Assembly: GCA_964427595.1 (NCBI GenBank)
Contig: CAYRUQ010000003.1
Span: 1,852 to 65,851 of the forward strand
Origin: an uncultured Clostridiaceae bacterium
GTDB lineage: Bacteria > Bacillota_I > Bacilli_A > RFN20 > CAG-288
Length of the DNA stretch: 64,000 nucleotides
Direction of reading: 5' to 3'
The notes beneath the pieces are model-generated. The model did no database searches, was not told where the DNA came from, and saw only the letters and a list, made by a program, of their open reading frames with translations. Below are positions 1 to 64,000 of this stretch, one piece after another; within the stretch, counting starts at the first letter, position 1; the number at the start of each line of letters is the position of its first letter. The translations under genes were made by a program, and so were the position numbers.

Positions 1-2745
1 AGAAGTGACTTCTTCATTGTCTGAAATATAAGTAACAGTGACATTGTTAACGACGCTAGCAGAGAAAGTGTACTTTCCATCTGCTTCAGCAGTTAAAGTC
101 TCAGTAGTATAGCTACGATCAAGAGTAACAGTTCTAACACTATAACCAGAGTCGGGAGTGATGGTTAAAGTAACGGTGTCACCATATGAATAAGCATCTT
201 TGTCAGTGGTGACAGTTCCGTTTTCACTAGTGACATTAACAGAGTAAGTGTTAGAAGAAGCACCATAGCTAGTGACAACACCCATAATCTCATGAATTGA
301 ATTATAGACAGTATAGATGACATTCATAGTGACTTCATAACCATCTTGCATATCAGCAAGAGTAGTTTGAGCGTCTCTAGGATTGCTCCAAGAAACGACA
401 CCATCAACTGCGCTTAAAGCAGATTCTGTTGTGGTAGCTCCATAAATCATAATGCTATCGCCAGTAGTAGGATCAGTTAAATAACCATTGCCGAATTGGT
501 CGCCTTCCCAACCTTCCATGATGCCAGAAACTTGGTAAAGAACACCTTCTTCAGCATCGCCAGAGATTAAGTCACTAATGGTAGTAGCGGTAGGCTCAGG
601 CATGGTGGTATCAGTGTCGCCACTAGCATCTTCGTTTACCTCAGCATCAACAGCGATGGCTTGGATATAACTAGAAGAAGAATTATAACCATAGAAGTAA
701 GCAGTGACATCATAAGCTTTACCGGCTTCAAATTTACTATAGAGCTCACTTTGATTGCTGACAGAGACTAAACCGATAGAAGTTCCATTGTAACTGAAGT
801 AAACATTATAGCTCTCAACACTAGTACAAGTTGCGGTAAAGGTATAAGGTTTAACCATAGTAGTAGGAATAGGATTTGATGTGCCATATCCAGTGAAGGC
901 AGCTACAACATCATCGGTGAGGGCAGTATCACTTTGAACTGTAGGAGCATCATTAGAGTCAAGTAAGGTATAGTCGTTGACAGCGTTGACTTCAATAGTT
1001 CCGTAGTAGTTAGTGACAGTACCTTCAATCTCATAGTAGTTACCGACAGTGAAGTTGCCGATGAGAGAAGAACCATAAACAACGATCGCACCAGTTCCAT
1101 CATCGAACACCATAGTGTTGTAGTTGTTAGAGGCGACAGCGACACCTCTGAAGAGGACAGTTGTATCATCATCAGTGATCTCGCTGATAGCTTTGACAGT
1201 GAGTTCTTCCTCAACTGTGACATTGATAGTCTTGGTGACATCACCTAAGGTCGCAGTGATGGTGGTAGAACCAGCAGCGACACCAGTGATGGTATAAGAA
1301 TAGCTTCCTTCATCAGTGACGGTAGCAATATCTTCATCAGAGGAAGCGACAGTTAAAGTGTCAGCAGAACCAGAAGGTGTGAGGCCGACGATAGTGACAG
1401 AAGCAGAGCTTCCAGCGTTGACGGTGACATTATAAGAGCTGACTTGGACTAAGTTCTCAGTGACATCAAGAGGAGTGACGCTAGTGATGTACATAGCGGC
1501 ATATCCGTTGGAGGCAGAATAACCACCGAAGTAAGCTTCGATCTCATAGTAAGCATAAGAATTGATGGTGAAGGTGTCAGGCATATAAGAAGGCTCTAAG
1601 ACGACATCAGCACCATCGAGGTTGATGGTGGTATATCCGCTTAAAGTAGAAGTGACAGTCTTCCATTTATACTTGACGACATCAGTGGTGGTGAAGCTAG
1701 AACCGATGAAGCTTTCTGCTTTTTCAACAGTTAAATCAACGGCATCAGCGACAGTTCCGCTCCAAGCAGAAGAGAGAATAGTGACTTCAGCAGAAGAAGT
1801 GAATTGAATTAAACCGTTATAAGTGGAGTAACCAGTATATCCACCACTGGAAGAAGCGACGTTTTTAACCTTGACGTGATTACCAATAGCATAGGTGGAG
1901 GAAGGATCAGTACCGAGATAATAATAAACAGAACCGGTTCCATCAGTAACTAAGAACCCTCTTGTGGTCAAAGCGACGATTTCACCTTCGATAGTGACAG
2001 CTTGTGAACCTAAGAGAGTAGAAGTAAGAGAACTGATTGTGGTGATTTCTTCATCACCGACGACGATGGTGTACTCAGCATAGTTACCATCAAACTCCTT
2101 GTCGGTAGCTTTGATCGTGACGCTTCCTTCACTGACACCAGTGACGACACCTTCATCGTTGACAGTGGCGATAGTCTCATCAGAAGAAGTCCAGTTATAA
2201 TCGGAAACAGCATTCTTTCCGCTGGTGGAAGAGACAGTGAAGGAGATGGTTTCTCCGACACCGACGACATCGTTAGAAGGACTGATAGTGACAGAATCAT
2301 AAACGCTGATGTCGATAGAAGCAGAGACATCACCATAAGCGACGGTGATAGTGGCAGTGCCAGAACCCATCGGATAGATGACTAAACCGGAAGTGGTGAT
2401 GACATCAGTGTCAGAAGAAGTGACGGTCAAGAGGCCTTGATTGATGGCGTTAGGTTGATTGAAGACAGGATCAGTGGTGAGGCTGATCGTACGATAGCTG
2501 TCGGTAGTGAGCCATCTTGCTTGTAACTCCTCAGCGTTAGTGATCTCGATGGAGTTGATTGACTCGGGTAAACTTGAAGAGGAGGAAGATGAAGATGAAG
2601 AGGAGGAAGAAGTAGAAGAGGTGACACTAGAAGTGACACTTGAGTCAGTGTTAGAAGATGTTACGGACGAAGCATCTGTGGAACAACCAGCTAAAAAAGC
2701 TAAAGACAGCAAACCGACGATGGAAAACAGGAACTTCTTTTTCAT
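1..2745 (-). CDS. Surface lipoprotein, first 915 aa only (3' end runs off window); Big_2-like Ig domains plus repeated beta-rich modules
   Basis: Absent from the ORF track because no stop lies inside the window. ATG at 2745 follows AAAGGAGG. Translation starts MKKKFLFSIVGLLSLAFLAGC (lipobox), then a poly-Ser linker. Later segments such as SSDETIATVNDEGVVTGVSEGSVTIKAT are typical of bacterial Ig-like group 2. The frame was open in every segment I translated down to nt 1. Confidence 0.75.
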   Translation of the reverse strand, partial: MKKKFLFSIVGLLSLAFLAGCSTDASSVTSSNTDSSVTSSVTSSTSSSSSSSSSSSSSLPESINSIEITNAEELQARWLTTDSYRTISLTTDPVFNQPNAINQGLLTVTSSDTDVITTSGLVIYPMGSGTATITVAYGDVSASIDISVYDSVTISPSNDVVGVGETISFTVSSTSGKNAVSDYNWTSSDETIATVNDEGVVTGVSEGSVTIKATDKEFDGNYAEYTIVVGDEEITTISSLTSTLLGSQAVTIEGEIVALTTRGFLVTDGTGSVYYYLGTDPSSTYAIGNHVKVKNVASSSGGYTGYSTYNGLIQFTSSAEVTILSSAWSGTVADAVDLTVEKAESFIGSSFTTTDVVKYKWKTVTSTLSGYTTINLDGADVVLEPSYMPDTFTINSYAYYEIEAYFGGYSASNGYAAMYITSVTPLDVTENLVQVSSYNVTVNAGSSASVTIVGLTPSGSADTLTVASSDEDIATVTDEGSYSYTITGVAAGSTTITATLGDVTKTINVTVEEELTVKAISEITDDDTTVLFRGVAVASNNYNTMVFDDGTGAIVVYGSSLIGNFTVGNYYEIEGTVTNYYGTIEVNAVNDYTLLDSNDAPTVQSDTALTDDVVAAFTGYGTSNPIPTTMVKPYTFTATCTSVESYNVYFSYNGTSIGLVSVSNQSELYSKFEAGKAYDVTAYFYGYNSSSSYIQAIAVDAEVNEDASGDTDTTMPEPTATTISDLISGDAEEGVLYQVSGIMEGWEGDQFGNGYLTDPTTGDSIMIYGATTTESALSAVDGVVSWSNPRDAQTTLADMQDGYEVTMNVIYTVYNSIHEIMGVVTSYGASSNTYSVNVTSENGTVTTDKDAYSYGDTVTLTITPDSGYSVRTVTLDRSYTTETLTAEADGKYTFSASVVNNVTVTYISDNEEVTS

Positions 2746-2786
2746 GATTTATCCTCCTTTTTGACAATCATGTTTAACTACTTTAA

Positions 2787-3269
2787 CTACTGAAAGAACA
2801 CTTCGTTTTGTATATCCTTAAGAAGTTGAGAATATCTCGACTTTTTAAGCAATCCTAGGGTAGTGAAAATGATACCTAAAACTAGCATCACTCCACTGGC
2901 GACGAACATGATGATGGAGACATAAAACTCAGGGCTTGACATGACAAGCTGATGGTTATTGGCCGGCTTATGGGCAAGAACGAAGAAGAGGATAGCGAGT
3001 ATCAAGACGATGACGCCGATGACATTGAGACACATGCCACTTGAGAAGAAGTTTCTTCCTCTTTGAATCTCAGCATGAGAAGCAGCTGATAAAGACTTGA
3101 TATCAGCTTCATCAAGATGGTGATGAACAAGATATCCGCATCTCGGGCAGATGTACTGAATATCAGTCTCTAAATCGACCACCTGATCCTCTCCATATAA
3201 ACCGAGAGAGTTAGCCTTGCTTTCGATTTTATCGATGTTGAGATTCTTGCCGCAATGGCTGCAATACAT
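2787..3269 (-). CDS. Zinc-ribbon membrane protein (2x CxxC, then 2 TM helices)
   Basis: ORF 2787..3293, start moved to MYCSHCG (AAGGAGG 8 nt upstream). Motifs CSHCG...CPRCG, followed by two hydrophobic helices. Confidence 0.6.
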   Translation of the reverse strand: MYCSHCGKNLNIDKIESKANSLGLYGEDQVVDLETDIQYICPRCGYLVHHHLDEADIKSLSAASHAEIQRGRNFFSSGMCLNVIGVIVLILAILFFVLAHKPANNHQLVMSSPEFYVSIIMFVASGVMLVLGIIFTTLGLLKKSRYSQLLKDIQNEVFFQ

Positions 3270-3289
3270 GAACAAACCCTCCTTTGTTA

Positions 3290-4756
3290 TCAAGCTTCAA
3301 AAAGCTCAGTGGGTTGGAAGTCTTCACTGCTGCAGAGATTGATTTGATAAGAAATATTTCCAGTAGTGGAAGACTTGTGATAGGTGTAGATACCATAGTT
3401 GAGGGTGAAAGTATATCCTTTAAAATCATCAACCGTAGTGAGTCTAGTACCATTGAGAACACCGTTTGTTCCATCGTTTAGACGATACAAGAAAGGAACA
3501 TAAAGGCTATAATCGAGTCTATTTCCGTTGGTATCTTGTAAATAAAGGGTGAACTCAGTGGCATCATCGCTAGCATAACCTCCATAGACTTGCACCTCTT
3601 GGGTCAGTCTGACAGGAGTGTTGAGATACTCGTAAGTGGCATAGCCTAATTCGGTAGGTGCTAATTCAGCGATGTGAAGTTGAGTGAGCTCATCAGTGTT
3701 TTCACTAGCTTCAACTAAGACTTGAGCAGCGTTATCAGCGGTGGAATAAAGGTTGAAGTTACCATCAGTCAATTGGAAACCGAAATTCTCTGATTCTAAG
3801 GCGAGACCACAAGCTTCGATATAAGCGTTAGCGGTGGTGTATTTAGAGGAGATAGAACTCATACCGGTGTAGAAGTTGATACCAGCATAGGTATCAGTTT
3901 CAGCATCATATTGATTGATATATAAGATATTGTTGGAATAACCAGCGACAGTGCCGGTGATTCTGACTTTGACGTTGTCATAAGCATTCTCATAAGTGGG
4001 ATCTTCTAAAGTCTTGATGACTTCAGCTTGAAGCTCAGCGATAGAGACATCCTCATAATCACCATAGTTGTATAAAGGATCATCTTCACCAGAGAAGAGG
4101 TTAAGTTTATAAGCTTGAGCCTGAGCTTCAGCAGCATAGAAGATGTCAGCAAATTGAGGGACATAAGAGACGTTCTTGACATTAGACCAACCTTCTTGGA
4201 CGATCCAAAGGTTCAATAAAACGAGTTCAGAAGGATCTGCGTTTTCTTTCTCAGTGTTGATCCAAACTAAAGTGACATATCTCTCACCGGTGGTGTCATA
4301 AGAAGGAGCTTCATAAGTGTCTAAAGTCGTACCGGTGATGACGATCGTTCCAGATTCATCAGCAGCTTGTAATTTCTCTTTATTGAAGTTAGAAGCACCT
4401 CTTCCGTAAGGTTGAACAGAACCGGTGCTCTCAGGAGTATCGATACCATAGTAACGAGATTTGATTCTAGTGCCATCAGCAGCATAGAAGTGAGCGGTGT
4501 CACCATCGATACAAGTCGCTAAATCGACCTGTTCGATACCATCCTCTAAGAAGGTCTTTCCTTCATAATCGAGGTCGAGAGTGACCCCACCATCGTGGAC
4601 ATAGTCAACCCAGTCCGCTAAGGTGACACTGGAAGTGTCATCTTCAGTGACTGAACTATCGATAGAGGATGTTGTTGAAGAAGCGATAGCATTATCACAA
4701 CTAGCTAAAGTAAGAATCAAAGGAAGAGCGAATAACCATTGTAATTTCTTTCTCAT
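3290..4756 (-). CDS. Thermonuclease (staphylococcal nuclease, SNase)-like lipoprotein with a C-terminal beta-rich extension
   Basis: Lipobox LTLASC. SNase core motifs CIDGDTAHF...RYYGIDTPES...QPYGRGAS...GERYVTLVW. Start moved to MRKKLQW (GAGGAGG upstream). Confidence 0.8.
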   Translation of the reverse strand: MRKKLQWLFALPLILTLASCDNAIASSTTSSIDSSVTEDDTSSVTLADWVDYVHDGGVTLDLDYEGKTFLEDGIEQVDLATCIDGDTAHFYAADGTRIKSRYYGIDTPESTGSVQPYGRGASNFNKEKLQAADESGTIVITGTTLDTYEAPSYDTTGERYVTLVWINTEKENADPSELVLLNLWIVQEGWSNVKNVSYVPQFADIFYAAEAQAQAYKLNLFSGEDDPLYNYGDYEDVSIAELQAEVIKTLEDPTYENAYDNVKVRITGTVAGYSNNILYINQYDAETDTYAGINFYTGMSSISSKYTTANAYIEACGLALESENFGFQLTDGNFNLYSTADNAAQVLVEASENTDELTQLHIAELAPTELGYATYEYLNTPVRLTQEVQVYGGYASDDATEFTLYLQDTNGNRLDYSLYVPFLYRLNDGTNGVLNGTRLTTVDDFKGYTFTLNYGIYTYHKSSTTGNISYQINLCSSEDFQPTELFEA

Positions 4757-4767
4757 AAAATTCCTCC

Positions 4768-6228
4768 TCACAGATTATTCTTGGCTGTATTTTCAGCATT
4801 AGCGAAGGCGGTGTCGATATCAGAGAGTCCAGTGAAAACCTGGGCGATGATACCACCGACTGCATCTCTAGCATAAGCAGAGCCTTTGAAGACAGGAGTG
4901 TTGTAATAAGAGCCATCGATCTCTTCGACGACAACTTTAGCGACATCTCCGATCATCTCACCAGAGTTGGAAAACTCTTGGAATAAGGCAGTCTCGTAGC
5001 AAGATTCTCTGACTGCAACATAACCTTCAGATCCGTTAATACAAAGCTGAGTATTGACATCAGTCGAAGTTAAATACTTCAAGAATTTATAAGAATAAAG
5101 AGCCTTCATGCCGTCTGTATCATCAGCGGCATTCAAAACAGTGGCTGTTAATCCTTGAGTGACATAAACCGGGTTATCAGGATTGAAAGCCGGAACCGGG
5201 CAGATACCGACTTCAAATGCGCCACCAGAAGGATAGTTATAACCAGCACCACCTGATGAACCGATATCAAAGAGACATTTCTCAGCGGTGAAGTAACTAG
5301 AACCATAAACACCAGTGGTGTCTTTAGTGGTCAAGATCTTATCATCATGAGCCTGTTTTAACTCAGTGACCATCTCTTTAGCTTCATCATTATTGAAGAG
5401 AATGCTTCCGCTTCCATCATCGTTATAACCGATGAACGGGATATCATTTTGCATACAATTGGTGATGAAAAGGTTGGAATCAGAATCATAGAAGCAGGTG
5501 TAGAAATCACTGACGAGAGAGTGATCATAGCTTGAATCATAATAGATCCAATAACAGAAGTCCATGAACTCATCCCAAGAGAGAGAAGCTAACCAAGTAG
5601 CTGCTCTTGAGGTGGTGGTCAAGGAAGTGTTGTACTCCATCGCTAAAGGAAGGACGATTGAAGCGTTGTAATACATGACTTCAGTCGACTTCATCAAAGG
5701 AAGGGAATAGACGCCTTCAACAGCGTAGTTAGAACCTTCTTGATAGAAGACATCGACGAAGTCAGAGACATCACCATCTCCGATCCATTCTTCTTTACCA
5801 AAACCGACTTCATCATCATTGATATACTGGCTCAAATCGACGACGAAATCGCCTCTGTTAGTCTCTCTGGCGAGATACTCAGCGACATGGTCAGGATAAG
5901 CGATCGCTAATGAAGGTTGAGTGCCGGTTGTAAAAGAAGTGAGGATCTTAGTTAAGATATCATCATAGCTTCCTTGATACTGAAGCTCGATGTTGATCGT
6001 GATGCCGTCATTCTCTAAGACGAGCTTTTCAAATTCATCGATTCTGGTCTCTAATTCGGATTGAACTGTTTGACCAGAAGTGTGCCAAAAGTAGATCGTG
6101 TAATTATCGCTAGTGGCAGTGGTAGAAGAAGTGGAATTATCAAGAGAACTATTTCCACTTGTACAAGAAGAAAGCCAGCCTGAAAAAGATACGAGAAGCG
6201 CTAGGGCTAGGGCTTTGTTTGTTTTCAT
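4768..6228 (-). CDS. ABC transporter solute-binding lipoprotein (family-1 sugar type), paralog 2
   Basis: Lipobox LSSC plus Ser/Thr linker. Shares blocks with the 6295..7890 product (YPDHVAEY, VYSLPLMKSTE, SPVFKGSAYARD). Lies next to the MalFGK-type permease and ATPase genes. Confidence 0.8.
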   Translation of the reverse strand: MKTNKALALALLVSFSGWLSSCTSGNSSLDNSTSSTTATSDNYTIYFWHTSGQTVQSELETRIDEFEKLVLENDGITINIELQYQGSYDDILTKILTSFTTGTQPSLAIAYPDHVAEYLARETNRGDFVVDLSQYINDDEVGFGKEEWIGDGDVSDFVDVFYQEGSNYAVEGVYSLPLMKSTEVMYYNASIVLPLAMEYNTSLTTTSRAATWLASLSWDEFMDFCYWIYYDSSYDHSLVSDFYTCFYDSDSNLFITNCMQNDIPFIGYNDDGSGSILFNNDEAKEMVTELKQAHDDKILTTKDTTGVYGSSYFTAEKCLFDIGSSGGAGYNYPSGGAFEVGICPVPAFNPDNPVYVTQGLTATVLNAADDTDGMKALYSYKFLKYLTSTDVNTQLCINGSEGYVAVRESCYETALFQEFSNSGEMIGDVAKVVVEEIDGSYYNTPVFKGSAYARDAVGGIIAQVFTGLSDIDTAFANAENTAKNNL

Positions 6229-6294
6229 GTTTAACCTCCTTCAGACTGGCTTTGTCTAGTCTGTGATTAAAAGTTTAAGTTTTTAGTTGTTAGA

Positions 6295-7890
6295 TCAGAG
6301 AGCGTTCTTAGCGATGTTCTCGTAGTAATCAAATTGAGAATCAAGATTTGCTAAGAATGTAGCAGTATCAGTAGCTAAGGTCCAAGTCATCAAACCTTCG
6401 ACGGTATCTCTGACATCAGCAGAACCCTTGAAAACGGGGCTGGTGTAAACATAATCGTCGACGGTAGGTAAGTATTCCCAGTTTCTGGCTAAAAGCATAT
6501 CTTGGGTGCCAGTAGTCTGTTCTTCGGTATTAGAAGCAGCTTCATATTGAGCGGATTCATAGAAGGAGTTTCTGATGCCCATGTAACCAGTGTTGATAGA
6601 CCATTCGATGCAGTTAGTCTCATCGGTGAGAAGCTTCCAAACGACATAAGCAGCTTTTGCTCTGTTCTCATCGCCTTTATCTAAGACGCAGAAGGAAGGG
6701 CCTTGAGAGATCTGTTGATTGTAGTTGTCTTCAGTGATATTAGCACCAGTGATCTCTTGAGTACCGATCGTGGTATCTCCGACCTCAGCGTGAGGGATAG
6801 GAGCGACAGCGACATCAGGAGTATTGGTGCTCCAAAGATAAGTGACACCAGCGGTGGAAGAGACGGAGAATAAGCATTGGTTAGCGGTGAAGAGGTTAGA
6901 GGTATAGCTACCAGTGGTACCTTGAGAGACGATGTATCCGCTATTAGCCCACTCGTTGAACTTGGTCATCAAGTCCTTCATACCTTGGTTGTTGAAGAGG
7001 ATCTCACCAGTACCGGCTTCATTGATACCAGTGTAACCAAGACCATATTGCTGAGCTAAAGTGATGAAGAGGTTATCATCAGAGTCATAACCTAAGATGG
7101 CGGTATCACTCTGGCTGAAATCTAAGAGCTCAGTATCATTCTCGTTGTACCACATCAAAGCAGGGCAGAGTCTTTCGAAGAATTCTTCCCAGGTCAAGTC
7201 AGCGAAGTAAGCATCATTTAAAGGAAATCCATCATTGATACGATCGATACCAAGTGCGTCGCAAGCTGCATTTAAGTTGAGACCATTTAAGACGCCTCTG
7301 TTGTAATAAAGACCTTCAGTGGACTTGGAGAAAGGTAAGGAATAGACACCATCAACGACATACTCACTACCTTCATCAAGGAAGGCTTCGATATAGTCGG
7401 CCTCATCTTCATCAGTGAAACCGATAGTCTCATCGGTGATGTAGGGCTCTAAGTTGACAGCCTTACCAGCGTTGATGTAATCGGCGACATGATCAGGATA
7501 GCAATAAGCTAAATCAGGATAGTTGTTAGCAGAGAAACCTTGTAAGATGGCGTCATGAAGATCGGAATAACCCATGGAATTCTGGAAGGTGTTGGTGATC
7601 GTGATGTTAGGTTCGAGCTCTTGAACTCTTTCGAGCATCGTGTTGAAAGCGGTCTGGTTACTGGTACCGATCGTGGTCCAAATCTCGATTTCAACAGGTT
7701 CAGTGATGACGGGAGTGTACTCTCCATCAGAAGTAGTAGTAGATGTAGTAGTAGAAGAATCAGTAGAAGAAACAGCATCTCCGCCGGAACTACTATCACC
7801 AGCAGCGACTGATGAGCTGTCAGTTCCACTAGAGCAGCCAGCGAGAACTAAAACTGAGAGTAAGGGCAAAACTTTCCAAAAACTCTTCAT
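6295..7890 (-). CDS. ABC transporter solute-binding lipoprotein (family-1 sugar type), paralog 1
   Basis: Lipobox LAGC plus Ser/Thr linker. Blocks YPDHVADY, VYSLPFSKSTE, SPVFKGSADVRD. Confidence 0.8.
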   Translation of the reverse strand: MKSFWKVLPLLSVLVLAGCSSGTDSSSVAAGDSSSGGDAVSSTDSSTTTSTTTSDGEYTPVITEPVEIEIWTTIGTSNQTAFNTMLERVQELEPNITITNTFQNSMGYSDLHDAILQGFSANNYPDLAYCYPDHVADYINAGKAVNLEPYITDETIGFTDEDEADYIEAFLDEGSEYVVDGVYSLPFSKSTEGLYYNRGVLNGLNLNAACDALGIDRINDGFPLNDAYFADLTWEEFFERLCPALMWYNENDTELLDFSQSDTAILGYDSDDNLFITLAQQYGLGYTGINEAGTGEILFNNQGMKDLMTKFNEWANSGYIVSQGTTGSYTSNLFTANQCLFSVSSTAGVTYLWSTNTPDVAVAPIPHAEVGDTTIGTQEITGANITEDNYNQQISQGPSFCVLDKGDENRAKAAYVVWKLLTDETNCIEWSINTGYMGIRNSFYESAQYEAASNTEEQTTGTQDMLLARNWEYLPTVDDYVYTSPVFKGSADVRDTVEGLMTWTLATDTATFLANLDSQFDYYENIAKNAL

Positions 7891-7915
7891 TTGATTTCCT
7901 CCTTTTTGAAATCAA
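7891..7915 (-). promoter_or_regulatory. Perfect 8-bp hairpin that displays the SD of the first SBP gene in its loop
   Basis: The mRNA reads UUGAUUUC-AAAAAGGAG-GAAAUCAA-AUG. The stem arms are exact complements and the start codon directly follows the 3' arm. Confidence 0.35.
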
Positions 7916-7960
7916 TCTTTTTAATATGGTCAATCCCTAGTGAGGGTATCAACACCGAAA

Positions 7961-8941
7961 TCAGCCTTTGATGCCGGCTCTGCCGACACCTTTCATGATG
8001 TACTTTCTGAAGAAGATGAACAGTAAGAAGAGAGGGACGGTGACGATGACGGTAGCGGCCATCTGATAACCGTATGAGGTTCTACCAGCATCAGCATCAG
8101 TGAAGCTAGAGCTTCTAAGACCATTAGAGATGAGTCGGTATTCATCAACGGAAGTGACGAGGTTAGGCCAGACGTAAGAGTTCCAAGTTCCCATGAACTT
8201 CAAGATAGAGATGGAGATCAATGTAGGAGCAGCAAGAGGAACCATGACTCTCCATAAGAACGACCAGTCTGACTTACCATCGACTTTAGCAGCTAAGTAG
8301 AGCTCGTTAGGGATCTGTTTGAAGTTCTGTCTTAATAAGTAGATGTAGAAGACGGAGATGATGAACGGGACGATCATAGATAAGTAAGCGTCAAGTCTCG
8401 TCTGCGAAGATCCGATCCAACCGAAGCTAGCGACGGTGATGTAGTTGGTGATGACCATCATCTCGCCCGGGATCATCATCGTCATCAAGAAGATCATGAA
8501 GACAGCTTCACGACCTTTGAAACGAAGTCTAGCGAAGGCGAAGGCGGCTAAGATCGTCGTGATGAGAGTGCCGAGAGTCGAGAAGAAACCGACGACGACC
8601 GTGTTGACTAAGTAAGACAAAAAGTCAAACGACTGGAAGACATAGACGTAGTTAGACCACATGATGACAGTCGGATATAAAGTTTGTGTGACGCTTTCGA
8701 TTTCTGAGAAGCTCTTTAATGATGTGATGATCATCCAGTAGAAGGGGAAGATCATGATCAGAGCTAAGAATAAGACGACGACATAGAGAATGATCGTCGA
8801 GATGATGGAAGAGACTTGTTCTCTTTTTCTCATCGTTTCCACAGTCTGTCCTGAATCAGCTAAAGAGAGGGTGATATTTTGGTTGATTCTGATCTCAGAG
8901 AAATCTGTGTACTGGCTCTTTTTCAGTGATATGCCAAGCAT
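7961..8941 (-). CDS. ABC transporter permease (MalG/UgpE-like)
   Basis: Multi-TM protein with EAA-loop LAAKVDGKSDWSFLWRVMVPLAAP. The second ATG (8941) has better spacing to AAGGGGGTGA than the ORF-track start 8947. Confidence 0.85.
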   Translation of the reverse strand: MLGISLKKSQYTDFSEIRINQNITLSLADSGQTVETMRKREQVSSIISTIILYVVVLFLALIMIFPFYWMIITSLKSFSEIESVTQTLYPTVIMWSNYVYVFQSFDFLSYLVNTVVVGFFSTLGTLITTILAAFAFARLRFKGREAVFMIFLMTMMIPGEMMVITNYITVASFGWIGSSQTRLDAYLSMIVPFIISVFYIYLLRQNFKQIPNELYLAAKVDGKSDWSFLWRVMVPLAAPTLISISILKFMGTWNSYVWPNLVTSVDEYRLISNGLRSSSFTDADAGRTSYGYQMAATVIVTVPLFLLFIFFRKYIMKGVGRAGIKG

Positions 8942-8960
8942 TATCATTCACCCCCTTTCA

Positions 8961-10040
8961 TCAATAGTAGACCCTCTTCTTAGAGACGGCTAGTTGAATG
9001 ACAGTGAAGACGAGGATGACAGCGAAGAGGAAGACGGCGGCTGCGGCCGCATAAGAGGTGTGGCTGGTCATGTTATCGTAGATGTAGTAAACGATCGTGT
9101 ACATGTTATAAGAACCGCTTAAGGTACCAGGGTTGTTGAACAAGGCGACGATCGATGAGTATTCCTTAAACGCACCGATGAATGAGGTGACGACGATATA
9201 TAAGATCTGTGGTGACATCAGAGGAACAGTGATCCTCCATAAGGTCTTTCTCTTGGAAGCACCATCGACTTTAGCAGCGTTGTAGTACTGAGCATCGATA
9301 CCTTGTAAACCGGAGAGAAAGACTAAAATCTTAAATGGGATATCAGACCAGATGATATAGATACAAAGAGGGATCATAGCTACATATTGATCAGCACCGG
9401 TGATCCAAACCGTATCTAAACCGAAGAGGTAGTTGATGATACCATTGTCATCAAACATGACGGAGAAGACCATACCGATAGCGATCGTATTAGTGACATA
9501 AGGTAAGAAGAAGACTGTTTGTAAGAATTTCTTAAACCAAGTAAGTGAGTTTAAAGCGACTGATATCAACAAAGCGATAGTAGTGGAGAGAGGGACAGTG
9601 ACAAAGACGATGATGAAGGTGTTAGGGATAGCATATTGAACGAAGTTTTGTTCATAACCGCCACCGGATGTCATCGTGATACCGAAGATGATTCCGAAGT
9701 TATCTAAGGTGAAACCGGAAGAAGTGAAGGTGATCTGATCGTAATCTTTCATGAAGGCGATGACTATCGTATTGATCAAAGGATAGAGAAGGAAGATGAC
9801 GAGAAGAATCAAAACCGGTCCTAAATAGAGCCAAGCCTTCCAGTTGTTATTAGAAGCAGTATCCTGAATACCAGTGATCTTATATGGTTTCTTCTTGCTA
9901 GAAGAAGGATCAACGAGTCTGATGATCGTATTACTTTCACTAGAAAAACCATCAACAATATCCGGACGCTCTTCGAAGTAATCGTTAGCAGCGGTGAGAC
10001 TCACCTGCTCACGAAGGACTTGTTCCTGTTCCATTATCAC
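8961..10040 (-). CDS. ABC transporter permease (MalF/UgpA-like)
   Basis: Multi-TM protein with EAA-loop YNAAKVDGASKRKTLWRITVPLMSP. GTG start. Confidence 0.85.
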   Translation of the reverse strand: MIMEQEQVLREQVSLTAANDYFEERPDIVDGFSSESNTIIRLVDPSSSKKKPYKITGIQDTASNNNWKAWLYLGPVLILLVIFLLYPLINTIVIAFMKDYDQITFTSSGFTLDNFGIIFGITMTSGGGYEQNFVQYAIPNTFIIVFVTVPLSTTIALLISVALNSLTWFKKFLQTVFFLPYVTNTIAIGMVFSVMFDDNGIINYLFGLDTVWITGADQYVAMIPLCIYIIWSDIPFKILVFLSGLQGIDAQYYNAAKVDGASKRKTLWRITVPLMSPQILYIVVTSFIGAFKEYSSIVALFNNPGTLSGSYNMYTIVYYIYDNMTSHTSYAAAAAVFLFAVILVFTVIQLAVSKKRVYY

Positions 10041-10044
10041 GTCC

Positions 10045-11976
10045 TCAATCTATATAGATTCTCTGCTCAGTCTCGTGATTGAAGATGAAGAATTTATCCT
10101 CTTTCAAGCTTAATTGAACTCTGCCATGAGAGACTTGCTGATCAGATGAGACGACGATCTTGAAGGAAGTCTTAGTGCACTCCTTATGAGTGGCGACGAC
10201 AAACATATCACGTCCTAAGACCTGAAGCATGTCAACATCAGCATGGAAACCGAGTTGTTGAGTATCAGCAAGAGCGACATTCATACCTTCAGGACGGATA
10301 GCGACATAGACTTCTTGATCATCGATCTGTTTATTCAATTCATAAACTTTCTCATCACCGATATATAAGGCATTACCAGTGATACGGCCATTGAAGACAT
10401 TGATAGGCGGAGTTCCTAAGAACTGAGCGACGAAGAGGTTAGCCGGTTGATTGTAGACATTTTGAGGAGAATCGATCTGTTGTTCTTCACCGAGCTTCAT
10501 AACGACGATCTTATCGGAGATAGACATAGCTTCTTCCTGATCGTGAGTGACGAAGACGGTGGTGATACCGGTATCTCTTTGAATTCTCTTGATCTCTTCT
10601 CTAGTTTGAAGTCTCAAACGAGCATCCAAGTTAGAGAGAGGTTCATCAAGTAATAAAACTTTAGGTTTCTTGACTAAGGCTCTAGCGATAGCGACACGCT
10701 GTTGTTGACCACCGGAGAGCTGAGACGGTTTTCTTTCAAGATATTCTTCAACCTGAACGAGTTTAGCAGTCTCTTCAACGATCTCTTTACGCTCTTCTTT
10801 GGTTAAGAGTCTATGAGTGATAGCAGTCTTTGCATCGGTGACGATGTTCTCTAAAAGAAGTTCTTCTTTTAAATACTCAACCGCTTCTCTAGCAGCTTCT
10901 TCATTGATCTTCTTTAAGATGATGAAGAAACGGCGTTGACCATTTTCATAATAAAGTTTCAGATCGGAATAGTGATATCTTCTCTTTCTGAGAGTGAGCT
11001 TGAGATCATTGGTGAACTCAGCATCAACGACATCACTGACACCAAAGGAAGTCTCAGTGAATTCGACTGCGTCACAGACGGCTCTCTTGAAGTCTTCTAA
11101 TTGAATAGTTAAAACACCTCTGATACGAGCGACGATCTCATAACAGACTTTAGCTTTGAAGATGGTGATGGATTCGACATGTCCGTACTCAGACATAGCC
11201 GCTCTTTCAGCTTTGATGTACTCATCGATATGGTCAGTGGTGAAACTTAAAGGAAGATGACCGATGAAGTTGATGGTTGATTTTTCTTTCTCACTGACAC
11301 GAGTGACATCAGCTCTGATCTTGATATCATATAAAGCTTCACTAGCTTGTTCTTCTTCATACTCTTCACTATCAGGATGGATGATATGTTCTCTGAAGTT
11401 ATCTAAGAAGAGATCTTTGTTCTCAGCCGAGACAGAGAGAAGGTCAATCTTTAAGTTTAAAACTTCTCCGTCAGTTTCTTCTTCGATATCAGAAGAGACG
11501 ATTTTATAATTCTTTTTCTTCAAGCCTAAGCGACCGATCAAGGATTTGACACTAGCTAAGATTCCATCGACATCATCCTCTTCCTTCATCTTGTAAGTGT
11601 AGTTGATATGGTAGTTGTAGAAAGTGACGAGAGGAACTTCAACCTTGAGGTTGGTGAGTGGGAATTCAATGTTCTTATAAATTGTCATGTGAGGATAGAG
11701 AGCATAATTTTGGAAGACAAGACCGATACCTCTCTTCTCGGGAGGGAGGTTAGTGACTTCTTGATCACCAAACCACACTTCACCAGAAGTAGGTTTTAAA
11801 AGTCCAGAAATCATGTATAAGGTAGTGGATTTACCACAACCAGAAGGTCCGAGAAGACCGACTAATTTTCCATCTGGGACCTCGAAGTCTAAGTTATTGA
11901 CAGCGATGGTATCACGAATGTTCTTCTTAGAGTCACCGGGGAATATTTTGGTGAGATTCTTCAGTTTGATTTCCAT
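10045..11976 (-). CDS. ABC transporter ATP-binding protein (MalK/UgpC type) with an insertion of about 280 aa in the helical subdomain
   Basis: Walker [11 protein letters not shown]-loop [12 protein letters not shown], signature [15 protein letters not shown], Walker [13 protein letters not shown]-loop VTHDQEEA, and a C-terminal TOBE-like tail. Residues ~113-390 separate the Q-loop from the signature motif. Confidence 0.9.
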
Positions 11977-11995
11977 AATTCTGTCTCCTGATCTC

Positions 11996-13534
11996 TTAAT
12001 TAGTTCCGTCGTCTTCTACATCATTATCTAATTGGAGCTTCTCTTTCATTCTTCTTTCTAGGTAATTCTTGATGGCTAGATAGAAGAATTTAGCGAAGTA
12101 TCCGATGAAGATGATTCCTATGATCGATAGACATACGATGTAGTTATCTAATGGGTTATAAGTAGATAGTGCACTTGCGATGAAACCGACACGATAGACG
12201 ATTATCAAGATATCCATCAACAGCACTGTCACCGCTAAATATCCGAGGATATTAGTCTTGAAGAATCTCTTCGGTTGAACTCTCTTAAATTCATCGTTCT
12301 TATATTTGTTAGAGAAATAGAAGTAGGCGACGATGATTCCAGCGATATAAACAGCAGAGAACACGAAGAGAATGATTAATAAGTTAAATAAAACATTGTG
12401 GAAGAAAACATTAGAGAAGTCATCATCTTCAACTTCAAAGTAGATGGAGCCAAATCTAGTCGTATAGATAGAAGAATTAAGCTCAGCTAAAGTGTCATTA
12501 TTGATGATGCTGATCTTGAAAGAACTACTGCACAATGAGACGCCAGTTAAACCATCTAAATTGATGTTTTCAACTAACATATGAACGACGGTATCACCTT
12601 CATCAACCGTGAAGGAAGTGGTCTGAGCATAGTCATCATAAACATAGACAGTTTCCATCGAATCGTCTTCATAAGCTAAAAGCAGATAAGCAGAGTTCAT
12701 ATTAGTGAAGGTGAATTGATAGGAATAAGTACCTCTTGCTAAATAGCCTTGATTAGTCTCATAAGCACTGGAGCTAGACATCTGCTCTGTATAAAGGTCG
12801 ACAGTGTTGTTATGAACCGTAAATGTAAAAGAAACATATCTACCAAGTGTGGACACGTAGTCCATACTAGCGGATATGTATTGTGTCAAATCAATATTAG
12901 TAGAGCCAGCTGTAGAGTAGCTGAAGTAATCTTCAGAAGAATCAATGTAATAAGATTGCTCGCCAGGATAATAGTTGGTGCCATCAGTAGCGATTTCAAA
13001 AACGTTATAGAAAACAAGAGAGCCATCGATGATAGAATCGCCGGGATTGATGAAGAGATCGATAGTGACAGAAATATAAGTGTCGAAATGATCTCCTAAG
13101 CCCTGATAAGCGATATTACCAGTGCTAGACTTTTCAATCTCGGACTCTCTTTGAATCTGCTCTCCATCATCAGTAGTGACGTAATAGCTGACGGTAAAAG
13201 GAAGATAAAGACCATCATCTTCAGATCCATAATATCCCAACGTAAAATCACCACTACTTGAGCCGCATCTAAATGTTATTTGATATGACTGACAGGTGTC
13301 ACTATGGTTTTGACTAGTGACAGTGGCAGTAAAATTAGGAGCTATTTCAGTGATATCTAAGGCATCCTCTTGGACCCCTTTAATATCAGAAGAATCAATC
13401 AACTGTCGTTGCCCAGAAACCTCAAGACGAGTGCCGAAATCTGAGCAATAATTACTAATGGGCACAAAACAAATCAGCAACAGAGACATAATCAGAAGGC
13501 GAACTGAAGACAGCAGACGCTTTTTTCGTTTCAT
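11996..13534 (-). CDS. Membrane protein, function unknown (signal peptide, ~370 aa exodomain, 4 C-terminal TM helices)
   Basis: 512-aa ORF with GAGGA upstream of the ATG. N-terminal hydrophobic signal. Stop lies 19 nt before the ATPase start. Confidence 0.6.
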
Positions 13535-13941
13535 TGACTAGTCCTCAACACATTGATTATATAAATTATGCACCAAACAATAGACATCTCCTTGATATCT
13601 ACTCACTTCATTATAAATGTTTTCAAGTAAATGCAAAAGTTCTTTTCTTTAGGAAGCCCTTTCATAAAAAATTATCTAAAATCGATTAAAATCGGCGGTT
13701 TTTATCATTTTTCCTTCAGTTGATTAAAACATTGTTCAATTTTAGTGAGACTTCAATGTTAAAACCTTTTCTTCTCTAACCTTATTTATATATAGTGATA
13801 CTTCTAATCAATTTTAATAAACTTGACAAAACCTCTCTGCTATCTGATCATTTTTACTATTTTGTTTGCTTATGTATATAACGCAACAAACAAGATAGAA
13901 TGTCAATTTCAAATTATTAGTAGACATCTTTTCTCTATGGC

Positions 13942-14461
13942 TTATATCTGATCTTTAGGAAGAGTTTGAACATTTAAAACTTGCTTGAAATGAGTGAAAA
14001 TATCTTCGACTATTTGATTTGCTTGTTCGACAGTTATAAATCCTTTAAGAAAATGAGACATACAGATAACAAGTGACGCACAAGTGATTCTTTTATGTGT
14101 GACTAATGTTTTATAGCTGATCTCAAAATAGCTTTCTAAATATCTGCTTATCCATCTCATATACTCTTCAATTTCGCCAGTAACTATCTGCTGCCGATGA
14201 ACTTTTTGAAAGAGAAAAAGCCTATAGACTCTCTCTTCAAAGCTGATATCTGTTTTATGTCTTTCAACATAATCATTCAGAAGTTTATTGATGGAAGAAA
14301 AATAAAAATCTTTCTTTGACTCATAATGTTTGAAAAAGTGGTCTTTGAAATACCAACTTCTTTAATCAAGTCATTAATGGTGCATTCCCTAAAGTAAGTG
14401 ATTTGATAAAAGACTGATAAAGCCTTTCATCAATATTGGATACATGTTTACTTTTCCCCAT
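13942..14461 (-). pseudogene. TetR-family regulator disrupted by two single-nt frameshifts
   Basis: Three frames join into one TetR-like protein: MGKSKHVSNIDERLYQSFIKSLT / RECTINDLIKEVGISKTTF / FKHYESKKDFYFSS...MRWISRY... The HTH is split. The second shift sits in a T5 run where T6 would restore the frame. Confidence 0.7.
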
Positions 14462-14519
14462 AAAGTAAATTCCTTTGTCTAATACAGAAATTATACTTTA
14501 GAAAATGGAGGAGTAGAGC

Positions 14520-14867
14520 ATGAATAAAACGAGTTTTAGAATTAAACAACTCTCTGATTTGACAGGCATTCCTGTCGAAAAACTCTATCAATATGATGCT
14601 GGAGAAGATGTTTTAATTACACAAGAAAAAGAAGAGTTACACAAGGCCAAAAAAGAACTCAATATCAAAAAAGTCAATGTCGCTCTGGTTCTTGTTTTCT
14701 TTTTGAGTTGTGTGCTTATCCTTATAGGAATGCTTTGTTTTATAGCAATCGGCCTAATCACTTACACTAATTTAGTATTATTCAATCTCTCTTATCTAGC
14801 AATAGTAGGAATCGTGGTAGCTGTAGCTAGTATCATCGCTTATTTAATAATCAACATTAAAAAATAG
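14520..14867 (+). CDS. Small membrane protein with an N-terminal HTH-like segment
   Basis: GGAGGAG SD. N-terminus IKQLSDLTGIPVEKLYQYD, then a charged helix, then two TM helices. Transcribed divergently from the TetR pseudogene. Confidence 0.5.
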   Translation: MNKTSFRIKQLSDLTGIPVEKLYQYDAGEDVLITQEKEELHKAKKELNIKKVNVALVLVFFLSCVLILIGMLCFIAIGLITYTNLVLFNLSYLAIVGIVVAVASIIAYLIINIKK

Positions 14868-14890
14868 CTTAAAAGTTGTTTTTATCTTTT

Positions 14891-15940
14891 TTATTTATCT
14901 TCGTCTAAAGATATATTTCTAAATTGAATCGGAGTTTTATTAATCTTGATGTTATCAATCTCAGCTTCTTCTTTACTGAGATAAATCTTATCTTTAGAAA
15001 CATCAACCTGTTGAGTGCCAGTCATGTATTGAGCAAAATCCTGTTTCTTTTTGGTGACGACCATGACAGTGATAGAAAGAAGAAGCGGAACAGCTAAGGC
15101 TAAGAAAGAAAGCCAGATTTCCAAGACTATTTGAAAGACGGCGTATAACAAAAACTTCTTAGTCTTAACAGCCAACAAGTCACTATTAATTAGACCGATT
15201 TTATAAGCTCTCATACCGAGAGTCTGTCTAGTTCTTCTAAAAATCAAAGGAGGAACTAAATAAACGAGAAGAGAGCTTAAAACGACAGCGACTGGTAGCT
15301 CAATAAGCAAAACAACATAATTGAGATAATTAGTATAGTCATAATAATTAGGGAAATAACTTATAAGAAATCCTCTTAAATAACTATCGATAAAAGGAAC
15401 ATAGATATACTCGGTATAATCGGAGTATCCACCTCTGAATGATGAGTTTTTAACTATTTCTCCATCTTCGATGACGAAAAGATACTCCTCACTGACAGTG
15501 ACATCGAGTCTGTATTCATCATAAATTGCAGACATATAATCGTAGTTCTCTTGAGACATCTCTCCACTTTCAGTAAGTTCTAATGCGTAAGAAAAGAATT
15601 GATTGATAACCTTCTCAAGATTATTCATGATCTGGCTGGCTGAATAAGTATCAGTATCGTTGTAATACTCAGTAGCTTCTTCTAATCCATCATCAGTCTC
15701 AACATAAACACCGCTAGAGACCATCATCTCTTGTAAGCCAGTATAGACTTCTTGATAATAGTCGCTAGATTGAACAATCGCTCTAGCCGAGATGAAAAAG
15801 AGAATTCCTACAAGAGCAAACAAAAGGAGGTCGATGATCTTGGCAAAGACCTTTTTATATGTCTTAGCTCTGGTATAACGGACATTAAGCTCAACATTTT
15901 GAGCTTTCGGTCTCACTTCATAAATATCTTGTTCAGCCAT
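14891..15940 (-). CDS. RDD-family membrane protein (paralog B) with a large acidic/Tyr-rich extracytoplasmic insert
   Basis: Motifs KKVFAKIIDLLLFALVG (TM1), RRTRQTLGMRAYKIGLI, and C-terminal QDFAQYMTGTQQV. Its ATG overlaps the upstream stop (TGATG). Confidence 0.65.
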   Translation of the reverse strand: MAEQDIYEVRPKAQNVELNVRYTRAKTYKKVFAKIIDLLLFALVGILFFISARAIVQSSDYYQEVYTGLQEMMVSSGVYVETDDGLEEATEYYNDTDTYSASQIMNNLEKVINQFFSYALELTESGEMSQENYDYMSAIYDEYRLDVTVSEEYLFVIEDGEIVKNSSFRGGYSDYTEYIYVPFIDSYLRGFLISYFPNYYDYTNYLNYVVLLIELPVAVVLSSLLVYLVPPLIFRRTRQTLGMRAYKIGLINSDLLAVKTKKFLLYAVFQIVLEIWLSFLALAVPLLLSITVMVVTKKKQDFAQYMTGTQQVDVSKDKIYLSKEEAEIDNIKINKTPIQFRNISLDEDK

Positions 15941-17064
15941 CAGATCATATATCCTTTACTGGCATAAATCTTCTCTAAATCATCGGTCGAAATCAAGACG
16001 GTCTTGGAGATAAAATCTCCAAGCGTCCTATGATAGTGATTACAGAATATGAAGATAAACGAAGCTAGAACTAAAACAAGTGAAATCAAAGAGAGATAGA
16101 AAAGATAAGGTAGACTGAAGACTGTTGCGATATCGATATACATGACGGGAACTAACATAATCAGAGGTAAACACATGACCATCTGATAGAACGAATATAA
16201 GATTCGATCTCTCCTCTTTAAAATCTTGAAGTTTTCCATCACTACTCTCTCTCTTCTTAAAGCCATCATCGGGATAGTCTTTCCTCTTCTAGAGACTACT
16301 GGTATGACTAAAAAGTAGATGACAGAACCTAAGAAGTAAGAGATATAAGTACAATAGACTGATATCATGTTCATCTGATAAGTCAGTTCATCATTTTGAT
16401 CATCAAGGACTCGATACTGATATAAAGGCGACTCAGAAGTTATCTTCTCAGAATCTAATATCACATACATCATCTCAGAATAGATGTTAGCGAAGAAGCT
16501 TTGGATGAAATAGTTATAGGCGCTTTGAGCAGTCGAAGAAAGAGAGTCATTCTCATCTAACAGAGGACTGAAACTAGTTTTATAAGAATCACTTAAAACG
16601 ATGCTCTCCCCAGTGTAATCAAAGAATCCATAAGAATCATATTCTTGAAGTAAGTTCTTAACTGCATCTACATCCTCTCCCAAGTAATCAATATAGAAAA
16701 GAGAAAAATAATCAGGTTCATAAGTTTCTTCTAAAAAACCTATCAAATAAGCATTTGCACTAAATTCAAGAGAAGTGGTTATGTTGTATTTATCAGCGCT
16801 ATCATCATTTTCATCGTAATCGAGAAGATAGTTATCATAAAGGATATCTAGTCTTTCGACTTGATTTTCATACAGTTTTTCTTGATAACTGTCATATCCA
16901 CCGACTATCTTACCGATAGGATAGACAGCGACTGAAAAAAGAATTAAAGCTACAAAAAAGTTGAGGAAGAGATCGGCTAAGTAAACTAGCATTCTCTTTC
17001 CTTTGGTAAGCGGTGATATATCTAGATATTTCGGATTGACTTGATCGATGACTTCTTCGCTCAT
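15940..17064 (-). CDS. RDD-family membrane protein (paralog A) with a large acidic/Tyr-rich extracytoplasmic insert
   Basis: Motifs GKRMLVYLADLFLNF (TM1), SRRGKTIPMMALRRERV, and C-terminal HRTLGDFISKTVLIS. Its ATG overlaps the SIR2-like gene stop (ATGA at 17061-17064). Confidence 0.65.
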   Translation of the reverse strand: MSEEVIDQVNPKYLDISPLTKGKRMLVYLADLFLNFFVALILFSVAVYPIGKIVGGYDSYQEKLYENQVERLDILYDNYLLDYDENDDSADKYNITTSLEFSANAYLIGFLEETYEPDYFSLFYIDYLGEDVDAVKNLLQEYDSYGFFDYTGESIVLSDSYKTSFSPLLDENDSLSSTAQSAYNYFIQSFFANIYSEMMYVILDSEKITSESPLYQYRVLDDQNDELTYQMNMISVYCTYISYFLGSVIYFLVIPVVSRRGKTIPMMALRRERVVMENFKILKRRDRILYSFYQMVMCLPLIMLVPVMYIDIATVFSLPYLFYLSLISLVLVLASFIFIFCNHYHRTLGDFISKTVLISTDDLEKIYASKGYMI

Positions 17065-18353
17065 AAAGCCTCCAGATAATCAGCTATCTCAGAATATTCA
17101 TCAACCCAGATGACGATCAAATCAAAAGTGAAGAAATAAGATGTTAAATCTCTGAAAGTCGTCTCTGAGAATCCTTTTTTCTTTTTTAAGAAGATGAAGT
17201 TGAACTTTAAAGAATTAACAGCTAGTTCAAGAAGTCTCTTCATGTCAGGATCAGTTAAAGAGATACCGATAAAAAGACAGGTGTTGAACTTGAAGTCATG
17301 AAGCTGTTTAGCGTTATTCCATGAGTAAGGATTGTTATAAAGATAGTAGTATTCACTTTCATTGAAGATTAAGGACTCCGTGTAATTCTTCTCATCATAT
17401 TTATCGTAAGGAAGAAGCCCATGGACATGAAAGATATCCGCTTTCGCCTTCATATTGACGAATGAAGAATCATTATAAGTGGTGTTATAAGAGATTCCTC
17501 TCTTCTTAAGAAGATATTCTAAATTGGTATCGTAATTGTAAGTGATGACGGAAGTATGTCTGTGTTTCTTGATGTAGTTAACACAGTGTGAAAGAGTCGA
17601 GTCTTGGTCATCAAAACTTTTAGCCTGTGAGAACTTATAAAGTTCTCTATTAAGAGATTTAAACGAATCAAATCCGGTCGTCTCTAAAACCATCGGATCT
17701 GTAAATAATTCTTTTCCAACATAAGTCTTGATCTCAGAAGCATAGCGATAATCGCCTTTATAAAACTCGTTGTTCAAAGCTTCGATAAGACCAGGCCAAG
17801 ACTTAGCTCCATAATCTTCATTGATACCAGCACCGATGACAAGATCAGTATGAATTTGATATGTGTAAAGCTTTAAAACCCACAATAAGAAAGAAGGTGC
17901 TGAGGTGTTTAAACCGACAAGTTCAGGATCGCTGATGAAGTAATAAAGAAGGCTATCAGTGATATCATCTTCGGCCTTAGAAAGTTTATAAGAGATCTCT
18001 CTTCCTTCTATCTTTCCTAAGGAGACGAAAGAGGCTCCATCAAAATAGATATTTAAAGCTTTCGAAGGAGTGTCATATTCTTTCTCTTCGATATTCTTAA
18101 CTTTGATGATGTTGACATTTCCCATCTCATCAATCACTTCATCACCATCGTTGATGATGCGACAAGAGTACTTGTGATAGTGGTTGTGTTTAGAAGTGAT
18201 GATAGCTTTGAAATTACAACCAACTCCAAATTGGAAACCGAAAGATCTTAAAACGATAGCATCATAAGAAACATCAGCAAGATAGTACAGAAAAAGGAGA
18301 ACTAATAAGCTTCTCTTTTCAAAAATATATGCTTCTCTATCTGTTTTGCCCAT
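17061..18353 (-). CDS. SIR2_2/ThsA-like (putative NADase) protein with an unknown N-terminal domain of about 170 aa
   Basis: Ordered motifs LVIGAGINEDYGAKSWPGL, VITYNYDTNLE (Asn277), IFHVHG (His315), LFIGISLTDPDMKRLL. Residue numbers follow the ORF-track TTG start at 18365. The ATG at 18353 is preferred as the start. Confidence 0.7.
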   Translation of the reverse strand: MGKTDREAYIFEKRSLLVLLFLYYLADVSYDAIVLRSFGFQFGVGCNFKAIITSKHNHYHKYSCRIINDGDEVIDEMGNVNIIKVKNIEEKEYDTPSKALNIYFDGASFVSLGKIEGREISYKLSKAEDDITDSLLYYFISDPELVGLNTSAPSFLLWVLKLYTYQIHTDLVIGAGINEDYGAKSWPGLIEALNNEFYKGDYRYASEIKTYVGKELFTDPMVLETTGFDSFKSLNRELYKFSQAKSFDDQDSTLSHCVNYIKKHRHTSVITYNYDTNLEYLLKKRGISYNTTYNDSSFVNMKAKADIFHVHGLLPYDKYDEKNYTESLIFNESEYYYLYNNPYSWNNAKQLHDFKFNTCLFIGISLTDPDMKRLLELAVNSLKFNFIFLKKKKGFSETTFRDLTSYFFTFDLIVIWVDEYSEIADYLEAL

Positions 18354-18370
18354 CGTTTGAACCAAAGAAT

Positions 18371-18379
18371 ATTATAACA
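18371..18379 (-). promoter_or_regulatory. Extended -10 element (TGTTATAAT) for the SIR2-like operon
   Basis: TGnTATAAT lies 17 nt upstream of the ATG at 18353. There is no SD, which implies a very short leader. Confidence 0.4.
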
Positions 18380-18458
18380 TCTGTTAAAAACACTATCAGT
18401 ACGTTTTACTGACGATGATAAAACTATCTTGAGAATAAGAATCTCTTATTTCTTAGAT

Positions 18459-19349
18459 TCAATCAATCGAAACTATCTGATATTCTCTACTTCCTAAACC
18501 GTGCTCATTAGCAGCTTCAACCGTTCTGATTCCATGGCGTGAATTCATTCTTTCAATCAAGGCTTTCTTACCAGAATCAGGAGAATTGATGACAGCATCA
18601 TAACAAGCTTGATCGATAGCGACCGGATCTAAAGAAGCGAAGATACCGATATCAGCCATCTCCGGTTCAGCCGGGTTAGAATCACAATCACAATCGACTG
18701 ATAAACGATTAGCGACGTTGATATAAATCATGTTCTTAGCACCTTTATATGAGATGATTGCTTTACAAGCATCGGCCATCGATTCTAAGAAATCGTCTTG
18801 CTCAGTCTTTAAAGTCCAGCAATCTTTAGAAGAGATAGTCTTACCTGCTGAATGGATATAAGCTTTTCCATGAGTGGAGGCAATACCGATAGCGACATTC
18901 TTCAAAGCACCACCAAAACCACCCATCACATGTCCTTTGAAGTGAGAGAGAACAAGAATCTGATCATACTCATCAAAATTCTGACCGATGATATCTTTAT
19001 CGAGATGGAAGCCGTTTTCAACCGGTATCTCTTTCTCACCAAACTCGTCCATGATATCGACTTTAGCGATCTTAGTAAAACCATGGTTCTCGATAGTTTT
19101 CCAGTGGTCAATAGTCGCTTCTCGTGAACCACCATAAGCGGTGTTACATTCTAAGATGGTTCCTTTCACTTCATCGATTAAATCCTTGATAAACTCAGGA
19201 TGAAGATAGTTATTACCACCTTGTTCACCAGTGGAAAGCTTGACACCGACTTTTCCTTTTAAAGGATTATCACCGACTAGTTTCTTATAAATCTTAACTA
19301 ATGAATCAGAAGAGATTTCTTTGGTGAAATAAACGATTGAAGCAGCCAT
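18459..19349 (-). CDS. DUF362-like protein
   Basis: 296 aa, preceded by GGAGGA SD. Blocks KVGVKLSTGE and GGFGGALKNVAIG resemble DUF362 as I remember it. Confidence 0.55.
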   Translation of the reverse strand: MAASIVYFTKEISSDSLVKIYKKLVGDNPLKGKVGVKLSTGEQGGNNYLHPEFIKDLIDEVKGTILECNTAYGGSREATIDHWKTIENHGFTKIAKVDIMDEFGEKEIPVENGFHLDKDIIGQNFDEYDQILVLSHFKGHVMGGFGGALKNVAIGIASTHGKAYIHSAGKTISSKDCWTLKTEQDDFLESMADACKAIISYKGAKNMIYINVANRLSVDCDCDSNPAEPEMADIGIFASLDPVAIDQACYDAVINSPDSGKKALIERMNSRHGIRTVEAANEHGLGSREYQIVSID

Positions 19350-19402
19350 CTTTAAATCCTCCTATCTAATATTAAATACCAAAATCGATAAATTTAAATA
19401 TG

Positions 19403-19430
19403 AAAAACCGCCCGGAGAGCAATCCGGGCG
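19403..19430 (-). terminator. Rho-independent terminator after tuf
   Basis: CGCCCGGA-TTGCTC-TCCGGGCG is a perfect 8-bp stem, followed by G+TTTTT. Confidence 0.75.
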
Positions 19431-19460
19431 ATTTAATTGAGCTAAGCTTTAAAACTATGA

Positions 19461-20645
19461 TTAGTCAAGTAAAGCGGAGACGGTACCAGCACCGACGGTC
19501 TTTCCACCTTCACGGATGGAGAACTTGGTGTTGTTCTCGATAGCGATGGGGTGGATGAGCTCGACAGTGAGCTCGATGTTGTCGCCAGGCATGACCATAG
19601 GAGTATCGGCAGGAAGAGTGATGTTACCAGTGACATCGGTAGTTCTGAAGTAGAACTGAGGTCTGTAGTTGTTGGTGAAAGCAGTATGACGACCACCTTC
19701 TTCCTTCTTTAAGACATAGACCTGAGCCTTGAACTTCTTATGAGGAGTGACAGAGCCGGGTTTGCAGAGAACTTGACCACGGACGATCTGATCACGATCG
19801 ACACCTCTTAAGAGGGCGCCGACGTTATCACCAGCCTCAGCGAAGTCGAGGATCTTACGGAACATTTCAAGGGAGGTGCAGACGCACTTACGAGTATCCT
19901 TGATACCGACGATTTCAACTTCATCGTTGGGGTGGATGACACCTCTTTCGACTCTACCAGTAGCGACGGTACCACGACCGGTGATGGTCATGACATCTTC
20001 GACAGCCATTAAGAAAGGCTTCTCGTTGTCTCTGGTAGGAGTGGGGATGTAGCTATCGACAGAATCCATCAACTCGATGATAGCTTTCTGAGCTTCTTCA
20101 TCGCCGTTTAAAGCGTTGAGAGCAGAACCTCTGATGACGGGAACTTCATCGCCGGGGAAGCCATAAGAAGAGAGAAGTTCACGAACTTCCATCTCGACTA
20201 AATCGACGAGTTCAGGATCATCGACATCATCGCACTTGTTGAGGAAGACGACGATATAAGGAACTCCGACCTGACGAGCGAGTAAGACGTGCTCGGTGGT
20301 CTGAGGCATAACACCATCAGTAGCAGCGACGACTAAGATAGCACCGTCCATCTGAGCAGCACCAGTGATCATGTTCTTGATGTAGTCAGCGTGACCAGGG
20401 CAGTCGACGTGGCAGTAATGTCTAGTGGCAGTTTCGTACTCGATGTGAGCAGCGTTGATTGTGACACCACGCGCTTTTTCTTCCGGAGCGGCATCAATCT
20501 GATCATAACGCATAGCTTGAGCATAACCAGCTTTAGCTAAGGTTTGAGTGATGGCGGCGGTAAGAGTGGTCTTTCCGTGGTCGACATGACCGATGGTGCC
20601 GATATTAACATTCGGTTTAGAACGGTCAAACTTTTGTTTAGCCAT
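19461..20645 (-). CDS. tuf: Elongation factor Tu
   Basis: [22 protein letters not shown]; full-length 394 aa. Confidence 0.97.
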
Positions 20646-20723
20646 GATTTGTTTTTTCCTCCAAACAGTTTCTTTATGAATATACGCTTTTTAAGCCAAA
20701 TTTACAAGAAGTGAAGATAACTT

Positions 20724-22853
20724 TCAGTTTCTCTTCTTGACGATCTCTTCTTGAACGGAACGAGGGACTTCTTGATAGTGATCGAATTCCATACTGTAGA
20801 TACCACGACCTTGGGTCATAGCTCTTAAATCAGAAATGTAACCGAACATATTAGCTAACGGGATTTGGGCAGTGATGACCTGAGCATTAGCCTTTTGAAC
20901 CATACCTTCGACTGAACCTCTTCTAGAAGAGATATCGCCCATGACAGTACCGACATAATCGAGAGGAGTGGTGATATCAGCTTTGACAATAGGCTCAAGA
21001 AGGACGGGTTGGCAGTTCTCAGCAGCAGCCTTTAATGCCTGTTGAGAAGCTAACTTATAAGCAGCTTCTGAAGAGTCGACATCGTGGTATGAACCGAAGA
21101 CTAAGGTAGCCTTGACATCGATGACCGGATAGCCAGCGATCATACCTCTCTCCATAGCTTCTTTAAGACCTTCGATAGAAGGTTTGATGTATTCCTTAGG
21201 GATGACACCACCGGTGATGGCATCGACGAATTCTAAGCCTTTGCCAGGGTTAGGCTCCATACGGAAGACAACGTGACCATATTGACCGTGTCCACCAGAT
21301 TGCTTGATGTATTTTCCTTCGCATTCTGCGACTTTTTTGACAGTTTCACGATAGGCGACTTGAGGAGCACCAACACGGCATTCGATCTTGTAATCGTTTC
21401 TCAAACGAGTGACGTTGACATCGAGTTGGAGCTCACCGACGCCAGCGATGATACCTTGACCAGTCTCTTTATCAGTGTAGTAGTGGAAGGTAGGATCTTC
21501 TTCAGTGAATTTGATGAGGCAAGCAGCCATCTTATCCTGATCATGTTTAGAGACAGGTTCGATAGCTTCGGAGATGACGGGATCAGCAAACTTGATGCTT
21601 TCAAGAGTGACATGCGGATCGTTCTCACCGACTAAAGTATCACCAGTTCTAGTGGAGGAGAAGCCGACAGCAGCAGCGATTTCACCAGCTTTAGCTTCAT
21701 TGATAGTTTCAGAAGAAGAAGCGTTGACTAAGATCAAACGAGAGACACGCTCCTTGATACCTTTTCTGACGTTGTAGACATAAGAACCAGACTTGATCGT
21801 ACCGGAGTAGACACGGAAGAAGCACATGTTACCGAATTGGTTGGTGGTGATCTTGAAGGCTAAAGCGACGAAAGGTGCCTTAGGATCAGGATTGCAGATG
21901 TAATCGGCATCGTTTTCATCCTTACCGACAGAAGGTTTGACATCAAGAGGAGAAGGAAGGAAGGTGGTGACGGCGTCGAGTAAGTACTGAACGCCCTTGT
22001 TCTTATAGGCAGAGCCAGGGATACAAGGGAAGATGGAACCGGACATGACAGCATTTCTGATAGCCTTGTTGATAGCTTCAACACTAGGTTCGGCACCTTC
22101 AAGGATGCAGGACATGATGTCATCATCATAGTTAGCTAATTGCTCAAGCATCGTGTCACGATAGACCTTAGCTTGCTCAACATCGTGAGAATAATCAGCA
22201 GGAACTTGATCGAGATCGACGATGTTAGGAGCCATCAAGGATGACTTCTTAGGATCGAGATCCCATAACCAAGCCTTCATCGTGATCAAGTCGATGAGAC
22301 CGAGAAGTCTGTTTTCCAGACCGATGGGGTAGGCGATAGCGACGCCATTGCCTCCCAACTTCTCTTTGATAGAATCGACAGACATTTCATAATCGGCGCC
22401 GATAGCGTCGAGCTTGTTGACGAAGACGATTCTAGGGATGTTGTACTTATCTGCTTGTCTCCAAACGGTTTCAGTTTGAGGTTCAACACCGTTTTTACCA
22501 TCGAGGACGCAAACAGCACCATCTAAGACACGGAGAGATCTCTCGACTTCAGCGGTGAAGTCGACGTGCCCAGGAGTATCGATCAAGTTGATACGATAGT
22601 CCTTCCAAAGGCAGGTGGTAGCAGCTGAGTAGATGGTGATACCTCTCTTCTGCTCCTGAGGATCGAAGTCCATTGATGCGCCTCCATCATGAACTTCGCC
22701 GATCTTATGAGTCTTACCTGTATAGAAGAGAATACGTTCGGATGTAGTAGTTTTACCGGCATCGATATGAGCCATGATGCCGATGTTTCTAACATGATCA
22801 AGCGGTACGGCTTTGTATGTCGCAATTCTCGCTTGGTCGTTATCCATTGCCAT
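20724..22853 (-). CDS. fusA: Elongation factor G
   Basis: [26 protein letters not shown]; 709 aa; sits between rpsG and tuf. Confidence 0.97.
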
Positions 22854-22877
22854 AGTTCATTTCTCCTTTTGAGGTTA

Positions 22878-23351
22878 TTACCAACGATAGTGAGCGTAGG
22901 CTTTATTAGCTTCAGCGGTCTTGTGCATCTCATCACGACGCTTGACAGAACCACCGGTTCCATTAGCAGCATCGATGATCTCACCAGCTAACTTATCAGT
23001 CATCGTCTTCTCGTTACGAAGACGAGCATAGGTGACAAGCCATCTGAGTCCTAAGGTCACTCTTCTATCAGGAGCGACTTCGACAGGGACTTGATAGTTA
23101 CTAGCACCGACTCTTCTAGCTTTGAGTTCGACATCAGGCATGACATTACCTAAGGCGATCTCGAAGACTTCTAATGCGGGTTTACCGGTTTTAGCGGTGA
23201 CTTTATCAAAAGCACCATAGAGAATCTTCTGGGCAGTGCCCTTCTTTCCATCTAACATGATGCGGTTGATCAAGCGGGTCACTAATTTAGAGTTATAAAT
23301 AGGATCCGGGAGGACATCTCTTTTTTGAACAGAACCATTCTTTCTAGGCAT
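22878..23351 (-). CDS. rpsG: 30S ribosomal protein S7
   Basis: [29 protein letters not shown]. Start moved to MPRK. Confidence 0.95.
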
Positions 23352-23377
23352 AATACACAATACTCCTTCTTCTTAGA

Positions 23378-23803
23378 TTACTTCTTCTGGACGCTGCCGT
23401 CTCTCTTGGTTCCGTAGAGTGATCTACCTTGCTTACGGTTTTCAACACCGAAGCACTCCAAGGCACCACGAATGATGTGGTATCTGACGCCAGGGAGATC
23501 ACGGACATGACCGCCTCTGATCAAAACCACCTTATGCTCTTGCAAGTTGTGACCTTCACCACCGATATAAGCGGTGACTTCATAACCATTGGAGAGCCTG
23601 ACTCTGGCGTATTTTCTAGCAGCAGAGTTAGGTTTCTTAGGAGTCATAGTACCCACACGGGTGCAAACTCCCTTCTTTTGAGGAGAAGGAATATATCTCT
23701 CCTTCTTGTTTAATGAATCCCATCTCTTACCCAAAGCAGGCGATTTGGACTTGTAGACGGGTTTGCGTCTTTCATGACGCACCAATTGATTGATTGTCGG
23801 CAT
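23378..23803 (-). CDS. rpsL: 30S ribosomal protein S12
   Basis: MPTINQLVR...PKKPNSA.RK; GGAGGAAAGAA SD. The ORF-track TTG extension covers the promoter and leader. Confidence 0.95.
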
Positions 23804-23909
23804 TTCTTTCCTCCCGAATGCTTTAATGCTTTTTATTGTCCACAGACCCGGGCGTTTTCCGTTCTCCCCATAAAAAGAACGGGGCAAAGCCCGTGCAAAG
23901 ACAAGCAAA

Positions 23910-23937
23910 ATTATATACGATGAAAATCGAAAGTCAA
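23910..23937 (-). promoter_or_regulatory. Sigma-70-type promoter of the str operon
   Basis: TTGACT-N16-TATAAT on the minus strand, about 105 nt upstream of the rpsL ATG. Confidence 0.55.
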
Positions 23938-23999
23938 TTTATAAAAGTAAACTTTTTTTCAAAAATTGATACACCCGGACTAGTGTTCATGTTTTCAAC

Positions 24000-24025
24000 A
24001 AAAAAACCGAGGCATTTCACCCCGG
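24000..24025 (-). terminator. Rho-independent terminator after the BI-1/YccA gene
   Basis: CCGGGG-TGAAATG-CCTCGG (one G-U pair), followed by T7. Confidence 0.6.
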
Positions 24026-24069
24026 CTAAATATTACATTTGCTCTTTTTTAACTACAACTATTAACTAC

Positions 24070-24828
24070 TTATTTACGACGACCAGCAAAGATGAGAACA
24101 TACATGAGAACACGGATGAAGATGTAGATGAAATCGACATAGAGATTGAAAGCACAATAGATAGAAAGCGAATTCTTGTTGTCATCAAGCATCTTGTTTT
24201 CTGCTAACTTCTTGACTCTGTTGATATCAACAGCGGTGACGACGAGGATGACACCTAACATGATGAAGTCGACGATCCAATAAACCATCGAAGAGCCGAT
24301 GAAGAAGTTGACGAGAGAGATGACAAGACAACCGATCATCAATGAGGATAGAAGCGGGAAAACGATGCTTAGATTCTTCTTAGTTGCACTTCCGATAAGA
24401 CCCATCAATAAGAAGCAACCAGAAGTGATAGCAAACGCTAATCCGATCGTCCACATCGCATCAGTTGTTGAACCGAGAGACACCATGACCATCAAGAACA
24501 CTGATGAGAGAAGAATACCCATCGCTGCCGCATAGATGAGATAACCGATCATCACACCTTTTGATTTAGGTTTGAAGCTCTTCATGTTGATGATGAACAT
24601 ACAAGGGAACATGATGATCGCTGAGACGACTAGAAGAACAACATACGTGGTAAAGCTAGCAGCACTATCCGTATTAAGAAGAATATAAGGCAAAGACAAA
24701 GAAACAACAGCTGTGACTAATAACCCGATACCAAGCCATATGAAGACACGAGTCATCGGGAATTCCCTAGCTATTGGTCTAGTTTTCTCTTCTTTTACTT
24801 CATAATTTTCGGGAGTAAAAGCTTCCAT
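24070..24828 (-). CDS. Bax-inhibitor-1/YccA family membrane protein
   Basis: 7-TM profile. The C-terminal LSIYCAFNLYVDFIYIFIRVL tail is typical of the family. Confidence 0.8.
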   Translation of the reverse strand: MEAFTPENYEVKEEKTRPIAREFPMTRVFIWLGIGLLVTAVVSLSLPYILLNTDSAASFTTYVVLLVVSAIIMFPCMFIINMKSFKPKSKGVMIGYLIYAAAMGILLSSVFLMVMVSLGSTTDAMWTIGLAFAITSGCFLLMGLIGSATKKNLSIVFPLLSSLMIGCLVISLVNFFIGSSMVYWIVDFIMLGVILVVTAVDINRVKKLAENKMLDDNKNSLSIYCAFNLYVDFIYIFIRVLMYVLIFAGRRK

Positions 24829-25086
24829 TTTTTATCCTCCTTTCTTAACACAAAAGGTCTCTTTTTATTCCTTGAGCCAAATTATTATTTTTCAGAAAGA
24901 AGATAAAATCAAGTAAAAATATCTCACACTGAAAGATTTTTTTGAAAACAACATCCGATTTTAGTTTTGAAAGAGTAAATTAGCATTCTTGAAAATCGCC
25001 GAATTTAGTTAATATTTGGCGCTTTTTTTGTTTTCTGTTAAAATGAAAATGCAAAATCAAGCATTAAATAAAAAAGGACTTACAAC

Positions 25087-25935
25087 ATGGAGAATAAAAC
25101 CAAAATCGCTCTTCTCTATGACTTCGATAAAACTCTCTGTACTACCGATATGCAAAACTACTCCTTCATCCCTTCTTTAAACATCAAGCCAAGTGAGTTT
25201 TGGAACAAATGTAACGAGATTTCTAAAGCCAATCATATGGAGCCTCTTTTATCCTATATGTATCTGATGCTTGAAGAGGCTAAGAAAAAGAATCTTCACA
25301 TCAATAGAGAGAGCCTTGTTCAAATGGGTAAGGATATAAAATTCTTCCAAGGTGTTGAAAGTTGGTTTCCTAGAATAAATGCTTATGCTAAAGCGAAGAA
25401 TATCGATATCTATCACTATATCATCTCCTCTGGTAATGCTGAGATCATCGAGGGATCTTCCATCTACAAATACTTCCATAAAGTCTTCGCTTGTGAGTTC
25501 CTTTATGTTGATGATGTAGCTGTCTGGCCAAAAAGCGTCGTCAATTACACCACTAAAACTCAGTTCCTTTTCCGTATCAATAAGGGTGTCTTTGATATCG
25601 CCGAAAACGATAAGATCAACGAATCGACTCCCGAATCAGAGAAGATCATCCCCTTTAAAAACATGATTTACATTGCTGATGGACTCACTGATGTTCCTTG
25701 TATGAAACTAGTCAAAGAAAAAGGCGGCCAATCGATCGCCGTCTATTCAAGAAATAAGAAACCTTTAGCTTCTAAACTCTTCTCCGACAAGAGGGTCGAC
25801 TTCATCTGTGAAGCTAACTACTCAGAAGGAAGCAAGATTGAGCAGATCGTCAAACTCATCATCGATAAGATGGACTGTCAGTCTCAACTTGCGAGAATTC
25901 ATAACAAACAAGAAAAAGATATCAACACTTACTGA
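25087..25935 (+). CDS. HAD-superfamily hydrolase
   Basis: Motif I LYDFDKTL and motif IV YIADGLTDVP. Confidence 0.7.
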   Translation: MENKTKIALLYDFDKTLCTTDMQNYSFIPSLNIKPSEFWNKCNEISKANHMEPLLSYMYLMLEEAKKKNLHINRESLVQMGKDIKFFQGVESWFPRINAYAKAKNIDIYHYIISSGNAEIIEGSSIYKYFHKVFACEFLYVDDVAVWPKSVVNYTTKTQFLFRINKGVFDIAENDKINESTPESEKIIPFKNMIYIADGLTDVPCMKLVKEKGGQSIAVYSRNKKPLASKLFSDKRVDFICEANYSEGSKIEQIVKLIIDKMDCQSQLARIHNKQEKDINTY

Positions 25936-26791
25936 CCTTTAAGCACAATTCATAAAGATAATTCTTTTTCAAATCGTATTTTTTAGAAAGAGTTGAAGAT
26001 ATCTCTTTGACTGATTGACCATCAGCTAAAAGAGACTTCATCTCTTTTTTTAATTTCTCTTCGTCGATCTGTTTTTCGCCTTCTTGTTTATTGAGGATGA
26101 TGACGCATTCGCCTTTGACTTCATCGATCAATTCAGAAGCTTCCGAAAGCTTTCCTCTGATGACTTCTTCGTGCATCTTAGTTAGTTCTCTGACGAGGGC
26201 AAATTGTCTGTCACCCCCAAAGACTTCACTCATCACTGATAAGATGGTTTTAACTCTATTTGGTGATTCATAAAAGATTAAAGTCTCTTCTCTATCGACT
26301 AATTTCTTAAGAAAGTTTTTAGCAGTACCTGCTTTTGATGGAAGGAATCCATAAAAAGAGAAATCGGCGCTATCAAAACCGGAGATGACTAAAGCTGAGA
26401 GACAGGCACTCGCTCCCGGAAGAACAGAGACTTGGACACCTTGTTTGATCGCTTCTTTAACAAGAAGACAACCAGGATCAGAGATACCAGGCATTCCAGC
26501 ATCAGAACAATAAGCTAATTTTAATCCCTTCTCTTTAACCTCCTTTATTAAAGAGACAGAGTTTTTGCTCTCTGTCTGTGAATAAAGTGAAATCAATTTC
26601 TTAGGATGAATATCGTAGTGCTTTAGTAAGACTGATGTGTTTCTCGTATCCTCACAGGCGATGATGTCAGCTTCTTTAAGAAAGTTAACCGCTCTGTAAG
26701 TGATATCTTCTAAATTTCCGATAGGAGTAGAGACGAGCATGACTAAAGCGTCACTCATCATCCTCGTGTCCTTTTCTGACAGCTTTGACAT
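25922..26791 (-). CDS. rsmI: 16S rRNA (cytidine1402-2'-O)-methyltransferase
   Basis: LVSTPIGNLEDITYRA...ACEDTR. An alternative start MSDALV at 26758 would shorten the overlap with ricT. Confidence 0.9.
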   Translation of the reverse strand: MSKLSEKDTRMMSDALVMLVSTPIGNLEDITYRAVNFLKEADIIACEDTRNTSVLLKHYDIHPKKLISLYSQTESKNSVSLIKEVKEKGLKLAYCSDAGMPGISDPGCLLVKEAIKQGVQVSVLPGASACLSALVISGFDSADFSFYGFLPSKAGTAKNFLKKLVDREETLIFYESPNRVKTILSVMSEVFGGDRQFALVRELTKMHEEVIRGKLSEASELIDEVKGECVIILNKQEGEKQIDEEKLKKEMKSLLADGQSVKEISSTLSKKYDLKKNYLYELCLKVSKC

Positions 26792-27887
26792 TCAAAACTT
26801 CACGGTCAGCGATTTGTGAAACAGGGATAAATCCACTATCCTTTTGAACTTTTCTAGCTTGGTGATGATGGTGATTATCGTTTCTATGATTATTTCTATT
26901 GTTTTTGTTAAATCTCTCGTTTTTCTTAGAAGATACTTCTTTTCTTACTTCTTCGGAGTGTTTTTCTTCGAAGCGTTTGATCTGTTCGAGTCTATCATTA
27001 GTATCATTGATGCCTCTTCCAGAGAGATTAACATTGGCGTTGACATCAGCGATCAATTCTTTTTCATCGCCTTTATCTAAACCTTGTTTGACTCTTTCAA
27101 ACTGTTCTAAAGTGAAGTACTCATAATTCTCACCATTGTAAGTGGTGATGATTCCGCTTAAGACATTGAGACTGGTGACTTCGAATTCAGTTTTACGATA
27201 ATTGATCTTATCTCCAATTTTGGGGAAATCTTTCTTAGCTTCAGTATAAGCATCATCCTCATACTTAAGACAACACATCAATTTTCCACATTGTCCAGAA
27301 AGCTTAGGGATATTGATGGCGAGAAGCTGATTTTTAGCCATCGAGATGGAGATGCCATCAAAAGAAGTTAAGAAAGTCGTACAGCAAAAAGGTAGTCCAC
27401 AAGGCCCAATCCCACCTATTAATTTAGCCTGATCACGAGGACCGATTTGACGAAGCTCAACTCTGAGATGGAATAATCCGATCAGTATCTTAACTAGTTC
27501 TCTGAAATCAACACGATTTTCAGCGATAAAAGTTATCAAAACCTTATCACCTGAGATATCTAAATAAGAAGAGAGGATACGCATATCAAGATTGAGGTTA
27601 TCAGCCTCTTCTTGAGTAGTTTTAGTTATCTCTCTTTCTTTTTCTTTAGCTTCTCTATCAAAAGCGATGTCTTGAAAACTAGCGATTCTATCAATAGGAG
27701 GATAGATCGTTATAAAGTCATCTCTTTGTAATTCTTCTTCTTCCGGTGTTCTGATTTTCTTAACTTCACCGATGAATGTTCCATGGGCAGTAGAGCAGAC
27801 GACCTTGGTTCCTTTCTCCACATCCTTATTGGTGGAGTAGTAACACATACCGGTGAAATCAAAGGAAACTCCTATCAAATTGGTCAT
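26751..27887 (-). CDS. ricT: PSP1-domain protein RicT/YaaT with a basic/His-rich C-terminal tail
   Basis: CGLPFCC...CGKLMCCLKYE; ATG at 27887 preceded by GAGGAA. The ORF-track start is a TTG at 27905. Confidence 0.85.
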   Translation of the reverse strand: MTNLIGVSFDFTGMCYYSTNKDVEKGTKVVCSTAHGTFIGEVKKIRTPEEEELQRDDFITIYPPIDRIASFQDIAFDREAKEKEREITKTTQEEADNLNLDMRILSSYLDISGDKVLITFIAENRVDFRELVKILIGLFHLRVELRQIGPRDQAKLIGGIGPCGLPFCCTTFLTSFDGISISMAKNQLLAINIPKLSGQCGKLMCCLKYEDDAYTEAKKDFPKIGDKINYRKTEFEVTSLNVLSGIITTYNGENYEYFTLEQFERVKQGLDKGDEKELIADVNANVNLSGRGINDTNDRLEQIKRFEEKHSEEVRKEVSSKKNERFNKNNRNNHRNDNHHHHQARKVQKDSGFIPVSQIADREVLNVKAVRKGHEDDE

Positions 27888-27888
27888 A

Positions 27889-28878
27889 TCAATATTCCTC
27901 GTCAATAATCTTAATTAGCTTAGCGACAATCAAAAGAGGGCTTAGGTTGAGCTGTTTTAAAGAGATAGCTTCTCTGATGACATCCACCAGGTCGCTGATA
28001 GCTGTTGTATGTAGACTCAGTTCTTTTATCACATCTGAGAATGGACAATCATTCTTCTCTAATAGCAAGGCGTTAGTGAAGATCACATTTAAAGTGCGAT
28101 ACATCCAATTATAACACTGACTATCTTTCAGCTGGTATGTCGCCTTAAGAAGGAGATAAGAGGCTTTTTTCTTATTGACGACTAACTCATAAAGGAAAGA
28201 TTCAGCAGCTGCAAATCCTTCAAAAAAGCTACTGTTATCCTCAAGAGTGTCTTTCACTTCGTCGATATTTGAATAATACTTGCTCAAGATATAAGCCTCA
28301 GGAGCTGAGATAGTTTTGACTTCTTTTCCATAGGTGAATTCAAGTCCAGTGATATCTTCTTCAAACTCTTTATCACTGAGTGGATCTACTCTCACTTCTA
28401 AACACCTAGAACGGATAGTAGGAAGAACTCTTTCGATATTAGAAGCGGTGAGAAAAGCTACCTGTCCTTCTCTTGGCTCTTCTAAAAACTTAAGGAGGGC
28501 GTTAGCAGCTTCTGGAGTGATGTTTTGAATCTGATTGATGACATAAACAAGCCGATGATTCTTTTCAAAAGAAGATAATGAGAAAGAATCTTCTAAAGCT
28601 TTGATATCCTCTTTCTTAATCGTCGTGTTATTTCCGTCAATCAAATAAAAATCTGGTCTTATTCCTTTATTGAATCTCAAACAGCTATCACAGTTATCAC
28701 AAGCTAGCAAATCTTCTTCACACCACAAAGATTTAGCTAAATACATAGCAGTCTCTTTCAAAGGAGCATTGCTGTTTCCAAAAAGTAGATAAGCATTAGC
28801 TAGCCTATCTTTTTTTCTCGAGTTGACGAAAAGACGAGCGAGTCTAGGCTCAGCATCAAGAAGCGTGATATGATTCAT
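27889..28878 (-). CDS. holB: DNA polymerase III delta-prime subunit
   Basis: NAYLLFGN, CDNCDSCLRF, SRC motif (TIRSRC); position tmk-holB-ricT. Confidence 0.85.
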   Translation of the reverse strand: MNHITLLDAEPRLARLFVNSRKKDRLANAYLLFGNSNAPLKETAMYLAKSLWCEEDLLACDNCDSCLRFNKGIRPDFYLIDGNNTTIKKEDIKALEDSFSLSSFEKNHRLVYVINQIQNITPEAANALLKFLEEPREGQVAFLTASNIERVLPTIRSRCLEVRVDPLSDKEFEEDITGLEFTYGKEVKTISAPEAYILSKYYSNIDEVKDTLEDNSSFFEGFAAAESFLYELVVNKKKASYLLLKATYQLKDSQCYNWMYRTLNVIFTNALLLEKNDCPFSDVIKELSLHTTAISDLVDVIREAISLKQLNLSPLLIVAKLIKIIDEEY

Positions 28879-29503
28879 CTCTTTTCTTAAGTATCAGTTC
28901 TAAACAATCTTTAGTTATCTCTTCTACTGACTTAGAAGCATCGACCCTCTTGATCCTCTCTGGATATTTCTTTAAGAGATAAAGATATCCTTCATAAACA
29001 CTCTTGTGAAAGGAAGAGGCTTCTAAATCAAGTCTATTAACTTCTCTCTTATCATTAGATGAGATACGTTTTAATCCGTCTTCAGGACTCAAATCAAGGA
29101 AGATAGTGAGATCAGGGAAAGTCTCATCAATCGCAAAAGCGTTGATGGCCATAACATCCTCAACACCGATTTTTCTCGCATAACCTTGATAAGCTAATGA
29201 AGAATCTAAATAACGATCACAAAGGATGATATGTCCGCTTTCTAAAGCCGGTAAGACGCTCTCAACCAAATGCTGTCTTCGACTAGCAGCATAAAGAAGA
29301 GCTTCCGTTCTTGAATCCATCTCAACATTCTTCTTATCTAAGATGATATTTCTGATTTCTTCAGCGATTCTACTTCCACCCGGTTCACGAGTCTCAATGA
29401 TCGGTAAAGAAAACTCTCTAAGTTTATTAGCTACGCTTTTCATGGCGGTGGTTTTACCACACCCATCACATCCTTCAAAAGTGATAAAAAGTCCTCTGTT
29501 CAT
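28856..29503 (-). CDS. tmk: Thymidylate kinase
   Basis: FITFEGCDGCGKTT and DRYLDSSLAYQG. Confidence 0.93.
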   Translation of the reverse strand: MNRGLFITFEGCDGCGKTTAMKSVANKLREFSLPIIETREPGGSRIAEEIRNIILDKKNVEMDSRTEALLYAASRRQHLVESVLPALESGHIILCDRYLDSSLAYQGYARKIGVEDVMAINAFAIDETFPDLTIFLDLSPEDGLKRISSNDKREVNRLDLEASSFHKSVYEGYLYLLKKYPERIKRVDASKSVEEITKDCLELILKKRDESYHAS

Positions 29504-30111
29504 GATTTATCTCCTGAAATGGTAACTCTCCCTTTGAGAGATTGTGAAATAGTCAACTCATCAAGGTATTCAAGATCAGTTCCTACTGGTATTCCATAGG
29601 CTAATCTTGAAACGACTACACCTTCGATATCAGAAAGCGTCTTGGTGATATATAAAGAAGTCGTCTCTCCTTCAAGAGAAGTAGGAAGAGCTAATATCAC
29701 CTCTTTGATATTCTCGTTAATGACTCTTTCTTTTAATGCAGTAATACCGATATCCTCAGGTGTCTTATTCTTCATCGGAGAAAGAGTATCTTTCAAAGAA
29801 AAATACATACCTAAATAACTCTCGGTTCTTTCTAAAGACATGATGTCCTTGCTATCAGAGACGACAAGGAGAGTAGAGTGATCTCTTTTCTCATCTGAGC
29901 AGATAGGACATTTATCCTCAAAATAGGTGCCGCAAGTAGGACAGCATCTGACTTTCTCATCAACGCTTAAAAAACTTTGAATGAATCTGTCTCTCTCGTC
30001 TTTAGAGAGTTTTAAAGTCGCATAAGCGAGTCTTTCAGCTGTCTTATTACCAACACCAGGTAATTTCTTATAACAAGCGATGAGTTCAGAAATGGTCTCA
30101 ATAGTTTTCAT
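29500..30111 (-). CDS. recR: Recombination protein RecR
   Basis: KLPGVGNKTAERLAY, C4 zinc finger, Toprim region. Start moved to MKTIET. Confidence 0.93.
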   Translation of the reverse strand: MKTIETISELIACYKKLPGVGNKTAERLAYATLKLSKDERDRFIQSFLSVDEKVRCCPTCGTYFEDKCPICSDEKRDHSTLLVVSDSKDIMSLERTESYLGMYFSLKDTLSPMKNKTPEDIGITALKERVINENIKEVILALPTSLEGETTSLYITKTLSDIEGVVVSRLAYGIPVGTDLEYLDELTISQSLKGRVTISGDKS

Positions 30112-30442
30112 CACTATCCTTTTGCATGCGCATGATGTCGCTCTCAAACTGCTTAGTGACAGTCTCGATATCTGTTTTCACTGCTTCATAAAGATTAGCG
30201 AGACACTTGATAAAAGCAATCTCAATCTGCCCCTTACTAGCAGTTTCATAATAAGTTTGATCGATATGAACACTGATGACTTCAAAAGTGCCTTTCATGA
30301 CGATGTTCACACCTTGAACACGTCCTGAATATTCTTTGCTTTGAAGCTCTTGATTCTTAGCTTGAAACTCTTTTGCTTTGTCTTGAAGCAATGCTAATTT
30401 GACAGCTTGTTCTGACTTTTTAATATTTTCATCTTCGGACAT
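30098..30442 (-). CDS. ybaB: YbaB/EbfC nucleoid-associated protein
   Basis: Lies between dnaX and recR. Has a coiled N-terminus followed by GVNIVMKGTFEVISVHID. Confidence 0.8.
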   Translation of the reverse strand: MSEDENIKKSEQAVKLALLQDKAKEFQAKNQELQSKEYSGRVQGVNIVMKGTFEVISVHIDQTYYETASKGQIEIAFIKCLANLYEAVKTDIETVTKQFESDIMRMQKDSDENY

Positions 30443-30452
30443 AACACACCTC

Positions 30453-32150
30453 CTAATTTCCTAATAATTCATTGAATAATGAAGTCGAATCATCCGCTTT
30501 CTTCTCTTCACCAAAATCGATTTTTGGCTCTCGAGGAGGAAGACTTCCTTTAACAGTTCTATACTTTTCAACCGCCTTCGCATACTCAGCTTTGGTAATG
30601 GCTAAGATGTGATAGTCTTTTCCAAAAACAGCTTTAGCTATATCACGAAGAGTGTTTTGTGCCTTTTTAGTGTTGATTTTAATCACTTCTGAAGATAGAG
30701 GATTTGTCACTAAAAGAATGTCACATGCAAAGACTACGAGTTTACTTTTCAATAAAGCATGAGCTTCATACGCACTATTTGAACTGGTGTATTGGTTGAT
30801 CTTATCCCAGTCATTGCTGATTTTTTCTCTTGCAGTCTTATTTGCTTGTAGCATTAGATTGACAAGCTCATCTTCATCATATCCGATAGGAGATTCATCT
30901 TCTTTGATTTCAGGTGCTTTGGCAATGAAGCCAGAATTACTATCAGCCTTCTTAACTAACTCAGCCTTGCTATCATACTTGGCTAACTTTTCTTCTTCGT
31001 CAATCTCTTGCTTTTCTTCTTTAACCTTTTCTTCAACAACTGTTTTTTCTCTATTTTCAATTATGACTTCTTTTGTCAAAGTATTTAAAGAGATAAGGTG
31101 GAGAAGAGTGAGTTCAAAATGAGAAAGGAAATTATCTGCAGTTCTATATTCACGCTTAGAAGAGATCAAGTAATCAATCTTATCACTTAGAAGAGCGTTG
31201 TCTTCTTTATATGAAGCGGCTTGCTTTGAATTAAGTTTCTCAAGCAAAGTCTCATCTTTAGTGGTCTGATAAATCAAAATATCTTTATAAACCGTGATTA
31301 AATCAGTATGAAGTCTAGTGATATCAGCACCTTGTTCATACTTACTTTTAACTAGAGAAAGACACTTCTTAGCATCTCCTTTTGAAATCAAAGAGACCAG
31401 TTTTAATTCTTCCTCTGTAGAAAGAAGTCCGAATAAAGAATTGACATCATCGACTTTAAGAATGTCATCACAATAAGAGACCGCTTGATCAAGAAGAGAG
31501 AGAGAATCTCTCACTCCCCCATCTGATAAAGAGGCGATCAGATTTAAAGCCTCCTCCTCATAAGAGATCTTCTCTTTCGTTAAGATTCTCTTCATGTTGG
31601 TGATGAGATCATTTCTGCTGACTTTTGAGAAATCAAATCTTTGTACACGAGAGAGAATAGTAGGTAAGACTTTCTGAGGTTCAGTAGTCGCTAGAATAAA
31701 AACCACAAAAGAAGGCGGTTCTTCTAAGGTTTTTAAAAGAGCGTTGAAAGCAGCAGTAGACATGCTGTGAACTTCATCGATGATGTAGACTTTGAAACGA
31801 GACATCATCGGTTGATAAGCGACATTCTCAATCAACTGTCTCGCACTTTCTACTGAGGAATTAGAAGCAGCGTCAATCTCGATGACATCGATGTGATCTC
31901 CATTCGTGATAGCTTTACAAGAATCACATTCGTTGCACTGATTTCCTATCCCATGATCACAATTTAAAGCTTTGGCAAAAAGTCTCGCCATCGTGGTCTT
32001 TCCAGTGCCTCTCGGCCCACAGAAAAGATAAGCATGAGAAATCTTGTCTTCTTTAAGCGCATTTTTCAAAGTGGTGGTGACAGCTTTCTGTCCTACCACC
32101 TCATCAAAAGTCTGTGGCCTGTACTTATTGTATAAAGCTTGATATGACAA
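30453..32150 (-). CDS. dnaX: DNA polymerase III gamma/tau subunit
   Basis: SYQALYNKYRPQTFDEVVGQ, GPRGTGKTT, zinc module CNECDSC, DEVHM. The likely start is the TTG at 32150 with GAGGAA 6 nt upstream; the ORF-track ATG is at 32186. Confidence 0.9.
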   Translation of the reverse strand: MSYQALYNKYRPQTFDEVVGQKAVTTTLKNALKEDKISHAYLFCGPRGTGKTTMARLFAKALNCDHGIGNQCNECDSCKAITNGDHIDVIEIDAASNSSVESARQLIENVAYQPMMSRFKVYIIDEVHSMSTAAFNALLKTLEEPPSFVVFILATTEPQKVLPTILSRVQRFDFSKVSRNDLITNMKRILTKEKISYEEEALNLIASLSDGGVRDSLSLLDQAVSYCDDILKVDDVNSLFGLLSTEEELKLVSLISKGDAKKCLSLVKSKYEQGADITRLHTDLITVYKDILIYQTTKDETLLEKLNSKQAASYKEDNALLSDKIDYLISSKREYRTADNFLSHFELTLLHLISLNTLTKEVIIENREKTVVEEKVKEEKQEIDEEEKLAKYDSKAELVKKADSNSGFIAKAPEIKEDESPIGYDEDELVNLMLQANKTAREKISNDWDKINQYTSSNSAYEAHALLKSKLVVFACDILLVTNPLSSEVIKINTKKAQNTLRDIAKAVFGKDYHILAITKAEYAKAVEKYRTVKGSLPPREPKIDFGEEKKADDSTSLFNELLGN

Positions 32151-32295
32151 TGTTCGTTCCTCAAAATCCATTAAATTATACAACATACTTCATTTATAGA
32201 AGTCTCTATAAATAAAGTAGTTATTAATTCGGACAAAGTGATTAAGAGATAGTCGTAGTCTTGGAATACACTTAAATTTCCTTATAATTTTTGAT

Positions 32296-33207
32296 ATGAA
32301 AGAAACACTAAAAAAGTTTATAGCTTTCATCTTCAGAATCGATATTTTCAACCGGATCATCGTCTTCATATCGATGATTCTTTTCTTGATACTTCCTTCT
32401 TATGTCCTTTATATGGTTGATGATTACAACACTTATTTAACTACGATTCTTCCCTGCATCATGCTTTTATCATGTTTGATAGGAACTGGGTTATTCACCT
32501 TATATAAACCGACCAAACTATCCATCTTTTACTTCTTAGAATTATTAGTCATTCTCTGTATGTATCGAGAAAATTTCATCTATGTTTCCGTCGTCGGTAT
32601 CGGTATGAATCTTTCAGCCATCTCAACAACAGAGATCGTCTATGCGAGTCTCGGTTTATTTCTCAACACCATATTTATGCTCAAATACTACATGAAAAGA
32701 CCTAACAAATATTCTTTCAAAGATATTACTAATGGTGATTCTTTATATGATTTTCTAAATGCTCGACCTATCAATAAAAAGATTGAAAAAGATATTGAAG
32801 CCTTAGTTGAATCAAGCTCTCAACCAAGTCTTATGCCGATAGTGAAGAAGATAAAATTATCAAGATTTGTCAGAAACTTATCTTATCTCGTCTTCTTGAC
32901 TTGTGTTTTCTTCTATATGTTTAACATTCTAGCTAGAAGCGGAGATTCAGATTTGTGGAGCGTATTAGTGATCAGTCTTTTAGTATCACTATTTTTGATA
33001 GCTTTCACCATCATCTATCCCAAAGATTACAAATACTTGTTTTATTACACAACTATCATATTTGAGATATCCGGTCTCATCTGTTGTAGAAGAGCAGGTT
33101 TATCTCCAGTGTTCTTCATCATAGCTATCTCTATTAATGTGATCTCACTTCTAGTGACTTTAATCACTGAAGGAAGGATTTGGACTGGTGCTGAACCGGA
33201 CGATTAA
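32296..33207 (+). CDS. Polytopic membrane protein, function unknown
   Basis: 303-aa ORF with about 8 hydrophobic helices. No clear SD. Confidence 0.5.
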   Translation: MKETLKKFIAFIFRIDIFNRIIVFISMILFLILPSYVLYMVDDYNTYLTTILPCIMLLSCLIGTGLFTLYKPTKLSIFYFLELLVILCMYRENFIYVSVVGIGMNLSAISTTEIVYASLGLFLNTIFMLKYYMKRPNKYSFKDITNGDSLYDFLNARPINKKIEKDIEALVESSSQPSLMPIVKKIKLSRFVRNLSYLVFLTCVFFYMFNILARSGDSDLWSVLVISLLVSLFLIAFTIIYPKDYKYLFYYTTIIFEISGLICCRRAGLSPVFFIIAISINVISLLVTLITEGRIWTGAEPDD

Positions 33208-34006
33208 TTTTAGAGACGACTAAATATCTATCCCTGTTATTTAAGTCTTTGATTATTTTTGTTTGATAGTCAGGATTAAATTCCAAAAATAATTTTTCAA
33301 TCTTTTGTGATGCTGGGCTTTCTAGTTCAAAACACGCCGTTCCAGCTTCTTCAAGATGTTTATCTATATCTCTGAATATCTCTCGATAAGCATCAAGTCC
33401 ATCTGCTCCAGCAAACAAAGCTAATGAGGGTGAATATTTTGCTTTTAAATAAGGGCTATTCAAAGGGATATAAGGTGGGTTTGAAATGATGAAATCAAAC
33501 TTACCTTTAATGTTTTCAAAATAATCTGATTTTATGAGCTTGATATCAAGTTTGTTATAAGAAGCAGACTTACTAGCCATATTAAGGCAAGCTTCTGAGA
33601 TATCAGAAGCGATGATATCGGCTTTAGAATACTTTCTTTTCAATGCGAGAGCGATAAATCCAGATCCTGTCGCTAAATCGAGAACGCTTTTTGAATTGAG
33701 GTCAAAATTGTTGAAGACATAATCGTATAAGAAACCTTCTGTCTCTACTTCTGGTATCAATACATCTTCGTTAACAAATATACGGACATTTAAAACATCC
33801 ACATATCCGATGATATAAGCGATAGGATAGTCGTCTTTAACAAGCTTTATTATTCTTTCAACTTCATTAGATGAAACATCTGTCTCATCATTTAAATCAT
33901 AAGAAAGAGAAAAGTTTTGATGAAAAACCTCTTCAATTAAAAGCTTGATATCAGCGATACATAAACCGGCTTCTTCAAATTTTCGTCTGACATCAAAGAG
34001 CTTCAT
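33164..34006 (-). CDS. prmC: Release-factor glutamine N5-methyltransferase
   Basis: [20 protein letters not shown]; overlaps the prfA stop. Confidence 0.85.
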
Positions 34007-35102
34007 TTTTGTTATTTAAAAGCTCCTCTGTTTTCTTAGTTTCCTCTTTTAATAAATCAGCTTGATTAGCTTCTCTTAAAGCGTTGAGAAGTTCATCAAT
34101 ATCACCATCCATAAACCTAGGAAGATTGAGTGTGTTCCAAGAGATACGATGATCAGTGACTCTGTTTTGTGGATAGTTATAGGTTCTGATTCTCTCGTTT
34201 CTTTCGCCAGTTCCGACTTTTAGTCTTCTCTCACTACTCCTCTTCTCATCAGCTTCTCCTTCGTACTTAGCTTTGAGTTTGGAGTAAAGCATCTGCATCG
34301 CTATCTCACGATTTTGAATCTGGCTTCTCTCTATCTGACAAGAGACGACGATACCTGTCGGTTTATGAGTGATTCTGACAGCGGATTCTGTCTTATTGAC
34401 ATTTTGTCCACCAGCTCCTGAGGAATGATAAGTATCAACTTCTAAATCTTCGGGATTGATCTTGATGTCGATGCTCTTCTCTTCAGGCATGACTAAAACC
34501 GTAGCGGTAGAAGTTTGAATTCTTCCGTTAGCTTCCGTCACCGGCACTCTTTGAACACGGTGTGCTCCTGATTCAAACTTAAGTTTTGAATAAGCACCTT
34601 TTCCGTTGATTTTAAAGGAGATTAGTGAATATCCACCAAGAGGTGTAGGTTGAGAATCAAGAACCTGAATCTTCCAGTTCTTCTTATCAGCATAGTGAGA
34701 ATACATCCTGTAAAGATCACCAGCGAAGATATCAGCTTCATCTCCTCCTGCAGCTCCTCTTATCTCCATAAGAACATTCTTCTCATCGTTTTCATCTGCA
34801 GGAAGAAGAGCTATCTGAATATCTTTCTCGAGTTTTTCGATTCTTTTTTGAAGGTCAGAGATCTCATTTTTAGCCATCTCTCGGATAGAAGAATCAGAAT
34901 CGTTGAGCATCTCTTTAGCATCCATGAGATTATTCTCACAAGAAACAAGCTCATCAAAGAGTTGAACCGGTTCCTCAAGAAGGGCTCTTTCTTTAGCTAA
35001 AATAGCGACTTCTTTGACATCTAAAACACCAGAAGATAAGCGTTCATCGATATCTTCAAGTCTCTTCTTCATCGTTTTCAGTCGCTCTTTGATGTAATCC
35101 AT
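33993..35102 (-). CDS. prfA: Peptide chain release factor 1
   Basis: GGQ motif ([14 protein letters not shown]) and RF1 tripeptide PVT in [15 protein letters not shown]. Confidence 0.95.
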
Positions 35103-35417
35103 AGGTTGAGTTCCTCTTTGATTTTATAGACAAAATTGACTAATAAGTTAAACACAATACTTATTGTAAACCTTAAAACCTCTTTTTGACCTTAAAAGGA
35201 AGATCTAGAGTTTGATTTTCGCCTTCTTAAAAACTTGAAAAATACAAATTTTGTCAGTTTTTCTCTCTTGCAAGAGGAGGAGAAAAATTTTTACTTCTTA
35301 CTTACCAAGCTTTTGTAATCTGAAGTTTTCAGCAAGATAAATAATGTTTTTATATAAACTACAACCAAACCTTAAATTAAAAGTTGTTTACTTATTTTTA
35401 AATTTTAAAAACAACCA

Positions 35418-35428
35418 CATATAATATG
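35418..35428 (+). promoter_or_regulatory. Palindrome CATATAATATG overlapping a TATAAT -10 upstream of nrdD (candidate operator plus promoter)
   Basis: 11-nt perfect palindrome containing TATAAT (35420-35425), about 115 nt upstream of the nrdD ATG. Confidence 0.4.
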
Positions 35429-35540
35429 CCTTGTATTTCCGAATGTAATTCTGACTATAAAAGTCAGTCCAATTTTAAGAATTCGATTCAGTAGTCTTTT
35501 TTAAAGACTCTCTGATAACCACAAGAAAGGAGAATCCCAC

Positions 35541-37922
35541 ATGATTTCTAGACTAACAAACCCCTATGATGCTTCCACCAATTTAGTTACTAAGATCGTC
35601 AAAAGAGATGGTCGTGTCGTGTCTTTTGATAGCACAAAAATTCTCCTTGCTATCGCAAAAGCTGCTCAAGTCACCTCTGAGACTCTTCCTTTAGGCCCTT
35701 TAACTGATGAAGTCGTCTCTATCATCAATCGCAACTTTTCTGATGTCGATCATCCGGCTACTGTCGAAGATTGTCAGGATATCGTCGAAGATGTCTTAAT
35801 CGAGCATAATTACGCTAAAACAGCTAAGGAATACATCCTTTATAGAGCTAATAGAAACAGAGTCAGAGAAGCTAAGACTGACTTGATGTCCACTATCGAT
35901 GGCATCGCCACCCAAGATTCTTCCGAAAATGACAACAAGAGAGAGAACGCCAATATCGATGGCAATACCGCTATGGGCACGATGCTCAAGTTCGGTTCTG
36001 AGACGGCTAAGGCGTATTACATCAAGAAGATGATCGATCCGAGAATCGCTTTCGCCCACAAAAATGGTGATATCCACATCCATGATCTCGATTTCTATTC
36101 ACTCACTCTCACCTGTTGTCAAATCGATTGCGTCAAACTCTTCAAGAAAGGGTTCTCCACCGGTCATGGTTTCATCAGAGAACCTAACTCAATCAGGACT
36201 TATGCTTCATTAGCTTGCATCGCCATCCAAGCTAATCAAAACGATATGCATGGCGGTCAATCCATCCCCAACTTCGATTACTCAATGGCTCCTGGTGTCA
36301 TCAAGACATTCAATAAAGCTTTCAGAAATAACTGCATCAGAATGGTTGAATTCTTAACCGGAGATGACCGTTATGAAGAAGAGTTAAAAGACTACTTCAA
36401 GAATCTGATCAAAGAGAATAAAGAACCTCGTTATAAGAATCAAAAAACTATCGATGATACTTTCTCTGCTTTAGAGAAAGATTTTCCTGATATCGATTGG
36501 AAGACAATCAAAAATAACATCATTGAATTCGCTGCTAAAGAGACTGAAAATGAGACTTTCCAAGCTATGGAAGCTCTCATTCACAATCTCAACACGATGC
36601 ATTCAAGAGCGGGTGCTCAAGTTCCTTTCTCATCTCTCAACTATGGAACTGATACTTCTCCTGAGGGAAGACTTGTCATCCACATGCTTTTAAAAGCTAC
36701 TGAAGCTGGTTTAGGAGATGGAGAGACTCCTATCTTCCCTATCCAAATCTTCAAAGTCAAAGAAGGAGTCAACTACAATCCTGAAGATCCTAACTACGAT
36801 CTCTTCAGAGAAGCTATCATCTGTTCTGGAAAGAGACTCTTCCCTAATTTCTCCTTCCTTGATGCTCCTTTCAATCTCCAATACTACAAGAAAGGCGATT
36901 ATAATTCTGAGGTCGCTTATATGGGTTGCAGAACCCGTGTCATGGGTAACCACTGGAATCCAAATAATGAAGTCACTTGCGGAAGAGGAAATCTCTCGTT
37001 CACTTCGATCAACTTACCCCGTTTAGGTATCGAATCTAAAGGTGATTTAAATCTCTTCTTCAAAAAGTTAGATGACTGCTGTGATTTAGTCATCAAACAA
37101 CTGAGAGATAGACTTGAGATTCAAAGACACCGTAAAGTTAAGAACATGCCTTTCTTGATGGGTCAAGGCATCTGGATTGATTCTAATAAACTCTCCTGGG
37201 ATGATGAGATCGATTCGATCATCAGAAACGGATCTCTCACGATCGGTTTCATCGGCTTAGCAGAATGCTTAGTCGCTTTGATTGGAAAACATCATGGGGA
37301 AAGTGAAGTAGCTCAAGAGCTCGGTCTTAAGATTCTCCAAGCTATGAATAAGAAAGCTGATGAAGCGAGTGAGAAATACAATCTCAATTTCGCCATCATC
37401 GCCACTCCTGCTGAAGGTTTATCCGGTCGCTTTGTCAAAATCGATGCCCAGAGATATGGAAAACTCAAAGGCATCACTGATAGAGACTACTATACCAATT
37501 CCTTCCATGTCCCTGTTTACTATCCCATCTCCTTATTCAGAAAGATTGATATCGAAGCCCCTTATCATGCTTTGACTAGCGGTGGTCATATCACTTATAT
37601 CGAAGTTGATGGCGATGTCGCTAAAAACCCTGACGCCTTTGAAAAGATCATCCGTCATATGAAGGAAAAAGGAATCGGATATGGAGCCGTCAACCATCCG
37701 ATCGACCGTGATCCTATCTGCGGATACAACGGTATCATCAACGATGCCTGTCCTAAGTGTGGAAGACACGAACAAGATGAGAGTGTCAACTTTGAAAGAA
37801 TCAGAAGAATCACCGGTTATTTAGTCGGTACGCTCGATCGCTTCAATAACGCTAAGAAAGCGGAAGTCGAAGATAGAGTCAAACACAACCGTTTCTCTGA
37901 TCAGAGTGAATTAGGAAAATAA
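35541..37922 (+). CDS. nrdD: Anaerobic ribonucleoside-triphosphate reductase
   Basis: N-terminal ATP-cone VKRDGRVVSFD, C-terminal zinc site CPKCG, glycyl-radical motif RRITGYLVG. Confidence 0.95.
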   Translation: MISRLTNPYDASTNLVTKIVKRDGRVVSFDSTKILLAIAKAAQVTSETLPLGPLTDEVVSIINRNFSDVDHPATVEDCQDIVEDVLIEHNYAKTAKEYILYRANRNRVREAKTDLMSTIDGIATQDSSENDNKRENANIDGNTAMGTMLKFGSETAKAYYIKKMIDPRIAFAHKNGDIHIHDLDFYSLTLTCCQIDCVKLFKKGFSTGHGFIREPNSIRTYASLACIAIQANQNDMHGGQSIPNFDYSMAPGVIKTFNKAFRNNCIRMVEFLTGDDRYEEELKDYFKNLIKENKEPRYKNQKTIDDTFSALEKDFPDIDWKTIKNNIIEFAAKETENETFQAMEALIHNLNTMHSRAGAQVPFSSLNYGTDTSPEGRLVIHMLLKATEAGLGDGETPIFPIQIFKVKEGVNYNPEDPNYDLFREAIICSGKRLFPNFSFLDAPFNLQYYKKGDYNSEVAYMGCRTRVMGNHWNPNNEVTCGRGNLSFTSINLPRLGIESKGDLNLFFKKLDDCCDLVIKQLRDRLEIQRHRKVKNMPFLMGQGIWIDSNKLSWDDEIDSIIRNGSLTIGFIGLAECLVALIGKHHGESEVAQELGLKILQAMNKKADEASEKYNLNFAIIATPAEGLSGRFVKIDAQRYGKLKGITDRDYYTNSFHVPVYYPISLFRKIDIEAPYHALTSGGHITYIEVDGDVAKNPDAFEKIIRHMKEKGIGYGAVNHPIDRDPICGYNGIINDACPKCGRHEQDESVNFERIRRITGYLVGTLDRFNNAKKAEVEDRVKHNRFSDQSELGK

Positions 37923-37929
37923 AACTAGG

Positions 37930-37958
37930 AAGCCTGCTTGTTCAAGCGGGCTTTCTTT
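37930..37958 (+). terminator. Intrinsic terminator/attenuator hairpin between nrdD and nrdG
   Basis: AAGCCTGCTT-GTTC-AAGCGGGCTT is a 10-bp stem with one G-U pair, followed by TCTTT. It lies 8 nt after the nrdD stop and 12 nt before the nrdG ATG. Confidence 0.55.
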
Positions 37959-37970
37959 AAAAGGAAAGAA

Positions 37971-38501
37971 ATGAGATTATCAGATTTTGTTGAAGAATCA
38001 ATCGTCGATGGACCTGGCGTAAGAGTCGCCATCTTTTTCCAAGGTTGTCTTCATCGCTGTGAAGGTTGTCATAATCCTCAGACCTGGTCTTTTGATGGTG
38101 GAACAGAGGTCTCTCTAGATGAGATTGATAAACTTATAGAAAGAAACTTTAAATACACAAGCGGAGTCACTCTCAGCGGTGGAGATCCTTTCTGTGTTCT
38201 TGATGATGCTATCAAGGTAGCGGAGTTAGTCAAAGATAAATATGATTTAAACTTGATCGCTTATAGTGGATACACTTTTGAAGAAATAATTAAAAACGCT
38301 TCTCAAGATAAAAGGTTTTATACCCTTCTTAAGAAGCTTGATTATTTGATTGATGGTCGTTTCATCCTTCCTCTAAGATCACTTGAAATCAACAATAGAG
38401 GATCAAGAAATCAACGGGCGATCGATGTTCAAAAAACATTATCTTTATCAAATACGATCGTATTAGCCGATAATTTGATGGATATGTCTTTTTATCTTTA
38501 G
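37971..38501 (+). CDS. nrdG: Anaerobic ribonucleotide reductase activating protein (radical SAM)
   Basis: DGPGVRVAIFFQGCLHRCEGCHNP. Start moved to MRLSDF (AAAGGAAAGAA SD). Confidence 0.9.
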   Translation: MRLSDFVEESIVDGPGVRVAIFFQGCLHRCEGCHNPQTWSFDGGTEVSLDEIDKLIERNFKYTSGVTLSGGDPFCVLDDAIKVAELVKDKYDLNLIAYSGYTFEEIIKNASQDKRFYTLLKKLDYLIDGRFILPLRSLEINNRGSRNQRAIDVQKTLSLSNTIVLADNLMDMSFYL

Positions 38502-38938
38502 TTTCTTAGCTTAGAAAAACACTCTTTCATCAGATCAAGAAATCTATCATCGTGAAGTCTTGTCACTTCTAAAACATCATCGACAAAGGTGTGGTAATAA
38601 GAAAGCCCACCTTTTTTTTCATCATCAAGAAAATAATAAAGACTTTTGATGTTAGCTTTTAAGATAGCTCCTAAACACATCAGACAAGGTTCTAAAGTGA
38701 CGATTAAAACTGAATTCTTAAGATATTTAACTTTCTTTTCTTTCAAAACCTGTTCAATCAATAAGATCTCTGCGTGAGCGAGCGGATCAGATTCTTCTTC
38801 AACTTTATTTGATGAATAATACTTTTGACCATCTTCAGTCAAAAGACAGCAAGAAACAGGAATCTCTCCTCTTTCTAATGCATCTTTTGCTCTTTGATAA
38901 AGTTGATCACTTATCTCTTGTAAAGTCTTTTTTGTCAT
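38498..38938 (-). CDS. tadA: tRNA-specific adenosine deaminase
   Basis: HAEILLIE and LEPCLMCLGAI. ATG at 38938. The ORF-track GTG at 38956 lies inside the SRP RNA. Confidence 0.85.
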   Translation of the reverse strand: MTKKTLQEISDQLYQRAKDALERGEIPVSCCLLTEDGQKYYSSNKVEEESDPLAHAEILLIEQVLKEKKVKYLKNSVLIVTLEPCLMCLGAILKANIKSLYYFLDDEKKGGLSYYHTFVDDVLEVTRLHDDRFLDLMKECFSKLRN

Positions 38939-38944
38939 AAAGAA

Positions 38945-39027
<83 letters not shown>

Positions 39028-39030
39028 TAA

Positions 39031-39059
39031 ATTATAAGCTTCTTACCCTTCATCCTCAA
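39031..39059 (-). promoter_or_regulatory. Promoter of ffs
   Basis: TTGAGG-N17-TATAAT, ending about 5-7 nt before the SRP RNA 5' stem. Confidence 0.55.
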
Positions 39060-39118
39060 CAATAAAGTTCTTTAATTTCATCCCCGGTTAAAACACAAAA
39101 CATTCTTAATCAAGCACT

Positions 39119-39157
39119 AAAAAAGGCCGTCACAACCTATAAGGTTGTAAAACAGCC
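39119..39157 (-). terminator. Rho-independent terminator after groEL
   Basis: Inner 7-bp stem ACAACCT/AGGTTGT, outer GGCUG/CGGCC, followed by U6. Confidence 0.65.
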
Positions 39158-39179
39158 TAAGGGTTTTTTTATTTAAGGA

Positions 39180-40811
<1,632 letters not shown>

Positions 40812-40827
40812 TCACCTCTTTTAATAA

Positions 40828-41109
40828 TTATTCGACGACAGCCAGGATGTCTTTATCCTGAATCAACATCAACTTTCTTCCGTTTTCTTCGTAATCAGTA
40901 GTGGAGTATTTCTTATAAATGACTTTCTCTCCAACTTTAGCTTCAACATTGATGACATGTCCTTCGTTATCGGTATAACCAGGGCCGACAGCGATGACAG
41001 TAGCGACAGCAGAGTCATTATCATGATTGGTAGCTAAGATGATTCCACCGATTTTTTTCTCTTCAGGAATCTTCTCTAATACAACATAATCTCTTAATGG
41101 TCTAAGCAT
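40828..41109 (-). CDS. groS: Co-chaperonin GroES
   Basis: MLRPLRDYVVLEK...GGIILA; GGAGGA SD. The ORF-track TTG extension covers the CIRCE element. Confidence 0.95.
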   Translation of the reverse strand: MLRPLRDYVVLEKIPEEKKIGGIILATNHDNDSAVATVIAVGPGYTDNEGHVINVEAKVGEKVIYKKYSTTDYEENGRKLMLIQDKDILAVVE

Positions 41110-41167
41110 ATTTTTGTTATCCTCCAAAGCGCCTTTGGTGGCGACTTCAATTATTATAAACAACCGA

Positions 41168-41194
41168 TTAGCAAATTCAAGTGCCAAGTGCTAA
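41168..41194 (-). promoter_or_regulatory. Degenerate CIRCE (HrcA operator) upstream of groES
   Basis: Minus strand TTAGCACTT-GGCACTTGA-ATTTGCTAA against consensus TTAGCACTC-N9-GAGTGCTAA. The left arm matches 8/9 and the right arm 6/9. Confidence 0.6.
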
Positions 41195-41269
41195 ATATTT
41201 AAAGTGTGTTCAAAAAACACCCTTATTTCTCGGCGTTTTTAAGATTGAATATTTTTAATTTTTGTACAT

Positions 41270-41304
41270 AAAAAGGTTGTCAAACCGCTATAGGTTTGAC
41301 AACC
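41270..41304 (-). terminator. Rho-independent terminator after psuG
   Basis: Perfect 12-bp stem GGTTGTCAAACC/GGTTTGACAACC with a 6-nt loop, followed by T5. Confidence 0.8.
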
Positions 41305-41331
41305 TTAATACTTAATAAGTAGAGTTAGAGA

Positions 41332-42240
41332 TTAAACGAGAGAAGCGGCAATCTCACCAGCTAAGTGAGCGTTGTTACGGATGAGAGCCATGTTAGAGAA
41401 GAGAGATTTGCCGTCAGTCATATCAACCAAACGATCTAAGAGGAACGGGGTGACATCCTTACCTTGGATATTGCGAGCCTTCATCTCAGCAATGGCACCT
41501 TGAATCTTTCTTTCAACGTATTCAGGGTCAAGTGAATAACCCTCAGGGATAGGATTGACGATCAAAGTACCTTGTTTGAGACCTAAGGCGTCGTTGACAT
41601 TGATCATTCTAGCGATCTCTTCAGGGGTATCAGCATAAGCTTCTAACTTATAAGGAGAAGTGCTGGTATAGAAGAGAGGAAGAGTTCTCGTTTTATAACC
41701 GACGATAGCGATACCTTTAGTCTCTAAGTATTCGATAGTCTTAGGGATATCAAGGATGGCTTTAGGGCCGGAACAGACGACATTGATAGGAGTCTTGGAG
41801 AATTCATCAAGATCAGCGGAGAGATCAAGAGTTTCTGCATATCCACGATGGACACCGCCGATACCACCAGTAGCAAAGATTTTGATATTAGCGAGGTGAG
41901 CTAAGATCATCGTAGCACTGACAGTGGTAGAACCAGTGAGTCCTCTTTCGATGCAAAAAGCGAGGTCACGACGAGAACATTTCACAGCATCGTGATAGCT
42001 CGTTTTTCCAAGATCGATGATCTCATCCTTGGTCAATCCGATTTTGATTTGGCCTTTGATGATACCGATGGTGTAGGGTTCAGCTCCTGCTTTTCTAACT
42101 TCTTCTTCGCATTCGAGAGCACACTGCACATTCTGCGGATAAGGCATGCCGTGAGTGAGAACAGTGGTCTCTAAAGCGACCGCTTTTCTCCCCGAAAGAT
42201 CAGGGACATTTTTTAGGATTTCACTACTCAGCTTAGACAT
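41332..42240 (-). CDS. psuG: Pseudouridine-5'-phosphate glycosidase
   Basis: ALETTVLTHGMPYPQN, FATGGIGGVHRG, SADL..L; collinear with E. coli YeiN as I recall it. Confidence 0.9.
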   Translation of the reverse strand: MSKLSSEILKNVPDLSGRKAVALETTVLTHGMPYPQNVQCALECEEEVRKAGAEPYTIGIIKGQIKIGLTKDEIIDLGKTSYHDAVKCSRRDLAFCIERGLTGSTTVSATMILAHLANIKIFATGGIGGVHRGYAETLDLSADLDEFSKTPINVVCSGPKAILDIPKTIEYLETKGIAIVGYKTRTLPLFYTSTSPYKLEAYADTPEEIARMINVNDALGLKQGTLIVNPIPEGYSLDPEYVERKIQGAIAEMKARNIQGKDVTPFLLDRLVDMTDGKSLFSNMALIRNNAHLAGEIAASLV

Positions 42241-42264
42241 TTTTGTATTACCCCCCTATTTGGT

Positions 42265-43215
42265 TTATTTCTTATTAAATTTGAAAGAGACGGTCTGTCG
42301 ATATTCGACGCCTGGTCTTAAAAGGAAAGGAGTGATGGGGGACATCTGTGGTTCGATGGCGATAGCTCTTCTTTTTATTCCGACACGATTGGTGAATTTG
42401 ACATCACTCATCGAGTCATCGATATAGATATTGACAGCTTCATAAGTGGTAAAGCATTCAAGTTTGATCTTATCACTTTCTAAAACAACCTGTGGGATAG
42501 AAGAGTCGATATTGTCAAATAGATAAGTATCATCAATCGATTTAGATTTAGGCAATTTTTCTTTGATAACAGAAGCGTCTCTGAAATCTAAATATTCAGG
42601 AACAGCTTTAAATCTCTCAATCAGTTTGCTGTTTTTCTCCATGACTCCACATTTAGAAGCGTTGACTTGAAGCTTGTAATTCTCTACGCTCTCATCTCCA
42701 AAATTGAAATACATATGATTGGATAAAGAGAGGATAGTAGCAGAATCAGAGCTAGCTTGATACTTGATTCTCAAAGTGTTTTCATCATGTGGAAAAGAAT
42801 AGGTGATAGTGAGTTTTACATTACCAGGAAAACCAGCTTCTTTATCAGGTGAGACATAATCGAAGATGATATAAGTAGCATCAGGTCTCGTGACGATGAT
42901 GCTATCGAAATCCTTGAAAGAAAGCGAATCTAAAACACCACCATGAAGGCAGACTCCGGGTTCATTTTCATTCAATTTATAAGAGAAATAATCAAGGTTG
43001 AGAGTGCAGGGTATTCTTCCAGCTACTCTACCTAAGGTCTTGCCAAAAAACTGTTCAGAGTTGAGATAAGTCTTGTGGCTTCTAGGTGTCAGTATCAAAG
43101 GCACACCATCAAGACTTAATGAATAGACACCCGCACCAACAGAGGTGAAGGTTCCCTTCAATCCGAGACCATTGTTGAGAGTGACGAAACGTGAATCAGT
43201 TATTCTTTTGGCCAT
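42265..43215 (-). CDS. Aldose 1-epimerase family protein
   Basis: GRVAGRI, VCLHGG, HMYFN blocks typical of mutarotases. Confidence 0.8.
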   Translation of the reverse strand: MAKRITDSRFVTLNNGLGLKGTFTSVGAGVYSLSLDGVPLILTPRSHKTYLNSEQFFGKTLGRVAGRIPCTLNLDYFSYKLNENEPGVCLHGGVLDSLSFKDFDSIIVTRPDATYIIFDYVSPDKEAGFPGNVKLTITYSFPHDENTLRIKYQASSDSATILSLSNHMYFNFGDESVENYKLQVNASKCGVMEKNSKLIERFKAVPEYLDFRDASVIKEKLPKSKSIDDTYLFDNIDSSIPQVVLESDKIKLECFTTYEAVNIYIDDSMSDVKFTNRVGIKRRAIAIEPQMSPITPFLLRPGVEYRQTVSFKFNKK

Positions 43216-44274
43216 TTACTCGCTTTTCTCTTCAGTGGTAGATTCACTAGTTTGAGCAGGTTCGCTAGGGGCGACAGTTTCAGCAACTGTAGCCTCAGCA
43301 GGTTGAGTTCCAGTTAAGACACCAGCTTTGAAATCAGCATATCTGAAGTCGAGGTTATCAGTGTTGTAAGGGACGACATTCTTATTGAATTCCGCTTGGT
43401 TTTCGCTTCTGAGTCTTCTGACTCTATCGAAGATGGCTCTTTGTTCATCAGTCCAGTGTTGAGGAGTGATTGTTCTGACTTGAGGTCCGTAGTTATCAAC
43501 GATGACAACGAGCTCTCTCTGAGAGCTAGCAGCTTCTCTGAAGAAACCGAATTTGAGTCTGCTGACAGGATCATCATAACGGTATTGAGAGATGTAGGTT
43601 CTCGCATTACCATTGGCATCATTACCTCTGAGAGTAGCAGGGGTATGAAGAGCACGAGTAGTAGCTTCAATAGTGTTATATCTAGGAAGAGGAACTCTGT
43701 TAGTCCAAAGTTCTTTGATCATGTCAGAGATCTCTCTGATAGCATCGGTGACTCTCAAAACGAGTCTTAAGTGCTTGGAATCAGGAGTGACAGTGAAGAG
43801 GAAGTTGATTCCGTTTGAGAGAGTGATAGCAGAGACTAAGAAGATCTTTCTGTTGACATCATAGTAGTTGTAGATCTCTCTCATCGTGATATCTCTTCCG
43901 TTAGAAGATCTAAGTTTGAGCTCAGTGGGAGCATTTTCGATACGATTTTCTAAAACGATCTCATACTCAGTAGATTCATAAGTGTGAGGAGAAACTTCTT
44001 TGAAGAGCTGATTAGGTCTGATATCAAGAGCATAATGATCGATGTAAGTGGAAGCATCTTTAGCATTGTTCACTTCAGTGACAACGCCATCTTTATCAGC
44101 TAAGAAAATACGATAGAAAGGATTGGGGGTATCAGCTGCTAAGCAATATAAGACGGAAGTGCCGTCTTCCTTGTTTTCTTGATAAATGGGAGTTAAGACA
44201 GTAGTGGAAAAATGAGCTTTGCTCGTTTCATCAACGATAGCTTGTGCTTTTGTCAGAAATTCAGTGTTATCCAT
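43216..44274 (-). CDS. Hypothetical cytosolic protein with an acidic Thr/Glu/Ser-rich C-terminal tail
   Basis: ORF 43216..44295. Start moved to MDNTEF (AAGGAG SD). I recognise no motif. Confidence 0.6.
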   Translation of the reverse strand: MDNTEFLTKAQAIVDETSKAHFSTTVLTPIYQENKEDGTSVLYCLAADTPNPFYRIFLADKDGVVTEVNNAKDASTYIDHYALDIRPNQLFKEVSPHTYESTEYEIVLENRIENAPTELKLRSSNGRDITMREIYNYYDVNRKIFLVSAITLSNGINFLFTVTPDSKHLRLVLRVTDAIREISDMIKELWTNRVPLPRYNTIEATTRALHTPATLRGNDANGNARTYISQYRYDDPVSRLKFGFFREAASSQRELVVIVDNYGPQVRTITPQHWTDEQRAIFDRVRRLRSENQAEFNKNVVPYNTDNLDFRYADFKAGVLTGTQPAEATVAETVAPSEPAQTSESTTEEKSE

Positions 44275-44351
44275 TGTTGGCTCCTTAAATAACAATACGT
44301 AAAGAAATTATACTCTTTTTAAGCGCTTTTATTAATAGATACGAAGAATGT

Positions 44352-45050
44352 TTAATCCTTGATTTGAAAATCTATCTCTTCTAAATTGTGTTCTTTAAGA
44401 TAGCGATTACATCTTATGAAGCAATCGGAACAGAAAAATCCATGGTTTGCTGATAACGGAGAAGGGTGTGCCGTCTTGATGATATAGGAAAGTGGACTAT
44501 GAATAAGAGTTTCTTTAGCTTGAGCATATCTTCCCCAGAGAAGATAGACGACCGGTTGATTTAATGAATCGATAGCTTTGATGATTTCGTCAGTAAACAT
44601 ACTCCAGCCTAAAGACGAGTGACTATTCGCCTCGCCAGCTTTGACTGTCAAAGTAGCATTTAAAAGAAGAACACCTTGTTTAGCCCAAGAAGATAAATCT
44701 CCATTATTCTTTGGAACAGGATATCCGTACTCGTAGTAAAGTTCTTTATAAATGTTGAGAAGAGATGGTGGGAATTTAGTTCCTTTACTGACAGAGAAAG
44801 CCAGTCCGTTTGCTTGATCTGGATTAAAGTAAGGATCTTGTCCGATGATGACACATTTGACATCTCTCGGTGCTGTTTTTTCTAATGCGTCATAAACTTT
44901 CGCAACAGGTGGGTAAACAGTCTCTTTCTCATACTCAAGAGATACTTTATCAAGAAGTTCTTCCCAAGAAGGCGAAGATAAGAAGTTTGATAAAAGAGTC
45001 TTCCACTCGTCTGGTATTTTTGAAAGTTTCAATTTAACCTCTTCACTCAT
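44352..45050 (-). CDS. ung: Uracil-DNA glycosylase
   Basis: VIIGQDPY, GVLLLN, HPSPLS. Confidence 0.93.
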   Translation of the reverse strand: MSEEVKLKLSKIPDEWKTLLSNFLSSPSWEELLDKVSLEYEKETVYPPVAKVYDALEKTAPRDVKCVIIGQDPYFNPDQANGLAFSVSKGTKFPPSLLNIYKELYYEYGYPVPKNNGDLSSWAKQGVLLLNATLTVKAGEANSHSSLGWSMFTDEIIKAIDSLNQPVVYLLWGRYAQAKETLIHSPLSYIIKTAHPSPLSANHGFFCSDCFIRCNRYLKEHNLEEIDFQIKD

Positions 45051-45106
45051 TTGTCTCTCCTTTTAAACATCCAAGTTTGTCTTGAAATTAGAAGTTTCTT
45101 TTTTTC

Positions 45107-45772
45107 TTAGTACTCAATGTCCATATATGATTTGATATAAAAGTCAGATATTTGTCTTTTTTCATCATCTACTTTTTCAGACGATTTATCATAAACAGCA
45201 ACTGTTTTAAACCCGGCGTTTTTAGCTGTTGTCAAAGGAATCAACACATCTTCAAAAACAAGAGTCTCAGATGGCTTCGTTTTCAAAGCATCGCTGGCTA
45301 TCAAATAAATCGTCGGTTCAGATTTTGAAGTTCCTAGTTCACTACCACTGAATAAAAAATCAAACAGATCATAGATGGCATTATGTTTTAAACAAGGTGT
45401 GAATAACTTCCGTGTATTAGAAGTGGCGAGAGCGATTTTTATATCATGTTGTTTTAGATAAACAAGCAGTTTTCTAATACCTGGCTTTGCCATGACGGTG
45501 TGAGTATAAGCATGTCTAGCTAGGATATCCCAAATCTCAATTATCTGATCAATAGTCTCTTCAAAATGATAAGTTTCTTTGGTGTATTTAGCTATCTCAT
45601 AAAAACTCATATGAGAAATCTTATTAGCATAACCTTCAGGAACTGTTTCATATCCTTTCATCAGGAAATATTGTTTGTCGATTTCTTGCCACACACCCAT
45701 TGAATCGACAATAGTTCCATCTAAGTCAAAAATAACTCCCTTAATGTCTTTAAGTAATTCACCTATGTTCAT
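45107..45772 (-). CDS. HAD-superfamily hydrolase (beta-phosphoglucomutase-like subfamily)
   Basis: VIFDLDGTIVDS, ATSN, FEDV. Start moved to MNIGELL. Confidence 0.8.
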   Translation of the reverse strand: MNIGELLKDIKGVIFDLDGTIVDSMGVWQEIDKQYFLMKGYETVPEGYANKISHMSFYEIAKYTKETYHFEETIDQIIEIWDILARHAYTHTVMAKPGIRKLLVYLKQHDIKIALATSNTRKLFTPCLKHNAIYDLFDFLFSGSELGTSKSEPTIYLIASDALKTKPSETLVFEDVLIPLTTAKNAGFKTVAVYDKSSEKVDDEKRQISDFYIKSYMDIEY

Positions 45773-45832
45773 CGTGTCTATTATAATATTTCCATGACGC
45801 CTGAAATACATCAGGTTAATTATGGAGGACAA

Positions 45833-47698
45833 ATGGAACATCGAGATTTAGAATTCGATCCGATGGATTACTATGATCAGGAACTGGCAAAACAAATTCC
45901 TGAAAATGCCAAAGCATATTTTGATGATCTCTTAGAAAAATCAAAAGTTGATGAGGAAGAAAATAAACATTTTATCACTGAAATAACAAAATGGGAGACT
46001 AAACATAGCCACGAGAAATCTCGTCTCAATATGTTTAATGGCATCAGAACTTTTTTGACTATTTTAATTGTCGTTGCTTTGATATTAATCGCACTATCCG
46101 CCTTCAATTTATATAACGGAGGAGTTGATGATAATACGGCCTTCTTAGTTCTCGTTATCATCATGCCGATAGTCTTGATAGCCTCGATATTAGTGATTTT
46201 CTTATACCTAAATAAGAAGATTAACCATTATGAAGAAGTATCAAACAAAAGCAAAGAGAAAATAAACAAACTGAAACAAAAAGCTTTAAATCAAGTGGCT
46301 CCGCTTGTCTCTCTCTTTGATTCTTCAGACTTTATCAATATCACTAAAAAAACAACCAAGATTTTCTCGATAGATCCATATGTTGACCATGAGAAACTCT
46401 TGATGTTAAGAGAACTTTATGGCTTTAAAGATGAACCAGAAGTCAATGAATCCATCGTCGAAGTCATGTCTGGTGAGATAGAAACAAATCCTTATATCCA
46501 TGTGCGTCTCTTCATTCAAAGAATGAGAAATACCACCTACACCGGTTCTCTTCCTATCAGTTGGACAGAGCGGGTCAGTGATGGACAAGGTGGCTTCCGT
46601 ACAGTCGTCAGGACTGAAACTCTTGTAGCCAGTATCTCAAGACCGGCTGCTTATTATTCGGATGGTTCTTATGTCATATATGGAAACGAGGCTGCTCCTG
46701 ATCTCACCTTCTCTAGAGGCCCTTCTGGTGTCAATCCGGATATGACTGAGAAAGAGATGCGTAAATTCGAGAGTAACCAAGAAAAACATCTTGCTTCTTT
46801 AGCTCAAAAGTCAATTTCAAAAGGCGGAAATTTCACCCCTCTTGCTAATGCCAAATTTGAAGGTCTTTTCGGTGCTTATGATCGTAACCACGAAATACAA
46901 TATCGTCTTCTCTTCACTCCTCTTGCTCAAGAGAATATGTGTGAACTTATCTTGAGAAAAAAGCCTTATAAAGATGACTTCACTTTCTATAAGAAGAAGA
47001 AGGTAAATATCATCTCTTCTGAACACGGAAAATATACGGAGCCTTATGACCCCAACATGTTATTCGGTATGATTGATATCTCGAAAATGAGAAGAAGTTT
47101 CGTCAATGAAATCACTGAGTGTTTCAACTCTCTTTATTTCGAGATGGCTCCTCTTCTTTGTATCCCTCTTTATCAAACGACGGAAGCTGGCGATTTCAAT
47201 GTCACTGAACACTACCGAAATGTCTCTGATTATGATGCTGAGGCGATGGCTAACAGCATGAATTCTAAATTGTTCATGCCGGAAGGCTCTGATACTCCTC
47301 AGATTCTTAAAGTCACTTATCAAAGAACTGTCGGTAAAACGGACTTCTTCAAGGTTGATTCTTTTGCTTTTAAGAAAGTTCCCCAAGTCGAATTTGTCAC
47401 TGTGATGGGAGGTGATGGTCTTCCTCATGAAGTTCCTGTCCCTTGGTTTAGATATGATCCTCTCCATAAAGAATCCGCTATCGGTGCCAGAAAATTTACA
47501 GGAAACAAATTCCAATATCAGAACCTTGTCAGGGATGAAGAATTCAAAAAAGATAAAGTTATGTCCAGAACAAATACCAGAAATCATAATTTTTTAGGTT
47601 TTTATGCTCCTAGCGATTACAATTATGTTAAGGCTCAAGATGAAAGAGTTTCCTCTCTCATCAACAAGTATTTAGATATAAATAGAAAGGTGGACTAA
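45833..47698 (+). CDS. Large membrane protein, function unknown (N-terminal cytosolic helix, 2 TM, ~480 aa C-terminal domain)
   Basis: ORF 45794..47698. Start moved to MEHRDL (GGAGGA SD). Stop lies 2 nt before the lemA ATG. Confidence 0.6.
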   Translation: MEHRDLEFDPMDYYDQELAKQIPENAKAYFDDLLEKSKVDEEENKHFITEITKWETKHSHEKSRLNMFNGIRTFLTILIVVALILIALSAFNLYNGGVDDNTAFLVLVIIMPIVLIASILVIFLYLNKKINHYEEVSNKSKEKINKLKQKALNQVAPLVSLFDSSDFINITKKTTKIFSIDPYVDHEKLLMLRELYGFKDEPEVNESIVEVMSGEIETNPYIHVRLFIQRMRNTTYTGSLPISWTERVSDGQGGFRTVVRTETLVASISRPAAYYSDGSYVIYGNEAAPDLTFSRGPSGVNPDMTEKEMRKFESNQEKHLASLAQKSISKGGNFTPLANAKFEGLFGAYDRNHEIQYRLLFTPLAQENMCELILRKKPYKDDFTFYKKKKVNIISSEHGKYTEPYDPNMLFGMIDISKMRRSFVNEITECFNSLYFEMAPLLCIPLYQTTEAGDFNVTEHYRNVSDYDAEAMANSMNSKLFMPEGSDTPQILKVTYQRTVGKTDFFKVDSFAFKKVPQVEFVTVMGGDGLPHEVPVPWFRYDPLHKESAIGARKFTGNKFQYQNLVRDEEFKKDKVMSRTNTRNHNFLGFYAPSDYNYVKAQDERVSSLINKYLDINRKVD

Positions 47699-47700
47699 AA

Positions 47701-48378
47701 ATGGCAAATGAATTAGATGAACTTACTGGCCCCGTAAATCCTGAAGGTAGAGATATCAATGTCATCGAAAAACAGATTCCTGTTCAAGTTGGCATCGGTT
47801 CAAAAATCTTTGAAGTCATTCTCTGGGTCTTAGGTATCATTCCTGGATTGATTTTCTTAATCATGAAGGTCAATGCTAGAACTTATCTCAGACAATTACA
47901 GCAGAAGATCCAACACACTGCTTCTCAGGTTGATAACTATCTCGAGCAAAGAGTTATCATCCTTCAAAACGCCGCTAAACTTCTTGATAAAGCTATCGAA
48001 TTAGATAAAGATACCTTCACTAAAATCGCTGCTTACAGAAGCAGAAGTGGTTCTCCTAACACTAACACCGATGTCTTAAGAAATGAGACTGCTAGCAACA
48101 TCGATAAGCTCTTCGCTCAGGTCAACTTAGCTTATGAGAACTATCCCGAACTCAAAGCTCATGATGAAATCAAACAATGCTTACAACAAAACAGCTTATT
48201 GCAGAGAGAAATCACCGCTGCTAGAGAACAATACAACGATACCGTTTATCGTTGGAACGCTGACATCCAAGCTTGGCCTACCAAGATGATCGTCGCTGCT
48301 AAGTTAGGCTATACCACTAGAATTCCTTTCTCTACCTCAGCTGAAATGAAAGAAAAAGCTAGAGGCGTTTTCTTCTAA
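47701..48378 (+). CDS. lemA: LemA family protein
   Basis: Single N-terminal TM. Blocks YPELKAH...LQ..L...E..I..AR..YN..V..WN..IQ.WP match LemA. Confidence 0.8.
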   Translation: MANELDELTGPVNPEGRDINVIEKQIPVQVGIGSKIFEVILWVLGIIPGLIFLIMKVNARTYLRQLQQKIQHTASQVDNYLEQRVIILQNAAKLLDKAIELDKDTFTKIAAYRSRSGSPNTNTDVLRNETASNIDKLFAQVNLAYENYPELKAHDEIKQCLQQNSLLQREITAAREQYNDTVYRWNADIQAWPTKMIVAAKLGYTTRIPFSTSAEMKEKARGVFF

Positions 48379-48387
48379 AAAGCATTT

Positions 48388-48415
48388 AAGTCTCTCTGCA
48401 AAGAGAGACTTTTTC
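48388..48415 (+). terminator. Rho-independent terminator after lemA
   Basis: AAGTCTCTCT-GCAA-AGAGAGACTT is a perfect 10-bp stem, followed by TTTT. Confidence 0.75.
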
Positions 48416-48422
48416 ACTTCAT

Positions 48423-49391
48423 ATGAAATATCTGTTTTTCGATATAGAATGCGCCAATTGTCTCAATGGTGAGGGCAAAATCTGTTCATTCGGTTATGTC
48501 CTCACCGATGAGAATTTTAATGTGCTCAAAAAGAGAGATATCATCATCAATCCGAAAGCCCCTTTCCTTTTAGGAAACGGTAAAAACGGAAACGGAATCA
48601 AACTCGCTTATCCGCTTTTCAGATTCGATTGGGCTCATACCTTCCCTTACTACTATCAAGAGATAAGAAGACTTCTTCTTTCAAAAGATCACTTTCCAAT
48701 CGGATTTGCTGATGATCAAGATATCAATTTCCTTCTCTACACTTGTAAGAGATATAACTTACCTACTCTCTATTTTGATTATCTTGATGTTCAAAGCCTT
48801 GATATGGTTCTCTCTTCTTCTACACAACCGAGAGGGCTGAGCTTTCTTATCGAATCGTTTGGATTAGAAAAAGGCGTCTGTCATAAAAGTGATGAAGATG
48901 CTTTGATGACTATGGAGATCCTTTCTCGATTAGTCTCTGATTCTAAAATGAATCTCTCTAAGTTAATCAAACAACATCCTCAGGTGGTTAAAAGCGTAGA
49001 TCAGTTCATCAAAAACAAGAAACTGCAAGTAGAGAAGAAAAAGAAGCTTCAACATGTTAAAGACATGTTAAACGACCTTTATCAATCAGATCCTAATAAG
49101 ATCAACCTAGAGAAGATTGATCAACATTTTTTCAAGAAAACGATCTTCATCAAGCCTTCTGTTTTTTATTCAAAACCGATTCTTTTAGAAGAATATGCCA
49201 AATATCTAAAAGAGAAAGGATTCATCTTTCTGAAGACTTTAAATAAAGCACCTGATTATTACATCTGCGGAGAGAAAGATGATACTCACACTATCAAAGT
49301 CAACTTCCATCATTCTCGTGTTTATACATTCAATTCATTCATCGCTTACTTAAAGAAAAGCGATATCAAAGAAAAAACCGCCACCCTCTGA
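48423..49391 (+). CDS. DEDDh 3'-5' exonuclease with a C-terminal BRCT-like module
   Basis: FFDIECAN (ExoI) and HKSDEDALMTMEI (ExoIII, H-x4-D). The C-terminal KKTIFIKPS...GFIFLKTLNKAPDYYICGE looks BRCT-like. Confidence 0.7.
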   Translation: MKYLFFDIECANCLNGEGKICSFGYVLTDENFNVLKKRDIIINPKAPFLLGNGKNGNGIKLAYPLFRFDWAHTFPYYYQEIRRLLLSKDHFPIGFADDQDINFLLYTCKRYNLPTLYFDYLDVQSLDMVLSSSTQPRGLSFLIESFGLEKGVCHKSDEDALMTMEILSRLVSDSKMNLSKLIKQHPQVVKSVDQFIKNKKLQVEKKKKLQHVKDMLNDLYQSDPNKINLEKIDQHFFKKTIFIKPSVFYSKPILLEEYAKYLKEKGFIFLKTLNKAPDYYICGEKDDTHTIKVNFHHSRVYTFNSFIAYLKKSDIKEKTATL

Positions 49392-49418
49392 GAATGACGG
49401 TCGTTTTTTCTTTCAATG

Positions 49419-49491
49419 TGGATCATTAGGGACTCGAACCCTAGGCCCACTGATTAAGAGTCAGTTGCTCTACCAACTGAGCTAATGATCC
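49419..49491 (-). tRNA. tRNA-Lys (anticodon CUU)
   Basis: Cloverleaf read by hand: acceptor GGATCAT/ATGATCC, D-arm GCTC..GAGC, anticodon stem ACTGA/TCAGT with loop CTCTTAA, T-arm TAGGG-TTCGAGT-CCCTA. No encoded CCA. Confidence 0.93.
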
Positions 49492-49564
49492 ATCGCTGCA
49501 AGCTTATGAATTGTAATTCTTTTTTGGTGTGAATGCAACAGAAAGTTGACGAGTGTAATTAAAA

Positions 49565-52441
49565 CTATCCGACTTCTTGCAGGTTTGAATCATTATCTTG
49601 ATCGTTTATATCAAGTTCTTCAGGTGAAACTACTTTTTCAGCGTCTTTCTTCTTTCGATGAAGGAAAGGTATCGGCATACTTGAATTCTGCATCCATTTG
49701 AAGACCCTGAGGAAGAAATTTAACAAGACCGTAGATAAAGACGCATAGATGATCAATATGAACCACATCGGCTTAGTCAGATATCTGAAGTCGATTCCTG
49801 ATATCTGAACAGAGAAGTTCCAATAGAGGCTTGAATCTGTATAAGGATTAGCTGAGAAAGCAGGTATGAAAGGCATAGCGAAGACTAGTAAGAAGAAGAG
49901 TAAGATAACGACAGCGAATAATATCGCCCTAAATCGATTGAGTGGTTGACAACAATTAAACACCATCGCTAGTGCGACTACCGCCATCGTGATGGAACAG
50001 AAGGTGGTGAAACTGTTATTAGCATAATCAGAATTAGTCGATAGCTCTAAGAAACCACCAGAATCGATATTCCTAAATATGTAATTTAACCCTATACATA
50101 GAATCAAACATAGTGCAGCTGGTATCGCCCTTGCGAAGGTATTCCTTAGGAAGTGACCAGTGATCAGTTGGTTGTTCTTTTGAATCGATAAGACTAAAGA
50201 AGGGATACCGATAGCGACTATCTCAGTGATCAAGATGTTGTTGGTTTCAAAGGGATAATTGATACCAGAACCACCGATGAAAGTCAGTAACACGATGATG
50301 GTGAAGACGATTGTGAACATCGTTTTCATCAGATACAAAGAGGATGAGCGTTGGATGTTGTTGACAACTCTTCTTCCTTCTTGAACGACCGCAGGCATAG
50401 AAGCGAAGTTAGAATCAAGAAGGACGAGATGGGCGGTGTTTCTAGCAGCAGCTGATCCAGTAGCCATAGCGATAGAACAATCAGCATTTTTCATCGCTAA
50501 GATATCATTGACACCATCACCAGTCATACCGACTGTATATTGTCTATTCTTTAGTTCCTTGATGATAGCAGCTTTCTGCTCGGGTGAGACACGACCGAAG
50601 ACTGTGTATTGATCGACGATTTCTTGAACTTCTCTTGTTGATAATCCTTCTAAAGAGATACATTTCTCAGCATCAGGAACTCCGCATTTTTTAGCGATTT
50701 CAGAAGCGGTAAGCGGGTTATCGCCAGAGATGATTTTGATTTGAACATCGTTCTCACAGAACCATTTGATGGTGGAAGGAGCTTCCGGTCTGATGTGATC
50801 TTCTAAGGTGAAGACCGCCACTGGTGATAGTCTTCCTTTTATCTCACCATCGACAATATCTTTCTCAGTTTTACACATCATGATGACACGATAGCCTTTG
50901 GATTGTTTCTTCGTGATGTAGTTAGCGATGACTCTCTCTTTGTTTTTATAAATGAACTCAGGAGCTCCTAAGACATAGGTTCCATATTCGTAGAAAGTGA
51001 CCGCTGAATACTTTCTTGCTGATGAGAAAGGAATAGAGGTTTTGACTTTATAATCGTTTTTTAACGGGTATCTCTTTGATAAAGCGATAGAAGTCTGATT
51101 TGATTCTCTGAAGGCGTTAAGATAAGAACCCATCGTTTTGTTTAAATCAACACTAGAATCGATGACTAAGACTTCATCAACCTTCATCGTTCCATCAGTT
51201 AAAGTTCCCGTCTTATCAAGACAGAGAACATTGACTCTCGCTAACATTTCAATACAGTAGAGATCTTGAACAAGTGTCTTTTTCTTAGAAAGATTGATGA
51301 CTCCGACTGCCAGAGCTACTGAGGTGAGAAGATACATGCCAGATGGGATCATACCGACGACACTACCTGCTGTTCTAGACATCGTCTCAGAAGCGATAAG
51401 CCAGTTAGATAAACCAGCGAAAGAAGAACTGTTAGAAACGTTGAACCACTGGGTCACAAAGGTAGCAATTCCTAAAGGAATGATGATGATGGCAATTACT
51501 CTAATTATCAAATTTAACGACCTAACTAACTCTGATTTGGGTTTTGAATATTCTTTCGCTTTTGCTTGAATACCAGAGGCATAGTTATAATCGCCGACTT
51601 TATTTGCTTGAACGATAGCAGAACCTGAAACGACAAAAGAACCCGCATAGATGAAATCACCCGTATTCTTCTTAATCGGTAGAGATTCACCAGTTAAAAG
51701 AGATTCATTAACTTCTATTGAACCTTGTTTGACGATTGAATCAGTCGGTATCTGATCACCAGTTGCGAGAGTGTAAATATCATCTAAGACGATCTCTTCA
51801 ACCGGGATAGTAGTCTTCTTTCCGTCTCTGATGACATTGAGATTCATCGCTGTGACCAGCTTTAATTTATCGATCGTGTTTTTAGCTTTGATCTCTTGTA
51901 TCGTTCCTATCAGAGTATTGATAACAGCTACTAATAAGAAATAAGTGGATGTTATTTTTCCAAATATCCATAAAGCGATCGCAATCAATAAAAGAAGCAT
52001 ATTAAAGAAAGTGAAGACATTTGAGATGACGATTTGAGATACGCTCTTACCAGTATGAGTTTTAATCTGATTAGTAAGACCTTCCGCTTTTCTAGCTTGG
52101 ACTTGTTTCTCAGTTAAACCCTCATTTAAAGACGGGTTATATCTCTCAACATCTCTGATATCGATGTCCTTTAGATTCTTAGAAGCAGGGTCTATCTTGA
52201 TCTCTTCAGCAGGTGTTGGCTTTGGTTTGGGTTTTGATTCAGGTTCAGGTGTCATCTGCTCATTTAAAACTTCCACCTTCTCTGCAGAGGTGTCTTGGGT
52301 TGAAGACTTACTTCTTCTTTTTCTCTTGCTAGTTTGAACTATAGCTTCTGAAGGTTGAACTGTTTCTTCAACTTCACTTGAAGAAGCTTCAGTCTTCTCG
52401 ATTTCTTGACTAGTTTGTTCTTTGCTTCTTTTCCTACTCAT
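49565..52441 (-). CDS. Cation-transporting P-type ATPase of uncertain specificity, with a low-complexity N-terminal extension of about 100 aa
   Basis: [26 protein letters not shown]4 reads MIPSGMYLL rather than PEGL or CPC. Start overlaps the tdk stop by 8 nt. Confidence 0.9.
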
Positions 52442-53033
52442 ATTTCTTCAACTCAGGCTTACCAGGTAATTCATGGTGCTTACGACAGCGAGCTTGATAA
52501 CTCTCTTTAGCACCAACGAGGATGACTGGATCATCGTATTTAGCAGGTTTTCCATCAATCAGACGAAGGGTTCTGGTGGCTGCAAAACCACAGATAGTAC
52601 AAGCGGCTGTGAGCTTAGTGACAAACTCAGCTCTCGCTAATAACTCAGGGACGGGACCAAAGGGTTCTCCTTTAAAGTCTAAATCTAGTCCGGCGGCGAT
52701 GACTCTGACCCCTCTATCAGCTAAATCTTCACAGATTTGAATGATATCATTCGAGAAGAATTGAATCTCATCTATTCCGACCACTTCTGTATCAGGAAGA
52801 ACATGATCTAATATCTCCTTAGCAGAGAGGATAGGAAAAGCATCGATCTTCCCCCCATCATGAGAAGCGATAGCTACATCATCATATCTATTATCGATAG
52901 CCGGTTTAAAACATACTATCTTCTTATGAGCGTAAGAGAGTGTTCTGATTCTTCTGATAAGCTCTTCTGATTTGCCAGCGAACATCGGGCCGGTGATGAT
53001 TTCAATCCATCCCTTCTGCAATTCTTGATACAT
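52434..53033 (-). CDS. tdk: Thymidine kinase
   Basis: [17 protein letters not shown], zinc site C..C...C..H. Confidence 0.93.
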
Positions 53034-53042
53034 AGAATACCC

Positions 53043-54533
53043 CTATAATTTATAAGTTAATAACTCGACACGCCTATCATTTATGATAGCTGTTTTGTGG
53101 GCAGAATAATAAGAGTATTCTTCTAAAACAGGAAGAAGTAGGACAAGCATATATAAAACGGAAGTGCTGTCAAAAATAAATAAACCTCTTGATTCAAAGG
53201 TGGAATGAAGACTAAGTCCGAAGAATGCAACAATAAAACCACAGGCTCTATCAGTCCGTTTTTGAGTGAACATATAGATGATATAACCGAGGATGGCGAT
53301 ATAACCAAAAAGCTGTAAAACGCCCATAATCACGCCTTGATATAAGAAGGGTTCGATGAATCCACAGTGGCTGGTGACTATCTCTACTTCATAATCGATA
53401 GTGACTAGATACTGGTGATAAATGGATGTGTAAGGAACTCTTCCAAATCCAAACCAGAAGAACCATGGATTACTCATCAATAATGCAAAACTAGTATAGA
53501 TATGAGATCCACGATAGAACAAAGTTTGAAAATTAAAGAAACTTTCAATTTGCGATATGAGAATGGTGACTATCTCACTATCTCTAAATGCTGCGAAAAA
53601 TACAATCACAAACACAACAGCACATGAAAATAATCCTATAAAGATTCCTGAGATGACTTTGTGTTTTTGGAAATTAAAAATACTGAATAAAACAGCGGTT
53701 AAGAAACATAGTAACAAACAAATACAAATCGTGGTTCGGCTATGAATGAAAATTGAGAAAATAGTGAGATAAAACATCAAAATTAACGAAACAATATTAG
53801 CCCTTCTAAAGAAAACAACTATCTCACTTATAACCGCTAAAGTTATAAAGAAACCGAAGACATTACGATGACTAGTAAAACTAGTGACATCAACGAAGTT
53901 ATAACCTGGAACTCCGATCAAATCGTAGAAATTATTGATAAGACCATCTGTTTCAAAGATCAGCGAATAGAATGTCATCACCACTGCTACTAACGCAAAT
54001 AAGTGATAAACGATCTCTGTAATCAAACCATCATCATTTTTGATGTCTGTAAAGAAAGCCAGTGCGACATAAAAATAAAAGAGAAAACACACTTCAGAGA
54101 GACATTCAATCACCTTATCGATAGTTAAATAGTCAGAATAAGTCAATGTTATCTCTGAAGAGGTGTAGGGATCTAAAAATTGAAAGACGATCTCACCAGT
54201 TGGAAAGATGAGATATGTCAGTATTCTATAAACAGCGATGACTATGAAAATTGATGTGATTATCAGTTCTTTTCGATGAAACTGAACTTTTCTTCTGATG
54301 ATGAATAAGACACAAAGACCAAGAAAGAGAATGATAACTGGTATAGCTACTACTAGAGGCATAGCTCTATCAAAAGAATAGACGATGCCAAACCAAGCGT
54401 TTGCACGTTCACCATCAAATTCAAAGCCTTTCAGACATACGAGTGCTAAAGCACAAGTAAGACAGATGAATATGATGTGGTCGATGCGGTCTTTCTTGGT
54501 TTGTGAAAAGACAGTTGTTATCTCTTTTTTCAT
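53043..54533 (-). CDS. Polytopic membrane protein (at least 10 TM), function unknown
   Basis: 496-aa highly hydrophobic ORF, 9 nt upstream of tdk. Confidence 0.6.
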   Translation of the reverse strand: MKKEITTVFSQTKKDRIDHIIFICLTCALALVCLKGFEFDGERANAWFGIVYSFDRAMPLVVAIPVIILFLGLCVLFIIRRKVQFHRKELIITSIFIVIAVYRILTYLIFPTGEIVFQFLDPYTSSEITLTYSDYLTIDKVIECLSEVCFLFYFYVALAFFTDIKNDDGLITEIVYHLFALVAVVMTFYSLIFETDGLINNFYDLIGVPGYNFVDVTSFTSHRNVFGFFITLAVISEIVVFFRRANIVSLILMFYLTIFSIFIHSRTTICICLLLCFLTAVLFSIFNFQKHKVISGIFIGLFSCAVVFVIVFFAAFRDSEIVTILISQIESFFNFQTLFYRGSHIYTSFALLMSNPWFFWFGFGRVPYTSIYHQYLVTIDYEVEIVTSHCGFIEPFLYQGVIMGVLQLFGYIAILGYIIYMFTQKRTDRACGFIVAFFGLSLHSTFESRGLFIFDSTSVLYMLVLLLPVLEEYSYYSAHKTAIINDRRVELLTYKL

Positions 54534-54790
54534 TATTTCCTATTCGATTAAAAGTTTGCTTAACGAATCTAGAAATAGTCCCTACAAGAAGAGAATAATG
54601 GGCAAAATGTTTTAAAACGGTTAGAAATATTGGTTAAAAGTAAACGATTTAGTTTGATAGTGCTTGCATAAAATAAACAATTTGTTTTTGTTGTAAGTCT
54701 GCTTAAAACTTGAAGTAGACTATATATAGATTATAAATCTCTACAAATATTTTTCATTGCAATTATGGGAGTTAAAGGAGGGATAGTATT

Positions 54791-55027
54791 ATGGCTGAAC
54801 AGATTACTGGTGTAGTGCTGATGATTGAAGGAAATAAGGTTTTGCTTCTCAGTCAAAATCGCTACTATATCATCCTCTCTGAAACAGGAAATGTCGGTGA
54901 TTCAATCGAATTTGATCCCGAGAAAGCTTTACCGATGCCTTCTTACCTCTTTGCTATCGCTGCTATGGCTGAAGAAAACTTGGATGAAACACTGACTTTC
55001 ATCCAAACGAAATGGTTTAAGAAATAA
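54791..55027 (+). CDS. Small hypothetical protein (78 aa)
   Basis: Strong SD AAAGGAGGG 8 nt upstream of the ATG. No recognisable motif. Confidence 0.45.
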   Translation: MAEQITGVVLMIEGNKVLLLSQNRYYIILSETGNVGDSIEFDPEKALPMPSYLFAIAAMAEENLDETLTFIQTKWFKK

Positions 55028-55118
55028 GAAATTTCAGTAATTTTTTGCAACCAAATAATGGTTCAAAAGTCCTTTTATATTGATATAGAAGATAAATTTT
55101 ATATACAATAGATGAGCG

Positions 55119-55211
55119 CTTCTTAGGGGAGTAATTTAATCTCTTTATCCGTCAATACGCTGATTAAAATCAGCCGGGAATGAGACCGTTATTAGGTATG
55201 AGACCTGAAAG
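55119..55211 (+). promoter_or_regulatory. Candidate yybP-ykoY (Mn2+) riboswitch-like leader of the P-type ATPase
   Basis: GGGGAGTA (55126-55133), GTCAATA, hairpin GCTGAT-TAAA-ATCAGC, and GAGACC twice (55182, 55200). Possible P1 is UCUUAGG/CCUGAAAG. A candidate promoter TTGATA-N18-TACAAT lies at about 55080-55109. Confidence 0.5.
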
Positions 55212-55228
55212 CAGAAAGGAATCTTCAA

Positions 55229-58200
55229 ATGGATACAGAAAAAGAGAATCTGTCAGAAACGCAGGTTGAAGAAAGCTACACTAGCTTCGATAAATCGATT
55301 GAGGAAACGGCAACCCATTTCCAAACCGATTGTGAAAACGGTCTAACTTCTGAAGAAGCGAAGGCTCGTCTTGAAAAATACGGCCTCAACAAACTTCAAG
55401 AAGGAAAGAAAGTCCCCTTCATAATCAAGTTATTAAAACAATTCACTGAGCCGATGGTCATCGTCCTTTTGATTGCGGCAGTGATCTCTTTTGCTATCTT
55501 CCTTTTCAACACCTTTGTTGGAAGTGAAGAATCTGAAGAGTGGATTGATTGTATCGTCATCTTAGCCATCGTCATCATCAACGCATTAATCGGTTCTATT
55601 CAGGAACAGAAAGCTGAACAATCTCTTGAGGCTCTTAAGAAGCTGTCAACTCCTGAATGTACAGTGAAAAGAGATGGAAAACTCGTCTCTATTAAAGCTG
55701 AAGAATGTGTTCCTGGCGACTTAGTCATTCTTGAAGAAGGCGACATCATCCCTGCTGACTTAAGACTCGTAACTTCAGTCGACTTAAAATCTGATGAATC
55801 ATCTCTGACAGGTGAATCAGTTCCTGCTGATAAAGATGCCAAAGCGATATTAGCTTCTGATGCTTTAACCGCTGATCAATCTAATATCGTCCACATGTCT
55901 TGTCCGATCTCTTACGGAAGAGGTAGCGGTATCGTCATCGCCACCGGTATGAATACCGAAATCGGTAAGATCGCTTCGATGTTAAAAGAGACTGATGATG
56001 AGCAGACTCCTCTTCAAAAGAAACTGGCTGTCTTATCTAAGCAACTCGGTCTCATCTGTCTTGTCATCGTCGTCGCCACCTTCTTAATCGGTGTCATCGC
56101 TACCATCATCAGATGCGCCCAAGCTGGTGTCTGGACTGATGTCGGATTCGATATCCTTGAATTATTTGAAAACGCCATCGCTTTAGCAGTCGCTGCTATC
56201 CCTGAGGGCTTGCCGGCTATCGTCACTATCGCTCTTGCCTTAGGTGTCGGTAAGATGGTTAAAGTCAACACCATCGTCAGAAAGTTACCTTCAGTTGAAA
56301 CACTCGGTTCTGTCACTGTCGTCTGCTCTGATAAGACTGGCACCTTGACTCAAAACCGCATGACCGTCAAGAAGGTCTATGTCAACAAAACTACTTATGA
56401 TGCTGAGACAGCTGTCAACACTGAGTTCTTAGCTACTGGTATGATGCTTTGCTCCAATGCTTCCATCAATGGTGATAGATATGGTGATCCTACCGAATTA
56501 GCTCTTCTTGATTACGCATATACCTTAGGAATTGAAAAAGAAGAGACTGAGAAGAACAAGGAACCTAGAGTCGATGAACTTCCTTTCGATTCCGTCAGAA
56601 AGATGATGTCTACTGAGAATCGCTTACCTGATGGAAGGAAGATCATCTATACCAAAGGTGCTTTAGATTCGATTCTTAAACATACTGAATATATCGATAT
56701 CAACGGAGAAGTAAGACCTATCACTCCTCAAGATATCGAGGATATCAACAATGCTTCTAGCGATATGGCTAAAGAAGCTTACCGTGTTCTCGCCTTCGCT
56801 TATCGCTACAACGACTCTGATGAAAGAATGAGTGAAGAACACCTCATCTACTCTGGTATGGTGGGTATGATCGACCCTGAAAGACCAGAGGCTGCTCCGG
56901 CTGTCGCCACCTTGAAGAACGCTGGTATCAGAACCGTCATGATCACTGGCGACCACAAAGATACTGCTTATGCGATCGCTAGAAACCTCGGCATCGCTGA
57001 TGATCCTTCTCAATGTGTCAGCGGTGATCAATTAAGCGAGATGAGTGAGACTGATTTACAAGAGACCGTCAAATCCGCTTGTGTCTTCGCTCGTGTCTCT
57101 CCTGAAAATAAGGTTCAAATCGTCAAGGCTTTAAAAGCTAACGGCAACATCGTTTCGATGACCGGTGATGGTGTCAACGATGCTCCTTCTCTTAAAATTG
57201 CTGATATCGGTATCGCTATGGGTATCACTGGCACCGATGTCGCAAAGAGCGCTGCTGACATGGTCTTGACTGATGACAACTTCGCTTCTATTGAAAAAGC
57301 TGTTGAAGAAGGAAGAGGAATCTTCTCCAATGTTAAGAAAGCGATCTTCTATCTCCTCTCTTCTAACTTCGCTGAAGTCTTAGTCATGTTCTTCTTCACC
57401 ATTCTCACCGCCTCTTCTAGATACGGAATCATCCTCCCGTTAGCTACCTTACATATCTTATGGATCAACCTTCTCACTGACTCCATACCGGCAATCGCCT
57501 TAGGTATGGATGACAAAGAGAAAGGAATCATGGATCAAAAACCAAGAGATCCTAAAGATGGCGTCTTCGCTCACGGCGGTCTGAAATTCACTCTCTTCTA
57601 TGGATTAGTCATCTTCTTAATAACAGCTATCGCCTTCTTGCTTCCTGTCTTACAACATATGGGTGATATCACTGCTGGCAGTAAAGTTTTCGTTGATGGT
57701 ATAGAGTATGAGATCACAGCCGGGTGGGAGTTCTCTTGGGACGGCTTCATGAACTGTATGAACTCCTCCGTCATCGTTAATGCAGGTGGCGAAGATTTGG
57801 TTGTCTATCTCGGTGTTGTTGAAAGTAGTACTGGCGGTTGGGAGCCCGATACAATTGGCTACTTAACTGAATCAGAGTTAAACGCTGTTCAATTCAGCCG
57901 TAATGTCTTAAGCGTCCATGAGCAAGCTCAGACCTTCGCTTTCACCGTCTTAGCTATGGCTCAGATTTTCCATATGGTCGGTATGACTGATATCAAGCAT
58001 TCCTTCATCAACGTCTTCAAAGGTAAGAACTGGATGTTAGCTGTTGCCTTTGTCTTTGGTTTCGCCTTACAAGTCTTAGTCACTGAAGTCAATGGTATGA
58101 ACATGGTCTTTGGAACTACTCACTTAGAATATTATGAGTGGTTTGAATTAGTAGGCTTCGCTATCGTTCCTCTCGTTGTCCACGAAATATTAGCTCCCAT

Positions 58201-58231
58201 CTTCAGAAAAAGAAACGTTCAAATCATTTGA
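55229..58231 (+). CDS. P2A-type (SERCA/PMR1-like) Ca2+/Mn2+ P-type ATPase
   Basis: TGES, TM4 AAIPEGLPAIVT, DKTGTLTQN, TGDGVNDAPSLK; 1000 aa. Confidence 0.92.
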   Translation: MDTEKENLSETQVEESYTSFDKSIEETATHFQTDCENGLTSEEAKARLEKYGLNKLQEGKKVPFIIKLLKQFTEPMVIVLLIAAVISFAIFLFNTFVGSEESEEWIDCIVILAIVIINALIGSIQEQKAEQSLEALKKLSTPECTVKRDGKLVSIKAEECVPGDLVILEEGDIIPADLRLVTSVDLKSDESSLTGESVPADKDAKAILASDALTADQSNIVHMSCPISYGRGSGIVIATGMNTEIGKIASMLKETDDEQTPLQKKLAVLSKQLGLICLVIVVATFLIGVIATIIRCAQAGVWTDVGFDILELFENAIALAVAAIPEGLPAIVTIALALGVGKMVKVNTIVRKLPSVETLGSVTVVCSDKTGTLTQNRMTVKKVYVNKTTYDAETAVNTEFLATGMMLCSNASINGDRYGDPTELALLDYAYTLGIEKEETEKNKEPRVDELPFDSVRKMMSTENRLPDGRKIIYTKGALDSILKHTEYIDINGEVRPITPQDIEDINNASSDMAKEAYRVLAFAYRYNDSDERMSEEHLIYSGMVGMIDPERPEAAPAVATLKNAGIRTVMITGDHKDTAYAIARNLGIADDPSQCVSGDQLSEMSETDLQETVKSACVFARVSPENKVQIVKALKANGNIVSMTGDGVNDAPSLKIADIGIAMGITGTDVAKSAADMVLTDDNFASIEKAVEEGRGIFSNVKKAIFYLLSSNFAEVLVMFFFTILTASSRYGIILPLATLHILWINLLTDSIPAIALGMDDKEKGIMDQKPRDPKDGVFAHGGLKFTLFYGLVIFLITAIAFLLPVLQHMGDITAGSKVFVDGIEYEITAGWEFSWDGFMNCMNSSVIVNAGGEDLVVYLGVVESSTGGWEPDTIGYLTESELNAVQFSRNVLSVHEQAQTFAFTVLAMAQIFHMVGMTDIKHSFINVFKGKNWMLAVAFVFGFALQVLVTEVNGMNMVFGTTHLEYYEWFELVGFAIVPLVVHEILAPIFRKRNVQII

Positions 58232-58251
58232 TAGATTCTTGAATTAAAACT

Positions 58252-58281
58252 AGGTCGGCTTCAAACGAGCCGGCCTTTTTT
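58252..58281 (+). terminator. Rho-independent terminator after the ATPase
   Basis: AGGTCGGCTT-CAAAC-GAGCCGGCCT (two G-U pairs), followed by T6. Confidence 0.75.
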
Positions 58282-58459
58282 AGTGGTAAATATTCATCTT
58301 CATGAGTCTCTACTCGAATTGACAGGAAAAAACTAGAAAGGTTAGAATGTAATAAACAAATTGGACATTTTGTATATTCTGCAACTGGGTTGCCCAGTCA
58401 CATTCACGATAGTCATTTTCCACTTACTGATGCTGAAATTAAAAAAGGAGGCATAAATC

Positions 58460-59113
58460 ATGGAAAAATCTGAGAAAAGAGCTGGACTAAAACTATTCCT
58501 AATCTCTTTTGGATTCATCGCATTTTTTGCTTTGATTATTGTTCTATGCGTCGTCTTTATTTGGGTAGGTCAACAATTCGGCACAAAATCAATAGAGGTG
58601 TCTTCTTATCAATCTGATTTCAAGTTTGAACTTAAAACTGATATGAGAATCAGAAAAGTTTATTCTGATTCAAATGATGTTTATTTTTCTTTCAAAAACG
58701 ATGATACGCTTGACGATTATCAATATGCCTTACAAGAAAATGGTTATGATGTCACCAAATTAGAAGATGATTTCCTTTCTATAAAAACCACTAATGAAAA
58801 TTTCGTCTATTATTTCTGCATCAGAGAATGTGGTTTTGAAGATGCTACTCACGTTTTCGAAAATGTTCCGTTTTATTCACCTGTTCATTTGGTCAACGAA
58901 TCAACAGATATGTTTGTGTTTCTAACTGGACGTTCTAACGCCGAGTCAGAAAAAGAATTCACAACCGATTATGGATACCAAGATTATGTCGATTATTTTT
59001 CTTCTATCAACTTCACTAATATCGACTATGATGCTGAAGAAGAAACAATCATCTATGATGATGCTATCAAGTACACATTCCAAGACGGAAAGCTGACGAC
59101 TTTAAAACTGTAA
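58460..59113 (+). CDS. Membrane-anchored hypothetical protein
   Basis: AAGGAGG SD. N-terminal TM anchor followed by about 170 aa of soluble domain. Confidence 0.55.
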   Translation: MEKSEKRAGLKLFLISFGFIAFFALIIVLCVVFIWVGQQFGTKSIEVSSYQSDFKFELKTDMRIRKVYSDSNDVYFSFKNDDTLDDYQYALQENGYDVTKLEDDFLSIKTTNENFVYYFCIRECGFEDATHVFENVPFYSPVHLVNESTDMFVFLTGRSNAESEKEFTTDYGYQDYVDYFSSINFTNIDYDAEEETIIYDDAIKYTFQDGKLTTLKL

Positions 59114-59234
59114 TTTTCAAAGAAAAACATCTCTTACTTATAAACGTGATTAATATCCGTGTTCTCTCTTAAGGGTTTTGAATTTTATTAAACTATAATA
59201 AATATTGATGCTTCTAAACCTCAAAGAGTGAAAG

Positions 59235-59969
59235 ATGGAACAAAAAGAGAAAATTAAACTTTTTCAAGATTGGCTTACAAACTCAAACAATATCGTCTTT
59301 TTTGGTGGTGCTGGAGTATCTACTGAATCTGGTCTTCCTGATTTCAGGAGTCAAGATGGTCTATATTCGATGAAGTATGACTACCCACCAGAGACGATTC
59401 TTTCTGCTTCTTTCTTTAAAAGATATCCAGATGAATTTTATCGATTCTATAAAGATAAAATGCTCATACTTTCTGCTAAGCCAAATAGGGCACATTTCTT
59501 TTTAGCAGAGTTAGAGAAGAAAAATAAACTGAAAGCATTAATCACACAAAACATCGATGGTCTTCATCAGAAAGCTGGAAGTCAAAATGTGATAGAACTT
59601 CATGGTTCTATTCACCATAACCATTGTTTGAAATGCCATAAAGAATACGACGCCGAATTCATCAAAAATAGTAAAGAGATCGTTCCTCATTGCCCATCTT
59701 GTGGTGGCATCATCAAACCAGATGTGGTCTTATATGAAGAACCGCTTGATGAGACTTTTTTATTTGAAAGTTTAAAAGCTATTCAACAAGCTGATGTTCT
59801 GATTGTTGCCGGGACTTCTTTATCAGTCTTTCCTGCTTCTTCTCTTGTTCCTTATTATCAAAAAGATAAACTAGTTGTTATTAATAAAACTAAAATAGCT
59901 ATAGAAGAAAGAGCGAATCTCGTCTTTCATTCTTCCATCTGTGAAATATTATCGGAGGTGCATGCGTGA
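59235..59969 (+). CDS. cobB: NAD-dependent protein deacylase (canonical sirtuin)
   Basis: FFGGAGVSTESGLPDFRS, QNIDGLH, ELHGS, zinc ribbon CLKCH...CPSCGG. Confidence 0.9.
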   Translation: MEQKEKIKLFQDWLTNSNNIVFFGGAGVSTESGLPDFRSQDGLYSMKYDYPPETILSASFFKRYPDEFYRFYKDKMLILSAKPNRAHFFLAELEKKNKLKALITQNIDGLHQKAGSQNVIELHGSIHHNHCLKCHKEYDAEFIKNSKEIVPHCPSCGGIIKPDVVLYEEPLDETFLFESLKAIQQADVLIVAGTSLSVFPASSLVPYYQKDKLVVINKTKIAIEERANLVFHSSICEILSEVHA

Positions 59970-60433
59970 GACAAATTGATGAAGTTTATTCAAGACTTTC
60001 CGATAGTACATCAGAGTACTATTGTGGTTCTGCTTGTTTTCTCTCTTTGATTCCTTTATGCCAGTATTATCAAACAGTGTTAGATGAAGAATTGAGGGAG
60101 AATTTCTTTCTTCTGATTGAGGCTTCTGAAAAGCTTTCTTATGAGGACGCTTTTCTTTTTGAGATGAGTAAAAAAGAAACTTACACTGACAAGGAGTTAG
60201 ATAGGATCTCTTCTGTTTTTGAATCCTATATCACTCTTATTGAGAATCTCACTGATGTCGTCTCTTGTATAAGTGAGACGAAAACAAAGAAATTATTCAA
60301 AGATACACTCATCTTCGTCTCTAGACTTTGTCAACAGAATGCAGCTCATTTCTTCACTGTAGAAAATGTCCCTGAGCAACTCATCTATTTGATCAACTCT
60401 GCTTTAGCAGAAATAAGGAGGAATTATGAGTAA
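59966..60433 (+). CDS. Hypothetical all-helical protein (155 aa)
   Basis: Its GTG start overlaps the cobB stop (GTGA). Confidence 0.5.
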   Translation: MRQIDEVYSRLSDSTSEYYCGSACFLSLIPLCQYYQTVLDEELRENFFLLIEASEKLSYEDAFLFEMSKKETYTDKELDRISSVFESYITLIENLTDVVSCISETKTKKLFKDTLIFVSRLCQQNAAHFFTVENVPEQLIYLINSALAEIRRNYE

Positions 60434-60800
60434 GAGTGAATTTAGTGCTTTAGTTTCAAAAGCTACAACCTCTACTTCAGCACTTCTAACAAGTTCACTT
60501 CCAGTGCTTAAGATGTTTTATAAACTTAATAACAGAAAGAACTCTGGTAAAAGTCCTTTTCCTAAAGAATACAACGATAAAAATACTGCTGACTTGATTG
60601 ATGAATTAGTTGTGAATATCGAAAATAGTTCATCTGAATCCGATTTTGATAGAGAAAAGATTATATCCTCTCTAGAGACACTGAGTTCCCACGCTAACGA
60701 AGCTATCTCTTATATAAAGACAGCTAGTCTTAAAACTGATTATCAGTGGATTTCTGAAACTCTTAAAAATATCGCTGATTGTTTGAAGTGTGTCCAATAA
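60426..60800 (+). CDS. Hypothetical all-helical protein (124 aa)
   Basis: ATG overlaps the upstream gene by 8 nt. AGGAGG lies 4 nt upstream of the ATG. Confidence 0.5.
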   Translation: MSKSEFSALVSKATTSTSALLTSSLPVLKMFYKLNNRKNSGKSPFPKEYNDKNTADLIDELVVNIENSSSESDFDREKIISSLETLSSHANEAISYIKTASLKTDYQWISETLKNIADCLKCVQ

Positions 60801-60888
60801 TAGAGCTGTTTTGTTGAAAAAAGTGATTTTTCTTCAATAATTATACTTAGTATAATTTTGAAGAATTCGTCATTAAGGAGCCTGAAGA

Positions 60889-61230
60889 ATGAAGAATTAT
60901 CCAGAGTGGAGTGATCGTAATATTCTGATTGATTTGAGAAATAGATTCGCAACTTGTTATCAAAATGATGATGGTTCTATCTTCTATATAGAGCCTCAGT
61001 TTTATACATATTTACAAGGCTACAAAGATCTTAGACCTGAGAGATACGATGACATTCTAAAAGAGATGGATAAGATTGTCAGAAAGAACAGAAAAGTTGT
61101 CTTCGTCGGTCAAGAAGATAACCCGATTGTCGTCTGTGAAGGTGCTATCTATCTCACTGCTATCGATGTCGCAAATCGTATCCAAGTTTTAGTTGAAGAT
61201 AAGAGTCGTGGTTCTGATTACGGAGACTGA
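60889..61230 (+). CDS. Hypothetical protein (113 aa)
   Basis: AAGGAG SD. Stop lies 2 nt before the next start. Confidence 0.5.
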   Translation: MKNYPEWSDRNILIDLRNRFATCYQNDDGSIFYIEPQFYTYLQGYKDLRPERYDDILKEMDKIVRKNRKVVFVGQEDNPIVVCEGAIYLTAIDVANRIQVLVEDKSRGSDYGD

Positions 61231-61232
61231 AA

Positions 61233-62807
61233 GTGAATAGAAAAAGAAATAAAGTATCTACTTTTGCTAGTGTGATGTGCTGTGCTCTCGCTCTTTCATC
61301 ATGTGTTTATGATTATTCGATAAACATACCTGTTACTTATGGTGAAAATGTGACTTATAAGACTCCTAATTACAACAGCTCTTACTCAGCTAGCAATCTC
61401 AATAAAGATTTAGTTGGAAGTACAGTTGGACAATACTTTCTTCCTTCAACAGGTGACAGCAAAATCTTAGTCATACCCATCGAATTTGAAGATGATACTT
61501 TCACTACTGCTGAATTAGAAACTTTAGAAAATACCTTCTTTGGCGGCGAAAATCAGACTGGTTGGCAGTCTGTTTATTCTTACTATTATGAGTCTAGTGG
61601 TGGAAAGTTAAGACTCTCTGGAGAAGTTACAAATAAATGTAAGCTTGACATGACTGTCGCTGAATTAGAAAGAGTCGCTGCAACCTATAGTGGCAATTAC
61701 ACAGATGAAATCGTCAAAATGGCTTTAGAGGCTTTAGATTCTAGCATCGATTATCAAGATTATGATTCTAATGGCGATGGTGTCATCGATGCTGTTTGGT
61801 TAGTTTATTCAGCTTCTTATGATAGAGATTCTGATCTCTATTGGGCTTATACAACTTGGGCGAGTGATTATAATACTTTCGATGATCTTTATTATTGTCA
61901 GTATTCTTGGGCGAGCATCGAGTTTCTTTATGAAGGCGGATATAGTTCAAGCAGATCAGATACATTAAATGGTGACGCCCACACCTTCATTCATGAGACC
62001 GGTCATCTTTTAGGATTAGATGATTATTATTCTTATGATTATGATGGCTCTTCCAATACCGATACTCCCGTCGGTGGTATCGATATGATGGATTTCAATA
62101 TCGGTGATAATTGTTCCTTCTCTAAATACTTCTTAGATTGGTATGAGCCGACCATCATCACTGAAGAGTATCTTGAAGAAAACGACTATACCTTGACTCT
62201 CTCATCACAGACTGAAACTGGTCAATTTTTCCTTCTTCCATCCTATACAGATGATGGAGAGATGCAATATAACAACACCGCTTTAGATGAGTATTTGCTG
62301 ATTGAATACTACACACCCACTAATCTTAACGAACAAGATTCCAAAGCAATCTATAACAATACTTTACGTTGTTACACTGAACCTGGTGTCCTTGTTTATC
62401 ATGTCAATGCGACAATCGGTCGTATCTATGTCAGTGGCGGTTCCATCGTTTGGGATGGTTATGCCTATGATATGCTTAAACCTCTTAGCGCTTTGCTTAG
62501 TTATGAGGGTTATTACTACATCTTCAGCAACACTAAAAGCTATTCTTATTATGAGATGGAGAATGCTTCAACTTTCTATAGAGGAGCCTTGATCTCATTA
62601 CTTTCGGCAACCGGAAGAAAGATATCCGGTTATTATGCGAATTCAAGAACTATCAACCAATACTTGTATCAAGAAGGAGATGAATTCCTCCTTGAAGGTG
62701 GCATATATGATGAATTCATCTTCGATGATGGAACTACACCTAATTATGGTTTTGAAGTTCTTTCTTCAAATGATGATTCCTGCACCTTGCGCTTTTCAGC
62801 AATATGA
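61233..62807 (+). CDS. M6 (immune inhibitor A)-like zinc metalloprotease lipoprotein
   Basis: Lipobox ALSSC. Zinc motif FIHETGHLLGLDDYY. GTG start with GGAG upstream. Confidence 0.7.
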   Translation: MNRKRNKVSTFASVMCCALALSSCVYDYSINIPVTYGENVTYKTPNYNSSYSASNLNKDLVGSTVGQYFLPSTGDSKILVIPIEFEDDTFTTAELETLENTFFGGENQTGWQSVYSYYYESSGGKLRLSGEVTNKCKLDMTVAELERVAATYSGNYTDEIVKMALEALDSSIDYQDYDSNGDGVIDAVWLVYSASYDRDSDLYWAYTTWASDYNTFDDLYYCQYSWASIEFLYEGGYSSSRSDTLNGDAHTFIHETGHLLGLDDYYSYDYDGSSNTDTPVGGIDMMDFNIGDNCSFSKYFLDWYEPTIITEEYLEENDYTLTLSSQTETGQFFLLPSYTDDGEMQYNNTALDEYLLIEYYTPTNLNEQDSKAIYNNTLRCYTEPGVLVYHVNATIGRIYVSGGSIVWDGYAYDMLKPLSALLSYEGYYYIFSNTKSYSYYEMENASTFYRGALISLLSATGRKISGYYANSRTINQYLYQEGDEFLLEGGIYDEFIFDDGTTPNYGFEVLSSNDDSCTLRFSAI

Positions 62808-64000
62808 ATCGAATCAAACAAGCTTATAGAAAAATAAATCTCTTTAATAACTCAGATTACAAAGAAGCTTATATAGGTTCTATTTTTTTAGCGTTTAAAA
62901 ATAACAAACAAGAACTCGTGATGGCTGAAGAAGATAGAGAACCTCTTTTGTGGTTGGAAGAATTCTATAGGACCAAGCTTAAGGAATATAAATTAAATTT
63001 TAATTTCCGTTTCTTTAGAAATATAACTAAGAAAGGTAAGAATAAATTCTTCGGTCTTCCTGATGAATTATTCGAAACTCTTAATTTTAGTAACCCGATT
63101 GTAAATCAGATCAAGTTTGTACCTAATCTCTCCAATTTAAAGAAAGAAGTCTATTTTGAATACGCTGATAACAATGGTTGTCATCCTTATACAGATGACT
63201 TTAAACTTTATCTTTTCAAACACGGAATTTACTTCGTTCAAGAAGAGACGATTCCCTTTATAAAAGGTGAAGTTAGATATCCAGTCTTCATCGATGAAAG
63301 AAGATTACCTGCCGATATCAAAGCATTGATTGATCAATGTGATTTTGATTTCTTCACGATTAATTTCAACGACGCTAGAAAACTTTTTATTGATAATTGT
63401 TATAAGGAGATAGACGCCATTCCTTTTGAAAGAAAACTCCTTCACTTCGTAGATTATGCTACCGATAAAGAGATCAAAGAACTGGCTTCAAAAATTGATA
63501 TTGGCGCTGGCCTTTATAATGGCTATATGCGGCGCTTTGTCGCTTCTATCATCAACATCATGTTTGATAAATACTCTTTTGAAGTTCTCAATAGAGTCAC
63601 TGGTAAACTATCTTTCTTAACACCGGTCAAGATAGAAACTGATAAGACTTATCAAGTTCTCTCTTCTTTTGATGGCGAGATGTACTCGACCGATGGTGAA
63701 AACTATTATTTCAATCTCAAAGATAAAGACGCTTTATTAAAGCAAACAAAACATGCTTTCAAAGAAATCAAGAAAAGAGATGGTTTGAGTTTATATAAAT
63801 ATCTTTGTCTTCCTTATGCTGGATATAAGTATGTTAAAGATAAGACATTCTCTACTCCTAAAAAATTCATCTCCGCCCTTCCTTTCAGAGATGATATCAG
63901 CATCTCAACTTCTTATCTCTCCCCTAAGAGATGCGATTTAAACTACTCATTCTTATCTGGAAAAAAACAACATAATTTCGTCTTTCTTTTAAGATGGTTA
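62804..64000 (+). CDS. Hypothetical protein, first 399 aa (3' end runs off window)
   Basis: Absent from the ORF track. Its ATG overlaps the protease stop (ATGA at 62804-62807). I translated the frame to nt 64000 and found no stop. Confidence 0.6.
   Translation, partial: MNRIKQAYRKINLFNNSDYKEAYIGSIFLAFKNNKQELVMAEEDREPLLWLEEFYRTKLKEYKLNFNFRFFRNITKKGKNKFFGLPDELFETLNFSNPIVNQIKFVPNLSNLKKEVYFEYADNNGCHPYTDDFKLYLFKHGIYFVQEETIPFIKGEVRYPVFIDERRLPADIKALIDQCDFDFFTINFNDARKLFIDNCYKEIDAIPFERKLLHFVDYATDKEIKELASKIDIGAGLYNGYMRRFVASIINIMFDKYSFEVLNRVTGKLSFLTPVKIETDKTYQVLSSFDGEMYSTDGENYYFNLKDKDALLKQTKHAFKEIKKRDGLSLYKYLCLPYAGYKYVKDKTFSTPKKFISALPFRDDISISTSYLSPKRCDLNYSFLSGKKQHNFVFLLRWL

Follow-up and report, generated by a model that had tools for sequence, protein, structure and literature searches.

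We have analysed three genes that are read from the minus strand of a 64,000-nucleotide stretch of DNA (the window) from an uncultured Clostridiaceae bacterium. The first (gene 1) encodes a protein with a C-terminal SIR2_2 domain, and the second and third (genes 2 and 3) encode a pair of membrane proteins. The features of the locus are collected in Table 1.

Table 1. Features of the SIR2 locus and its surroundings in the window
Feature	Position	Strand	Remarks
SIR2 gene (gene 1)	18353..17061	minus	430 aa from ATG at 18353; 434 aa from TTG at 18365
SIR2 gene, N-terminal domain, aa 1-168	17850..18353	minus	helix, then a beta domain of seven strands
SIR2_2 catalytic domain, aa 169-430	17061..17849	minus	GAGIN, TYNYD (Asn273), HVHG (His311), IGISLTDPD
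Gene 2, RDD-family membrane protein	15940..17064	minus	374 aa, 4 predicted TM segments
Gene 3, RDD-family paralogue	14891..15940	minus	349 aa
Promoter-like site	18371..18399	minus	extended -10 (CTGATA-17-TG-TATAAT), 17 nt upstream of SIR2 ATG
Strong terminator-like hairpin after tuf	19405..19434	minus	ends str operon, upstream of block
Window-specific filler between gene 3 and mem512	13940..14867		frameshifted TetR remnant and HTH+TM ORF
TetR remnant	13940-14460	minus	frameshifted
HTH+TM ORF	14520-14867	plus	115 aa
mem512, membrane protein	11996..13534	minus	358-aa acidic Tyr-rich ectodomain, C-terminal TM segments
Conserved neighbouring block, ABC importer and nuclease	2787..11976	minus	synteny with SIR2 and RDD pair
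UgpC-like ABC ATPase	10045-11976	minus	split by insert of ~270 aa
SNase-type nuclease	3290-4771	minus	
Small membrane protein	2787-3293	minus	

All SIR2 orthologues start at the ATG equivalent to that at 18353. The Asn277 and His315 of the initial annotation, which used the 434-aa numbering, are Asn273 and His311 of the 430-aa protein. The SIR2 gene and gene 2 share an ATGA overlap at their junction (CTGGAGGCTTTATGAGCG), with a GGAGG Shine-Dalgarno sequence inside the 3′ end of the SIR2 gene, and genes 2 and 3 share a TGATG overlap (ATGATCTGATGGCT). Junctions as tight as these are seen in 48 genome loci, counting the window and 47 species loci, and the overlaps between SIR2 and gene 2 are kept across lineages in which the SIR2 proteins are only 55-60% identical. 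The three genes thus form a translationally coupled operon, as the initial annotation had proposed. It had also given the operon a promoter of its own, and by match to the consensus there is indeed a promoter-like site ahead of the SIR2 gene. The arrangement of tuf terminator, promoter-like site and SIR2 is found again in locus L006, and the terminator also in L003.

The Pfam SIR2_2 profile (PF13289) matches aa 272-388 of gene 1 with 49.4 bits against a cutoff of 24.5, and Pfam finds no other domain in the protein. In an alignment of 25 SIR2 orthologues the motifs GAGIN (a NAD loop of the GAGxS type), TYNYDTNLEY, HVHGLLP and IGxSLxDP vary little or not at all. All 80 locus ORFs and all 120 database matches carry both HVHG and a TYNYD-type motif. 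PADLOC returned weak ThsA-domain matches (E 1.6e-5) and called no system. Its ThsA model aligns residues 273-432 of gene 1 with profile positions 106-272, and by virtue of this alignment the Asn and His lie in the ThsA catalytic region. A profile of the SIR2 family matched no chain in the PDB at E ≤ 0.01. The fold itself was modelled with AF2 (pLDDT 79.7, pTM 0.82), and a Foldseek search with the model matched ThsA (8btp, E 6e-10), DSR2, KomC and FAM118B, those to ThsA, DSR2 and KomC having E values from 6e-10 to 1e-7 over about 290 aligned columns. The top structural matches are all NADase-type SIR2 proteins, and there is no canonical deacetylase sirtuin among the 50 matches listed. Judged by sequence and model, gene 1 encodes a SIR2-domain protein of the ThsA/DSR2 type with its catalytic motifs intact, in agreement with the initial annotation. 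The protein is predicted to be a cytoplasmic NAD+ hydrolase.

The remainder of the protein has no counterpart in the collections searched. AF2 gave a confident fold for the N-terminal 168 aa (pLDDT 86.5, pTM 0.85), for which Foldseek found no match in the PDB (best E 0.095) or BFVD (best E 0.036); a profile search returned fragments of the same family only. With a mean column identity of 62% across the SIR2 orthologues, the domain is conserved as strongly as the catalytic domain. It is a fold-orphan domain, private to this family.

This architecture sets gene 1 apart from the known SIR2 systems. It shares with ThsA, the SIR2-SLOG NADase of type I Thoeris, the SIR2_2 fold and the conserved Asn of TxNYD and His of HxHG. 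However, its SIR2 domain is C-terminal and preceded by the orphan domain, it has neither a SLOG nor a Macro domain and no TIR ThsB neighbour, its sequence identity to ThsA is about 16%, and it is vertically inherited rather than carried on an island. DSR1 and DSR2 are likewise single polypeptides in which SIR2 is attached to a non-catalytic domain, and the structural match of the SIR2 domain is at E ~1e-9. Yet the DSR proteins are of about 1000 aa and carry SIR2 at the N-terminus, the phage tail tube protein being bound by a large sensor at the C-terminus, whereas gene 1 has the opposite domain order and a small, highly conserved N-terminal domain. KomC (HAM-SIR2) of the Kongming system and human FAM118B are both structural matches, but gene 1 lacks a KomA or KomB partner.

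Genes 2 and 3 are paralogues with a shared architecture (hhalign 99.8%, E 2e-27), as had been noted from their sequences. In each, TM1 and TM2 are separated by an acidic, Tyr-rich loop, of 188 aa in gene 2 (37 D+E, 24 Tyr) and 151 aa in gene 3 (29 D+E, 23 Tyr), and the loop that follows this ectodomain is rich in K/R. Their assignment to the RDD family (Pfam PF06271) stands at the level of the family, though not by the window proteins themselves, gene 3 scoring 19.6 bits against a cutoff of 24.1 and gene 2 being unmatched. The profile is matched at E ≤ 0.01 by 27/29 gene-3 orthologues (best E 8.8e-15) and 21/29 gene-2 orthologues (best E 4.1e-8). Orthologues of the pair carry precomputed PF06271 assignments, and some are named 'RDD family protein' by NCBI. 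Like the RDD family, the orthologues conserve an R/K...D motif at TM1, an R-x-x-T-x-G loop and a C-terminal acidic motif. As candidates for the signature Arg, Asp and Asp positions, gene 2 has GKR...LAD at TM1 and ...TLGDF near its C-terminus. In gene 3 the invariant Asp37 is kept, as is the R-x-x-T-x-G loop, but the last acidic position of the family, before a conserved Tyr, is Gln where its orthologues carry Asp or Glu. The two proteins differ from the RDD family in their 150-190-aa ectodomains and in being a tandem pair. The ectodomains are hypervariable. Across species the identity of gene 2 rises and falls with that of gene 3 (r = 0.97); the proteins co-evolve and probably form a heterodimer. 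One RDD protein, from Halobacillus, has reportedly been characterised biochemically as a Na+(Li+,K+)/H+ antiporter, and no other biochemical report on the family is known to us.

The initial annotation had suggested that the three genes might be an accessory islet, in part because they appeared AT-rich. Their GC content (0.35) is indeed lower than that of tuf (0.50) and the ABC ATPase (0.41), but lies within one standard deviation of the mean for the genes of the window (0.393 ± 0.042), where the outliers are tuf and fusA. GC3 is 0.34-0.37 against a mean of 0.385 ± 0.075. The window neighbours of SIR2 are DUF362 and RDD-like proteins, a membrane protein and ABC genes. As had been stated, no ThsB/TIR, HerA, pAgo or STAND partner is present among the flanking genes in the window. 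Nor was a HerA ATPase, a short pAgo with APAZ or a STAND NTPase found in 80 related loci, PADLOC gave no matches for Thoeris partner proteins, and there were no defence or mobile genes near SIR2 in any context examined. Genes inserted between tuf and SIR2 resemble, by their N-terminal sequences only, ABC exporter ATPases, lipoproteins and a Fur-like regulator.

The SIR2 family was found in at least 103 species. The usual gene order is rpsL-rpsG-fusA-tuf-SIR2-RDD-RDD-(mem512)-ABC importer, mem512 following the RDD pair in many relatives, with no homology to RDD. In other contexts SIR2 follows ecfA-ecfA-ecfT-truA, or lies beside malQ/miaB-like, guaA and psuG/pfkB-like genes. An ABC importer lies within 7 genes of SIR2 in 51/80 loci, and SNase genes accompany several. 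Pairwise identity of SIR2 tracks that of tuf (r = 0.81) and fusA (r = 0.72; Mantel p = 0.001), and the median dN of SIR2 (0.066) is below those of the ABC ATPase (0.11) and the RDD pair (0.20-0.23). The family forms one cluster at 50% identity, beyond which scores fall from 748 to 163 bits. Its nearest relatives outside are stand-alone SIR2 proteins of about 450 aa that match the PADLOC ThsA, Dsr1 and PDC models, and no close SIR2 homologue was found in the phage and plasmid collections searched. The locus is therefore old, vertically inherited and fixed in a group of wall-less gut bacteria, its core status being judged from 17-kb loci rather than whole genomes.

At the level of the locus we found none of the traits of a mobile islet, i.e., atypical composition, a patchy distribution by horizontal transfer, a variable genomic site, or defence and mobile neighbours. 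The ordinary composition, vertical inheritance, synteny with the str operon and housekeeping neighbours lead us to reject a mobile phage-defence islet, and do not support the accessory islet of the initial annotation.

Is the RDD pair nonetheless a dedicated partner of SIR2, acting as the membrane sensor or anchor that drives the NADase in a three-component defence or abortive-infection system? The pair directly follows SIR2 in 50/74 loci having a downstream gene; the coupling recurs in the 48 loci; and in one group of loci (L049-L074) the SIR2-RDD-RDD unit remains intact while its position relative to the ABC operon permutes. The hypervariable ectodomains would also suit a sensor. The association can nevertheless be broken from both sides. 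SIR2 occurs with no RDD pair nearby in about 23/80 loci (about 23 species). Conversely, 24 loci, representing 18 dereplicated metagenome lineages, have the RDD pair, mem512 and the ABC genes following tuf in a locus that lacks SIR2, an absence confirmed by tblastn and by profile HMM. In these relatives a secreted Y_phosphatase3 lipoprotein occupies the slot upstream of the RDD pair, and in L157 the slot is empty, with a gap of 128 bp between tuf and the pair. The pair also lies inside the ABC operon (L060, L063), or heads that operon divergently from SIR2 (L022, L028). SIR2 and the RDD pair do not depend on each other's presence, and we reject an obligate three-gene system, since each part is found without the other nearby. 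The presence of the pair without SIR2 at the same site after tuf essentially fits a conserved housekeeping pair that the SIR2 gene would have joined independently, an outcome which the initial annotation had itself named as speaking against its model. Together with the composition, inheritance and neighbours described above, this makes an accessory islet with a dedicated membrane partner very unlikely.

At the other extreme, SIR2 and the RDD pair might be functionally unrelated, SIR2 having landed or been kept in a promoter-proximal slot by neutral fusion of operons. The slot before the RDD pair is variable in its content (SIR2, the lipoprotein or nothing), and additional sequence is tolerated between SIR2 and gene 2, i.e., a 205-aa ORF in L085 and gaps of 0.7-1 kb in L038 and L126. 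However, the overlaps persist despite the divergence of the SIR2 proteins and the trio moves as a unit, which is usually a sign of co-function, and we consider neutral fusion rather doubtful. It concerns the coupling and not the function of SIR2, and is compatible with either view of the enzyme discussed below.

The reading that we tentatively favour is that SIR2 is a lineage-fixed and probably regulated NADase of defence-type ancestry that, in this clade, was joined as the leading gene to a housekeeping surface and transport block. Gene 1 would most likely have descended from stand-alone defence-type SIR2 genes, have been fixed once in an ancestor, and then have been inherited vertically under strong purifying selection. 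The N-terminal domain may hold the NADase off until a conserved cellular cue arrives, whereupon the enzyme would cleave NAD+ and arrest growth, as a built-in abortive-infection or stress switch. The RDD proteins would expose their fast-evolving acidic ectodomains on the wall-less surface, and would belong primarily to the adjoining block for surface functions and nutrient scavenging (mem512, the UgpC-like ABC importer, SBP lipoproteins and the SNase nuclease). Co-production with the pair in this clade may allow the enzyme to be held or controlled at the membrane, perhaps through contact with the RDD proteins. FAM118A/B are described as vertebrate-specific sirtuins resembling antiphage sirtuins, and offer a precedent for a defence-type SIR2 fixed in a lineage. 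Against an immune switch, immune effectors are seldom kept by vertical descent throughout an order or family with so highly conserved a putative sensor domain, a pattern that fits a housekeeping enzyme equally well; the lack of defence or mobile neighbours, and of a PADLOC system beyond the weak ThsA-domain matches, also counts against it.

SIR2 could instead serve the normal physiology of these bacteria, with their reduced genomes, without killing the cell. It might turn over or salvage NAD+ in a controlled way, or use NAD+ to ADP-ribosylate or deacylate a conserved target in the cell, and this role might be tied to the adjacent scavenging of nucleotides and phospho-esters. It is single-copy, vertically inherited, slower-evolving than the ABC ATPase and always among housekeeping genes, and its N-terminal domain is conserved as the catalytic one is. 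The frequent ABC importer and SNase genes, and the Y_phosphatase3 lipoprotein that precedes the RDD pair in relatives lacking SIR2, point the same way, although this scavenging theme is guilt by association only. A NADase without regulation would be toxic, the listed Foldseek matches include no canonical deacetylase, and we know of no bacterial SIR2_2/ThsA-type protein with a housekeeping role. We regard such an enzyme as possible, if somewhat less than probable. More specifically, and in our judgement rather unlikely, a 'suicide' NADase of the ThsA/DSR type might have been tamed in wall-less gut Bacilli to become a core enzyme with no immune function, working with the surface machinery for nutrient scavenging. 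The orphan N-terminal domain would then read a conserved endogenous signal, and the scavenging partners would be the RDD pair, the ABC importer and the nuclease. If true, bacteria would for the first time be seen to use this SIR2 clade for housekeeping.

The adjoining block has the same parts as the Mycoplasma MG185-MG189 / MPN133-136-type block, which comprises a lipoprotein, a SNase-like membrane nuclease and a UgpC-like ABC importer. In the window these parts are a UgpC-like ATPase interrupted by a large insert, a pair of BPD_transp_1 permeases, a SNase nuclease and two SBP lipoproteins, one of which has a weaker, below-cutoff match to Lipoprotein_X, the MG185/MG260 family. To our knowledge the Mycoplasma block has no SIR2 or RDD pair. 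The separation of gene 3 from mem512 is about 200 bp in relatives, and is enlarged in the window by the filler. The decayed TetR gene reported there is plausible given that its frameshift-repaired translation matches TetR_N with 22 bits (E 1.4e-4).

All three open reading frames of the proposed SIR2-RDD operon are present where the initial annotation had placed them (see table), and the ATGA and TGATG overlaps that it described were borne out. The junction between the SIR2 gene (gene 1) and the first RDD gene (gene 2) reads ...CTGGAGGCTTTATGAGCG..., an ATGA overlap with GGAGG upstream, and that between genes 2 and 3, ...ATGATCTGATGGCT..., is a TGATG overlap. Both junctions are overlapping or abutting in 48 loci of canonical gene order. 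The ATG at 18353 is the start in all orthologues (MxKxxRE...), and we therefore take the gene 1 product to be 430 aa. There is a strong terminator 3′ of tuf in the window, found also in L003 (numbers of this kind denote loci fetched from related genomes and metagenomes), and a promoter-like site lies 5′ of the SIR2 gene in the window and in L006. It is well supported that in this clade the SIR2 gene heads a translationally coupled operon with the RDD pair. A search of the window against Rfam gave no riboswitch or other family near the SIR2 or ABC operons, the only matches at gathering score being a small SRP RNA and one tRNA.

Coordinates of features in the window
Feature	Coordinates	Strand	Remark
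ABC block	2787..11976	-	
SNase nuclease	3290-4771		part of ABC block
ABC ATPase	10045-11976	-	part of ABC block
mem512	11996..13534	-	membrane protein gene
TetR remnant and 115-aa ORF	13940-14867		in gap between mem512 and gene 3
Gene 3	15940..14891	-	RDD pair
Gene 2	17064..15940	-	RDD pair
Gene 1	18365/18353..17061	-	SIR2
DUF362 gene	18459-19349	-	between tuf terminator and SIR2 promoter
Small SRP RNA	38935-39031	-	Rfam
tRNA	49419-49491	-	Rfam

The assignment of gene 1 to the SIR2 family was upheld by Pfam SIR2_2, whose cutoff of 24.5 bits it exceeded with a score of 49.4, and PADLOC gave weak matches to ThsA/SIR2 domains (E = 1.6e-5). Homologues are numerous (>200 full-length, 55-74% identity, all 430-436 aa). 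When 25 were compared, the GAGIN, TYNYDTNLEY, HVHGLLP and IGxSLxDP motifs showed little or no variation, and conservation was equally high over the N-terminal ~165 aa; TYNYD-type and HVHG motifs occur in 80/80 locus ORFs and 120/120 database matches. An AlphaFold model of the product (pLDDT 79.7, pTM 0.82) was matched by Foldseek over ~290 columns to the SIR2 domains of ThsA (8btp, E = 6e-10), DSR2, KomC/HAM-SIR2 and human FAM118B, and no canonical deacetylase sirtuin was among the 50 structural matches listed. A profile of the family alignment found no PDB sequence at E ≤ 0.01, ThsA 8wc0 alone appearing at E = 0.62, so that the catalytic alignment rests on Pfam, PADLOC and Foldseek. NCBIfam holds no model for the SIR2 protein, gene 2, gene 3 or mem512, the membrane protein gene that follows the RDD pair.

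Modelled alone, the N-terminal 168 aa form a long helix and a seven-strand beta domain (pLDDT 86.5). Neither the PDB (best E = 0.095) nor BFVD gave a significant match to its fold, and its profile returned solely fragments of the same SIR2 family. Apparent truncated versions of the protein proved to be a split call on a contig of 4x coverage and a cut at a contig end. Sequence and model together make a well supported case for gene 1 as a ThsA/DSR2-type SIR2 whose active site is intact and whose N-terminal domain is an orphan. The product would then hydrolyse NAD+, with autoinhibition via the N-terminal domain, a trigger and contact with the RDD proteins as further presumed elements. The helix at aa 13-36 (KRSLLVLLFLYYLADVSYDAIVL) is moderately hydrophobic, with a Kyte-Doolittle value of 1.82 over 19 aa, and has pLDDT 93-95 in the model. 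It may be buried in the protein core or may serve in association with a membrane.

Genes 2 and 3 had been placed in the RDD family. The window's own copies fall below the Pfam threshold, gene 3 scoring 19.6 bits against a cutoff of 24.1 and gene 2 giving no match, but the placement holds at the level of the family, since Pfam RDD was matched (E ≤ 0.01) by 27/29 gene 3 and 21/29 gene 2 orthologues, and alignments of the two sets of 29 are homologous by hhalign (probability 99.8%, E = 2e-27). PADLOC had no match for either gene or for mem512. The topology predicted by hydropathy and the positive-inside rule has the two termini in the cytoplasm, together with the K/R-rich R-x-x-T-x-G loop, and the acidic, Tyr-rich insert of 151-188 aa outside. 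The pair evolves fast (median pairwise identity 0.20-0.25), and the identities of genes 2 and 3 co-vary across species with r = 0.97, which is compatible with a heterodimer. At aa ~300-306 the window's gene 3 product reads KQDFAQYM, with Gln in place of the Asp or Glu seen in nearly all orthologues; the site precedes a conserved Tyr and is the last acidic position of the RDD signature, and the Gln may contribute to the sub-threshold score. In L059, L061 and L070 there is a second RDD-like pair at ~250-2450 (-), of 358 and 376 aa in L059, encoded on the other strand 5.5 kb before SIR2, in addition to the usual pair after SIR2. RDD pairs have thus been duplicated in some genomes.

The genomic context of SIR2 was examined by tblastn and all-against-all clustering of ORFs in 80 loci, fetched from a search of GTDB in which each species was represented by one genome. 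The recurrent order is rpsL-rpsG-fusA-tuf-[0-6 kb]-SIR2-RDD-RDD-(mem512)-ABC-perm-perm-SBP..., with the RDD pair directly after SIR2 in 50 of the 74 loci that have a downstream gene, and an ABC importer within 7 genes of SIR2 in 51/80. Several arrangements depart from this. The order in L049-L074 is ABC-perm-perm-SBP-sm130-SIR2-RDD-RDD; L022 and L028 have an RDD-RDD-ABC operon divergent from SIR2, and L020 and L025 have SIR2-ABC... without the pair. One contig set reads ecfA-ecfA-ecfT-truA-208aa-SIR2-205aa-RDDlike-RDD-mem521-ABC-perm-perm-SBP-SBP-SNase. In L063 (SIR2-ABC-RDD-RDD-perm-perm-SBP) the RDD pair separates the ABC ATPase gene from the two permease genes, and L060 begins in the same way (SIR2-ABC-RDD-RDD), with no permease genes following within the available stretch; the location of the pair inside transporter genes indicates that it is tied to the transporter, not to SIR2. 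Neither RDD nor ABC genes are near SIR2 in ~23 loci, where the neighbors, read by eye from sequence and in agreement with precomputed Pfam on one contig, resemble malQ, a MiaB/RimO-like radical SAM enzyme, guaA, HAD, psuG/pfkB-like, RNase R and TldD/PmbA.

Does the RDD pair in turn depend on SIR2? A metagenome scan seeded with the mem512 alignment (A5) gave 72 loci, of which the 36 having ≥4.2 kb 5′ of mem512 were used for reading upstream. The RDD pair lies directly 5′ of mem512 in 33/36, SIR2 being found in just 12/36. A SIR2-family profile HMM matched 13 of the 72 loci, all at >600 bits, and the remainder gave no match at E ≤ 0.01; dereplication at 95% nucleotide identity left 8 SIR2-positive and 18 SIR2-negative lineages. 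The SIR2-negative order is fusA-tuf-(~375-aa lipoprotein)-RDD-RDD-mem512-ABC, and in L157 the pair begins 128 bp after tuf. The fusA of SIR2-negative loci is 57-60% identical to that of the window, and tuf-linked SIR2-positive loci are all at 66% or more. The presence of the RDD pair without SIR2 makes it a conserved part of a post-tuf surface and transport block, independent of SIR2. This goes against a dedicated SIR2-RDD unit: the pair without SIR2 in 18 lineages is what had been named as evidence against such a unit, namely a housekeeping RDD pair beside which SIR2 was inserted independently. That the RDD pair does not depend on SIR2 is well supported. Its coupling to SIR2 may be functional, or the fusion of the two into one operon may be neutral; this is separate from what SIR2 does.

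The ~375-aa lipoprotein fills the slot 5′ of the RDD pair in L110, L129, L141, L156 and L160, and all three tested (L129, L156, L160) contain a Y_phosphatase3 domain at 95-97 bits. These SIR2-less relatives place a putative secreted phosphatase beside Tyr-rich acidic ectodomains. L135 has an SNase+LTD lipoprotein nuclease within the tuf-RDD gap.

The tuf-SIR2 gap was considered as a defence hotspot and rejected; judged from N-terminal sequences, the inserts in other species look like ordinary genes, resembling ABC exporter ATPases, lipoproteins, an AAA ATPase and a Fur-like regulator. In the window it holds the DUF362 gene (162 bits), for which tblastn against the 80 related loci found nothing. 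Since different unrelated genes or none are found elsewhere, the gap is a tolerated insertion site. The gap between gene 3 and mem512 is 1.35 kb in the window, compared with ~200 bp in relatives. It holds a TetR remnant with a frameshift, which scores 22 bits for TetR_N once the translation is repaired, and an opposite-strand ORF of 115 aa with weak HTH/MerR matches and TM segments.

Among 1.84 billion cluster representatives a profile search found one full-length representative at 748 bits, after which scores fall to 163 bits for proteins of ~450 aa that have mainly the SIR2 part in common. These match the PADLOC ThsA, Dsr1, LmuA and PDC models more strongly than does gene 1, and the best-scoring is a stand-alone gene in unrelated context. 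The score gap and the stand-alone outgroup indicate that the family arose from stand-alone defence-type SIR2 genes and forms a tight and isolated clade. The protein is encoded in at least 103 species in the GTDB scan, under record names including Ca. Enterosoma, UBA7642, Clostridium sp. CAG:288, Ca. Enteromonas and Ca. Onthovivens. Enterosoma (UBA7642) has been placed in RFN20/CAG-288 and Enteromonas (UBA733) in RFN20/CAG-826 (Gilroy et al., 2021), a placement of Enterosoma being given also in a 2024 paper in Microbial Genomics; both families are predicted to be non-sporulating and to lack peptidoglycan. SIR2 identities follow those of tuf (Pearson 0.81) and fusA (0.72; Mantel p = 0.001), and median dN is 0.066 for SIR2, 0.11 for the ABC ATPase and 0.20-0.23 for the RDD genes; most pairs have saturated dS (>1), which makes dN/dS rough, and we rely on the ranks of dN. 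Phage and plasmid collections gave nothing beyond distant partial SIR2 matches, and the GC content of the trio (0.35) is within 1 sd of the window's genes, tuf and fusA being the GC-rich outliers. It is well supported that SIR2 is present in single copy, evolves slowly and has been passed down vertically within a wall-less lineage. Loci L006, L011, L017, L023-L026, L035, L055, L062, L067, L077 and L080 come from MAGs titled Alistipes, Bacteroides, Prevotella, Roseburia, Parasutterella and so on; where included, their tuf and fusA are 79-88% identical to the window's, so the titles look mislabelled or the MAGs mis-binned.

What, then, might SIR2 do? Defence genes of this type are commonly carried on horizontally transferred islands, and the block had been read as an accessory three-part defence islet. 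Ordinary GC, identity that tracks tuf and fusA, ordinary genes in the gap and the lack of close phage or plasmid copies count against the islet, which we now consider improbable. The solved bacterial relatives that we found (ThsA, DSR2, KomC) are all phage-defence NADases. Unlike island-borne defence genes, SIR2 here is core-like, being single-copy, adjoining tuf and under strong purifying selection in two families of gut bacteria that have reduced genomes and no wall; it carries a fold-orphan, putatively regulatory domain. We tentatively lean towards a regulated switch for NAD+ depletion that descends from defence-type genes and became fixed in the lineage. The core-like behavior is equally what a non-suicidal, housekeeping NAD+-dependent enzyme might display, and we regard this as a serious possibility, ranked second. 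If SIR2 is still an immune switch, it is unusually stable and must read a conserved cue; if not, it shows that bacteria can put this class of effector to another use, much as vertebrates seem to have done with FAM118. Should it be confirmed that a 'suicide' NADase has been domesticated or permanently fixed in reduced genomes, this would be of note.

In the literature searched, which took in RDD proteins in defence, we found no paper linking SIR2 with RDD or with RFN20/RF39. What is new here is the N-terminal domain on a SIR2_2 NADase-type protein and its non-obligate operon partner; its core-gene behavior is unusual. Screens that rely on guilt by association can take a warning from the result: a tightly coupled operon of SIR2 and a membrane pair resembled a new defence system, and comparative context reveals the membrane pair to be a housekeeping neighbor.

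Downstream of the RDD pair, mem512 has an acidic, Tyr-rich ectodomain of 358 aa; it was considered as a third RDD paralogue and rejected, hhalign giving a probability of 2.8% and no homology. In the ABC ATPase an insert of ~270 aa interrupts the UgpC-like nucleotide-binding domain, NCBIfam matches lying at aa ~3-113 and ~386-640. The block also contains two permeases and two SBP lipoproteins, one of which has a weaker, below-cutoff match to the Mycoplasma MG185/MG260 Lipoprotein_X family. The whole resembles the lipoprotein, nuclease and UgpC-like ABC block of Mycoplasma, and this analogy suggests that it may scavenge nucleic-acid or phospho-ester nutrients.
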